From: Centroscyllium fabricii
Lineage: Eukaryota
Direction of reading: 5' to 3'
Assembly: GCA_051313645.2 (NCBI GenBank)
Contig: JBNRSN020000003.1
Location: 195,052,001 to 195,116,000 of the forward strand
DNA: 64,000 nt
A program made the translations under genes and the position numbers. Shown in pieces: positions 1 through 64,000 of this stretch. Under the pieces are notes generated by a model that was not told the DNA's origin, searched no databases, and saw nothing but the letters and a program-made list of their open reading frames with translations. Each line of letters opens with the position of its first letter. Position 1 is the stretch's first letter.

Positions 1-3000
1 CGTTGGCTGATTATTCCAGCCTGCCACTTGTCCTGCCGGAAGTCTCTCACGAGTACCTCCTGGACTACGTCAAAGTCCCTGGATTTCCTGTCTGCAGTCT
101 TTCGGAACATTTTTCCCTCGACATCTCGTCGGATGTTCGGCTGCAATAGGTCTAACTGGTTCCATAGTCTCTTGTTGAAGAACAACACTGACGGGGCCTG
201 ATTAGTGGTTGCATGTGATACATTTCTATAGGCAAAGAGGAAGTTGTCAATTCTATGTTGCAAATCTAACTTTCCTCCCTCCTTGGCTTTGATGGCCTTT
301 TTGGAAGGTTTGCACAAACCTGCCAACCATTCGTGGCCGGGTGGTATGGTGCCGACTTGTAATGTCGGATACCGTTTTGTTTGAGGAACGCACTGAACTC
401 CTCCAACACGAACTGGGGACCATTGTCGGGCAAAAATGGCTCGGAGTACTGAGATTGTCTTCTCAGCTGTATCACCTCTTGCCATTTTGAATGGGCGTCA
501 ACGAAAATGAGGAACATTGCGTCCATAAAGGGTGCGGCAAAATCAATATGGATTCATTGCCATGGTGATGGTGGCCACTCCCAAGGGTGCAAGGGAGCCT
601 GGGGCGGTGAGTTTTGGACCATTTTGCACCCTGTGCATTCGCTGGCCAACTGCTCAATCTCTTTATCAATCTTGGGCCACCATACGTATGCCCGAGCCAG
701 TGATTTCATTTTAACCCCGCCCAGATGCCCCTCATGGAGGTCTGCAAGAATTTGTTTACGTAGTTTCATGGGGATTACTACTTGACCCCCACATATCAAC
801 GTGCCCCGACAGACCGACAACTGGTCCTTTCTATTGGCGTACTCCGGCTGTTTAAGGTCATCTCTTGACCATACTTTGACTACTACGTTGAAAATGTTTG
901 CCAAGCAGGGATCATTTCTGGTTTCCCTCTCAAATTGCTGGCTAGTGACTGGTAGTTGCTCAACCACTGCTGTGGTGTATAGTTCCAGGGGATCCTGTTG
1001 TCCCCCCTCCCCTGTTTCTGGTGAGGGTAAGCGAGACAGTCCATCCGCATTACCATGCCTCTTGGTCCCTTTGTGTTCTATGGTGTACTTGTGTGCACCC
1101 AAGAACAGTGCCCATCTTTGCAACCTTTGTGCTGTCATCTGGGGTACCCCTTTTTCTGGGTGGAAGATAGAAACCAATGGTTGATGGTCTGTGAGGAGTG
1201 TGAATTCTTGACCGTGTAGGTAATGGTGAAACCTTTTCACCCCCCACACCAGGCTAAGTGCTTCACGGTCTATTTGGGCATAGTTTTTCTCCGCCGCAGT
1301 GAGGGACTTGGAGGATAAAGCTATTGGTCTTTCCGACCCGTCTGGGCATTTATGGGACAGAACAGCGCCAATACTGTAAGGGGAAGCGTCACAAGCCAAC
1401 TTAATGGGCAGGCTGGGGTCAAAATGCATTAGCACCTCCTTAGAGGTGATCATCCGTTTGCTTCTTAAGAAAGCAGTCTCGCAGGCTTTCTCCCACTTCC
1501 AGGGCGTTCCCGCCTGTAGTAGTGTGTTTAAAGGGTACAAGACCGTAGATAGGTTAGGTAAGAACCTGTGGTAATAGTCGATGAGCCCTAAAAATGACCT
1601 TAGTTGGTTGACATTTTGTGGTCTTGCGGCATTCACTACCGCTGCTATCTTGTCGGATGATTAGTGCAACCCTTCGCTATCAATTTCGTGGCCACAGTAC
1701 GAAATGTGATCTTTCAAAAATTCACATTTTTGTTTATTGGCCCTTAGCCCACACTCCTTGAGTCTTTCTAAGGCCAAATTTCATAAGTGTTCCCCATTGT
1801 TTTACCCATCACCAAAATGTCATCCAGGTAGCATTGTGTCCCTGGGATGCCCTGCAGTACCTGGTCCATGGCCCTCTGCCATATGGCTGGCGCCGATGCA
1901 ATGCCAAAAACCATTCGGTTGTATTGGTACAGCCCTTTATATGTAATGATAGTCAGGAGTTTCCTGGAATCCTGCTCCACCTCCATCTGTAGGTACGCTT
2001 GTGAGAGATCTATCTTGCTGAACCATTTCCCACCTGCTAAGGAAGCAAAGATATCCTCAATTCTGGGCAATGGGTACTGCACAATTTTCAAAACCGGGTT
2101 AATGGTCATTTTAAAGTCCCCGCAAATGCGCACTTTAGTCTTTTCCCCATCTTTATTTTGTGTATTTTCTATGATGGGAATGGGTGTGGCCCATTCGCTC
2201 CATTCCACCTTGGACAGAACTCCTTCTGCTTCCAAATTCTCAAGTTCTGCCTCCACTGCTGGTCTGATGGCATAGGGTTCTGGACGTGACTTAGTGAAAA
2301 TCAGGGTTGCCCCTTGTGTGAGCATTACCTTGGCATTAAAGTTTTTCAACTTTCCCAGGCCGGATTGGAAAACCTCTTTTTTTTTCCAATATTCGTTCTA
2401 ATCTTTTGATGACCGATGGGTCCTCGTTTGTCTTATCTGAGGTGTCGACATGATGTATTGTGCCCCAGTCGAGGTTGATCCTCCAGATCCATTCCCTCCC
2501 TAGGAGTGGTACTCCACCATCATTTAAAACATAAAGTCTGATTACCTTGATATCTGACTGTGAGGGGCAACCTCCTCAAAGTCCTGAATTTTTGTCCCGT
2601 GTAGGTTTTTAGTATCACGGGGGACTGTTCTAGGGGTAACCCTCTGAATGTTCTTTTATAAAATTGTTCATTTATGACTGATATAGCCGATCCTGTGTCT
2701 AGCTCCATGGATATCTCTACCCCCACCACCTTTAGGGCAATCGATATTACTTCCCGGTCAGTGTGAGTACCCATGTTGTGGACCTTTAAGTTTCCCAGCC
2801 CCCAGTGATCTCTGCCCTGGTCGTCTGATTCGCTTCCCGAACCATCTTCCGTTACTTTATGGACTTTTCTGGGGTTGCTCTGTTTTTGTGGTTGTCTTTG
2901 TGAGCCCTTGGTTTGTTTCCCTGATCTACAAACCGCCACTATGTGGCCTATCTTGCCACACTGTCTACAGTCTTTATCTTTGGCCCAACACCTGTTTTGG

Positions 3001-3640
3001 TCATGTGTGGTCATGTGTAGCCCTTTTTCGTGCGTGTCGTGATTTCGTGGGTTTCGAGGTACCCCCCACTGTTTCTAATCTGTGCTGTGCCTGCTGCAGC
3101 TGCCTCATGGGCGGCGGCCGCTTCTAAAGCTTGCTCCAACGTGAGCGTCTTTTTGGCCAGTAATTTATTCTGAGTGGTATCGTCAAATATGCCATAGACA
3201 AATCTGTCTCTTAAATAATTAGCCAGTTTCTCCCCAAACTCTCAGTGCTTCAACAAGCATCTGAGTTCTGTCATATACTCAGACTGTGACTCCCCTTTTT
3301 GCTGTTCTCTTATAAAAAAATTATAGTGTTCTGCTATGAAAGTGGGTCTGGGATTCAGATTTTCCTTTAGAATATCTATTACTTGTTGAAGTGTTTTGTT
3401 CGCTGGTCTGTCCAGGGACACTAGTGTATGTAGCAACCCGTATGTTTCGGGTGCTAAGGTGTTTAATAAAACATTTAATTTGTTTTCATCCGCTACTGCC
3501 TGTACATTGCAGTAGATATCAAAGCATTCCAGGTATGCTTCCCAGTCCTCTTTCTCTGACTGGAAAGCCCCAAAACCATTCTGTATAGCCCTATTCTGTC
3601 TGGCTCTATTTGCATCTGGCTGTGCTTGCCCCTGGTTATC
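1..3640 (-). pseudogene. Frameshifted gag-pol of the Mag-like element
   Basis: ORF fragments 3242-3643, 2520-3014, 1768-2349, 554-1636 and 266-526 are consecutive Gag/PR/RT/RH/IN pieces broken by stops and frameshifts. Confidence 0.9.
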
Positions 3641-3660
3641 CATATTTACTGTCTGTTATT

Positions 3661-3990
3661 GCGGCCAAGATGGCGTCTTTTCCCGCCTCCCCGCGTCTCT
3701 TCTGGCATTTTCCCAACTAAAGATGCCGTTTGTCCCGCCTTCTTGCTTCTTTTCCGGTTTCTTCCCACGCTAAGATGGCGTCTTTTCCCGCCCTTGCACA
3801 TCTTTTCCAGTGTCTTCCCGCCCTTGCGGATTTCTTCCCGTGCTAACATGGTGACTTTTCCCGCCCTTGCGTGTCTTTTTCCGGCGTCTTCCCACCCTTG
3901 CGCGTCTCTTCCAGCATCTTCCCGCCCTTGCGCATCTCTTCCGGCGTCTTCCTGCCCAAAAATGGCATCTCCCTGCCTCTGCGCGTCTCT
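3661..3990. repeat. Degenerate ~20-bp tandem repeats in the Gypsy 5' leader
   Basis: Recurrent (T)TCCCGCCCTTGCG and AAGATGGCGTCTTTTCCCGCC units. Confidence 0.6.
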
Positions 3991-4486
3991 CCCCCGCTAG
4001 GCCTTTGATTCCCCCCGCGGTCTCAGTAACGAATGCGCTCTACCTGTTAGCTGTTGTTTTCTTCTGGTCGGAGAATCACCCCTGATCCTCAACAACCACT
4101 TCTGGTGACTGGCTTGTTGCCCTGGATCTTCTTGTTCGACCCTGCTGTGCGACTTTGTCTGCTGTTGTCCTGGCCCCACCTCGAGTCGATGTCCACTGTC
4201 CGACTGCTTCTGCTGGGCTGGGTCCTGCTCCGTAGCCTTCCTGCCGCTGTTGAGCTGGGCACTCGATTGCTGCTGGCTCCTGCTGCCGATTCCTGTTGGC
4301 TGGAGTGAAGATACCTCGCCACTCCTGTTGTTGGAGTGCAGGCTGACTGAGTTCCTTCTGTTGGAGAATTGCTGCCTCTCCCTGTCCTGGAGTGCAGGGT
4401 GTGCCTTGGTGGTCGATGAATTCGTTCAAAAAACAACTTTCATCATTTTTCAATGTAACCGATTACACAGCTATGGCTTCGACTGA

Positions 4487-4497
4487 CCTCGTCGCCA
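4487..4497 (-). promoter_or_regulatory. Primer-binding site, tRNA-Ser(GCU) type
   Basis: Minus strand TGGCGACGAGG next to the LTR end, complementary to a tRNA 3' end ...CCUCGUCGCCA. Confidence 0.8.
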
Positions 4498-5400
4498 TTA
4501 TTAAGTCTGCGTTATCAAGGATTAATAATGACAGACTCGACGTTTAAAGGTACAACTCAAGGTGATGTTTACTAGGCATAGTAAAGTCTGGAACTAATTT
4601 GTAGCACTCCTCGCGCTTACATATATACAGTAGTGGTGAACCGCAGTACTGCAGTGTACTGACGCCACACAAAGTAGTGCCCAATGGTAATCAAGCATTT
4701 TGCAATGTACATACACCACAATGCTTGAACTGTATAACACACTGGTTAGGCCACAGCTAGAGTACTGTGCACATTTGTGGTCACCACATTACAGGAAAGA
4801 TTCTACTTCTTAGGCAGACTCTCAGAACTGAGGATGACTTGCTTCCACATTAAAAATGAGTTTGCAGGTGACTGATGAGTCCAATGCAGGACCTACAGCC
4901 TCTGTCATAGGTGGGGCAGACGGTGGTTGAAGGGGTGGGTGGGTGGGGTGTTTGGGTTGATGTACGCTCCTTCTGCTGTTTGTGCTTGGCTTCCACTTGC
5001 TCCCGGTGAAAAGATTTGAGGTGTTCGTGCCTTCTCAGATGCTTCTCCTTCACTTTGTGTGGTCTTGGGCCATGGATTTCCAGGTATCGGTGGGGGTGCT
5101 ACACTTTTTCAAGGAGGCTTTGAAGATATCCTTGAAGCATTTCCTCTGCCCACCTGAGGCTCTCTTGCTGCATCGGAGCTTCGAGTAGAGCGCTTGTTTT
5201 GGGAGTCTCGTATCGGGCATGTGGACGATGTGACCCGTCCATTGGAACTGATCGAGCGTGGTCAAAGCTTCGATGCTGGGGATGTTGGCCTGAGCAAGAA
5301 CACTGACATTGCTGTACCTATCCTGCCAATGGATTTGCAGAATCTTGCGGAAGTAGCGTTGATGGTACCCCTCCAGTGCTTTGAGGTGCCTGCTGTACAT

Positions 5401-7708
5401 GGGTTCCTTGAACAGTACGTAACTGAGCTGACCAGGGGGCAAGCAATCTTAGATCTGGTCCTGTGTAATGAGACAGGATTAATAAAAAATGTCCCAGTAA
5501 AGGATCCCCTTGGAATGAGTGACTATAATGTGGTCGAATTCCAAATTCAATTAGAGGGTGAGAGGGTTGGATCTCAAACAAGTGTACTGAGCTTAAATAA
5601 AGGAGACTATGATGGTATGAGAGCGGAATTGATTAAGGTGGACTGGGAAAACAGATTAAAGGGTAAGACGGTACATGATCAGTGGTGTGTATTCAAGGAG
5701 TTATTTTACAACTTTCAAGACAAATATATTACACTGAAGAAAAAAGGGTGTAAAAGAAAAAACAACTATCCGTGGCTAAGTAAAGTAATAAAGGAGAGTA
5801 TTCGACTAAAAATAAGGTTATATATGGTAGCCAAATTTAGTGGGAAGATAGAAGATTGGGAAGCTTTTAAAAGTCAGCAAAAAATAACAAAAAGATTGAT
5901 TGAGAAGGGGAAGATAAATTATGAAAGTAAATTAGCTAAAAATATAAAAACAGATAGCAAGAGTTTCTATAGTTATATAAAAAGAAAAAGGGTGGCTAAA
6001 GTAAATGTTGGTCCCTTAGAGGATGAGGCTGGGAAATTAATCGTAGGGGACATGGAGATGGCAAAAACGCTGAACAAATATTTTGTATCAGTCTTTACAG
6101 TAGAGGATACTAAAAATATCCCAACACTGGATAAACAGGGGTCTCGAGGGGTGGAGGAGCTAATTACAATTAAAGTCACTAAGGAAGTGGTACTTGGTAA
6201 AATAATGGGATTTAAGGCAGATAAATCCCCAGGACCTGATGGCTTACATCCTAAGGTCTTGAGGGAAGTGGCAGTAGGGATTGTTGATGCATTGGTAATT
6301 ATTTTTCAAAACTCTTTGGACTCGGCAAAGGTCCCGACAGATTGGAAAAGTGCTAATGTAACGCCTTTATTTAAAAAGGGTAGTAGACAGAAGGCTGGAA
6401 ATTATAGACCAGTTAGCCTAACATCTGTGGTTGGCAAAATGTTAGAATCCATTATTAAGGAAACAGTAACAGGGCATTTGGATAAACACAATTTAATAGG
6501 ACAAAGTCAGCATGGTTTTACAAAGGGGAAGTCATGTTTGACAAATTTGCTAGAGTTCTTTGAGGACATAACATACAGGGTGGAATAAAGGGGAACCCAT
6601 GGATATAGTGTATTTAGACTTCCAAAAGGCATTTGACAAGGTGCCACACAAAAGATTATTACTCAAGATAAAAAATCACGGGATTGGGGGTAATATTCTG
6701 GCATGGGTGGAGGATTGGCTTTCTAACAGAAAACAGAGAGTTGGGATAAATGGTTCGTTCTCAGACTGGCAGTCAGTGACTAGTGGTGCTCCGCAAGGGT
6801 CGGTGCTGGGACCCCAACCCTTTACAATCTATATTAATGATTTGGAGGAAGGGACCAAGTGCAACATATCAAAGTTTGCGGATGACACAAAGATGGGAGG
6901 GAGTGTGATGCGTGAGGAGGACATTAAAAACCTGCAAAAGGACATAGATAGGCTAAGTGAGTGGGCAGAGATTTGGCAGATGGAATATAATACTGGAAAG
7001 TGTGAAATTATGTACTTTGGCAGGAAAAATAATAGAGCGAGTTATTATCTAAATGGAAAGAAACTGCAAAGTACTTCAGTGCAAAGGGATCTGGGGGTCC
7101 TGGTGCAGGAAACACAAAAAGTTAGTATGCAGGTGCAGCAGCTGGTCAGGAAGGCCAATGGAATGTTGGCTTTTATTGCTAAAGGGATGAAGTATAAAAG
7201 CAGGGAGGTCATGCTGCAGTTGTACAGGGTATTGGTGAGACCACACCTGGAGTACTGCGTGCAGCATCCATATTTAAGAAAGGACATACTTGCTCTCAAG
7301 GCAGGTCAAAGAAGGTTCACTAGGTTAATTCTGGAGATGAGGGGGCTGACATATGACAAGAGGTTGAGTAGATTGGGCCTCTACTCATTGGAGTTCAGAA
7401 GAATGAGAGGCGATCTTATTGAAACATATAAGATTGTGAGAGGGCTTGATCGAGTGGATGCGGTGAGGATGTTCCCAATGGTGGGTGAAACTAGGACTAG
7501 GGGGCATAATCTTAAAATAAGGGGCTGCCATTTCAAAACTGAGATGAGGAGAAACTTCTTCACTCAGAGGGTGGTGGGGCTGTGGAATTTGATGCCGCAG
7601 AGAGCTGTGGAAGCTAATACATTGAATAAATTTAAAACAGAGATAGACAGTTTCCTGGAAGTAAAGGGAATTAGGGGTTACGGTGAGCGGGCAGGTAAGT
7701 GGACGTGA
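5401..7708 (+). pseudogene. CR1 ORF2 (EN-RT), 5'-truncated, +1 frameshift near 6585
   Basis: ORFs 5194-6588 and 6599-7708 join as RVDKGEPMDIV if one A is removed. Confidence 0.9.
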
Positions 7709-8002
7709 GGCTAGGTTCAGATCGTCCATGTGATCTCCTGGACCAGTTTTTGATCGCCTAGATGGGTCGGAGAGGAATTTCCCAGAATTTTTCTGCTAAA
7801 TTGGCCACTGGGTTTTTTAATCTGTTTTTTTGCCTCTCCCTGGTGATCACATGGGTTTGGGCGGGATGGAGAGTAAAAGTGAAATTGAGGTTAGGATCAG
7901 ATCAGCCATGATCTTGCTGAATGGCGGAGCAGGCTCAAGGGGCCGATTGGCCTACTCCTGCTCCTATTTCTCATTTCCTATTTCTTATGTTCTTATGTTC
8001 TT
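5401..8002 (+). mobile_element. CR1 LINE (HER1-like), 5'-truncated, inserted in the RTE
   Basis: ORF2 from the endonuclease C-terminus (ILDLVL, SDYN) through RT (YLDFQKAFDKV, PQGSVLGP, FADD), 3' UTR and (TTCTTATG)n tail; ATGG at both junctions. Confidence 0.95.
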
Positions 8003-10434
8003 ATGGTCCATTTCTCTGAGGCATACAGAAGGGCGAGTATCACTACTGTTCTGTAGATCATGAGCTTGGTGCTGGGTTTGATGTCCAAGCGAGGGACCGC
8101 AATGGCGTCCGCATCACCCGCACCATGACAGGAGCTGACGACTGCTGGACAGACCACCGCCTAATCTGCGCTGTCATCTCCATCAATGTACCTCCAAAAC
8201 AGCAGCAGCAACAGAAACAATGCCACAGGAAAATCAATGCAGGAGCACTCAAAGACTCCGCTAAGAAAGCCCTATTCAGCCTACGCCTCACAACCAACCT
8301 GATGACTCCCAGTGATGCAGAGACACAGAGTATCCACAGCACCTGGTCTGCATTCAAGGTCTCTATAATCAGCACCTGTGAAGAGACGCTTGGTCACTTA
8401 ATCAGGAAACACAAGACTGGTTCGATGAGAATGACCAGGAGATCCACAGCTAATAAACCATAAGTGCAAGGCATTCCTGATCTGGAAACTGCAACACAAC
8501 TCGAGGGCAAGAAAGCAGCTATACAGATGCCTGAAGGCCGAGGTCCAACAAAAAACTCGCAACCTAAAGAACAGATGGTGGGTGGAGAAAGCGTAGGAGA
8601 TTGAGCAGTTAGCCGACAACTACAACGTGCGTGGATTCTTTAGCGCAGTCAAGACCACCTACGGCCCAAGCACCCAAGGTCCTACCCCACTGCGGACCAA
8701 GAACAAAGAGGTAGTCATCAAGGACAGGGGGGCAGTCAGTGACTGCTGGAAGGAGCAATAAAGATCTCCTTAACCGAGATTCTGTCTTTGACTCTGGTCT
8801 ACAGAGCAGTAGTGATACCCACAGCATGCTACCCGCTGCCAGCCCAGCATGAGGTTGAAAAGGCCATCCGACAACTGAAGAACAACAAGGCCTCAGGAGC
8901 AGATGGAATCCCTGCTGAGGCACTAAAGCATGGCGGAGAAGCACTACTGGCACGAATTCCTGAACTCATTTCTCTTATCTGCAAGGAGTAGAGCATGCCA
9001 GGGGATCTCAGAGATGCCGTAATTGTGACCATCTTGAAGAAAGGTGACAAGTCCGATTGCGGTAATTACCGAGGAATTTCCCTGCTGTCTGCTACAGGGA
9101 AAGTCATCGCAAGAATCCTCCTCAATTGCCTTCTCCCAGTGGCTGAAGAGCTCCTCCCAGAGTCGCAATGCGGATTCCGCCCACTAAGGGGCACAATGGA
9201 CATGATCTTCACCGCACGTCAATTACAAGAGAAATGCAGGGAGCAGCACCAACCGCTGTACATTTCCTTCTTTGACCTCACAAAGGTTCTCAATGCTGTC
9301 AACCATGAGGGAATATGGAGTGTCCTCCTCAAATTCGGCTGCCCTCAAAGATTTGTCACCATCGTCCGCCTGCTTCATGACTTTATGCAAGCCATGATCC
9401 TGACCAATGGTTCCATCACAGACCCAATTCACGTACAGACTGGGGTCAAGCAATGCTATCTCATCGCACCAACGCTCTTCTCGATCTTCCTTGCTGCAAT
9501 GCTCCATCTCACCTCAGTAAGCTCCCCGCTGGAGTGGAGCTAATTTACAGAACAAACGGGAAACAGTTCAACCTCCGTCACCTCCAGTCCAAATCCAAGG
9601 TCGTTGAATTACAGTATGCAGACAACGCTTGCATCTGCTCACACTTGGAGGTCGAACTCCAAACCATTGTCAATACCTTCACTGAAGCATATGAGCACAT
9701 GGGCCTTACATTAAACATCCATTAGACAAAGGTCCTCTACCAACCTACCCCTGCCACACAGTACTGCCCCCCGATTTTCAAAATCCATGACGAGGCCTTG
9801 GACAACATGAACCACTTTCCATATCTTGGAAGCCTACTGTCAACAAGGGCAGATGTTGATGATGAAGTCCAACACCGCCTTCAGTGTGCCAGTACCGCCT
9901 TTGGTTGCCTGAGGAAGAGAGTGAAGACAGGGAAGATGTGATTGCACTAAAGAGGGTACAGAGGAGATTTACAAGGACTGGAGAAATTTAGCTATAAGGA
10001 AAGATTGAATAGACTGAGGTTGTTTTCTTTGGAACTGAGGAGGCTGAGGGGAGACTTAATTGAAGTGCATAAAATTATGAGGGGCCTAGATAGATTGGAT
10101 GGGAAGGACCTATTTCCCTTAGCAGAGAGATCAATAACAAGGGGCATAGATTTAAAGTAATTGATAGAAGGATTAGAGGGAAGTTGAGGAGAACTTTTTT
10201 CATCCAGAGGGTGGTGGGGGTCCGGAACTCACTGCCTTGATGGGTGGTAGAGGCAGAAACACTCATCGCATTCAAAAAGTACTTGGATATACACTTGAAG
10301 TGCTATAACCTACAAGGCTACGGACCAAGAGCTGGAAAGTGGGATTAGTCTGGATTGCTCTTTTTCAGCTGGCACAGACTCGATGGCATGAATGGCCTCC
10401 TTCTGTGCTGTAAATTTCTATGATTCTATGATTC

Positions 10435-10497
10435 ATGGGCAATTAGGGATGAACAATAAATGCTGGCCTTGCCCACATCCCAGGAATGAAAAAAAAG
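10435..10497 (+). mobile_element. Short LINE/SINE 3' tail
   Basis: GGCAATTAGGGATG..CAATAAATGCTGGCCTTGC..CCACATCCC plus A-run; same tail as at 18706-18780(-) and 39097-39170(-). Confidence 0.7.
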
Positions 10498-11715
10498 TGG
10501 TTTAATGGTCTTAATTATAATACTGTTCATCCTCAATTTGTGTGCTGTGACCAATGCTATGAGCCATTGTTTCAGTGAATTAATTGACCACGTCATACAT
10601 TCAAATATATGTTTCCTCCTCAAACATGTTCAGTACACAAAAATTTTGTCGGATGAATGCTCCATTCATGTATCCTAGAAAATTGTCAGTAAGAAATATT
10701 ATAATGTTCTGTGCGCTATACACACAACATGCATATGTTAGAAGTGAAATTGCTTCCTTTTAATTTGAACCATAGGTTTATTGTAAGGAATGTATTCACA
10801 TCCAGTCCACAACACCTTATACTTGAGGGAATTATGAAAATGTATAAAAGTCAGCTTCTCCTTCACACCTTTTCCACCCACATATTTGAATACGCTGCAA
10901 ATCTCATCATTCAGGCTCATGTATGAAGAAAGGTGACTAATTAAGATACGGGAGGCCTGCCAGCACTATGGAACTCTAACCCAGAACATCACTGCTTTAA
11001 GTGTGGAGGATGGGGGGAAAAACAATCTGCTTTCTGAATGAAGCATGACGAATGTGCCAATAGTCTTTATCATCTCTGTGATAGATCCACTAAAAGCACG
11101 GATGCAGGTTAAAAAGCCATAAAACAAATAGCAAACCAAGCACTAGGGTTTATTTCTAATGGGGTAGAATTGAAAAGTAGAGAAGTTATGCTAAACTTGT
11201 ATCGAACCTTGGTTCGACCACACTTGGAGTATTGTGTACAATTCTGGTTGCCATATTATAAAAAGGATATAGAGACACTGGAGGGGGTGCAAAACAGATT
11301 TACAAGGATGATACCAGAAATGCGAGGTTATACCTATCAGGAAAGATGAACAGGCTGGTCTCTTTTCTCTTGAAAAGGGAATGTTGAGGGGTGACCTAAC
11401 AGAAGTCTTTAAAATTAAGAAAGGTTTTGATAAGAGTAGACATAAAAGTAAAACATGTTTTTTTCTCTCTCCCACATAGCAGCTGTCTTTCATTCTGCCA
11501 GTGCCATTTATACTTGATCTAGAACCATCTTTTGTTTCCTAACTTGTCCCATTACCATCTCCTTTTGCCTTGCACCATCTCTTAATCTCTCTTAATGTCT
11601 CTTAATCTCTCCTGCCTTCCATCCTATCACAGACCTTCCCTTTTGTTCTTTCCTCCTCTTCCCCCTTTCCCTGCCCCTACACTTGCTTAAAAACCTGTTC
11701 CATCTCCAGCTTTTT

Positions 11716-11750
11716 CCAATTCTGATGAAGAGTCATCGACCTGAAACCTT
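11716..11750 (+). ncRNA. Minimal hammerhead ribozyme core, disrupted by MITE insertion
   Basis: CTGATGA (11722-11728), GTC/GAC stem, GAAAC (11743-11747); the 3' strand of stem I resumes after 12594. Confidence 0.6.
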
Positions 11751-12594
11751 GGGGTACATTTTCCCTCGGGTGTGGGGAATTGGCGGGTTTCACGCGGGTC
11801 AGGTTTCCCACACGAATACTAAAGGGCCTGGGAGCCCGACGCAATTTTGGCTCAATTGGCCAATTGATTCCCCGCATGTGGGAACCCTTGCCAATTGACT
11901 ATTTTCAGTCTGAAAGTCGGCGGGCCCGGAATGGTGCCAGCTGCTTAAAGACCAGAGCCCCGTTTCAATGCAAAGTGCTGGAGAGCCCTTTTATTGACAG
12001 CTACTGGTCAGTTTCAATGAGAAGTGCTGCAGAGCCCTTTGATTGACAGCTGCTGGTCAGTTTCAATGAGAAGTGCTGCAGAGCCCTTTCAGTGATAGCT
12101 GCTGCAGAGCTATCTGTCAAACATGAAAAAGAGCTACAAGGTAAATTTATAAAAAGCTATGATCTCACTGATATTGTACACCCTGGAGATACAGTTAGCC
12201 CCCCTGCAGGCTGCTGCCCAGGGACGACTTCTGGTACAGCTGATTGCATGTCATCCTTTGACTTGCAGCTGATACTCAGCAAGCTGATTGTGTCCCCACC
12301 AGGTTTCACTGGCGGGGTTTCCAGCTGGCGGGTTATGGGTGGGGAATGCCTGAAAATCGCAAGGGCCCCTTAAAATGGCATTATACATGCCAATTAAGGG
12401 TGCGTAAGGAGCCTAATGACCATTCCCGCCAGTCGCGGGTGGGAGAGATTTGGGGCGGACAGACATGGCCGCGGGAAATCGGAAAGCGGTGGGGATCCGG
12501 CGGGGGTGGGGGGGAGTTGGGACCCCCCGGGTTTGTAATTTTGTGCCCTGCCCTGCCGGAAAACCTGCCTCACAGCCCGAGGAAAATTTTCCCC
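11751..12594. mobile_element. Non-autonomous Harbinger-type element (MITE)
   Basis: TIRs GGGGTACATTTTCC / GGAAAATTTTCCCC; left part homologous to the Harbinger remnant at ~56800-56940; internal ~52-bp tandem duplication near 11982-12089. Confidence 0.75.
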
Positions 12595-14239
12595 TTAACT
12601 CTGTTTCTCTCTCTACAGATGCTGCCTGACCTGCTGAGTATTTCCAGCATTTTCTGTTTTCATTTCAGATTTCCAGCATCTGCAGTATTTTGCTTTTGTT
12701 GCAGAGAGAGAGTGTTGCACTTGTGGTGAAAGTGCAAAACTAGAGGCCATCAATATAAGATCGTCACCAAGATATCAAATAGGAAATTCAGAAGAAACGT
12801 CTTTGCCCAGAGAGTGATGAGAATGTGGAACTCGCTAACGCAGGATATGGTTGTGTGGTTGAGGCAAATAGTATCGATGCATTTAAGGGGAGGCTAGATA
12901 AGCCAATGAGGGAGAAGGAAATCGAGGGTTATGCTGATAGAGTTAGATGAGGAAATATGGGAGGAGGCTTGAGTGGAGCATAAACACCGGCATGGACTGG
13001 ATGGGTTAAAAGGCCTGTTTCTGTGCTGTATATTCTATTTATGCAAGATTCATATAGATCTACTATCACAAAGTTAGAACATTAGGATGTCCTACAGGGT
13101 TGTGTTAAGATAAAATCCATATGGGTATAAATAAAAAGAGAAATGGTACAATCCTGTTGTGGATTACAGGTTAGCGCACCCTTTCTTCTCACCTTATCTC
13201 TCTTGAAGATGTTATAACCAGGAATATAAGTTTCTAAACCTGTCAAAACTTACGTCACGTCTCTGTTTTGCTTACTACTCATACCCATCTTAACTATTAA
13301 TGCTTCGAAGTCTCCATTTGTTTTGAATGCTTCGTGCATTCACATACATACCCTTCATTCCTGACTCCAATATTTTGGAACGCTTTTACTTTTTCCTGTT
13401 TTTTTTTCATTTATTTTCATTAAACCTTTGATGTAGTTTTCCCTTGTTCAAGAAATCATTCCAATTCCCTAAGAATGCGAATCTCTCCCTTCTGCACCAG
13501 CCCTGCAGCCATGATCATATGCAGTTCTGCTTGTGTAGCAATAGCTGATTTGATAGAATAGCACTTTGACAAGGAAGACAAATGTTTGGGACCGACTGAT
13601 CTTTGAAAGAAAACTACAAGTAATCTTGCAAAATGAAGGCTGCACCTGTTGGATCGCTGAACATTATGGGGGTAACTTTCAACTTTGGTGAGGGCAGAAA
13701 AAATATATACACAGACTGATTAGATAAAGATCAGTTAAGTCCTTTTTTGATGCATGCCTTGGGGCAATTTATAAGAAGGTTCATAAGTTTATAATATCGC
13801 ACTCAGTAAAGGATCAGATTTTTTTTTGAAGATTGAAGCTAGTAACTTCTTGGCATTCAGAAAAAACTTATTTCCTAAGTGTCTCAGTGCAGAAGGCATG
13901 TCATAAATAAATATTAAATCAGTTCATAGACCATCCACAAGAGATTTGATAAAGCAGGGCATGAAGAGGCAACTGCCTTTACAAGCAGTATATTCTTATA
14001 CTTCTTGGCCTAGAAATTGGATAAGGCCAGAAAATAGGCGCAGGGATTGTGATGTGCTATCAACTCACGCCCATTTGGAGGACTGCAGGCAGCACACAAA
14101 CTTCATGCTGTCTGCTAATTTACATGATTGTAGCATTCAGCCCAGCTGAACATGCTGCTGAGTGGCTGAACGCAAGTTTGTGTGAGGCTAGCTCCAAATA
14201 AAGCTAGTTTGCACCACTTAACGGCAGTCTGCACCTCGT

Positions 14240-14737
14240 AGTCATAGAGTCATAGAGTTTTACAGCACCAAAAGAGGCCCTTCGGCCCATCGCGTCTATG
14301 CCGGCCATCAAGTCCTGTCTATTGTAATCCCATTTTCCTGCATTTGGTCCGTAGCCTTGTATGCTATGGCACTTCAAGTGTTCATCCAAATGTTTCTTGA
14401 ATGTTGTGAGGGTTCCTGCCTCCACCACCCTTTCAGGCAGTACGTTCCAGATTCCAACCACCCTCTGGGTGAAAAAGTTCCTCCTCAAATCCCTTCTAAA
14501 CCTCCTGCCCCTTACCTTGTAACTATGTCCCCTTGTTATTGACCCCTCTGCCAAGGGAAAAAGTTTCTTTCTAGCTACCCTATCTATGCCCCCCATAATT
14601 TTGTACACCTCAATCAGGTCCCCCCTCAGCCTTCTCTGCTCTAAGGAAAACAACCCCAGCCTGTCCAGTCTCTCTTCATTGCTGAAGCGCTCCAGCCCAG
14701 GTAACATCCTGGTGAATCTCCTCTGCACCATCTCCAA
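14240..14737 (-). mobile_element. CR1 LINE 3' fragment
   Basis: ORF 14204-14803(-): LEMVQRRFTRMLPGL..RGDLIEVYK..FFTQRVV; (GACTCTAT)n tail at 14240-14257. Confidence 0.92.
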
Positions 14738-14811
14738 GGCAAAGGGGAGGTGTCTTGTGCTTGCAAAAAATGATTGAAGTGACTGGGAAGACAGTGGACA
14801 CAAAGTTGTAA

Positions 14812-15843
14812 TGATGGCACAACAACAGAGGTAGCGTGCACCTAGGTTCTCCGATGCAGCACAGGAGGCCTTGGTCCAAGAGGTTAACTCCAGGAGAGAG
14901 GATAGGTTAGGTCATGGGATCTGTATGTGGTGAGACCCTGGGCACGAGTGGGCTGCAACCAGGGCAAGGGGAAACGGTGGCGCAGGTGCCAGGTCTCCTG
15001 AGGGCGAGGTCACACACGAGTTCTGTTGCACAGGACTCAGATGAAGACTTCGATGGGGTGACCTACAGAACAACGCTGATGGGTATGCACAATGAAATGC
15101 TTGGTGCATTGGCAAGCCTGCCAGAAAGCCTGAGTGCAATGTCAAAGAGCATGCCAGCTCCAGCCTTACACAGGGCTTTTGGCAGAGCTTTAAGCCCATC
15201 CTTTCCAGCGAGAAAGGGGTGGGCAGATCCATTAACGCACTCGTGGACCCAACCATCATGCCGCATTTGATGGTCAAAGTCTCAGCTTCTATTGTAGCAC
15301 AAGCAGAAGCCAGCCAACATCTGAGTGCTGCAATGGAAGCTCAAACTAATGTCATGCAAGCTCAGCTTGCTGCCACGCAAGCACAGACTGCTGCCATCAT
15401 GGCTGGGTATACCAGTGTTGAAAGGGGCTTGCAGGATGTTACAGCAGCCCAGTAGTCTGTCCTCCAGCAGATTACTAGGATTGGTGAGGCGCTGCCCCAG
15501 GGGAGTGGCAATGAATCCATGGAGTTCAACTCTGCTGTCCTCTCTCAGGATGATAGCATTCGTCCTTACACCACAGCCACTCCACCAGTGCCCTTGCTGT
15601 TGGCTGTCAGCCAGACAGCCCAGATAGCTGCCACCTGTGCCAAGGTGATGCAGCTCGAAGCTGGGCTTATTAGGCCCAGAGCTGCACAAGGTCATCCTGC
15701 AAGGCTATCTGCAGTCTCCGCCACTGAAAGTCAACAGCCTTCCACTAGCCATGCTGCAGCCACTGGTATGCACTGTGTAACAACACTAGGATAGGCAAAG
15801 GCACACACAAGGTAGTCACTAAGGGAATGCAGAAGGGTGATTA
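14812..15843 (+). pseudogene. Harbinger Myb/SANT-like accessory gene remnant
   Basis: N-terminal PRFSD..EALV motif and Ala/Gln-rich coiled-coil fragments (ORF 15219-15455). Confidence 0.55.
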
Positions 15844-16013
15844 GTTGATTTTTTGATGTAATATTGGATGGGTAAATGTATAAAGTTGGTTTGGAAAGTT
15901 TGCTTTGCGGTGGGTTTTATTTCAGCATTATGGCCAAAAGGACGCTGTGATAGTCAGCAACAGAGGGAAGGGAAGGTGTGGGACAAATGTTGACAGGATA
16001 ATTGGGGTTGCAG

Positions 16014-17219
16014 TCACTGGTACCGCAGGCGGATGATTTGATCCTGGCCAGAAAGGAGCTGGCTGGGTTGCCTTCTTCCTTCCGCTTCCACCTTCTCCTC
16101 TTCCACTTTCTCCTCTTCCAGTTCCTCCTCTTCCTCCTCCTCGTCCTCCTCCTCCTCCTGTTCCTGAGCTGGTGGCCATATCCCTGGTGGCAATGGCTGT
16201 GTCCTCATGATGGTTAGGTTGTGGAGGATACAGCACACCACCACGAATCGGGACACATGCTTCTATGAGTACTGCAGGGCTCCTCCAGAGCAGTCCCAGC
16301 AGTGGAACCATTGCTTCAGCACCCCAAAGGTCTGCTCTATGATGCTTCATGTGACAGCATTGCTCTTGTTGTATGCATGCTGTCCACATATGGTTGGGCT
16401 GCAGAGTGGAGTCATGAGCGAGGTGGTCAGCAGATAGCCTTTGTCACCAGTAGCCACCCTCTGGTTTGTCGTGGTGGCTCAGAGACTGAGGGAACAGCGG
16501 ACTGATGCAGAATAAAAGCATCATGACTGCTGCCAGGATACTGGGCATTCACCATCATAATGCGCTGAACATGGTCGCACACCAACTGCACATTCAGCGA
16601 GTGGTAACCTTTACAGTTACAGCTCAGCATTTCGATGTGGTGCCTGCAAATTCACATGCATGCAGTCGATGGCGCCCTGCACCATGGGGAAGCCCGCTAT
16701 CCTGGCAAAGCCATGTGCATGCTCCGTCTGCTTCTCTCTGGTCAGAGAGAAAACAATGAAATCCCCTCTCCTGGCATAAAGAGCTTCTGTCACCTCTCAT
16801 GCAGCAAAGGATGGCAATGTTTCAAATATCACCTGCTCCAGCCTGGAAGGATCCCGCGCAAAGAAACTCAGGGCCACGGTCACCTTCACAGCCACTGGCA
16901 GCATTGTCCTTGCCCTGGTGTGAGGCTGCAGGTCTGGTTACAGGAGGTGGCAGAGTTCTGTGAGCACCTCCTTCGTAAAGTGTAGACGCCTCACACACTG
17001 CTCCTGGCTCAGACTGTGGTAAGAGAATTGCTCTCGGAAGACCTGAGGTGGGTAAGATCTCCTGCTGAGAGCCCTTCTCTCCCTCCTCCTCCTCCCTCTG
17101 CAAGCAGCTGGTTCTCTTCTTTGCTGCCTCTGCTCCATCTCCCTGTCATGACTGGGAGCAAGTTGTCTGACCAGAAACTTTGAAGTCAAGAGAAAGGCCT
17201 TCTCCACTTGGGGAACCAC
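16014..17219 (-). pseudogene. Harbinger (HARBI1-like) DDE transposase, frameshifted
   Basis: Fragments QCVRRLHFTKEVLTELCHLL, GAIDCMH, KGYHSLNVQLVCDH, PGSSHDAFIL, CCILHNL, acidic tail. Confidence 0.88.
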
Positions 17220-17891
17220 TCCCTGTTACCTGACTAACTTTAAACAACTCTAGAAAGCTGCAAACGCTTCCACAAACTTACACAGAGCCAATAGAAATCA
17301 AAGCGCAAGTTACTTGAAAGTTGGTGTTGATCCCTTTAAATAGCACTGGTGGGCACTGGGGGGACAGGGTCCTTTAGCTGTTCAGCTATGCAAGCTTAAG
17401 AGAGGGCATTAGCTCCAGTGATGACAGCGAAAATGGCAGCGCTGGCATCAAATCAGCATTGCACGCTCACTGACGTCACAATCTGCCTACTTAACATACT
17501 TCCAGTGCAGACTCCTAATGGCCTCCCTACTGCCCTCACCAAGGTGACGTACAGCGCTGCCTGCATCAGAAGTGTGTGCACTGCTCAGACACCATTTTGG
17601 ACCCTATTTGGCACAGGTAGTATCCAAACAACTGGTGCTATGCTACTGAACCTTTAGCCCCTTATGTTTTAGGCAAACAGATAAGAGTCCAGAGACTCGC
17701 CAAAAATCTTTAGTAATGAGATTGGATCGTGAGAGGAATGACAATGTAGAATTATGATGGAACATCTACAAAACAATGATGGAAATAGTTTCAAAAGGTT
17801 ATTACTGAACCATTCACAATGGGTATGTGGAAAGCTCAAAATAAGGAATGATATGAAGCAAACCTTAGAGGTCATGGTGGCACAACATATT

Positions 17892-18702
17892 GGGCCCTGT
17901 TTTCCTGTGCTCCAGAAGAGCTGCACCCCCATGAAGGGGGGTCAGAAATGCCTCGTGGGGGTGCAGCTCGGGTGATTACCAGAAACGTGAATTTCCTGTG
18001 CTGATGGGCAAGGGGCTTCAGCTTCCTACCCAGGAAGACTTTGAGCTGCCGATTTCCTGTGGCAGCTGCTCAAAATGCATGTGTATCACGTGGGCAAGTC
18101 TCTCTTCAGCTGCACATTTAAAAAGCAGTCTTAGAGGTGCTGCAGCAGCTTTGAGAAGTGGAGAAACACGTTTAAAGGTAAGTTTTTTTTTGATTCCTTT
18201 GCAGATATTTGTCTGTGGTCTTTCAGCTTTTGAATGGTAGGGTTTTTTTTTTGTGAAAGTGAAAAAAAACCGGGTTTTGAACGCGATGTCAGCAGCTCTG
18301 ATGGCCATCACTGCTGAAAGACCACAGATAAATATCTGCAAAGGAATCAAAAAAAAACTTACCTTTAAATGTGTTTTTCTCACTTCCAGCAAAAAGAAAC
18401 CCTAACAGCAGAAAAGGCAGAAACAGCTTCCTAGAAACTTAAAAAAACCAAAAAAAAGGTGCTTCCTACCCGATATTCTTTGTCCTGAGGCCGATTCTGT
18501 GCTTTGTGCGGGGGAGAAAGCCGACCTCAGTGGGCGTGGCTTGCACCACGCACCAAAAAAAACCAGACCCCTACGCTGGAAAAAACCCGGCATTTTCCAC
18601 AGGAAATTGCCGTCAGAAAAAAATAAATAATTACGTGCGCGTGCGCCGCGGGAGCATGTGAGCGCGCACCCGCAGCAATCGGGCCACAGGAAAACAGGGC
18701 CC
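17892..18702. mobile_element. MITE, Harbinger-type
   Basis: Perfect 18-bp TIRs GGGCCCTGTTTTCCTGTG / CACAGGAAAACAGGGCCC; 3-bp TSD ATT; internal ~70-bp inverted repeat. Confidence 0.9.
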
Positions 18703-19066
18703 ATTTTTTTTTATTCATCACGGGATATGGGCATCACTGGGAAGGCCAACATTTATTTTCCATCCCTGATCACCCTTAAGAAGGGGTTAGTGATATGCCT
18801 TCTTGAACCGCTACAGTCCATGTGGTGAAGGTATTCCCACAGTGCTGTTAGGGAGGGAGTTTCAGGATTTTGACCCAGTGACGAGGAAGTAATGGCAATA
18901 TAATTCCAGTTCAGGATGCTGTGTGACTTGGAGGGGAACTTGGAGGTGCTGGTGTTCCCATGTGCCTGCTGCCCTTGTCCTTTTAGGTGGTAGAGGTCGT
19001 GGATTTGACAGGTGCTGTCGTAGAAAACCTGGTGAGTTGTTGCAGTGCATCTTGTAAATGGTATTG

Positions 19067-22000
19067 TGTGGCGGCACGCCCACTAGGACACCGAATCCGC
19101 CATGGGAACACTGCGGGGCATGGCCCCGCTCATCCGGGTGACGCGATGACGTCACCACGACTTCCGGCGTGATGACGTCACCAACGGCGGGCAGTTTAAA
19201 TAAGCCTGCTTTGAGTGGTTCACTCTCTTCCTGTGTAACTGTAATGCATTAAACAAGTGTTTTCTCTAGCTCTCTGGCTCACACGTGGTTTCTAGGCCTT
19301 GCTGGCGCTACAGTGGTGACCCCGAATTGGAACGACTTCCAAAGAAAAAAGCTGCCGCAGGATCAAGGATCACCAGCCTAAGGACACTTTAAAAGGGAAA
19401 ACATGGCTGCAAGAGTAAGGAACCAAGCTCCACGAACCCAAGGACTTGGCCAGAACTTCGGGCACAGACTTACCCTGCCAGAGTTCTGGGAGCAACGGCC
19501 AGCGGCCTGGTTTATGTGTATTGAAACCAGCTGCCGCAAACATGGCGTCCAGGGGGACGACCGCTACGACCTGGTCTTCTCAGCCCTACCGCAATCGACG
19601 ATCGATCGGATGTGGTCCAAACTACAGTGTGTGCCCACTACAGGCAGGTACGAGACCCTCAAGGCCGCGCTCATAATTTTTTTTACCCCCTCTCAATTCG
19701 AGCGTGACTGCCAGCTCCTTAACCTCCCCGAACTCGGGGACGCAGACCCATCAGACCTTTTCGGTCAGATGCAAGCGCTCACCGCCAATCCCGCCTCCCT
19801 GTTCCGCACCATTTTCCTCCTCAAACTACCCCGCTCCATCAGACCGGCCCTGGCGGCCCTTGGCCAGCGGAGCGACGACGAGCTCGCTGAGGAAGCCGAC
19901 AGGCTCATGGCGGCAGAGCGCACCCGCTCAACCACGTGCGACCCTAACGCCGCATCTATCGAGCGCAACCACTCGCCCCCCAGGCCCAACCTCATGCCTG
20001 AACCAAGGCCCCCGCGCCCTCCCAGGCAACCGCGTCCCTCTAGCACCAGCTGGTGCTACTACCACACGCGGTTCGATAATAAAGCGCACCGCTGCGTCCA
20101 GCCATGCGCATTTAAGCCACGGCCCACCCCAGCCCCCACTATGTCTGTAGGACACACAGGAGCACTGCTCTTTGTCACAGACAGCGGCACAGGCCTCAGG
20201 TTCCTCTGCGACACAGGCACACAGCACAGCATCGTGCCAGCCTCCCCAGCAGAAGCCAAACAAGGCACCCGGGGCCTGCCACTCGCAGCGGCCAACAGCT
20301 CCAATATTAAAACGTACGGCACCCGCAAGCTCACGATTAGACTTGCAGGCCACACATATAACTGGGACTTTGTTACAGCCCAGGTCACTTCACCCCTCCT
20401 CAGGGCAGATTTCCTCTGCGCCCACGGCCTGCTGGTCGACATGACCCGGCGCGCTTGGTCGACATCAATAACATGTCGACCATCCCATGCTCCACAGGGC
20501 CCGCACTCCTGGCCCACGCGGCCGCCCAATGCCGCTCTCGGAACTCCGACGCCTACGGCACACTCTTAGCAGTGTTCCCCACCCTAACCAACCCCACGTT
20601 CACCGCCCGCCGGGCCAAACACGGGGTAGAGCATTTTATAACCACCACCGGCCCTCCCGTCCATGCCCATGCCCGCAGGCTCGACCCGGCCAAACAGGAG
20701 ATCGAGCGCACCGAGTTCCGCACCATGGAGCAACTCGGTATTATCCGCCGCTCCAACAGCCCCTGGGCCTCTCCTCTCTACATAGCCCCCAAGCCGGGCG
20801 GGGGTTGGCGCCCCTGCGGCGACTACCGCCGCCTTAACAATGCCACCACCCCGGATAGGTACCCCGTACCCCACATCCAGGATTTCTCCGCCAGACTAGC
20901 GGGCTGCACGATCTTCTCCAAGATCGACCTGGTGCGTGGCTACCACCAGGTTCCGGTGCACCCGGCGGACATTTCTAAAACGGCCGTCATCACTCCCTTT
21001 GGACTCTTCGAGTTTCTCAGGATGCCCTTCAGCCTTAAAAACGCGGCCCAGGCCTTCCAGCGCCTCATGGACTCAGTCCTACGGGACTTGACGTTCATTT
21101 TCGTCTACCTGGACGACATCCTCATGGCCAGCACCTCCCCCCAGGAACACCTCCTGCACCTCAGGACCCTGTTCCAGCGCCTGGTCGAACACGGCCTAAT
21201 ATTAAGCCCCACTAAGTGTAAATTCGGCCTCCAAACCATTGACTTCCTCGGCCACCGCATTTCCCAAACCGGGGCCATACCCCTGCCCTCCAAGGTGCAG
21301 GCGGTCCAGGAATTTCCCCGCCCGCACTCCATTAGGGGCTGCAGGAATTTCTGGGGATGGTCAATTTTTACAACCGCTTTATCCCGGGAGCGGCCGCTCT
21401 CATGGCCCCCTTATACCAGGCCACACGCGGGCAACCCGGCAAAACTGCGGTAGAGTGGACGGCCGACGCCGACACCGCCTTCACCGCAACCAAAACTGCC
21501 CTGGCTAACGCCACCCTCCTAGCTCACCCTAGGCCCAACGCCAGAGTAGCCCTCACCACTGACGCCTCCGACCACGCTGTCGGGGCCGTATTTGAACAGT
21601 GGACCGGCAACTCGTGGCAGCCCCTGGCCTTTTTCAGCCGGCAGCTCCGGCCCCCAGAGGTCAAGTACAGCGCCTTCGATAGGGAGCTCCTCGCTCTCCA
21701 TCTGGCAGTGCGACATTTTCGCTTCCTCCTCGAGGGCCGCCACTTCACAGCCTTCGTCGACCATAAGCCACTCACCTTCGTGATGGCTAAGGTCGCCGAA
21801 CCCTGGTCGGCCAGGCAGCAGCGCCAGCTCACGGCCGTGTCGGAATTTACGACCGACATTCAACACATTTCCGGCCGCGACAACGTGGTCGCTGACTGCC
21901 TCTCACGCCCCACTATTAACGCCGCCCAAATGGCGGTCGATTACGCCCAGCTGGCAGCAGACCAGCTGGCCGACCCTGACCTGCTCAACCCTGCAGCAAA

Positions 22001-23499
22001 CCTCCCCGGCCTCCACTTGGCCAAGATCGCGCACGGCCCCGCTGCCACCGTCGTCTGCTGCGACGTGTCCCTGCCGCAGCCCAGGCCCGTCGTCCCCCAA
22101 GCATGGAGGCGACACATTTTCAAGACCCTCCATGACCTGTCCCACCCCGGCACCCGCGCGTCGATTAAACTAATCTCGGCCCGGTTCGTATGGCGCGGCC
22201 TGCGCAAAGACGTCTGCGCCTGGGCCAACTCCTGCATTGCCTGCCAGCGCTCCAAAGTGCATAAGCACATCAGGGCACCGCTGGAAACGTTTACAGTGCC
22301 GGCCAGACGCTTTGACCACGTCCATATCGATCTCGTTGGGCCACTACCGCCATCCCGGGGCCACACGCATGTAATGACCATGGTCGACCGCAAGACTCGC
22401 TGGCCAGAAGCAGTCCCCCTCGCTGCCACCGGCACCACGGACTTGGCCAGGGCGTTCATCGCCACCTGGGTCGCCCGCTTCGGCGTGCCCACCGACATCA
22501 CCTCCGACAGAGGACCCCAGTTTACGTCAGCACTATGGGCGGCCATCGCCCGCGACCTCGGGGTAACCTTGCATCGAACCACCGCATACCACCCACAAGC
22601 TAACGGGCTCTGCGAACGGTTCCACCGCTCTATGAAAGCATCACTGCGGGCCACCCTCAAAGATGCGTCATGGACCGACCGTCTCCCATGGGTCCTCCTC
22701 GGGCTGCGCTCGGCAGTCAAAGAGGACCTAAACGCCTCGGCAGCAGAACTCGTCTACGGCCAAGCCCTAACAGTGCCGGGCGAATTTCTAGCCAAGCCAA
22801 ACGCTCTCTGGTCAGCCGACCAGTACCTAAAGGACTTTGCCAACCACTACCAGTGGCCCGGCACGGAGAGCCAGCAGCACGAGTACCGGATGGCATTAAA
22901 AATTCGAAATTTGTGTTCGTCCGGCGCGACGGACACCAATCACCACTACAGCCACCATACGATGGCCCTTATAGAGTGCTTCGGGCGGGAGCTAAAGCTT
23001 TCCAGCTTCAAATGGGCAACAGAACAGAAACGGTTTCAATAGACCAGCTCAAACCGGCACACGTTATAGCGGGCGAGACGACAGTCCCCGCACAACCACC
23101 GCAACGCGGACGCCCTCCCGCAACAACACCCGCCCACACTCCACCGCAGAACCAGGAACAATGCACAACACGGGCCGGCCGCATCATCCGGCCACCCCAA
23201 CGGCTCACATAGACTCTTTCTTATTCTCCCGGACAGATTCTGGGGGGGAGCTGTGTGGCGGCACGCCCACTAGGACACCGAATCCGCCACGGGAACACTG
23301 CGGGGCATGGCCCCGCTCATCCGGGTGACGCGATGACATCACCATGACTTCCGGCGTGATGACGTCACCAACGGCGGGCAGTTTAAATAAGCCTGCTTCG
23401 AGTGGTTCACTCTCTTCCTGTGTAACTGTAATGCATTAAACAAGTGTTTTCTCTAGCTCTCTGGCTCACGCGTGGTTTCTAGGCCTTGCTGGCGCTACA
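19067..23499 (+). mobile_element. Full-length Gypsy, CsRN1-type (copy A); LTRs 19067-19312 and 23254-23499
   Basis: 246-bp TG..CA LTRs (5 mismatches by eye); PBS TGGTGACCCCG (tRNA-Trp); PPT GGGGGGGAG; CHCC Gag motif; flanks ATTG/ATAC (imperfect TSD). Confidence 0.97.
19403..23212 (+). pseudogene. gag-pol of copy A, frameshifted
   Basis: ORFs 19403-20569, 20455-21453, 21357-23042 and 22670-23212 give Gag-PR(CDTG)-RT(YLDD)-RH(TDAS)-IN(GPY). Confidence 0.93.
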
Positions 23500-24586
23500 A
23501 TACACTGCAGCTACAGTACACCGGTGGTGGAGGGAGTGAATGTTTAAGGTGGTGGATGGGGTGCCAATCAAGCAGGCTGCTTTGTCCTGGATGGTGGCGA
23601 GCTTCCTGATTGTTGTTAGAGCTACACTCACCCATGCAAGTGGAGAGTATTCCATCACACTCCTTACTTGTGCCTTGTAGATGGTGGAAAGACTTTGGGG
23701 AGTCAGGAGGTGAGACACTCGCCGCAGTATACCCAGCCTCTGACCTGCTCTTGTTGCCATTTATGTGGCTGGTCCAGTTAAGTTTCTGATCAATGGTAAC
23801 CCTAGGATGTTAATGGTGGGCAATTTAATGATGGTAATGCTGATGAATGTCATGGGGAGGTGGTTAGACTCTCTCTTGTTGGAGATAGTCATTACCTGAC
23901 ACTTGCGTGGCGCGAATGCTGCTTACCACTTATCAGCCCAAGCCTGAATGTTGTCTTGCTGCATACAGGCATGGACTCTTTCATTATCTGAGGAGTTGTG
24001 AATGAAACTGAACACTGCAATCATCAGTAAACATCCCCACCTCTGACCTTATGATGAAGGGAAGGTCATTGATGAAGCAGCTGAAGATGGTTGGGCCCAG
24101 GACAATGCCCTAAGGAACTCCTGGAGGAATGTCCTGTGGCTTAGATGATTAACCTCCAACAACCACAACCATCTTCCATTGTGCTAGGTATGACTCCAGC
24201 CAGTGGAGAGTTTTCCCCCTGATTCCCATTGACTTCAATTTTATCAGGGCCCTTGATGCCATACTCGGTTAAATGCTGCCTTGATGTTGAGGCCAATCAC
24301 TCTCACCTTTGGAATTCAGCTCTTTTGTTCATGTTTGGACCAAGGCTGTAATGAGGTGTGGAGCAGCGTGGTCCTGGAGGAACCCAAACTAAGCAGGTTA
24401 TTGGTGAGTAAGTGCACCTTGACAGCACTGCCAATGACACCTTCCATCACTTTGTTGTTGATGTAATTGGCTGGTTTCGACTTGTCTTGCTTTTTGTGGA
24501 TAGGACATACTTGGGCAGTTTCCCACATTGTTGGGTGGATGCCAGTGCAGTAGCTGTACTGGAACTGCTTGGCTAGTGGCACGGCC

Positions 24587-25212
24587 CAGTGGCCTGTCAC
24601 TTTAATTCTCCACTCCATTCCCACTCAGACCTCACCGTCCTCAGCCTCTTGCATTGTCCCATGGAAACTCAGCGTAAGCTTGAGGAACAGCACCTCATCT
24701 TTCGATTAGGCACTCTACAGCCCTCTGGACTCAACATAGAGTTCAACAATTTCAGATCATAACCTCTGCCCCTATCACATATATATACTTTCTTTTTTTT
24801 TATCCACAATTTTTGTTTGGCCCTTTTTTTTTCTTCTTCCCTCCCACATGGCAGCTGTCCTTCATTCTGCCAGCACAATTCACACCCCATCTAGAGCCAT
24901 CCTCTGTTTCTTAACCTGTCGCATTACCACCTCCTCACCTTGAATATCTCTAAATCTCTCTCAATGTCTCTTAATCTCTCCTGCTTTCTACCCGATCACT
25001 GACCTTCCCTTTTGTTCTTTCATCGCCTCCCCCTTTTCCCAGCCCCTAAACCTGCTTTCCATTTCCTGCTTTATTCCCATTCTAACGAAGGGTCATCGAC
25101 CTGAAACATTAACACTGTTTCTCTCTCCATGGATGCTGCCCTGGCCTGCTGAGTTTTTCCAGCATTTTCTGTTGTTATTTCGGATTTCCAGCATCCGCAG
25201 TATTTTGCTATC
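24587..25212 (+). mobile_element. Penelope-like element 3' fragment (GIY-YIG C-terminus plus pLTR with decayed hammerhead)
   Basis: Translates VACHFNSPLHSHSDL..RKLEEQHLIFRLGTLQPSGLNIEFNNFR; CTAACGA..GAAAC at ~25082-25107. Confidence 0.88.
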
Positions 25213-25904
25213 ATAGTTCTGGAGAACGTAGCTTCAGCATGACAGCCGGGATGTTGTTGGGTCCCATTGCCTTTGCCATATCCAGAATGCTCAGCCATTT
25301 TTTTATATCACGTGGAGTGAATCGAATTGGCTGAAGACTGGCTTCTGTGATGGTGGGGATCTCAGGAGGAAGCTGAGGTAAATCATCCACTCAGCATTTC
25401 TAGTTGAAGATGGTTGAAAATGCTTCAGCCATGTCTTTTGCACTCATGTGCTGGGGTCCGCCATCATTGAGGGTGAGGATATTCATGGAGTCCCCTCCGC
25501 CCGTTACTTGTTTAATTGTCCACCACCATTCACGAATGGATGTGGCAGGACTGCAGAGCTGTGATCTGATCCATTGGTTTTGGGATCGCTTAGATCTGTC
25601 TATAGAATGCTGCTTCCACTATTTAGCATGCATGTAGTCCTGTCTTGTAACTTCACCAGGTTGGCACCTCATTTTTAGGTACACCCGGTGCTGCTCCTGG
25701 CATGCTCTTCTACACTCCTCATTGAACCAGTGTTGGTCCCCTGACTTGATGGTAATGATAGAGTGAGGGATATGCTGGGCCATGAGGTTACAGATTGTGG
25801 AATACAATTCTGCTGCTGCTGATAGCCCACAGTGCCTCATGGATACCCAGTTTTGAGCTGCTAGATCTGTTCTGAATCTATCCCATTTAGCATGTAGGTA
25901 GTGC

Positions 25905-28900
25905 TGTGGCGACACGCCCACCAAGACCAACGAATCCGCCTCGGGAGCACTGCGGGACACGGCCCCGCCCGCCGGGCGGCGTGATGACATCACCGTGACT
26001 TCCGGCGTGATGACGTCACCGGGACTTCCGGCAGTGACGTCACCAACCGCGGGCCCTTTAAATATGCCTGGTCCAGGTGGTTCAGTCTCTTCGCTACCTG
26101 GCCCTTGCAGTGTTAACTATTAAATGAGTGTTATCCGATTTCGCTGTGTCTAGCGTGGTTCTTCAGGACTGCATGCACTACAGTGGTGACCTCGATACTT
26201 GGAACGACTTCCAAGGGAACATAATGAAGCAGTTGCTGCAGGACTGAGGGCCAAGCTGCCTCAGTACACTCCCAACCAACATGCCAGCAGGGAGCCAAAC
26301 AGCGCGACTCCACAGACTGGGCCAGAACTACGGCCAAATACCAACCTTGCCAGAGTTCTGGGAACTACGTCCAGTGGCCTGGTTCCTCAGCACGGAGAAC
26401 ACCTACCGCATCCATGGCGTACAGGGGGACGATCGATACAGCCTGTTCTTCTCGGCCCTTTCGCAGACCACGGTCGACCGAATGTGGTCATCGATACAGC
26501 ACGAACCAACCGCTGGCAGGTACGAATTTCTTAAGGCCGCGCTGCTAAAGAAATTCACCTCCACCCAGTTTGAGCGCGACTGCCAGCTCATTAACCTCCC
26601 CGAACTCGGGGACGCAGACCCATCGGACCTCTGGGCCCAAATGGAAGTGCTCAATTGCGACCCGGCCACCATTAAGCGCGCCTTGTTCCTCCTCAAACTG
26701 CCTCCCTCCGTCAGACCGGCTCTGACGATCCTCGATCACTACACTAAAGAGCAACTGGCTGAGGAGGCCGACAAGCTGATGAGGGCCGAGCGCACCCGAG
26801 CCGCCACGTGCGAGCCCACTGCCGCGGCACCGGAGCACTACTATGCGCACCCCAGGGCCGGCCCCAAGTCTGATCCTAGGCCAGTGCGCACCCGCAAAAA
26901 GCCGCGCACAACAGGCCCCGGCTGGTGCTACTACCACACCAGGTTTGAAGCTAAAGCGCAGCGCTGCGTCCAGCCCTGCACCTTCAAACCCCAAACCAGC
27001 CCAAGCCCCACCATGTCCATAGGCCGCTCTGGAGCACTGCTCTTCGTCACGGACAGCAGCTCAGGCCTCCGCTTCCTCTGCGACACAGGCGCGCAGCACA
27101 GCATCGTGCCAGCCTCCCCCGCAGAAATCAAGCAAGGCACCCAAGGCCCACCACTCGAAGCCGCAAATGGCTCCGAGATAGTTACGTTCGGCACCCGCAA
27201 GCTCACCATCAAGCTAGCAGGCCACACGTACCAGTGGGACTTCATCGCAGCCCAAGTTAAACTACCCCTCTTCGGGGCCGATTTTCTCTGCGCCCACGGC
27301 CTACTGGTCGACGTAACTCGGCGCCGCCTGGTCGACATCCTTAACATGTCGACCATCCCATGCTCCACAGGGCCGGCACACCAGGCCCACGCAGCATCCC
27401 ACTGCCGAGCCCGGAACTCCGACACGTACGGCACGCTCCTCGCGGAGTTCCCGGCCCTCACCAACCCCACCTTCACAGCCCACACGGCCAAGCATGGGGT
27501 GGAGCATCACATCACCACCACAGGCCCCCCAGTCCACGCCCACGCACGCAGGCTGGACCCGGCCAAGCTGGAGATCGCGCGTACCGAGTTCCACATCATG
27601 GAACAACTCGGCATAATCCGCCGCTCCAGCAGCCCCTGGGCCTCTCCCCTCCACATCGCCCCCAAACCCGGCGGTGGCTGGCGCCCCTGCGATTACTACC
27701 GCCGCCTCAACAACGCCACCACCCCAGACAGGTACCCCGTACCCCACATCCAAGACTTCTCAGCAAGGCTAGCCGGCTGCACGGTCTTTTCAAAGATCGA
27801 CCTGGTACGGGGCTACCACCAAGTACCAGTGCACCCGGCGGACGTCCCTAAGACAGCCGTCATTACCCCGTTCAGCCTTTTCGAGTTTCTCCGAATGCCC
27901 TTCGGACTCAAAAACGCGGCCCAGGCCTTCCAACGCCTCATGGACTCAGTCCTACGGGACTTGCAGTTCACGTTCGTCTACCTGGACGACATCCTCATGG
28001 CCAGCACCTCCCCCCAGGAACACCTCCTCCATCTCAGGACCCTGTTCAAACGCCTGGTCGAACACGGCCTTATATAAAGCCCCTCCAAATGTCGGTTCGG
28101 CCTCGAGACGATCGACTTCCTCGGCCACCGCATTTCCCAGACCGGGGCCATACCCCTGCCCTCCAAGGTGCAGGCAGTCCAGGAATTCCCCCGCCCGCAC
28201 TCCATCAAGGGGCTGCAGGAATGCCTTGGGATGGTTAATTTTTACAACCGCTTCATCCCAGGAGCAGCCGCCCTCATGGCACCCCTCTATCAGGCCACCC
28301 GCGGGCAGTCCAACAAGGCTGCGGTCGAGTGGACGGCCGAAGCCACCACCACCTTCACCGCAACCAAAACCGCCCTGGCCAACGCCACGCTCCTAACCCA
28401 CCCTAGGCCCAATGCCAGAGTGGCCCTCACCACCGACGCCTCCGACCGCGCCGTCTGAGCAGTCCACGAGCAGTGGACAGGCAACTCCTGGCAACCCCTG
28501 GCCTTTTTCAGCCGGCAACTCCGGCCCCCGGAGGTCAAGTATAGCGCCTTCGATAGGGAGCTACTCACTCTCTACCTCACAGTGCGCCACTTCCGGTTCC
28601 TCCTAGAGCGCCGCCACATTACAGCCTTCGTAGGTCACAAGCCACTCGTGTCAGCAATGGCTAAGATCGCCGAACCCTGGTCGGCCAGGCAGCAGCGCCA
28701 GCTCGCGGCTGTGTCGGAGTTTACCACCGACATACAGCACATCGCCAGCCATGACAACGTGGTCGCTGACTGCCTGTCACGCTCCACCATCAACTCCGTA
28801 CAAACGGCCGTCGACTACGCCAAAATGGCTGCTGACCAACTGACCGACCCTGATCTGCTCGACCCAGCTACCAACCTCCCCGGCCTGCACTTGGCCACCG

Positions 28901-30478
28901 TAGCACATGGGCCCACAGCCACGGCGGTCCGCTGCGACGTCTCCCTCCCGCAGCCCAGACCCGTCGTCCCCCACGCATGGAGGCGACACATCTTCCAGAC
29001 CCTCCATGACCTGTCCCACCCCGCCGCCCGCGCGTCCACGAAGCTGATTTCGGCACATTTCGTTTGGCGTGGCCTGCGCAAGGATGTCCGCACCTGGACC
29101 AACGCCTGCACTGCCTGCCAGTGCGCCAAGCTGCACAAGCACATCAAGGCACCACCAGAAACGATCGCCATCCCAGCTAGACGCTTCAGCCACGTCCACA
29201 TCAACCTGGTCGGACCACTAGCGCCATCACGGGGACATACACACGTCATGACAATGGTCGACCGCAGCACCCGCTGGCCAGAAGCGGTCCCACTCACCGC
29301 TACCACCACTGCGGACCTGGCCAGGGCCTTCATCGCCACCTGGGCCGTACGTTTCGGCGTACCCACCGACATCACGTCGGACAGGGGCCCCCAATTTACC
29401 TCAACCCTATGGGCGACCATCGCCCACGACCTCGGGGCAACCCTGCACCGAACCACCGCCTACCACCCACAGGCCAATGGCCTCTGCGAACGTTTCCACC
29501 GCTCCATCAAAGCTTCCCTGCGGGCCAGCCTTAAGGATGCAACCTGGACCGACCGCCTGCCCTGGGTAATGCTCGGCCTATGCTCAGCGGCCAAGGAAGA
29601 CCTGCACGCCTCAGCGGCTGAACTCGTCTACGGCCAACCCCTAACCGTACCAGGCGAGTTCGTCGCAGAAACCACCGCCCCCTGGTCAGCCGACCGCTGC
29701 CTCAAGGAATTTAACAATCAGGCAGGGGCGTTCAAACCACTCCCGGTGGCCCGGCATGGAGAGCCGGCAACACGTGTTCCAGATGGCATCAAGAACGCCA
29801 AATATGTGTTTGTCCGCCACGACGCACATCGAACACCACTACAGCCACCGTACGATGGACCGTACAGAGTGCTTCGGGCGGGACCTAAGACATTCCAAAT
29901 CAAAATGGGCAATAGAACTGAGACTGTCTCAATTGACCAGCTCAAACCGGCACATGTAATGGCGGGCGAGACAACAGTACCCGCGCAGCCACCAAAACGC
30001 GGACACCCTACCGCACCAAAGCCCGCCCACACTCCCACGCAGAACAAGGAGCAGCGCATGACACGTGCCGGCCGCATCATCCGGCCACCTCAACGCCTCG
30101 CCTGAGACTCACCTTTTATGCTCCATTTTTTTATTTTTACTTTATTCTCCCTTTTTTATTTTTAACTTTATTCTCCCTCACAGATTCTGGGGGGGCGCTG
30201 TGTGGCGACACGCCCACCAAGACCAACAAATCCGCCTCGGGAGCACTGCGGGACACGGCCCCGCCCGCTGGGCGGCGTGATGACATCACCGCGACTTCCG
30301 GCGTGATGATGTCACCGGGACTTCCGGCAGTGACGTCACCAACCGCGGGCCCTTTAAATATGCCTGGTCCAGGTGGTTCAGTCTCTTCGCTACCTGGCCC
30401 TTTCAGTGTTAACTATTAAATGAGTGTTGTCCGATTTCGCTGTGTCTAGCGTGGTTCTTCAGGACTGCATGCACTACA
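25905..30478 (+). mobile_element. Full-length Gypsy, CsRN1-type (copy B); LTRs 25905-26182 and 30201-30478
   Basis: 278-bp LTRs (6 mismatches by eye); TSD GTGC; PBS TGGTGACCTCGA; PPT; CHCC motif. Confidence 0.97.
26281..30105 (+). pseudogene. gag-pol of copy B; one frame with two premature stops
   Basis: ORFs 26281-28077, 28168-28458 and 28582-30105 share a frame; stops end at 28077 and 28458. Confidence 0.93.
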
Positions 30479-31009
30479 GTGCCATACAACATGATGGAGG
30501 GTGTCCTCAGTGTGAAGACAGGACTTCGTATGCACCTGGACTGTGCGGTAGTCACCACTACCAATACTGTCACAGACTGGTGCATCTACGACAGGTAGAT
30601 CGGTGAGGACGAGATCAAGTAGGTTTTTCCCTCATGTTCATTGTTTCGCCACCTGCTGCAGGCCATTCTGACAGCTATGTCCTTTAGGACTCAGCCAGCT
30701 TGGTCAGTAGTGGTTCTGGAGCCCCAGCTTATAGTGCTTTGAAAGGTTGGAACTCCCATTCTATTAAGTTTGAAAACGCAGCTGTACTGATCTGGGGAAA
30801 TGCTGAGCATGTAACGGTTTGGTGGTGGGGCCCAAATGCAAGACACTGGGACAAACGGTCTAGAGCTAAGATTCCTTTATTTCCCCAATTAGCCAATGCC
30901 AAAACATCTATATACATACAGTCAAAATATAACAATACAGAAATCAACGACATACACAAAAACGCTTCGGATCCCCAGGACACTCAGCGAAGAGCATCAA
31001 AGAGTTAGG

Positions 31010-31509
31010 AACTAGAACAAGCTTTCTTCTGTGCGTAGAACCTTTTACAACGACTACTACCATCAGAGTGGAACAAGCTTTATTTTGAACTGGAACAAGT
31101 TTTCTTCTGAACTGGAACAAGCTTTCTTCTGTGCGTAGAAGCTTTTACAATGACTACTACCATCAGAGTGGAACAAGCTTTATTTTGAACTGGAACAAGT
31201 TTTTTTCTGAACTGGAACAAGCTTTCTTCTGTGCGTAGAACCTTTTACAACGACTACTACCATCAGAGTGGAACAAGCTTTATTCTGAACTGGAACAAGC
31301 CTTCTTCTAAACTGGAACAAGCTTTCTTCTGTGCGTAGAACCTATTACAACGACTACTACCATCAGAGTGGAACAAGCTTTATTCCGAACTGGAACAAGT
31401 TTTCTTCTGAACTGGAACAAGCTTTCTTCTGTGCGTAGAACCTTTTACAACGACTACTACCATCAGAGTGGAACAAGCTTTATTCTGAACTGGAACAAGT
31501 TTTCTTCTG
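31010..31509. repeat. 5 x 100-bp tandem array in the 3' LTR
   Basis: ACT(A/G)GAACAAGCTTTCTTCTGTGCGTAGAA recurs at 31011, 31111, 31211, 31311 and 31411. Confidence 0.97.
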
Positions 31510-32140
31510 TACCCCCAGGACACTCAGCAAAGAGCATCCAACATAACTGAAGGGGCATCATAGTAATACGAATTAATGTCCAAACCTGAGTACAGGTGAT
31601 TGAGAGCAATGTCCAGAATATAGAAACAGGAATTCTCCAGGGTCAACTCCCCCGAGGAGACTAACTCCAACAGAGCCTTCAGCAGGAGAATCCATCTCTT
31701 CTACAAGCAGGGGAACTCCCCACATAAGACTGCCTCCACGGAGCTAGGACAGCACATCTGTATCCTAGTAGTAGGTAACGATCCGGCAATCTCCTGTTGT
31801 CAACCAAAAGCTTAAATACAGCTCAAGCTAATTGAGTAATTAGCTCAGTCCCCTTAATTGCACAAAACAATAAACGAGGTACAACTAGCTGTATTAACAG
31901 GAAAACAAGGTACAATGAACAAAACAGAGAACAGACATAGAATTCAAAGATGGAATCTTTAAAGGAGAATTCCATCTATGACAGAACCCCCCCCTCAAAG
32001 GACGACTGCTGACGTCCCAAATACCCAAATGCCGGAATAGGGTGGGTGGAGGGGTGCGGAGGAGGGACTAACCGTCCTTCAGGATTAAAAGGAATCCGAG
32101 GTATGCTAGATGCTACAGTGTCTGCTGGGCCCCCCTTTTG

Positions 32141-32151
32141 GCCGGATCGTT
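32141..32151 (-). promoter_or_regulatory. Self-priming PBS
   Basis: Minus AACGATCCGGC is the exact complement of minus GCCGGATCGTT at 33120-33130, about 30 nt downstream of TATTTAAG (33154-33161). Confidence 0.85.
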
Positions 32152-32352
32152 CTGTAACGGTTTGGTGGTGGGGCCCAAATGCAAGACACTGGGACAAACG
32201 GTCTAGAGCTAAGATTCCTTTATTTCCCCAATTAGCCAATGCCAAAACATCTATATACATACAGTCAAAATATAACAATACAGAAATCAACGACATACAC
32301 AAAAACGCTTCGGATCCCCAGGACACTCAGCGAAGAGCATCAAAGAGTTAGG

Positions 32353-32852
32353 AACTAGAACAAGCTTTCTTCTGTGCGTAGAACCTTTTACAACGACAAC
32401 TACCATCAGAGTGGAACAAGCTTTATTTTGAACTGGAACAAGTTTTCTTCTGAACTGGAACAAGCTTTCTTCTGTGCGTAGAAGCTTTTACAACGACTAC
32501 TACCATCAGAGTGGAACAAGCTTTATTTTGAACTGGAACAAGTTTTCTTCTGAACTGGAACAAGCTTTCTTCTGTGCGTAGAACCTTTTACAACGACTAC
32601 TACCATCAGAGTGGAACAAACTTTATTCTGAAATGGAACAAGCCTTCTTCTAAACTGGAACAAGCTTGCTTCTGTGCGTAGAACCTTTTACAACGACTAC
32701 TACCATCAGAGTGGAACAAGCTTTATTCCGAACTGGAACAAGTTTTCTTCTGAACTGGAACAAGCTTTCTTCTGTGCGTAGAACCTTTTACAATGACTAC
32801 TACCATCAGAGTGGAACAAGCTTTATTCTGAACTGGAACAAGTTTTCTTCTG
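32353..32852. repeat. 5 x 100-bp tandem array in the 5' LTR
   Basis: Same array, offset 1343 bp. Confidence 0.97.
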
Positions 32853-35650
32853 TACCCCCAGGACACTCAGCAAAGAGCATCCAACATAACTGAAGGGGCA
32901 TCATAGTAATACGAATTAATGTCCAAACCTGAGTACAGGTGATTGAGAGCAATGTCCAGAATGTAGAAACAGGAATTCTCCAGGGTCCGCTCCCCCGAGG
33001 AGACTAACTCCAACAGAGCCTTCAGCAGGAGAATCCATCTCTTCTACAAGCAGGGGAACTCCCCACATAAGACTGCCTCCATGGAGCTAGGACAGCACAT
33101 CTGTATCCTAGTAGTAGGTAACGATCCGGCAATCTCCTGTTGTCAACCAAAAGCTTAAATACAGCTCAAGCTAATTGAGTAATTAGCTCAGTCCCCTTAA
33201 TTGCACAAAACAATAAACGAGGTACAACTAGCTGTATTAACAGGAAAACAAGGTACAATGAACAAAACAGAGAACAGACATAGAATTCAAAGATGGAATC
33301 TTTAAAGGAGAATTCCATCTATGACAGAGCAGATGCGATAGGCGTGATTTTATCCCTTCCTGCACATGGGTAATGGTGTGGGCGGGATTTATGATTTCAG
33401 TGGGGGTTCTGCCATGTTCCACCTCCCATTCAACTTCCCTGCATTAAGTCACAAGAATAATGTTTAAGTCACAGCCCGGTGATATAATCAGGATGCACAC
33501 TCATTTTGCTTAGTGGCAACAATCCTGCTTCTGAATCAGAAGGTGATGGATTTGAGCCCCATTCCCAGTAGCCTCTGTGATTTTAATATGGTCTCTAAAT
33601 ACTGGGTTGAAATCCAGCAGGGTACTCACATCTGGACAGTGTGACCGCTGACTCAGTGGTAGTATTCCTGCCTCTAAGTCAGCAGAGTTAGGTTCAGGCA
33701 CCGTTCCAGACAACCCTGGCAAGTGGAGACTGGAGTGCTAGTTCTGAATGCTGGATTAACATGTAGCGGGTTTACTTATGTCTAATTGATGTGGGTTGCC
33801 CCCTCTCCCCATCATCGTAGAGAGTCCATGGAGCTGTTTAGCTTTGGTTATAACCTACCAAGGTACTCTGAAGATGAAACCATGAGGAAGGCAACAGGAA
33901 ACCACCTCAGCTAGTCTTCCCTTGTTAGTGGTGCAAGAGTCCCACGTGTACGACTTGTGTTAGGACCTGCCTGCGGACAGAACACAGTGAACGAAACTTG
34001 AAATAAAGAAAAGGGATGAGACAAAATCAATCTTGAAGGCTCACTTTCATTCTCTTGAAAAACACCTCCAAAGCAGAGATGTGGGAGCAGATGCATCAGG
34101 GACATTTGCATTTCCAATCTATCAAAAGAAAGAATGCTCTATCACATCCTGAAAATGATCAGCCTGAGACTGTCGGGCTACATCTGGATGCAAAATACAT
34201 TCATTTGGGAAAGCTAAATGAAAATTGTTATTGTAAAAAAATGTTTCCAATTACTGTATAATCTGCAGTCATATCTAATTTCCTTTGATGGATCAGTTGA
34301 TTGAAGCAATAAGTAACTGAACCATATGAATCAGACAGGTTCCAGGGTCAACGTCTGACCTCTGCTGAGTTAACCAATCTCAGCTAGGGAGGTAGTAGGA
34401 GTGTTCCATTTGGATTCCCCATCCTTTGGTTAGAAAAGGGGAAATCAGCTAGGGTTCTGCTTCTGATCACTATCCAGTGACCCCTGGTGGAAGTGCACAT
34501 GTGATGCCCCAGGTGGTTGAGTTCAGGGTGGAATTTTAACCCCAAAAATGGGTGGGTTTGGGTCGTGTGAGATGTTAAAAATGTTTAAATCTCAAATCCA
34601 ACCCAACCCGCCCACTTCTATTTTTAATGGAGGCGGGATGGGGAGTAGGCAACTAACTCACTCTCCGGAGGTGGGTTGTCCATTATAATGAGGCTGTGTG
34701 CCTCAGATTTAACCTATCTTCCAGGTTTAACCCTGGCAGTAAAAGGGAGGTGAGTACTGCTTCATGAAAAAGTGCCTTTCCAGCCCTGCTTGTGGGCCAG
34801 GAGGAGCAGGAGTACTTTCTCCGAGCCCACCAAGTTTACCCTCTTTCTAAATCAACAAATATATTACTAACATTTCTCAAACATATTACACAGTATTATC
34901 TGCAGCTTACTATAACTGTTAGCTATATAACACGCAAAACAGAACAAACTTTGTAATGTAGCAACAAAGCCTCCAGCACTTTTTGGCACAGTCAGCCATC
35001 AAGACCAAAGCTAAGGAACTCTGTCATCACTGTCCAACTTGAACAACTCAACCCAGCTCTCAGTCGATCTCTTGTCAGCAGTACATTTTTCCACAGAATC
35101 CTTATTTACAAAAATCATATGATCCCTCTGGTTAATCACATTCTGAAATACGATTCATTTGCTTTTGATGGCTTCTCTATGATTTCTGCTTTTTGAATCC
35201 TTTGACATGGGCCTCTGAGGATACACTCCCAAACATTAGCCACCTAGTCATACTATCCAGCTATGATAGTCTGCCTCATTTTTTCATTTGCACTAAAGGT
35301 AATTAGGTCTTCAGTCACCCAGGTTTCCCACAGCTTCATGAGGGCAACTTGAGGATGGTTTTGCCAAATACGTTAATGTCCTGAGAATGAATATTAAAAA
35401 AAATCAGGTCATTTTTCCTTTAGACAATTGTTATTTTTGAAGGGCATGTAAGGATTTTGTCTTTCTTCCTTCAATCCCACATATTGGATGAAATAACATT
35501 GAAACCACATACTGCTGTTCAGTTCCCTTTCTCCTCAGCAATCTTCTATGGCCTTCATCTTCAAGGCAGTAGAACAACTCATTCCTCTCAGGCCCATTTT
35601 AAATAAGATCTAATTTAAAATCAACTTAGCAATCTTGTAATGTGCAAGAT

Positions 35651-35932
35651 TGACGTATCGTCAATCAATACAAGAAAGACGAGTAGTTACCTTAACTATA
35701 GGCTTTTATTAACTTATAATGGAGCTAGTCTCCAGTCGAGTTCAAGGCGAGAATGAGCGGGGGCAGGGTGGCCCTCACCTATAAGCTCCCACCTGAGGGG
35801 AGGAGTTAGAGGTGTGGCTGACCTGGCCTTACATACAGTATACAGGTAAATACATCCATGTGTGACCCCACAGTGTACAAGGCCCGCTGATGAACCCACA
35901 ACTATATACAGCTGGTAATAACGGTTACCACA
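35651..35932 (-). mobile_element. Solo LTR related to the LTR at 50252-50499
   Basis: TG..CA ends; 5-bp TSD AAGAT; shared motifs (TCAATCA..AAAGAC..AGTTA..ATAGGCTTTTA, TTACCACA). Confidence 0.85.
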
Positions 35933-36674
35933 AAGATGTTGGCTGGTTCTTTTCACATGCATTCCACGTGTCTGTGTTTTGCTGCAGAAAAGATCATGAT
36001 GTACCCTCACTATCTACATAAGAATCCTTTCAATGGGCCAATGAAAATCTTGGTTCTTTCAATTCTTTAAAAGTGCAGAGGTAGATTTTCCACTTTATTG
36101 CCAAGATATCAAGCATCGCCTGAGTGCAAGACAGAGAGGAAAATCAAGCAGGCAGGGTTGCATGTCCATAACAAAGCTTGCCCAGTTTTCCACCCGTGGA
36201 AGGAAAATTGGGTGGGCTCCATTATGAGTGCGCAATTCTTCCTGCCAGATTTTCTTCTCTTTGTTCTAATTGGCCAATACTTAACATCCAGTTGGTAAAG
36301 GTGAAACTCTACCCCACACTTTCTTCATGTCTCTTGAAAGGCTAATCAACAGCTATGACCTTTGATGGCCCTTCCTAGGTCCTTCTTCATCATCCATTGG
36401 CATTCGTGGCCTCATTATCACCTCTGATATCAATTGGATTCTCAGATCTCCTTCGTTGCCAAATCTGCTTCCATGAAGCTTGGCTTCTTTTTTGTGGCAC
36501 AAAGTTCTTTACCCCTGAAAAATTCTTCTTTGAAAGAATTTCTATAATATCCAAATTTATCAAGGCTTGAATGCTGCTTCTTTCTCTGAGTATAGTCTTC
36601 TAATACCTTACTCACATACCTGGGGAGGGCAGAGAAAACTTTTCAACTGACAGGCAATGTTTCTTTCACTTTCT

Positions 36675-37450
36675 GGGGGGGAATTTCATATCCCCGTGAG
36701 GCGGGGTTTTCGGCGGCTCGGCCGGCAAAATAGCACAACCAGTGGGTCGCGACCCCCCCCCCCCCTCCACACTGGATCCCTGCTGCTTTATCATTTTCCC
36801 CCGCCCTAATTCCCCACCACAAAATCTTCCCGCCGGCAGCCAGCGGGGATGGGTTGTCACCTCATTAAGGGCCCTTAATTGGCATGTTTAATGCCATTTT
36901 AAGGGCCCTGAGCTGTTTCCCACCCTAACCCCGTCACCTTAAACCCCGTTGGATTGAGCACAGCGCTGGTCATTACTTTCTCCTTCAAGGTGTGAAGGAC
37001 ATGCTGCCAAATGCTTGGCATGTCTCCAGCACCTTAGAGGAGTAAGTTACTCTGTGGTGGTTGCACCAGCTGTGGACAAAAACTGAGAAATCTCAGCTTT
37101 GCGCATTTGCTCACAGCCACTGGCTAGCTGTCAAGGATTCGGAGCCTGCCTGCCCACCTGTCAGTCACCAGTACTTGACCTTTCCCATTGATTCCACTTG
37201 ACTGTGATGTCACAGTGGAGTGTTTCCATGGGAACTGTCAACAACCAGTGCTGGAACTGTCAATCAAGCTCCTCGCAGCCCCGCTGCAGCCCAATTCGAT
37301 TGAGTTAATTACCTGCGGCTGCCGCTGGCGGCGATTTAACAACTCAATTAAATTAAAATTGCGTGGGCTTCCCAGGCCCTTGGGCGGGCGGGGCAGGAAC
37401 CCGCCCAGACCAATCCCCGCCAGGTTCCCGCACCTCCGGCGAAATCTCCC
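36675..37450. mobile_element. MITE, Harbinger-type
   Basis: Ends GGGGGGGAATTTC / GAAATCTCCC; 3-bp TSD TCT; GC-rich subterminal CCCGCC motifs. Confidence 0.75.
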
Positions 37451-39096
37451 TCTAGTTTCTCTCTCTCTTGATCACTATCTTTCTTGTGCCTCTATTTTAT
37501 TGATACTAGTATGGTTAGTGCTCCTCTGAACTTTCTGCTCCTTATCCTTTGAAGGTCCCAATATACCATCCTACATACATGCTCTTATATATTTCTCCAT
37601 TGTGTATCACAGTCTGCCACTCTAACTCATTTTTCCCACAATCTGAAAATAGGTAGAAGTTCTTAACGTTTCTTAGTATTTCCCTTCTCCTACAATCTCT
37701 AGGCTTTTAAACCCCACCTAGTATCATCTAGGCTTTTAAACCCCACCTAGTATCACCTAAGCACAATCTTCTGGTTTGCCTCATTGCAGCTTTTACGCTT
37801 TCAACCACATTAGTGTCCTGCACTATGGGTCTTTGCACTTCACCTTGTTATCTCATTGGCCTGGAATTTCTTGGGAGCTGCTCCCACTCTGCCTTCAATG
37901 GAAATGTTGCAGAAACCCCACTTACGAATGTAAATTGGGTTTCGTCAAACTTCCAGCAAAGTTATGGTAGAGGGAAAGCAGCTCCGAGGAATTTCCAGGT
38001 CAATTGTGAATAAAAGTACATTCAAAGCCCATTTTTGTAAAAACATTTCTATGTGGAATGCATTCATGTATAATATACACCTGGGATTTAGAATCATTTC
38101 AGAATGCTAAGTGCCTTGGAAAATATTCTGGTAGTTCTTACTGGAGAATCAATTAACCAATTAGATGGAAATAACATATCCCTTGCACTTTCTTTTCCTG
38201 GTTTATTTGTATATTAAAGGGTCAGGAGGTCAGTGTCAAAGAAAATTAAATTGTCAATTTATCTGTGAGTAGGTTTTTAAAATTACTTATGTTTGAGTCA
38301 AGTATGAGTTTGACTTATAATAATTACTGCTTGATTCCACGTACTAATTGCAAAAGTGAGAAAAGACAGATTTGTTCATTAAATGTAATTGCTAATGTGG
38401 CAGACCATTTGGTGTAATGGAAGCAAGCAGAGAAACTAACTGTATCTGTGACTTTTCACCAAGTTCCACAAAGAGTTTGAACTTTTCTTTCCAGTTTTTC
38501 ATCAAACGTCTGCTGAAAACACATAATCCAACATGAGACAAATAAGCAACTGGATGTCATTAGTGATCTAGCAAGTTTGAACAATGTCCTGAAGCTTGAT
38601 ATTATAGTTCTGCCATTGCCAAAACAGTAATTATTACCTATCTGATGTATAACAGAAAATTTCCCTGGGAGTATCTTATATTCTCTGTACATTTTAAAGA
38701 GTAGTCCACTAAAAGAAATAGAATATTGTTTTAATCAGGAAACAATGAATTTAACTGTATAATTATCTGTCACATATTTTCCACTTTAAAGCAGAGTAAT
38801 TGAAATGTTTTTATTTAAATTTAGTTTACTCCATTAATAATGGTTTACCAGCTAGCTCTTGGGAACTAATTAACTTACTTGAAATTGTATCACAGTTGAT
38901 GATTAATTTCTACTTGAACTGTTCCACGCAACCAGCAGATTAATAAAGTTTAACCTTTAAATTTTAAATTCATGATACACATCACTCTCTCAGTGCACCA
39001 TTATTAAACATTTACATGGCACATTTGAGAATTAATTTTAGAAAATGTCAATTATTCCTATTTTTAGTTTTCACAACTATAATTATGCAGGAATCT

Positions 39097-39507
39097 TTTT
39101 ATTTATTTATTCTTGGGATGTGGGTGTCGCTGGCAAGGCTGGCATTTATTCCCCACCCCTATTTGCCCTTGAGAGGTGGGCAGTTTGATACAACTGAATG
39201 GCTTGCTCGGCCACTCAGAGGGCGGTTAAGGGTCACCCACATTGGTGTGTTATTGGAGCCACATATAGACCAGATCAGGTAAAGCCTGCAGGTTTATTTC
39301 TCAAGGGCATTAGTGAACCAGTTGAGCTTTTACAGCAATCTGACAGCTTCAGGGTCAATATTACTGATACCAGTTTTTATTTCCAGATTTGTTAAAACTG
39401 AATTCAAATTCTCGAACTGCCATGGTGGGATCTGAACTCACATTCTGTGAATTATTAGTCCAGGTCTGTGGATTACTGGTCCAGTAACATAATCACTACA
39501 CAACTGC
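39097..39507 (-). mobile_element. tRNA-derived SINE with CR1-group LINE tail
   Basis: Minus-strand head GTGTAGTGATTATGTTACTGG..GAGTTCAGATCCCACC (A/B-box-like); tail matches the LINE end at 18706-18780. Confidence 0.7.
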
Positions 39508-40738
39508 ACCTATTTCTATCTCATCTTTGTCCCATGAGTTTTAAAATGTTTGAATTCAGTGAGTAACTCAATATAGCATATGATGAGTGATGAAAATATA
39601 GCATGATGAAATGAGCATGCGCATGCTGCATGCCATATTAAAGCCTTCAGTGCCCATTTCTTGCCCCAAAAATGGGCACTGCACAATCAAATTTTTAAGC
39701 ATAACAGCAGAAGACCAGTGGTAACACTGCAGGGGGCCAAAGTCGCTTGGTGGCCAGCAGAGATCACTGGGTAACCGCCTCCATTTATTACAATGTTTGA
39801 TCTTCTAAATGAGCACATTTGTCGGACAGTTACATGGTCATCCATATGTATTTTTGCTAGTTATTATTGCCCATGGATCCAACAGATCAGGCAGTCCTGG
39901 GTAGAGAAGGTTTAGCATATGTTGCTTCATTGACACTTGATTTATATTCTTTACTTTCAGTTTTATTCATCATATTACATATTTTTTAGGACATCTCAAT
40001 AAATAAATTTTTTAACCTTCTGCCTACTAAGTTCAGCTTTGGTTGCCAAACAATTATAAGTACAGAAGATAAGAAATGATTTACCATAATAATCCATCCT
40101 ATCTGAATAAAGGCTCTCCATACACATATTAAGCTTACTCTTTCAACCTCTCTCATCTGCATTCATGAAAGTACTGCTTAGGATCACTGGTGCACTGTAT
40201 TTGCAGGAATTTTGACATCTACCATGCAACCAACTCTAAAACAGTTATTAGAGGGGCTTTTGAGTGTTTAAAAGTCCAATGATAAGGTACAGGGCAAGAT
40301 TCAAATGCATGTCTATGTAATATCAACCATCAGATAATAGGATTACTGTGGCAGGACATCTTTTATTTTCCTTCAGTTGGTAATGTTAATGAAGCATTAA
40401 TATATGTTTGGACTTAAATGTAACATACAACAAATAAATCCAAGCTTGCACTCACTAGAATAATTACATAGCCGATTAAATTATATTTAATTCATATTGC
40501 TGTGATAGGGGATGCCCTTCAAGGTTGGGGTTAAGGCATATAATTGAGGCAAAGTAAAGGGAGCTTCACTTTATGTCTGAACATGCTGTGTGAATTTCAC
40601 CTGGGAGTATTTGATGTGGACACGGTGAAAAAAATTGAAAATATTCAAAGGTGACATTCCTTACCTTAATAAGCACAACTCTCACCAAAAAAAACCCCAA
40701 AGTACTGTAATGACATCAGGTCTTGGTGTATTGAAACA

Positions 40739-41234
40739 CAGGTCCGGCACCGTTAATCTGGACACCATTAATCCGGAAACTTCAGTCATCCGGCACGAAT
40801 CCGGCCGACTGGTCTGTGCATGCGCAAAAAGGCCACCGCTCTTGGCTGCGCATGCCCGGGCCTCTCCCCGACTGGTCTGCTCATGTGCAATATGGCCGCT
40901 GCTCTTGGCTGCGCATGCCCGGGCCTCTGCCCAACTGGTCTGGCATGCGCAAAATGGCCACCGCGCTTGGCTGCACATGCCCGGGCCTCTCCCCGACTGG
41001 TCTGCACATGCGCAAAGTGGCCACCACGCTTGGCTGCACATGCCCGGGCCTCTCCGTGAACAATTGATACTTTGGCGAGCGTCTGTGCAGACCATTCAAA
41101 ATGGCTACCGGCGTGCACGGTGGCCATTTTGAATGGTCTGTGCATGCGCTCACCGAAGCTTCAATCGTTCGGATTTTTCACTAGTCCGGCACCGGCCTGG
41201 TCCTGACAGTGCCGGATTAACGGTGTCGGACCTG
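40739..41234. mobile_element. Tc1/mariner-pogo (Tigger-like) MITE with internal 63-bp minisatellite
   Basis: TIRs CAGGTCCGGCACCGTTAATC / GATTAACGGTGTCGGACCTG; flanks CA/TA; four ~63-bp units starting 40806, 40869, 40932, 40994. Confidence 0.82.
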
Positions 41235-41444
41235 TACATCAATTGTTGTGCTTTGAAAGTGTGAACCTCAAACAGTGAATTACAAGGTATTTTTGGCTCA
41301 TAATATATCAAGCAGTTTTAGTGAATAACTATGCTCAGGGAATTCTTTATCCTGCAAAAGCTTTCTCTCGATAAGCAAGATTATTATCTACAGCTTCTAG
41401 GAATATTAATCATGATAGGGCTGTTATTTGTAGTGCTAGAACAG

Positions 41445-41612
41445 ATTATCTGGTCATTATCATATTGCTGTTTGTGGGAGCTTGCTGTGCGCTGTGTTTC
41501 CTACATTACGACAATGACTACGCTTCAAAAGGTACTTCATTTGGTGTAAAGCACTTTAGGGCGTTTGGTGGTCATGAAATGCGTTATATAAATACAAGTC
41601 TTTCTTTCTTTC
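41445..41612 (+). mobile_element. Old SINE 3' part (DeuSINE/SacSINE1-like)
   Basis: TTGCTGTTTGTGGGAGCTTGCTGTGCG..TGTAAAGCACTTT..TATATAAATACAAGTCTTTCTTTC resembles that family's tail (recalled, not searched). Confidence 0.6.
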
Positions 41613-41696
41613 TTTATTTCTTGCTTCTTAAAATCACCTTGTATGGACTTGCTATCTTATTTCGCCTGTTCATTAAAGGATGAGTAAATACATACA

Positions 41697-44600
41697 TGTA
41701 GTGCTTGCAGGACCCAAGAACCACACAGGAGCCAGAGAGACAGATAACACTCATTTAATTACATTACTAAGCAAGAAAGAGACTGAACCACGAGGGGCAG
41801 GCTTATTTAAACTGCCCGCTTAGTGACCTCATCACGCCGAGAGACGTGGTGACATCATCGCGTCACCCGGTGGGCGGGGCTATGCCCCGCAGACTCCCGA
41901 GGCGGATTCGCCAGTCTGGTGTGCCGCCACACAGCTCCCCCCCAGAATCCGTCCGAGAGGAGAAAGAGTCTATGTGAGGCGTTGTGGTGGCCGTAAGATG
42001 CGGCCGGCACATGTCGTGCGTTGCTCCTCGTTCTGCGGTGGAGTGTGGGCGGGTGTTGGTGCGGGAGGGCGTCCGCGTTGAGGTGGTTGGGCGGGGACTG
42101 TTGCGTCGCCCGCTATAATGTGTGCCGGTTTTAGCCGGTCTATAGAGACAGTTTCTGTACGATTGCCCAGCTGTAGCTGAAAAGCTTTTGGTCCCGCCCG
42201 AAGCACTCTGTAGGGGCCGTCATAAGTTGGCTGTAGTGGTGAGCGATGGGCATCGTGCCGGACAAACACGTACTTCGCGTTTTTGATGCTGTCCGGTACA
42301 CGTGCTGCCGGCTCTCCGTGCCGGGCCACCGGTAAGGGTTTGAACGCTCGTGCCGGGTTGGCGAAGTCCTTGAGGAACTGGTCGGCCGACCAGGGAGCGT
42401 TTGGTTCGGCGAGGAACTCGCCCGGCACTGTTAAAGTTTGGCCGTAGACGAGTTCTGCTGCTGAGGCGTGTAGATCTTCTTTGGCCGCCGAGCGCAGCCC
42501 GAGCAGTACCCACGGAAGACGGTCGGTCCATGATGCGTCTTTGAGGCTGGCCCGCAGGGATGCTTTCAAAGAGCGATGGAACCGTTCGCAGAGCCCGTTA
42601 GATTGTGGGTGGTATGCGGTGGTTCGATGTAGGGTTACCCCGAGGTCGCGGGCGATGGCCGCCCATAGTGCCGACGTAAATTGGGGACCTCTGCCCGACG
42701 TGATGTCGGTGGGCACGCCGAAACGGGCGACCCAGGTGGCGATGAACGCCCTGGCCAAGTCCGTGGTGCTGGTAGCAACGAGGGGGATTGCTTCTGGCCA
42801 GCGAGTGTTGCGGTCGACCATGGTCATGACGTGTGTGTGGCCCCGGGATGGCGGTAGTGGTCCGACATGGACGTGGTCGAAGCGTCTGGCCGGCATGGTG
42901 AAAGTTTCCAGCGGTGCCTTGATGTGCTTGTGCACCTTGGCGCGCTGGCAGGCAATGCAGGCGTTGGTCCAGGCGCGGACGTCTTTGCGTAGGCCGCGCC
43001 ACACGAAACGGGCCGAAATTAGTTTGATGGAAGCGCGGGTGCCGGGGTGGGACAGGCCATGGAGGGTCTCGAAAATGTGTCGCCTCCATGCGTGGGGGAC
43101 GACGGGTCTGGGCTGCGGTAAGGAAACGTCGCAGCAGACTACGGTGGCCGCGGGGCCATGTGCGATTTTGGCCAAGCGTAGGCCAGGGAGGTTTCCTGCT
43201 GGGTCGAGCAGGTCTGGGTCCGCCAGCTGGTCTGATGCCAGCTTGGCGTAATCGACCGCCATTTGGGCGGCGTTAATTGCGGGACGTGACAGGCAGTCAG
43301 CAACCACGTTGTCGCGGCCGGAGATATGTTGGATGTCGGTAGTGAACTCCGACACGGCTGCGAGTTGGCGCTGCTGCCTGGCCGACCAGGGTTCGGCGAT
43401 CTTAGCCATTGCAAAAATGAGCGGCTTGTGATCGACGAAAGCTGTGAAGGGACGGCCCTCCAGGAGGAAGCGAAAATGGTGCACTGCGAGGTAGAGAGTG
43501 AGGAGCTCCCTGTCGAAGGCGCTGTACTTAACCTCTGGGGGCCGAAGTTGCCGGCTGAAAAAGGCCAGGGGCTGCCAGGAGTTGCCCGTCCACTGTTCAA
43601 AAACGGCCCCGACAGCGTGGTCGGAGGCGAAAGTGGTGAGGGCCACTCTGGCGTTGGGCCTGGGGTGGGCTAGGAGGGTGGCTCTGGCCAGGGCGGTTTT
43701 GGTTGCGGTAAAGGCGGTGGCGGCGTCGGCCGTCCACTCGACCGCAGTTTTGCCGGACTGCCCGCGTGTGGCCTGGTATAGGGGGGCCATGAGAGCGGCT
43801 GCTCCTGGGATGAAGCGGTTATAGAAATTAACCATCCCGAGGAATTCCTGCAGGCCCTTAATGGAGTGCGGGCGGGGGAATTCCTGAACTGCCTGCACCT
43901 TGGAGGGCAGGGGTATGGCCCCGGTTTTGGAAATGCGGTGGCCGAGGAAGTCTATGGTCTCGAGGCCGAATTTGCATTTAGAGGGGCTTAATATGAGGCC
44001 GTGTTCGGTGAGGTGCTGGAACAGGGTCCTGAGGTGCAGGAGGTGCTCCTGGGGTGAGGCGCTGGCCACGAGGATGTCATCTAAGTAGACGAAAATGAAC
44101 TGCAAGTCCCGTAGGACCGAGTCCATTAGGCGCTGAAAGGCCTGGGCCGCGTTTTTGAGTCCAAAGGGCATCCTAAGGAACTCGAAGAGGCCGAAGGGGG
44201 TAATTACGGCTGTCTTGGGGCAATCCCCCGGGTGCACCGGGACCTAGTGGTAGCCACGCACCAGGTCGATCTTAGAGAAGATCGTGCAGCCTGCTAGCCT
44301 GGCGGAGAAATCCTGGATGTGGGGTACGGGGTACCTATCCGGGGTAGTGGCGTTGTTGAGGCAGCGGTAGTCGCCGCAGGGGCGCCAGCCTCCGCCCGGC
44401 TTGGGGGCGATGTGGAGGGGAGAGGCCCAGGGGCCCAGGATTATGCCGAGTTGCTCCATGGTGCGGAACTCGGTGCGCGCAATCTCCAGCTTGGCCGGGT
44501 CCAGCCTGCGGGCGTGGGCATGCACGAGAGGGCCGGAGGTGGTGATAAAATGTTCCACCCCGTGTTTGGCTGTGTGGGCGGTGAAGGTGGGGTTGGTAAG

Positions 44601-46089
44601 GGTTGGGAACTCTGCGAGGAGCGTGCCGTATGCATCAGAGTTCCGGGCGCGGCATTGTGCCGCCGCGTGGGCCAGGAGTGCAGGCCCTGTGGAGCATGGG
44701 ATGGTCGACATGTTGTGAATGTCGACTAGGCGGCGCCGGGTCATGTCGACCAGGAGGCCGTGGGTGCAGAGGAAATCTGCCCCGAGGAGGGGTGAAGTGA
44801 CCTGGGCCGTGACAAAGTCCCAGTGATACGTGTGGCCGGCAAGCTTGATTGTGAGCTTGCAGGTGCCGTACGTCTTAATATCAGAGCCGTTGGCCGCTGC
44901 GAGTGGCGGGCCTCGGGTGCCTTTTTTGGCTTCTGCTGGGGAGGCTGGCACGATGCTGTGCTGTGCGCCTGTGTCGCAGAGGAACCGGAAGCCTGTGCCG
45001 CTGTCTGTGACATAGAGCAGTGCTCCGGTGTGTCCTACAGACATGGTGGGGGCTGGGCCGGGCCGTGGCTTGAATGTGCAGGGCTGTACGCTTTAGTGTC
45101 GAACCGCGTGTGGTAGTAGCACCAGCCGGTGCTTGATGGACGCAGTTGCCTGGGCGGGCGCGGGGGCCTGGGTTCAGGCGTTGGGTTGGACCTGGGGGGC
45201 GAGTGGTTGTGCTCGATAGCTGCGGCATTAAGGTCGCACGTGGTGGAGTGGGTGCGCTCGGCCGCCATGAGCCTGTCGGCTTCCTCGGCTAGCTCGTCCC
45301 CGCTCCGGTGGCAGAGGGCCGCCAGGGCCGGTCTGATGGAGCGGGGTAGTTTAAGGAGGAATATGGTGCGGGACAGGGAGGCGGGATCGGCGGTGAGCGC
45401 TTGCATTTGGCCCCAAAGGTCCGATGGGTCTGCGTCCCCGAGTTCGGGGAGGTTAAGGAGCTGGCAGTCGCGCTCGAATTGGGAGGAGGTAAATTTTTTA
45501 AGTAGCGCGGCCTTGAGGATCTCATACCTGCCTGCTGCGGGCACGCGCGGTAGCTTCGACCACAACCGATCGATTGTCGATTGCGGTAGGGCCGAAAAGA
45601 CCAGGTCGTAGCGGTCGTCCCCCTGGATGCCATGTGTGCGGCAGCTGGTCTCTATGCACATGAACCAGGCTGCCGGGCGTTGCTCCCAGAACTCCGGTAG
45701 GGTTAGTCTGTGCCCGAAGTTCTGGCCAAGTCCTTGTGATCGAGAAGCTTGGTTCCTTGAAGACATGTTGCTTTTTAAAGTGTTCTGAGGCTGCTTGGTT
45801 TTTAGTCCTGTAGCTGCTGTTTTCTCCTTGGAAGACGTTCCAAGTCGGGGTCACCACTGTAGCGCTTGCAGGACCCAAGAACCACACAGGAGCCGGAGAG
45901 ACAGATAACACTCGTTTAATTACATTACTAAGCAAGAAAGAGACTGAACCACGGGCAGGCTTATTTAAACTGCCCGCTTAGTGACCTCATCACGCCGAGA
46001 GACGTGGTGACGTCATCGCGTCACCCGGTGGGCAGGGCTATGCCCCGCAGACTCCCGAGGCGGATTCGCCAGTCTGGTGTGCCGCCACA
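41697..46089 (-). mobile_element. Full-length Gypsy, CsRN1-type (copy C); 5' LTR 45858-46089, 3' LTR 41697-41931
   Basis: TSD TACA; PBS TGGTGACCCCGAC (45844-45856, tRNA-Trp); PPT; LTRs differ by a 3-bp indel and a few transitions. Confidence 0.97.
41970..45766 (-). pseudogene. gag-pol of copy C, disrupted
   Basis: ORFs 45035-45766, 44244-45044 and 41970-44237; small deletions; RNase H TDAS>TFAS and integrase SDRG>SGRG substitutions. Confidence 0.93.
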
Positions 46090-47852
46090 TACATAACATT
46101 TTTGTAGCTCTATTGTGTGGCAGTAATGAGAAGAAACGTAATTAAAATACTGTTTTCCCACAATTCACCTTATGTTTCATGAGCTTACCTTGATATCATA
46201 TTAGTATATTATCTTACTTTTTCCTAGAATTTTCTTGTACATCATCATGTTATGACTATTGTCATGGTGTGCAGATGCACCAAAGCATAGGTAATTACAC
46301 CTAATTATAAATGATTAAAAAGCTTTGGTTCATAAAATAATAATGACACTTGATTACATTTTAATTTAAGGCATAAAATTCTCAACTTCAAATTTTGCAA
46401 CCAGATTTGTTTACAGTCGTGGTGATAATAGGGGAACAATCCACTCACCTGTCTTCATAGTACTTGATGTTTGTCATTAAAAGATTAACATTATTACAAG
46501 CCTTTGGGAGTATATTAACCAGTTTTTAATTTGGTAATTCAAAATACAAAATATAATGCAATAAATTAATCGGATTAACACTTTTTCATGAATAATAACC
46601 TGATTATTACATTGTACTTTTAATTTTTTTTAATGAAATCCTTGGAAGGATGCAAGGGTTATACATGAAAACATCAATCTGTGCAAGAATATATGCAAAA
46701 CAAAATTTAAACCAGACGTTTCTAGAATATGTTCAAAGGAAAAAACACCACCCAGCCAGCAGGGACAGCTAGATAATTATAAATGATCTGCCTTACAGAT
46801 GAGGCCCTACCAAAGAAGTGGTTAAGAATCTAACTTGAGACCGAGATTTGTAAGGAAACAGCTACATCACTTTGCCAGCAAATGGTTCTGAATACTGCAT
46901 TGTGACTGTATGATTCAGTGTGATGTATTCAGAAAGTTGACTGCCAAGAGTATACAAGATCAAACTTTCTCGTCAGTGCACAAAATGTTTTTATCAGGCC
47001 TCTTCTTGAAATGGTATGATGTCACCATTTTCCTGGCAACGCCATTGGGACAGTTGCACTGGCAACATATCTCATTTCAGTCTGCTTAGTCGTCTAAAAC
47101 ATTCTTTGGTCTTCTGATGGGCACCATTCCAATTCTCAAACTACGCTGGTTCTATAACCACCAGTGTGTCAGGTCGATACGTACATATATTGCATTTTGT
47201 AAGACATCTTGTCAATAAACCATTCTAAGGTGAGTCAGGTCATTATTTAATGTGTAGCCAATACTCATTATTTTGATTAATTAAATTTTACTGCAGATTT
47301 TGCAAATAGAGGTTTATAAATCTTGATTGACTTTTAAATCTACTTAGCCAGGTACTGATATTGACACAAGTTTTAACACCATGGTATAGTTTCTTCTTTT
47401 AAAAAGAAAAGTTTTCTTATGCAGTTATTTTAAATTTTTGACACATACCAATCAAAATTATAGTTAGTGGCTGGTTTCTTCCCACTGAATGTTGTGGTAT
47501 TGGCAGAAGAAGCTAATATGACTCACCTGAAGTAGTGCAGTTCAGCTGTGAAATAAGCAAACCTTAGTGGAAATTTCCCAGCTAGGTTATTGCAAATTTA
47601 TTCAGAAAGTTGACTGCCAAGATTACACAAGTTCAAACTTTCTCATCAGTGCACAAAATGTCTTTACCAGGCCCCTTCTCGAAATGATATGATGTCACCA
47701 TTTTCCTGACAACACCTTTGAGACAGTTGCACTGGCAACGTATCTCATTTCAAAGCGATAGCAAAATACTGCGGATGCTGGAAATCTGAAACAACAACAG
47801 AAACCGCTGGAGAAACTCAACAGGCCAGGCAGCATCGGTGGAGAGAGAAACA

Positions 47853-47892
47853 GAGTTAACGTTTCAGGTTGATGACCTTTCTTCAGAACTGG
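47853..47892 (-). ncRNA. Minimal type-I hammerhead ribozyme
   Basis: Minus: AGTT-CTGAAGA-AAGGTCATCAACCT-GAAACGTT-AACT; stems AGTT/AACT and AGGT/ACCT, palindromic ACGT. Confidence 0.72.
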
Positions 47893-47955
47893 AGAGGGGA
47901 TAGATTTGCAAGCTGGTGGGGGCTGGGCTCACCAGCTTTCAAATCTCTGCCCTCT

Positions 47956-47995
47956 CCAGTTCTGAAGAAAGGCCATCAACCTGAAACGTTAACTC
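47956..47995 (+). ncRNA. Minimal type-I hammerhead ribozyme
   Basis: Plus: AGTT-CTGAAGA-AAGGCCATCAACCT-GAAACGTT-AACT. Confidence 0.68.
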
Positions 47996-47996
47996 T

Positions 47997-48876
47997 GGGG
48001 GGGATTTTTGGAGGTCCCTGAGTGTGGGTTTCCGGCAGGGTGAGGTCTAAAATCACAAATCCGGCGGGCGGGAACCCACCCCGCCGGATCCCCGCCGATT
48101 TGTCAGTTTCCTCGGGCGCCGGCGGGGATGCTCAATGAGCTCCTTGAGGGCCTTTAATTGGATAGGTAATCATATTTTAAGGGCCCTCAGCTATTTTCAC
48201 CCTCTTCCCACCCAAAACCCGCCTAGTGGGAACCCCGCCATTGAAAGGTGGTGGGCAGCCAATCAGCTGGTTGACTGCCACCTTCAAGGCATGGGCACAG
48301 TAGCCACACAGCAGCTTGCTAGCCTCTACCATGCTGGAGGTGCAGCTGCCACCCAAGGGTGCTAAAATGCAGTGCCTCAAAAAGTAGAGACCACTCACCT
48401 TCATCTGCATCCCAGCCATTCACAGAGATCGTGCTGCCAGCACTGTCTGTGAAGCAAGCTGTCAATCACCCAGGGGATCAGTTTCTGTTTACATTCCATT
48501 GAAACCACAAACGAACAGTGAACCACTTGAACTGTTTGCTTTGTGGTTACAATGTTTGCTTTGGCCTGTGAGAGCACCTCTGTCAACATTGAAACAAAGC
48601 AACCACTTCAGAACTGTCAATCAGGTTTAGTGGTTTCTGAGCTACTACAACTCTTCAGGCCTGTCAATCAAAAGCCCGCCCCCATTCAGAATCTGCAAGG
48701 ACGCCCCACGCTACCTGACTGAGAAGTGTGTATTCAAAACGGTGCTGACCGACAGGGATTTAAGTGGCCAATTAAGGCAAAATCGTGCGGCCATCCCAGG
48801 TCCTTGGGTGGGCGGGCCAGAAAGCTGACCCGCCCAAAACCCGCCAGCTTCACACACCTTTGTGAAAATCCCCCCC
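47997..48876. mobile_element. MITE, Harbinger-type
   Basis: TIRs GGGGGGGATTTT / AAAATCCCCCCC; TSD TCT. Confidence 0.88.
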
Positions 48877-49706
48877 TCTGTTTCTCTATCCACCAATGAT
48901 ATCTCATTTCAATCTGCTTAGTTGTCTAAAACAATTTGACCTCCTTCTCCAACCTGACTATTGAGCCCTCCTTATCTGACCTGACCTGACCTGTCCTGAC
49001 TACTGCTGTCAGCCCTTCTCACCCAACCTGACTTTCTTGGTCCCGATGGCACCCTTTTTCACCTAAACCAACATCTAGGCCTGGATTTTAGCCTCGAGGT
49101 GAGTTCTGTGTGGGTGGGGGGCAGCTGTTGTAAGGTTCGAAACAGGTTTCCTGAATGACCTGCAGGAATTAACGGCAATGCTACTTTAAGTGGGGTTCCT
49201 GCCCACAGGCAGCCTGATTGACAGGCTGGAGGCCTTTTGGGTGGGAAGCCTGCTTCACAAGGCTGAAGCCTACGACAGCAGTTGGGGTGTATTGGAGGAG
49301 TCCAAATCGCGGAGGGGTCCGGATCGCAGGGGAGCCCGATTGTAGGGCAGGGTGTCTGATGGTGGTCTGGTAAGGTCCGACTATGAGGGGGTGGTCCGAT
49401 CATGGTCAGGTTGTACAATGGTGGTGGGGGGAACAGGAAGATTGCTGGGGGTTGGGGGGGGGGGACGGGAGTGATTACTGGGTAGCTTGTTTGGCCTGGA
49501 TGAAATTCCCCTGCCCCTCCTGACCAACAAGCAGTGCTGTAAAGGCACTTACCTCATGGAGGCAGCCCTTTTTGCCTGCTTTCAGTCACCAAGTTTCCCG
49601 AGGCCTGGCAAATCTGGCCACCTGTGGTTAGAAATAGATTCACTGTTAAAATGAACGGAGTGATAATTTGCACGGCGCTTTTTGAATCCTTCTGCGCATG
49701 CAGCAG

Positions 49707-50251
49707 ATCAGAGGGGGAGGGAGAGGGGAGAGAGAGAGAGGATCAGAGGGGGAAGAGAGAGGATCAGAGGGGGCGAGAGAGAGGATCGGGGGAGAGAGAG
49801 GGGAGAGAGAGAGGATCAGAGGGGGAGGAGAGGATCGAGGGGGAGAGAGAGCGGATGGGGGGGGGAGAGAGAGGATCAAAGGGGGAGAGAGAGGGGAGGG
49901 AGAGAGGGAGGACCAGAGGGGGAGAGAGAGAGGATCAGAGGGGGAGAGAGAGGAGCTCAGAGGGGGTAGTAAGAGGGGAGAGAGAGGGGAGAGAGAGAGA
50001 GGATCAGAGGGGAGAGAAAGAGGGGAGAGAGGGGAGGGAGAGAGGGGAAGGGGAGAGAGAGGGTAGAGAGAGGATCGAGGGGGAGAGAGAGGATCAAAGG
50101 TGGAGAGAGAGAGGAGGGGGAGAGAGGGGAGAGAGAGAGAGAGAGGATCGAGTGGGAGGGTGAGAGGATCAAGGGGGGAGAGTGAGAGGATCGGGGAGAG
50201 ATGGAGGAGAGAGAGCGAGAGGATCAGGGGGGGAGAGAGGGAGGAGAGGGG
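49707..50251. repeat. Purine-rich degenerate minisatellite
   Basis: Repeated GAGAGGATC(A)GAGGGGG(AG)n units. Confidence 0.92.
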
Positions 50252-53127
50252 TGATGCGCTATCAATCACTCCAAAAGACTAGAAGTTATCCAAGTAACAA
50301 ATAGGCTTTTAATCACTAAAGAATGAGAGCGTGCCTCTGCTGATCAACTGGTCCAGGACTGAAGGGGGGTTGGGAAACAGTCACCTTTATACCTGGGTCT
50401 GAAGGAGGAGCCACAGGCAGAGTCAGCAGGGGCATGTCCAGCTAGGTTACATACAGCAGGTAAGAGTGAACTATAATACAACAACTGTGGTTTACCACAT
50501 TCACCCATTGTTTAAAATGAGTACTCCAGGGTGAAGTGGATTAACATCTATTATAAATTAAGTCTTTCGGGGGGTCTGGTCCGCCGCTGCGACCGTCGTA
50601 GTACTGGCCGCGGTTCCAATGTTGAATCCTGGGCAGTCTGGAGCACCGGAGTGTTGTCCTCAGCTGCGTCGAGTTGGCGGGTGCTTATCGACGGATCCTG
50701 GGGCCTTGGCGTGCCGTTTACAGGGGCTAGAAGAACATGCCTTGACACTGGTGCCTCGTGGGTAGCGGTGGGGGGTGAAGGTGAGGGGTGGTGGGTGACG
50801 GTGGTCTCAAGGGCTCCTGAGGTTGCTAGACCTCTGATGGAGACCGTGTCCACCCACCCGTCAGGGTACGCAACATAGGCGGATTTGGGTTTCGCGTGGA
50901 GCAGTTGGACCCTTTTGACCAGGGGATCCGACTTATGGCTCCTCACATGCTTCCGGGGTAGGACAGGTCCTGGGGATGTCAGCCACATTGGTAGCGAGGT
51001 CCCTGAGGTGGACTTCCTAGGGAAGAGAAACATTTTTTCTTGAGGAGTAGCATTGGTGGCGGTACAGAGTAGGGATCTGATTGAGTGGAGCGCATCAGGG
51101 AGGACTTCTTGCCAGCGGGAGACTGGAAGGCCTCTAGACTTCAGGGCTAGCAGGGCAGCCTTCCAGACTTTTGGTTTCTCCCTCTCCACCTGTCCGTTCC
51201 CCCGGGGGTTGTAGCTGGTAGTCCTGCTCGTGGCGACTCTTCTTGCGAGCAGGTACTAGCGCAGCTCGTCACTAATAAACGAGGAACCCCGGTCGCTATA
51301 GATATAGCTGGGGAACCCGAACAGGGCGAAGAGATGGTGCAGACACTTGATGGCCGTGGCAGAGGTCATGTCCGGGCAGGGGATGGCAAAAGGGAAACGT
51401 GAGTACTCCTCAATGATATTGAGGAAGTACACGTTGCGTTCAGAGGGGGGGAGAGGCCCTTTAAAATCAACGCTTAGGCGCTCGAACGGGCGGGTGGCCT
51501 TTATCAGGTGTGCTCTGTCTGGCCTATGAAAGTGCGTTTTGCACTCGGCACAGACTTGGCAGTTCCTGGTCATGGTCCTGACCTCCGCGATGGAGTAAGG
51601 TAGGTTGCGGGCCTTGATGAAGTGGAAGAACCTGGTGACCCCGGGTGGCAGAGGTCATTGTAGAGCATCTGCAGCCGATCCACCTGTGCGCTGGCACATG
51701 TCCCGCGGGATAGAGCATCTGGGGGCTCATTGAGCTTCCCGGGCTGGTACAAGATATCATAATTATAGATGGAGAGTTCGATTCTCCACCACAATATCTT
51801 GTTATTTTTGATTTTGCCCCGCTGCTTGTTATTAAACATAAAAGCAACTGAACGTTGGTCAGTAAGCAGGGTAAATCGTTTACCGGCCAGGTAATGCCTC
51901 CAGTGCCGCACAGCTTCCACAATGGCCTGGGCCTCCTTTTCGACAGAGCAGTGTCGCATTTTGGGGCCCTGGAGGGTTCGTGAGAAGAAGGCCACGGGTC
52001 TGCCCGCCTGATTAAGGGTAGCGGCCAGGGCAAAGTCGGACGCATCGCTCTCCACCTGAAATGGGGCGGATTCGTCCACAGCGTGCATCGCGGCCTTCGC
52101 AATGTCTTCCTTAATACTGCTGAAGGCTAGGCGGGCTTCTTCCGTCAGGGGAAAAGAGCTGGATTTGATGAGTGGACGGGCTTTGTCCGCATAATTGGGG
52201 ACCCACTGGGTGTAATATGAAAAGCAGCCCAGGCATCTCTTCAGGGCCTTGTGGCAGTGGGGCAGGGGGAGTACTAGGAGGGGGCGCATGCGGTCGAAGT
52301 CGGGACCGATGACCCCATTCTCCACAACACAGCCGAGGATGGCGAGGTGGGTTGTGCGAAATATGCATTTCTGCTTGTTGTAAATCAGGTTTAGGCGTTG
52401 GGCGGTGCAGAGAAATTTCTGGAGATTGGCGTCATGGTCCTGCTAGTCATGGCCGCAGATGGTGACATTATCCAGGTACGGGAATGTGGCCTGCAGCCCG
52501 TTCTGGCCAACCATCTCCTGTTGGAAGACTGAGACCCCATTGGTGATGCCGAAGGGGACCCTAAGGAAGTGATAGAGGCAACCATCCACCTCAAAGGCAG
52601 TGTACTGGCGGTCCTGCGGGCGGATAGGGAGTTGGTGGTACGCCGACTTGAGGTCGATGGTGGAGAATACCCGGTACTGTGCAATCTGATTGACCATGTC
52701 AGATATGCGGGGAAGCGGGTATGCATCCAGCTGCGTGTACCTGTTGATGGTCTGGCTATAGTCAATGACCAGGCGGTGTTTATCACTGGTCTTGACGACC
52801 ATCACTTGGGCTCTACAGGGGCTGGTGCTAGCCTCGATAATCCCCTCCTTCAGGAGCTGTTGCACCTCTGATTTGATAAACATTCTGTCCCCAGTACTTT
52901 ATCGCTTACTCTTGGTAGCGACGGGCTTACAGTCTGGGGTAAGGTTAGCAAACAGCGGAGAGGGGTGACTTTAAGAGTCGAGAGGTTGCAGATGTTGCGC
53001 GGTGGGTGATTTAAAGGCTGCTGGCTGTAGGCAGCGGGAGGGGGGTATGGTGCGCGGTGGGCAATTTAAAAACTGCTGGCTGCGGACAGTGAGAGGGGGA
53101 AGCGGCCCATTGTACGCCATTGTGACA

Positions 53128-53259
53128 TAGAAACATAGAAACATAGAAACATAGAAAATAGATGCAGGAGTAGACCATTCGGTCCGTCGAGCCATGGCTG
53201 AACACAAGAGCACAAGAACACAAGAACACAAGAACACAAGAACCCAAGAAATAGGAGCA
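53128..53259 (-). mobile_element. Two stacked, extremely truncated CR1/SINE 3' tails
   Basis: (CATAGAAA)n then (CACAAGAA)n, each with a few bases of the CR1 terminal hairpin; flanked by GTGACA duplication. Confidence 0.8.
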
Positions 53260-53531
53260 GTGACACTTTTAAGGTGGCATTGGAAGTCTAGCCCCAGTAG
53301 CACCGCAGCGCAGAGCTGTGGTAGGATGAAGAGCTTGAAATCCTTGTACTCCGTGCCCTTCACAGTCAGGGTCACTACGCAGTAGCCGCCGACGTCCGCT
53401 GTATGGGACTTGGAGGCCATAGAAATCTTTTGGCTTGCTGGCATTACTGGGAGGGAGTAGCGCCGCACCGTGTCGGGGTGGACAAAGCTCTCCGTGCTCC
53501 CGCAGTTTGCATCGCGGCCATTTACCTTAAA

Positions 53532-53928
53532 GGGCGGCACGGTGGCACAGTGGTTAGCACTGTTGTCTCACAGCACTGGAGACCCGGGTTCAAATCCAGC
53601 CTCGGGTACTATCTGTGTGGAGTTTGCACATTCTCCCCGTGTCTGCGTGGGTTTCCTCCGGGTGCTCCGGTTTCCTTCCACAGTCCAAAGATGTGCGGGT
53701 TAGGTTGATTGGCCATAATAAATTGACCCTTAGTGTTAGGGGGTTTGAATATGTGGGATTACGGGGATAGGGTGGGATATGTGTCGATGGAGGCTCGATA
53801 GGGATATGGGGAGAGGGCCGGGGCGGGGTACTGGGTTTGGATGATCAGCCATGATCTCATTGAATGGCGGAGCAGGCTCGAAGGGCCGAATGGCCTACTC
53901 CTGCTCCTAGTTTCTATGTTTCTATGTT
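53532..53928 (+). mobile_element. HE1-type V-SINE
   Basis: tRNA head (TGGCACAGTGG; GGTTCAAATCC), V-domain GGGTTTCCTCCGGGTGCTCCGGTTTCC, CR1-derived tail (TTTCTATG)n. Confidence 0.93.
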
Positions 53929-55011
53929 CATCATGCATCTGGCGAGTTGGTGAGGCCTGGATTGATCCAGGGTGATGGAGGCCAGCGTTGGGTTCGGTGG
54001 GTCGCTATCGTACTCGGTTGAGGCAGTGGGGGAGTCGGGGCCTGGTCCCAAGATGGCGGCCCGCATGGCTCACACACGGCCGGCGGCGTCCAAGATGGCG
54101 GCCCCCACGGTCCAGATGCGGTGCTGCTGGAGTTGGAGGTCAATTTGGTCTTGCACACCTTAGCGTCGTGCCCCTTCTTACCACAACCGGAGCAGATCAC
54201 ATCCTTTGCCAGGCAGTGTTGTCTGGGGTGCTTGGCCTGGCCGCAGAAGTAGCACTTTGGGCCTGTAGTCGAGTCGCTGGTGGGTCGCGGGCCTCTGGAC
54301 ATCGCGGCTGTAGTCGGGTCGCTGGTGGGTCGCGGCGTGGCACAGGCTTGCGGCCCTCCCGAGTCCCAAGATGGTGGCGCCCCCGACATCCATGATGTGG
54401 CCGCGTGGTCAGGGGAGTTGGCGTCCATGTTTCGGTGGGCCACGTCCAGTGAGTCAGCGAGGATCACAGCCTTCTGAAGATCAAGCCCGCTCTGTTCCAA
54501 CAGCCTCTGCCAGGCATAGCTGGACCTGAGGCCGGCGACATAGGCGTCCTGGATTATGTCCTCCATGTTTTCTGTGGCCGTCACTGATTTGCACTGGCAG
54601 GCCCGACCGAGGACTCTCAGTGCCCGTAGATATTCGTCGCCCGATTCCCCAGGTCGCTGCTTGCGGGTAGCCAGGAGGTGTCTGGCATAGACCTCATTGA
54701 TCGTTTTAGTGTATTGGCTTTTCAAGTGTTTGATCGTGTCCGTATAGGATTTAGCGTCTCTAATCATCGAATACACTTGGTGGCTCACCCGTGAGTTGAG
54801 TACAAGCAGCTTGTCGGCATCGGACTTGACTGTAGCGGTGGAGGCCTGCAGGAATGCTTTGAAGCAGCTCAGCCAGTGCTCGAAGTTGTTGGAGCGATCC
54901 GCTGATTGGGGATCCAGTTCTAGCTGTTCAGGCTTCAATATTTGCTCCATTGTAAAAAATTTAGGGAATAAAATTGATGCGCTATCAATAACTCCAAAAG
55001 ACTAGAAGTTA

Positions 55012-56418
55012 AATGATCTTCACCCTTCACCATGGACCTCCAGTCTGTTTTTGAACCTCATGCGTCTTGCTGTAACTCCGCTTGCATCTGTATCATTGCA
55101 TAACTGTGAGGGCTGACCGAAAGTTGCCCAGCCTCCATAAGGTGGCAATGTGGAATGGCCAGTGGGACGGTTCCAGACGTGACAAGTCCAGGAGCTCCCA
55201 TGCCCCTTCGTGTACGCTGCTTAAAAGCTATGAACGCCTTATTAAACTAATTTTCTATCACCCAAGTGACTCCCCTTGTGCCTAATAGTGCTTTATTTCT
55301 CTCTTACATAGAAACATAGAAACATAGAAGATAGGAGCAGGAGTAGGCCATTCGGCCCTTCGAGCCTGCTCTGCCATTCAATGAGATCATGGCTGATCAT
55401 CCAAACCCAGTACCCCGCTCCTGCCCTCTCCCCATATCCCTCGATTCCTATCGAGCCTGCACCGACACATATCCCACCCTATCCCCGCAACACCACACAT
55501 TCAATCCCCCTAACACTAAGGGTCAATTTATCATGGCCAATCAACCTAACCCGCACATCTTTGGACTGTGGGAGGAAACCGGAGCACCCGGAGGAAACCC
55601 ACGCAAACACGGGGAGAATGTGCAGACTCCACACAGATAGTACCCGAGGCTGGATTTTAACCTGGGTCTCTGGTGCTGTAAGGCAACAGTGCTAACCACT
55701 ATGCCACCGTGCCGCCTATGTGAGTTTCTACATGGTCCTGACCCTGTGGTGTCAGCAGATGTGGAGGACCACTGCTCACTTCCCTGCTGCTCATGTGTTG
55801 ACACCTTTGGCGGGCGTGCTCTGGGGCAGCGAGCCTGTGAGGACTCACCACCAGTCTGTTGCTCCTGCGGCTGGGCAGAAGATGAGACTTCCATCTCAGT
55901 TGGGTGGGGACTCCGGCGGGCCTCTGACCGAGGGATCTGCAGTGGCATGGAGGTGGGAGCACATGGAAAGGAGCCTGCACTTCCTGCAAGCGTGCCACCT
56001 ACCTCCCTCTCATGGGAGGGAGGTTTCTTCCTCCCTGAGGAGGGGAAGAGTACCACCCTATGGGCCCTAGCCCCCTCAAGCAAGGAGTCTAATGAAGAGT
56101 CATCAAATTTGGGGGCGGGTCGTCCCCTGCCGCTGCCCAAAGCACCATCTTCCCGCTGTGACATTCTGCTAGGTGTTAGCAGAATGCTGAGGAGTGTGGG
56201 AGGCGAGCTGTGTTCATTAAAAGAAATGGGGCTGCTGATGTCATACTGTGCGACTTTCTGATTGGAAATCCTAGATTGAGAAGGCTTCCCACAGGCGGGG
56301 ATTTAATTGGGCACTTAGCCAAAAATACCGTAGGACAAGCAGACACTTTAGCGGGCAGCCCCAAAACCCGCCATGCCCGAAACCCGGCAATTTCCCACAC
56401 TTCCGGCAAAATCCCCCC
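55012..56418 (-). mobile_element. Harbinger remnant with Myb/SANT N-terminus, interrupted by a SINE
   Basis: APKFDDSSLDSLLEGARAHRVVLFPSSGRK in ORF 55541-56164(-); terminal AAAATCCCCCC at ~56408-56418. Confidence 0.65.
55306..55716 (-). mobile_element. HE1-type V-SINE
   Basis: Close reverse-complement match to 53532-53928. Confidence 0.93.
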
Positions 56419-56769
56419 CTTGGAGTGGGGAAGGTCTGAAAATTTGGCGGTAGAGAACGTCAGGAAATTGGATGGGGTTCGGTGGAGCTCAGGAACTCCG
56501 TAGTGGAGGGGGTGGTCAGGCACTTGGGAGGAGGTCAGGAACTTGGGTGGTGGGTGCAGGGACTTCTTTGGGTGGTGGGAGAAGGTCTTAACCCGTGAGG
56601 ATGAACCCTGGCTGTTCCAAGTGAGCTCTGTTCTGTCTGGAGGAGGCAGTCAGAATGGCTCGAATTACACTTTGCAAATAATTAATTACATAGGCAGGGA
56701 GGATCTAATTACACATTCCAGAGAAACTGCTGGGTGTGTCTTGTCCTCCAAGGGGAGCAATCAAAACTT

Positions 56770-57302
56770 TGGGCCTGGATCTTCTCTCAGGTGCATGGAA
56801 TTGGCGGGTTCCCGGCGTGTCAAGTTTCCCATATGAATCCAAATGGGTCTGAGAGAGCGAGGAAAGTTTGCTCAATTGGCCAATTGATTTCCAACGTGTG
56901 GGAACCCTTGGTAAGTGAGTATTTCCAGTCAGAAAGTCGCACAATATGATGTCATCGTTGCTGGTGCATTTCAGGTCCACAGCAAGCCTTGCTTCTGCTG
57001 CGGACGGCCAACATTTTGCCCTTTCATGCCAGAGGGACCAGGAGGCAGAATGACCATCGAGAGACCTAGTTCTGCTTCTAGGTTTGATGATGTGGCCCCG
57101 CAAGCTTTAGTTGAGGGTGCAAGAGCTCATAAAGAGGTGCTCTTCCCTTCTTCAGGGAGGAAGAAGTCTCCCCAGCAGGCTGTGTGGATCCAGGTGGCAG
57201 AGGAGGGCAACTCATTATCAGTACCCCACAGAACCTGGATTCAGTGCAGGAAGAGATTTCATGACCTTCTGCACACTGGAAAAGTGAGGATGGAATTCTC
57301 AT
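56770..57302 (+). mobile_element. Harbinger remnant encoding a Myb/SANT-like domain, cut by the LTR at 57303
   Basis: SRFDDVAPQALVEGARAHKEVLFP..WIQVAEE..RTWIQCRKRFHDL in ORF 56915-57307. Confidence 0.78.
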
Positions 57303-59003
57303 TGTAAGGGGCGTGCGCCGTATATTTTATTTACGACTTGGGGCCGTTACTGCCTTGCTCTAGCAGTCCGCTAGGCCTCGCGCAATAACCTCCTCCCGCG
57401 TGAGCGGTTCGAATCGCTCACCCTTACGGTTCTAGACGCTGGACTTAGGTGCAGGAAGAGAGAGACGAGATGGATACAGATTGGACTCAGACTTGGACTC
57501 GAATAAAAGTAGCAAAGCTGGATGATTTTATTACAGCAAAAGGATATATATACAGCAGTTAGATCATATTTCATAAAACCAACACAGTATGATACGCAAA
57601 CAGTAGTTTCCCAAATATATAGATATAAACACACACAAGTAACTTATAGGATGGGGAATGCACGGCACATCGTAAATCGGGGCAATGACTCTATAAATTC
57701 GCCCAAATAAGCCACCCTCCCCTCTATTGCCTAGCTATGTCCAGGTGTGTAGGATCGGGGCACATGCTCACCACTCGGTCAAACTCGGGGTCTGCTACGA
57801 AGTCCTTCGTCTCTTCAGCTGCAGCGTCGGTCGTCACGTGGCTGTGGAAGATTCGGGAGCCCACTTGGTTTCTTCTCCCTCTGGGCGGTGGCTGCTTCTG
57901 CTCGGGCTGGTCCCGGACGGGTTCCTCGAGGCTGCTCTACCTCCTCGCACCAACCGCACCGTCTCCCTGGCTGAACCGGACCCTGGGGTATGCCGATCCT
58001 GCCCTCTCAAGCCGAACTGTAACGGGCTGCTAGCCTACTTGCTTTCCCACTCTTCCGACGCCCGCTTATTCGCAGTGTTCAACAAGATGCTTCACTAATG
58101 GGGCCCAACAACCAACTACCTCACCAGCAATGGTCTTCCGATGCGATACAGCCCTGACCCAGCTCGACTGTCCTGCCAGAACCTGCACCCTGCTTGCCCT
58201 GCACCCAGAAAGCTGAACTGGAGTCTTCGAAAAGGAGAGCCCACCCAAAGTTACTGCTAGAGATTCTTCAGAGCCAAACGCTAGCCCTTTCCAAGGGCTA
58301 AAAGTCGAGAGAATAAGAGAGACCTCACCGCTTCAAGAGGGCGCCTCCACGAGTCCTAAGTCATAAGAGAGATTTTCCAAGAGAGCCCTCTCCAGAGAGC
58401 CCACCGAAGAAGAGAGAGTTGAGAAGAGATCGAACTGTAAAATGTCTTGCCAGTTATACTATGAAGCTAATGTCTTTCCAATTATGGCAGGTATTGTCTT
58501 TAAGAAACGGTTACTGCATCCTTTTGTCCAGCCAAACCTGCTGGTAATGCTTTGATGGCGGCCCTAACCTCTCCTGCTTAGAGCTCCATTGTTTTCAAAG
58601 GGTGCTAATCGCTTTAATGCTTGATTGCTGTACAATTTTGTACCTGGCTAAACGGGCCAGTTAATTCATATTTGCAGTTATATTTGGTGCTTATTTAACT
58701 GGGTGCATTTCTTTGTTGGGCTAAGCAATTCTAAGGGGCTGGTTATTTATTTCCAATCGCACACTGGCTTACAGCGCCTCTATGTCTGGGCTTTTTCGCG
58801 GGCTTTCTAGAATTCAGTTTTAGTTTCGTTTTGGCACTGGCCGTTATGTCATGTGGTCCGGTGGCCATTTTGTGAGGCCCCTTTTCTCTGATCAAGCCGC
58901 AGCTCGTCTTTTTCTGCCACTGTTCAATAAAACATGTTTACTCCATCCATCTGTTTCTGGTCTTTGTGAATCCGTTTTAACCTTGGAATATTGCGACCTT
59001 ACA
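57303..59003 (-). repeat. 3' LTR, 1701 bp
   Basis: 7-bp terminal inverted repeats; preceded on minus by a PPT; left end interrupts a Harbinger ORF. The partner LTR is not in the window. Confidence 0.75.
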
Positions 59004-59655
59004 GTCCCTCCTGTTGATTAGCATAACCCCGCTTAGCGAATCAATTAATAAAGGTTGAGCAAGATTCCCGATTCTCCACACCCCAACTCTCCTGATTACC
59101 TAAGTTAACTCTTGCCCCATGACACATGCGGTTCCCATTCTCTTCGGTCAACCTCGCATTGCCTTCACCCTGGGCAACGTATATTTACACAACCATTCCT
59201 TACACCTCCTGGTTCCTTCCACGTCTGCCAGGCCGATGCCTTCATCTCCACCTGTTCATATCGTTTATTATTTGTAAAAAATAAAAATCTTACCATCACT
59301 CAAAAATTCAAAACACACATATCCCCTCATCAATCCCACCATTTGTCCCAAAGTCATTCAAAATGTTCTGGCGGTCTTCCGTAGCCACCACCATCGGCTC
59401 GCTGGGATCTTCCTATCCCTCAACGAAACAAAGTCCTTCTGTCGATGATAGCGCTGGTCCTGGGCGCGACGATCTTGATCCGAGTAACAGCAGGCAAGTC
59501 TCCGACGTGCTGGGATGCTCCATTGAGTCCGTTCCCAGCCGTCCTGGGCATCTGCTCCTTACTCCCCGGTGTGGCCCCGACAGGCCAGTCCATCTCTGAT
59601 GACCGCAAGCGTCATCAGAATCCCCGCATCTCTGGGTTCTGTAACTAAACAAAAG

Positions 59656-60649
59656 TGTCACAGGGGGCCTGTTCCTTTAAATATTAGAAACAGTTTTTAC
59701 TGTGGCTCCACAGCTGTTTTAAGGAATAGGTTCCCTAGTTATGTTATTAACTGTTCAATTATCTATGTATGTGCTAGTTGTGCTCTGCTCTCATCCCCTC
59801 AGGATTATTGGCTATCACCCAATAGGGTACTTGCTGGGTTTAGGATATAATCAGGAGGTTGGCTTGAGAGCAGAGCGGGATCATTTGATGGTAATGCGTC
59901 TTGGGACTGGATATCCATTATTCATTCTACAGGCCACTGGAAGGAGCTGGTTTTCTGCTGTTGTGCTGAGTGGCCGTCAGAGGCAAGGAGGTTGCAGATC
60001 GACTGACTCAGCTTGTACTTGTACTCTGCTATTTCAGGTGCTCAGGCTGGGTTGCCCAACAGGGGCATTGGGGTGGAACTCATTTCCCTCCGCCTTGACA
60101 GTGCGCCCTGCTATTGGGAACTCAGCAATGGACATTCATCTGTTTGGTAAGGGAGTTCCCCTGCCAGTAGACCTGGTGCGCTACTGCCTGATTGCCATGG
60201 GGTTAAGTCCCTGTGACGGAGCAGAAGAAGTAGGTCGGACCCATTTCTACTACTTGGACATTCATTTCTTCATCCGAACTCTGGTTTGGACATTGGTAAC
60301 CTGGAAGCATAAGCTGTTCCCAAATCCTCTACATAGAGGGTGGATTGAGATGTCATGCTCGCTGAGGAGGACTTGCTCGGTTCTCTTTAGGTTGGACAGT
60401 TATGCCTGGACTGGTATTCTTTGGGAGAATGGCGCGCTGGATTGCGTGGCACCCCTCTATTCATTACTCGCTATGTTGGGAAGTCTGTGCCAGTCTGTTT
60501 ATAAGACTTGTGTTAAATATGTGTCCAATATAATTGTATGTTTTTGGTATTCTATAGTGTTTTAGTAATAAAGGAGTTTAGTTTTATAAACGTTTCAGTG
60601 TCTCTGCATATGGGCCCCGCCTTCATTCCACTAACACCCAACCGTTACA
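59656..60649 (+). mobile_element. Solo LTR, Tf1/sushi-type, related to the 30810-33326 LTRs
   Basis: TGTCA..CCGTTACA ends; 5-bp TSD AAAAG; TATAA at 59846; AATAAAGGA near the 3' end; terminal similarity to the 1174-bp LTR. Confidence 0.88.
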
Positions 60650-61059
60650 AAAAGGGGTCGCCGGCCTCCCAAGAGCGCCTGGCTGTGATGAGATGTGCAC
60701 ACCTCCTGGACAGATCCCATATTACCTAAACACTCCCCTTCACCTTTATACTAAACGTCACGCCATTAACAAAATTCAAAACTTAATTCGGGCTATTCCC
60801 TTGACACTACCAAAACTTATTCCTAACTATGTTACAGTGCCGCCTCTCCCGGGCGGCCTACCTATCCCCTGTCAGGGTCGCAGCAGGCCGCTCCCCGTGG
60901 CGGTGCATTGCTGACCCTTCCCTTTGATTCCCCGCAGCCTATCGCTGCTTGTCGGGGGTAGATAATTATCCTTTTGCGGGGGCTTTTTCCCACTGTACTG
61001 TTCCTGTACCTGAGGGCATAGGACGGTTCTGGCCAAGCCTTCCTGGGCTGGAGTGTCCT

Positions 61060-64000
61060 TCAAGATCGACGGAGGGTGCTTTTAGGTACTGCCCCCGGGG
61101 CCGACGAACTGAGGACCGAGCCAGGTTGTGCTGCAGCCTGTGACTCCCTCACAGCTGCCAGCACTAACCTCTCTTCCTCCAGCTTCGCTTCCCTGGGACC
61201 GAGAGCCCCCTGGGCCGACGACCTGAGGACCGGGCCAGATCGTGCTGCAGCCTGTGACCCCGTCACATCTGTCAGCAACGACGTTCCCTCCTCTCGCCTC
61301 GTCGACGAACCGAAGGCCGGGCCGGATCGTGCTGCAGCCTGTGACTCCTTCACAGCTGCCAGCACCGACCCTCCCTCCTTCAGCTTCGCTTCCCCGGGAC
61401 TGGGATCTCTTGCGGCTTCTGACCTCACCTCACCTATCTCCTCAGGTGGTGAGTCTCCGCCCGCTATCCCTACCTCTTCGGCATTCGAGTCGAGAACGGA
61501 ACCCCCGTCCTCCTCCCCCTCCTCCTCCCCTGTGATTGACTCTAGCACTGGGTCGCGTAGGTCAATCAGGTCCAACCCTTGGTCGGGTTGGCCAATCGGA
61601 TCCAACACTTGGTCGTGTTGGTCCATCGGATCCAACACTTGGTCATGTTGGTCCGGCTCCTCCCCATCTGAATCCCACACAGCACGAGAGACCCTCCTCT
61701 CCTCCATCGGGGCCTCTCCTTTCACGCAGGCTACTTTACCTGCCTGCGCGACCTGTGGTCCTGCACTTGGCTGGGCGTTCCTACTCACAGGGCCTGCCCC
61801 TGTGGTCGACCCCTGCGTGCCCGACTTATACCTCTTGCACTGGTTTATATGAAACCACTTTGTGCGTCGGGGCACCTTCACCGCATAAACCATGGGGCTT
61901 GCCTTATCTACAATGCTGTAGGGCCCCATGTACAGTGGCTCTAAACTCCCTACCCAGGCGTAGTTCCTCACCATGACCAGGTCTCCCACTTCCCATTCTT
62001 GCGTTCTTCGGGGCTCCAACAACAGCTTGTTCCCCTGATGCTGTCTGCCCATGTTCCCTGCTGCCTGCTCGTGTACTTGCTTTAGGTGCTCGAACAGATT
62101 TTGGGCAAACCTGTCCTTCTTTACCTCTTCGAGCTGGCCTTCCGTGAGCACCGGGGCTAGTACATGAGTGGGGGTCCGCATGGCCCTTCCAGTCATTAGC
62201 TCGTGCGGGGAATACCCCGTACTTTTCGACTGGCTGGCCCTGATCCCCATGAGGATTAAAGGCAGGATCTCCGCCCATTTCTGGGGCGAGCCCATCGCCT
62301 CTTTCCTCAACCGTTCCTTAAGGGTTCGGTTCATGCGTTCCACAATCCCTGATGACTGGGGGTTGTGCGCTACGTGCCATTTCCCTTCAATGCCTAGGAG
62401 CATGAGGGTGTTCTGCATGACTTGGCTGGTGAAGTGACTCCCCTGGTCAGACTCCACAAAACGGGGAAGTCCCCACCGTGAGAACACCTCCCGGACCAAG
62501 ATCCTGGCCGTGCCTAAAGCCGTAGCCGTCCTACAGGGGAAAGCTTCCACCCACTTGGAGAACACGTCCACCAGGACGAGACAATATTTATAGCCTCCCT
62601 GGGCGGTGGGTAGGGGCCCTATATAGTCGACTTGTATTGACTGCCATGGTCCCTCCACCCTCCTGACGTGCCCCATCTGTGCTTTCCTCCTTTGGGGGTC
62701 TGGGTTGTTCGCAGCGCACACCAGGCAGCTTGCGCAGAACTCTCGGGCATCTTCCCTGAGTCCCGGCCACCACCCTGCCTGCTCTACCCGCTGCCACGTA
62801 ACCTCTGGCCCGGGGTGCCCTGCTCCTGGACCCTCGTGGGCCAATTGGAGAAATTCCCTCCTGTGCTGCTGCGGCACAACCCACTGTTCCTCCCTGAACA
62901 ACATACCCTCCTTAACGGAGAGGGTCGCCCTACTATACGGGCCCTCTACCTGCTTGTCCTCGCTAATAGCCTTGAGGACAGCTTTTAAAACGGGATCCTG
63001 GTTTTGGACCGTTTTGAGATCCAAAGGCAGGGGAACCCTGGGGCGGTTCCCCTCCTTATCCCGGATCGCTGCCACGGGTCCGGACCCATAGGGGTCCCAG
63101 AAAGTGCCTTCACGAGCACCCTCCTTGGCCTGCGCATCCGCCCGCTGATTGCCTCCCCCACGTGGTTCCGTGGAAGAGTGAGCCTTCACCTTGTGGATGA
63201 AGATCTCCCCTTCTTCCCCTACTGCCGCTAGGATCTTCTCCAACAAGGGCTTTACCGTTAATGGCCGCCCGTCCGCGGAAGTGTACCCGCGACGTGACCA
63301 TATGGCCAGATACTCCGTGCACGAGTTGCACGTAAACATACTATCTGAGCAAATTGTGTACGGGGTTGGGAAGGTCTCGGGGTGGGTTACCACGTACGCC
63401 ACCGCCGACAGCTCGGCCTGCTGCGCGCTCATGGTGCGGGGAAGCTTAACCGCCAAGGCAATGTCTGCCGTAGGGTCAAAAATCCCGCAGCCCGTGAGTC
63501 GTTCGCCAGCCACCACCGTGCTGGAACCATCAACATAGATCTCGCGGCCCGTGGGATGTATCCCGGCTCGCAGACCTATGTTCACCTCCCATACCCCCTC
63601 CACGGAACACCGATGGGTCGTTCCGGGGTACATCAAATTTGCTGCGAGCTTAGGCTCGCACAAACCCTCCACCTTTAAATCCATTTGGGACAAGAGAAGA
63701 GTCCAGCGCGCAATCCTCGCGCTGCTCACGGTCCCATCCTTTATCCTCCCATCCAGGAGCATCCTGGTGGGTGTGTGGTGGGTGAGGAGAGTAATGGGAG
63801 AGGTTCCCGTGAAGATTAATGATCTCTTCACGGCCCAATGCGTAGCTAAAAGATGCCGTTCGCAGTTGGAGAACCCCCTCTCCACCTCCGTGAGTACCCT
63901 TGAGGAATACACCACCGGTCGCAGCTTGCCGTGCCGCTCTTGGAGCAGCACCGCGCTCAAGCTGTCCTCGCCGGCTGCTACCTCCAAGGAAAACTCCTTC
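61060..64000 (-). CDS. pol: Pol C-terminal part: degenerate RNase H tether, RNase HI, integrase (HHCC, DDE, GPY), long low-complexity tail; 5'-partial
   Basis: 975 open codons: SAVLLQ..RPVVYSSR..CERHLLA; IYVDGSS, AQQAEL, ICSDS, HKVKAH, GNQRAD; H..H..CLVC; VDYIGP, SDQG, GIVER; YMGPY. Confidence 0.92.
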   Translation of the reverse strand, partial: KEFSLEVAAGEDSLSAVLLQERHGKLRPVVYSSRVLTEVERGFSNCERHLLATHWAVKRSLIFTGTSPITLLTHHTPTRMLLDGRIKDGTVSSARIARWTLLLSQMDLKVEGLCEPKLAANLMYPGTTHRCSVEGVWEVNIGLRAGIHPTGREIYVDGSSTVVAGERLTGCGIFDPTADIALAVKLPRTMSAQQAELSAVAYVVTHPETFPTPYTICSDSMFTCNSCTEYLAIWSRRGYTSADGRPLTVKPLLEKILAAVGEEGEIFIHKVKAHSSTEPRGGGNQRADAQAKEGAREGTFWDPYGSGPVAAIRDKEGNRPRVPLPLDLKTVQNQDPVLKAVLKAISEDKQVEGPYSRATLSVKEGMLFREEQWVVPQQHRREFLQLAHEGPGAGHPGPEVTWQRVEQAGWWPGLREDAREFCASCLVCAANNPDPQRRKAQMGHVRRVEGPWQSIQVDYIGPLPTAQGGYKYCLVLVDVFSKWVEAFPCRTATALGTARILVREVFSRWGLPRFVESDQGSHFTSQVMQNTLMLLGIEGKWHVAHNPQSSGIVERMNRTLKERLRKEAMGSPQKWAEILPLILMGIRASQSKSTGYSPHELMTGRAMRTPTHVLAPVLTEGQLEEVKKDRFAQNLFEHLKQVHEQAAGNMGRQHQGNKLLLEPRRTQEWEVGDLVMVRNYAWVGSLEPLYMGPYSIVDKASPMVYAVKVPRRTKWFHINQCKRYKSGTQGSTTGAGPVSRNAQPSAGPQVAQAGKVACVKGEAPMEERRVSRAVWDSDGEEPDQHDQVLDPMDQHDQVLDPIGQPDQGLDLIDLRDPVLESITGEEEGEEDGGSVLDSNAEEVGIAGGDSPPEEIGEVRSEAARDPSPGEAKLKEGGSVLAAVKESQAAARSGPAFGSSTRREEGTSLLTDVTGSQAAARSGPVLRSSAQGALGPREAKLEEERLVLAAVRESQAAAQPGSVLSSSAPGAVPKSTLRRS

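Follow-up and report, generated by a model that had tools for sequence, protein, structure and literature searches.

Self-priming of reverse transcription has been demonstrated for the retrotransposon Tf1, in which RNase H cleaves after base 11 (PMC7175516, available in part), and the partly available sources describe it as implicated or predicted for vertebrate elements of the Tf1/sushi group. The 1.5-4 kb size range is called 'undefined' in the accessible portion of a 2026 preprint that groups it under a broad 'TRIM' label (10.64898/2026.03.01.708851). Here we describe an element of Centroscyllium fabricii (contig JBNRSN020000003.1, assembly GCA_051313645.2) that is confirmed to be one young copy of a mobilised, multicopy, non-coding family. 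We consider it highly probable that this family is a non-coding deletion derivative of Tf1/sushi-type chromoviruses, that full-length relatives likely mobilise it in trans, and that its RNA likely supplies the primer from its own 5' end. Both self-priming and non-autonomous LTR elements are already known, and the family is a well-documented variant with no new mechanism.

All coordinates are positions in the window, the whole 64,000-nt stretch analysed. The element is 2517 bp long, lies on the minus strand and has the ends TGTCA...TTACA. Sequence comparison places the target site duplication (TSD) GAGCA at 30805-30809 and 33327-33331. The 3' LTR (30810-31983) and the 5' LTR (32153-33326) are 1174 bp each and are separated by 169 bp; they differ at 12 sites without any indel (1.02%), 7 of the substitutions being transitions and 5 transversions. 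An earlier note had given the same LTR lengths, interval and TSD with about 12 substitutions (~1%), and the count agrees. A 100-bp unit present in five tandem copies, every one with an AATAAA, fills about 500 bp of each LTR (31009-31509, and 32352-32852 in the inferred R region), and the large LTR size is mostly due to this tandem expansion. The terminal AATAAA (32219-32224; 30881-30876 in the 3' LTR), which precedes the end of the LTR by about 70 nt, is likely the poly(A) signal, since its position is common to the relatives and fits sushi LTRs as described in the available part of PMC3601003. Most copies carry several additional AATAAA sites upstream of their primer-binding site (PBS). An Rfam search of 30700-33500 gave no match at E<=1, and ARAGORN found no tRNA genes in the whole 64-kb window.

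The PBS (32151-32141) starts one base past the LTR. As the earlier note held, it lacks the TGG of a tRNA-type PBS and is instead the exact complement of an 11-mer of the LTR (33130-33120; copy in the 3' LTR at 31787-31777), where the random expectation of any 11-mer match within the LTR is about 3e-4. This 11-mer, the putative self-primer with which the predicted RNA would start, begins 31 nt after the first T of a TATA-like box, TATTTAAG (33161-33154), close to the roughly 30 nt noted previously. In the Tf1/sushi group, too, the PBS pairs with a stretch of the LTR lying downstream of the TATA box and not with a tRNA.

The family's complete copies have LTRs of 774-1308 bp around an internal region of 161-170 bp, for totals of about 1.9-2.8 kb. 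All 40 scored internal-region matches had identities of 97-100% and spanned 164 or more of the 169 nt. We counted 387 exact LTR-PBS junctions (0 in the control) and 2,598 LTR ends of the family; a tight junction pattern returned only 13 matches because it is specific to one subfamily. TSDs in 64 insertions comprised 39 exact 5-bp and 8 exact 6-bp duplications and 4 with one mismatch, while 2 insertions had none and 11 could not be resolved. With four DNA runs, contigs from both samples extend at the right junction past the end of the LTR and into flanking sequence, but they include only 27 LTR bases, fewer than the bridging rule asks for. Solo LTRs and tandem arrays sharing LTRs inside one TSD are also present and are likely products of later recombination. 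One tandem array has been duplicated along with its flanks.

Such arrays, the duplicated one included, are what would be expected if the family had multiplied at the DNA level, by segmental duplication, tandem amplification or repeated post-insertion deletion, with no retrotransposition. This explanation is largely refuted, and we give it almost no credence: every insertion carries a TSD of its own, the 53 resolved insertions have 52 different right flanks, the LTRs within a copy differ by 0.2-1.8%, and a single junction is common to 54 of 55 loci. The prediction that the internal junction would prove multicopy with distinct TSDs, and not unique to this locus, was thereby borne out. With its multiple non-coding copies, integrase-type TSDs, young LTR pairs and related coding partner, the family counts as a non-autonomous LTR retrotransposon in the broad sense.

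The internal region retains the two ends of a larger element, and both halves match the relatives' DNA. Positions 31984-32079 correspond, by identity to the relatives' 3' ends, to the last pol codons (former stop 32070-32068) and the parent chromovirus's 3' untranslated region; most full-length and shorter relatives share 87-94% identity at their 3' end with internal positions 75-169. The polypurine tract (PPT) GAGGGGGGGG (31987-31996) is followed by TTC and the 3' LTR, and coding relatives have an identical tract ahead of their 3' LTR. Set against the 712-bp and 368-bp relatives, the element has its youngest deletion junction at 32075-32090, where about 5 nt of microhomology can be read by eye. 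Internal regions of 4.5 kb, 1.97 kb, 712, 642, 368 and 168-169 bp form a nested series whose classes are linked by shared junctions, the 368-bp form being basal in the family tree, and the 1.97-kb ancestor retains gag and protease with the chromodomain fused in frame at that stage. At the level of sequence comparison, these data show that the family derives from this genome's Tf1/sushi-type chromoviruses by stepwise nested deletions and not by one deletion.

Coding-type relatives are abundant (8,250 ATG-bearing junctions in the genome) and encode gag, PR, RT, RNase H and IN, with the Pfam domains RVT_1, RT_RNaseH, rve, SH3_Tf2-1 and Chromo. Their gag matches PEG10 and the best match of their pol is Ty3. 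On these grounds, and from the DNA identity of both internal halves, the parent is a Ty3/gypsy element whose integrase carries a chromodomain. Twelve full-length relatives that we examined had LTR divergences of 0.2-1.1%, and two of them had unbroken gag and pol frames. No full-length element with the family's own LTR was found among 54 loci (some overlapping) or among 20 loci of a second comparison; the best LTR match in a full-length element covered only parts of the LTR, at about 70-77%. The helper would therefore be a cousin, and the young full-length relatives are the likely helpers. The earlier note had called for an autonomous sushi partner: sushi-type relatives of similar age that have these LTR ends, this PBS and this PPT do exist, but none of those found shares the family's LTR. 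Its reading of a trans-mobilised parasite gains support from these relatives and from the multicopy insertions with separate TSDs. We considered the 6-bp TSDs as the mark of a second helper and rejected this reading because the relatives show the same mixture of 5- and 6-bp TSDs.

Primer/PBS pairing and the TATA distance were compared in 44 family copies and 39 relatives, the latter partly sampled by PBS variant. The TATA-to-primer distance was 31 nt in 82 of 83 elements; the distance from primer to LTR end ranged over 578-1389 nt in the family versus 291-697 nt in the relatives. A perfect 11-nt match exists today in 34 of the 44 family copies and 28 of the 39 relatives. PBS position 3 and primer position 9 in the family form C:G in 28 copies, T:A in 11, C:A in 2, T:G in 2 and C:T in 1; C:G is kept at these positions in 36 of the 39 sampled relatives. 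Where both LTRs agree, 10 of 11 T-type family copies show T:A. At PBS position 8 and primer position 4, the relatives show C:G in 22 elements, T:A in 12, C:A in 5 and T:G in none. The Fisher p-values for the two covarying positions (9e-7 and 1.6e-6) overstate independence because of CpG sites, which both pairs involve, the relatedness of copies and the partial choice of relatives by PBS variant; to judge from the tree, the joint changes may number no more than a handful. These comparisons show that the LTR 11-mer and the PBS have changed together at two positions, which, along with the 31-nt TATA spacing, supports self-priming of the family. One subgroup switched PBS and 11-mer together while 36 of 39 relatives keep C:G, which indicates pairing in cis.

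The family might instead be mobilised in trans and primed by a host RNA (a tRNA, a tRNA half or another small RNA) or by a helper-derived 11-mer, the match to its own LTR being inherited baggage. Ten of the 44 family copies do carry a primer/PBS mismatch, and 182 ATG-bearing elements have the family's PBS variant, so the primer could come from a co-packaged RNA. We regard this as very unlikely, given that the PBS starts without TGG and that the PBS and 11-mer moved jointly to T:A in 11 copies against the C:G of the relatives.

The former gag start (32116-32133) has lost its ATG, and its frame translates GGPADT. The earlier note's reading of a GGPAD stub ending at a G-rich PPT holds for the frame and the tract; the stub itself is not a mere remnant but the predicted 3' arm of a conserved U5-leader RNA stem whose U5 arm lies at 32170-32191 and which would enclose the PBS. 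A coding role for the stub was rejected, as the ATG is absent and the pol stop retained. The stem folds with z = -3.68, median energies are -36 kcal/mol in the family versus -24 in the relatives, and 98.9% of 951 cells are paired, compared with 26-55% in slid controls. With the loss of the ATG, the predicted stem became perfect.

Self-priming could be correct and this stem incidental, the stub persisting merely through its adjoining PBS. The 3' arm is also protein-constrained in coding relatives, whose stem has z < -2 in only 6 of 40 (median -1.4), and just 1 among 14 counted pairs changed on both sides, a measure by which shuffles were not exceeded (494/500). An incidental stem nevertheless seems unlikely to us: the non-coding U5 arm stays complementary though the LTRs are otherwise about 70% alike, one pair runs A-U/G-U/G-C in 38/17/13 cases with no A-C, and the family gained C-G both at a former C-A mismatch (paired in 0/39 relatives, 47/47 family copies) and, with both sides changed, at a mostly U-U position (9/39 to 47/47). 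Tf1 needs such flanking duplexes, according to the available part of PMC10085805.

Of a Tf1-like set of three duplexes, the primer:PBS duplex and the 3' flanking stem are supported here. For the 5' flanking duplex, the best candidate partners did no better than shuffled sequences (median p 0.7-0.8), and a conserved 20-nt R motif (32920-32939), a weak candidate partner of the U5 end, pairs weakly. The full-transcript fold did not contain the primer-PBS pairing, which would be a pseudoknot across the stem, beyond the program's model.

In our proposed mechanism, Pol II would initiate at about 33130, and the RNA would continue through the 5' LTR, reading past the extra AATAAA sites upstream of the PBS. 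U5 would then pair with the former gag start, leaving the PBS in a loop to which the first 11 nt of the transcript could anneal. By analogy with Tf1, helper RT/RNase H would cut after base 11 and extend the freed 3' end; the PPT would prime the plus strand, and helper integrase would insert the cDNA and duplicate 5 bp, sometimes 6 bp, of the target.

In HIV-1, pairing of U5 with the AUG at the gag start trades translation for priming and packaging. A more speculative proposal, which we hold as possible though doubtful, is that vertebrate sushi chromoviruses carry such a U5:AUG switch, and that the parasite dropped the ATG, locked the priming state and out-competed its helper. If so, the deletion series would narrow the minimal cis-element of vertebrate self-priming down to two stretches, about 70 nt following the LTR and about 95 nt preceding the PPT. 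Our literature search found no paper on a U5:AUG switch of this kind and no description of a vertebrate self-priming non-coding LTR family; most subscription papers, Repbase and Dfam lay outside that search, and the family may already be catalogued. The family adds evolutionary evidence for vertebrate self-priming in that primer and PBS change together, and its nested deletions, running from 4.5 kb down to 169 bp, act as a natural scan for the cis-signals that the element cannot do without. It also offers a case of start-codon loss accompanying a stronger predicted RNA stem, and a short protein-free RNA for in vitro work on vertebrate self-priming.

Among known systems, TRIMs and tandemly arrayed TRIMs (plants, ant, cestodes, bivalves; Helenus in zebrafish and coelacanth) resemble the family in their non-coding internal region, PBS, PPT and TSDs, and in the solo LTRs and LTR-sharing arrays. 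The TRIM-like label given earlier fits the direct repeats and short non-coding interior, but not the size (2517 bp here, and about 1.9-2.8 kb in the family, whose LTRs measure 0.8-1.3 kb, versus <1 kb, or 1.5 kb, with 100-250-bp repeats) or the self-complementary PBS. The family's parent is traceable stepwise, whereas the available part of PMC4717578 gives related larger elements for 11 of 289 plant TRIM subfamilies. TR-GAG, long-TRIM and LARD elements share the 1.5-4 kb range, and the 1.97-kb ancestor keeps gag and protease as TR-GAG elements do; the family differs from them in its animal host, self-priming signature and in-frame chromodomain fusion at the 1.97-kb stage. The Tf1/sushi group (Tf1, Tf2, Tj1, Tosmo1-3, sushi-ichi; GyDB V-clade) differs in its coding capacity, in a third 'pretzel' duplex that in the family is no better than shuffles, and in that self-priming of the family is read from its sequence. 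The family resembles this group in having a PBS of 11 nt that is self-complementary, a flanking duplex like those of the three-duplex 'pretzel' (PMC10085805, PMC7175516, PMC4600332, each in its available part), TG...CA ends, mostly 5-bp TSDs and an AATAAA near the LTR 3' end (PMC3601003, likewise), and it descends directly from chromodomain-bearing relatives.

The element at window 30810-33326, read on the minus strand, is very probably a real, young, multicopy and non-autonomous derivative of a Tf1/sushi-type chromovirus that is likely self-primed. All structural features described in the earlier note were found again on rechecking: direct comparison of the 3' LTR (30810-31983) with the 5' LTR (32153-33326) revealed 1174 bp each, 12 substitutions and no indels, the TSD is GAGCA, the LTRs are 169 bp apart, and the PBS (32151-32141) is the exact 11-nt complement of LTR positions 33130-33120, hereafter the primer. 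A random 11-nt match anywhere in the LTR has a chance of about 3e-4, a figure that does not yet count the location of the primer, whose start lies 31 nt past the first T of TATTTAAG, a TATA-like box. A five-copy array of a 100-bp unit takes up about 500 bp of each LTR. Three copies of another gypsy-type family (72-91% mutual likeness) occupy window 19065-23499, 25905-30481 and 41790-46089, the second stopping about 330 bp short of the studied element; their LTRs are short, at about 248, 281 and 142 bp, respectively. From their translations, we take window 554-3655 and 50551-55001 to be two further broken gypsy-like elements, 5158-7708 a CR1-like LINE remnant, and 49690-50250 a GA-rich array. 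Repeats of such kinds would fit a cartilaginous fish as host.

The studied element belongs to a mobilised family. A first look at the 7.2-Gb assembly returned 2,015 candidates for the 169-bp internal region, and all 40 that were scored matched at 97-100% identity across at least 164 of 169 nt. As the earlier note's mobilisation proposal predicted, the internal region is multicopy, at insertions with separate TSDs: an exact 31-nt LTR-PBS-leader pattern had 387 matches (control, 0), and 64 family insertions comprised 39 with exact 5-bp TSDs, four with one mismatch in 5 bp, eight with exact 6-bp TSDs, two with none and 11 unclassified. About one in six insertions carries a 6-bp TSD (8 of the 53 classified); among relatives, i.e., ATG-bearing Tf1/sushi-type elements and their shorter forms in the same assembly, such TSDs were exact in two and near-exact in one of 18 two-LTR elements, and present in one of nine solo LTRs. 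Internal length was 161-170 bp at 54 of 55 distinct loci and 368 bp at the other, and LTR divergence in 31 complete single elements was 0.20-1.83% (median 0.85%). The 3' end of the family LTR occurs 2,598 times in the assembly; 30 sampled ends represented 16 solo LTRs, six 5' LTRs, three 3' LTRs and five unassigned. LTR-sharing arrays with two to three internal units (loci L118-L124) are placed within single TSDs, each of five resolved arrays having one 5-bp TSD. Such arrays are on record for TRIMs (PMC4717578, PMC6934838), and those of Tf1 form through integrase-independent annealing (PMC11042837). L123 and L124, some 10 kb from each other, contain an identical array with identical flanks and are likely the product of a segmental duplication or an assembly duplicate. 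One family copy carries an insertion of about 4.5 kb within its 3' LTR (L116:1673-7453, element orientation).

Priming was analyzed in 47 family copies and 40 ATG-bearing relatives, which remained from 102 loci after removal of five duplicates and 10 array members. The primer site was located in 44 and 39 of these, respectively. In 82 of these 83 elements its distance from the TATA-like box was 31 nt, although the search window allowed about 25 nt. Complementarity to the PBS was perfect over 11 nt in 34/44 family copies and 28/39 relatives, and primer and PBS changed jointly at two positions. PBS position 3 and primer position 9 in the family read C:G in 28, T:A in 11, C:A in two, T:G in two and C:T in one (25 C:G, 10 T:A and one T:G where both LTRs agree), and PBS position 8 and primer position 4 in the relatives read C:G in 22, T:A in 12, C:A in five and T:G in none. 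Both pairs are CpG sites, 30 relatives were chosen by PBS variant, and kinship inflates p-values; an LTR tree (83 stretches of about 290 nt, primer excluded, FastTree, midpoint root) suggests about three joint changes per pair, one of which runs from T:A to C:G, making CpGs on both sides. Joint change would be expected both from selection and from plus-strand synthesis, during which, going by PMC11042837, the primer could be copied into the PBS; either way, it implies that the sites pair. In Tf1, bases 1-11 pair with the PBS, and the RNase H cut falls between bases 11 and 12 (PMC7175516); the Tf1/sushi group, vertebrate members included, is accepted as self-priming (PMC6317226, PMC4600332, PMC5341516). 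Judged from sequence, the family is likely self-primed.

Folding of the 101 nt around the PBS predicts a long stem whose loop holds the PBS (-38.3 kcal/mol, z -3.68, 0/200 shuffles). Across 68 of 75 distinct junction sequences, 14 stem pairs were 98.9% paired, compared with 26-55% in slid controls; four inner pairs, misaligned in the junction alignment, were tallied by motif. One pair occurs as A-U, G-U and G-C, and two-sided changes among these 14 pairs in the 68 sequences were no more numerous than in shuffles. The stub (32116-32133), which the earlier note likened to a gag start, does correspond to that of the relatives, but would be more than a remnant, being predicted to pair with a U5 arm (32170-32191). 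A C-A mismatch at the relatives' gag start (0/39 paired) is paired in 47/47 family copies, and a mostly U-U position (9/39) is likewise paired in 47/47, changed on both sides. Local folding energy has a median of -36.4 kcal/mol in the family versus -23.8 in relatives, and z falls below -2 in 45/47 versus 6/40. These predictions suggest a structural role for the stub. Tf1 is reported to require a further duplex on either side of the primer duplex (the "pretzel"; PMC10085805), and the modeled stem would fit the downstream one. The candidate for the upstream one is a conserved motif in R, about 190 nt from the predicted start, whose pairing is weak and does not exceed shuffles.

Most family copies and relatives conserve AATAAA about 70 nt ahead of the LTR end, which would put R at about 0.9 kb in the studied element. 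The inferred R region is enlarged by tandem repeats (window 32352-32852 and the LTRs of the family), in which most family copies have several additional AATAAA upstream of the PBS; those in the 5' LTR would have to be read through. The repeat period is about 65-69, 89, 100 or 137 bp by subfamily; the 100-bp unit contains AATAAA and has no match in coding relatives. The two LTRs of a copy differ by at least 50 nt in 17 of 31 single elements.

When the pattern was relaxed and an ATG required beyond the PBS, the assembly yielded 8,250 relatives, of which 182 carry the family's PBS variant. Full-length relatives have an internal region of about 4.5 kb encoding protease, RT, RNase H, integrase, a Tf2-type SH3 and a chromodomain; among solved structures, the lineage's gag matches PEG10 and its pol best matches Ty3. 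The size classes are nested. A 1.97-kb form retains gag, protease and chromodomain; a 712-bp form retains the first 57 and last 660 nt of the 1.97-kb form, with 93-96% identity; the PBS variant of the family is present in a 642-bp form; in a 368-bp form the ATG is already missing; and the 168-169-bp family keeps the junction of the 712-bp form, with the deletion extended to the last pol codons. In the LTR tree, the 368-bp copy branches at the family's base with a support of 0.99, and next to it comes the 642/712-bp class (0.92). The deletion steps probably followed the order given.

A young non-autonomous class with 1.8-2.0 kb internally (L043, L049, L053, L197, L198, L204), whose LTR divergence goes down to 0/541, may supply Gag in trans; in L043, gag, protease and chromodomain are fused in a single 611-aa frame, with no RT, RNase H or integrase core left. 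Twelve full-length relatives have LTR divergences (0.2-1.1%) overlapping the family range and mix 5- and 6-bp TSDs as the family does, and gag and pol frames are both unbroken in two. We infer that full-length cousins mobilise the family in trans. As for the autonomous partner sought by the earlier note, sushi-type relatives with matching LTR ends, PBS and PPT do exist, but the family's own LTR was absent from the full-length relatives compared, which reach about 70-77% identity over parts of the LTR only.

TRIMs are already known in vertebrates, namely Helenus of zebrafish and coelacanth; in the literature covered, we found no vertebrate report combining self-priming with a TRIM-like element. 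The value of the family lies in its covariation, its complete reduction series and the change from start codon to stem. The label TRIM-like suits its mode of working, in which it behaves as TRIMs do, but not the strict size and tRNA-PBS definitions (PMC6934838, PMC10886601). The length of the studied element falls between 1.5 and 4 kb, a range termed undefined in a 2026 preprint (10.64898/2026.03.01.708851).
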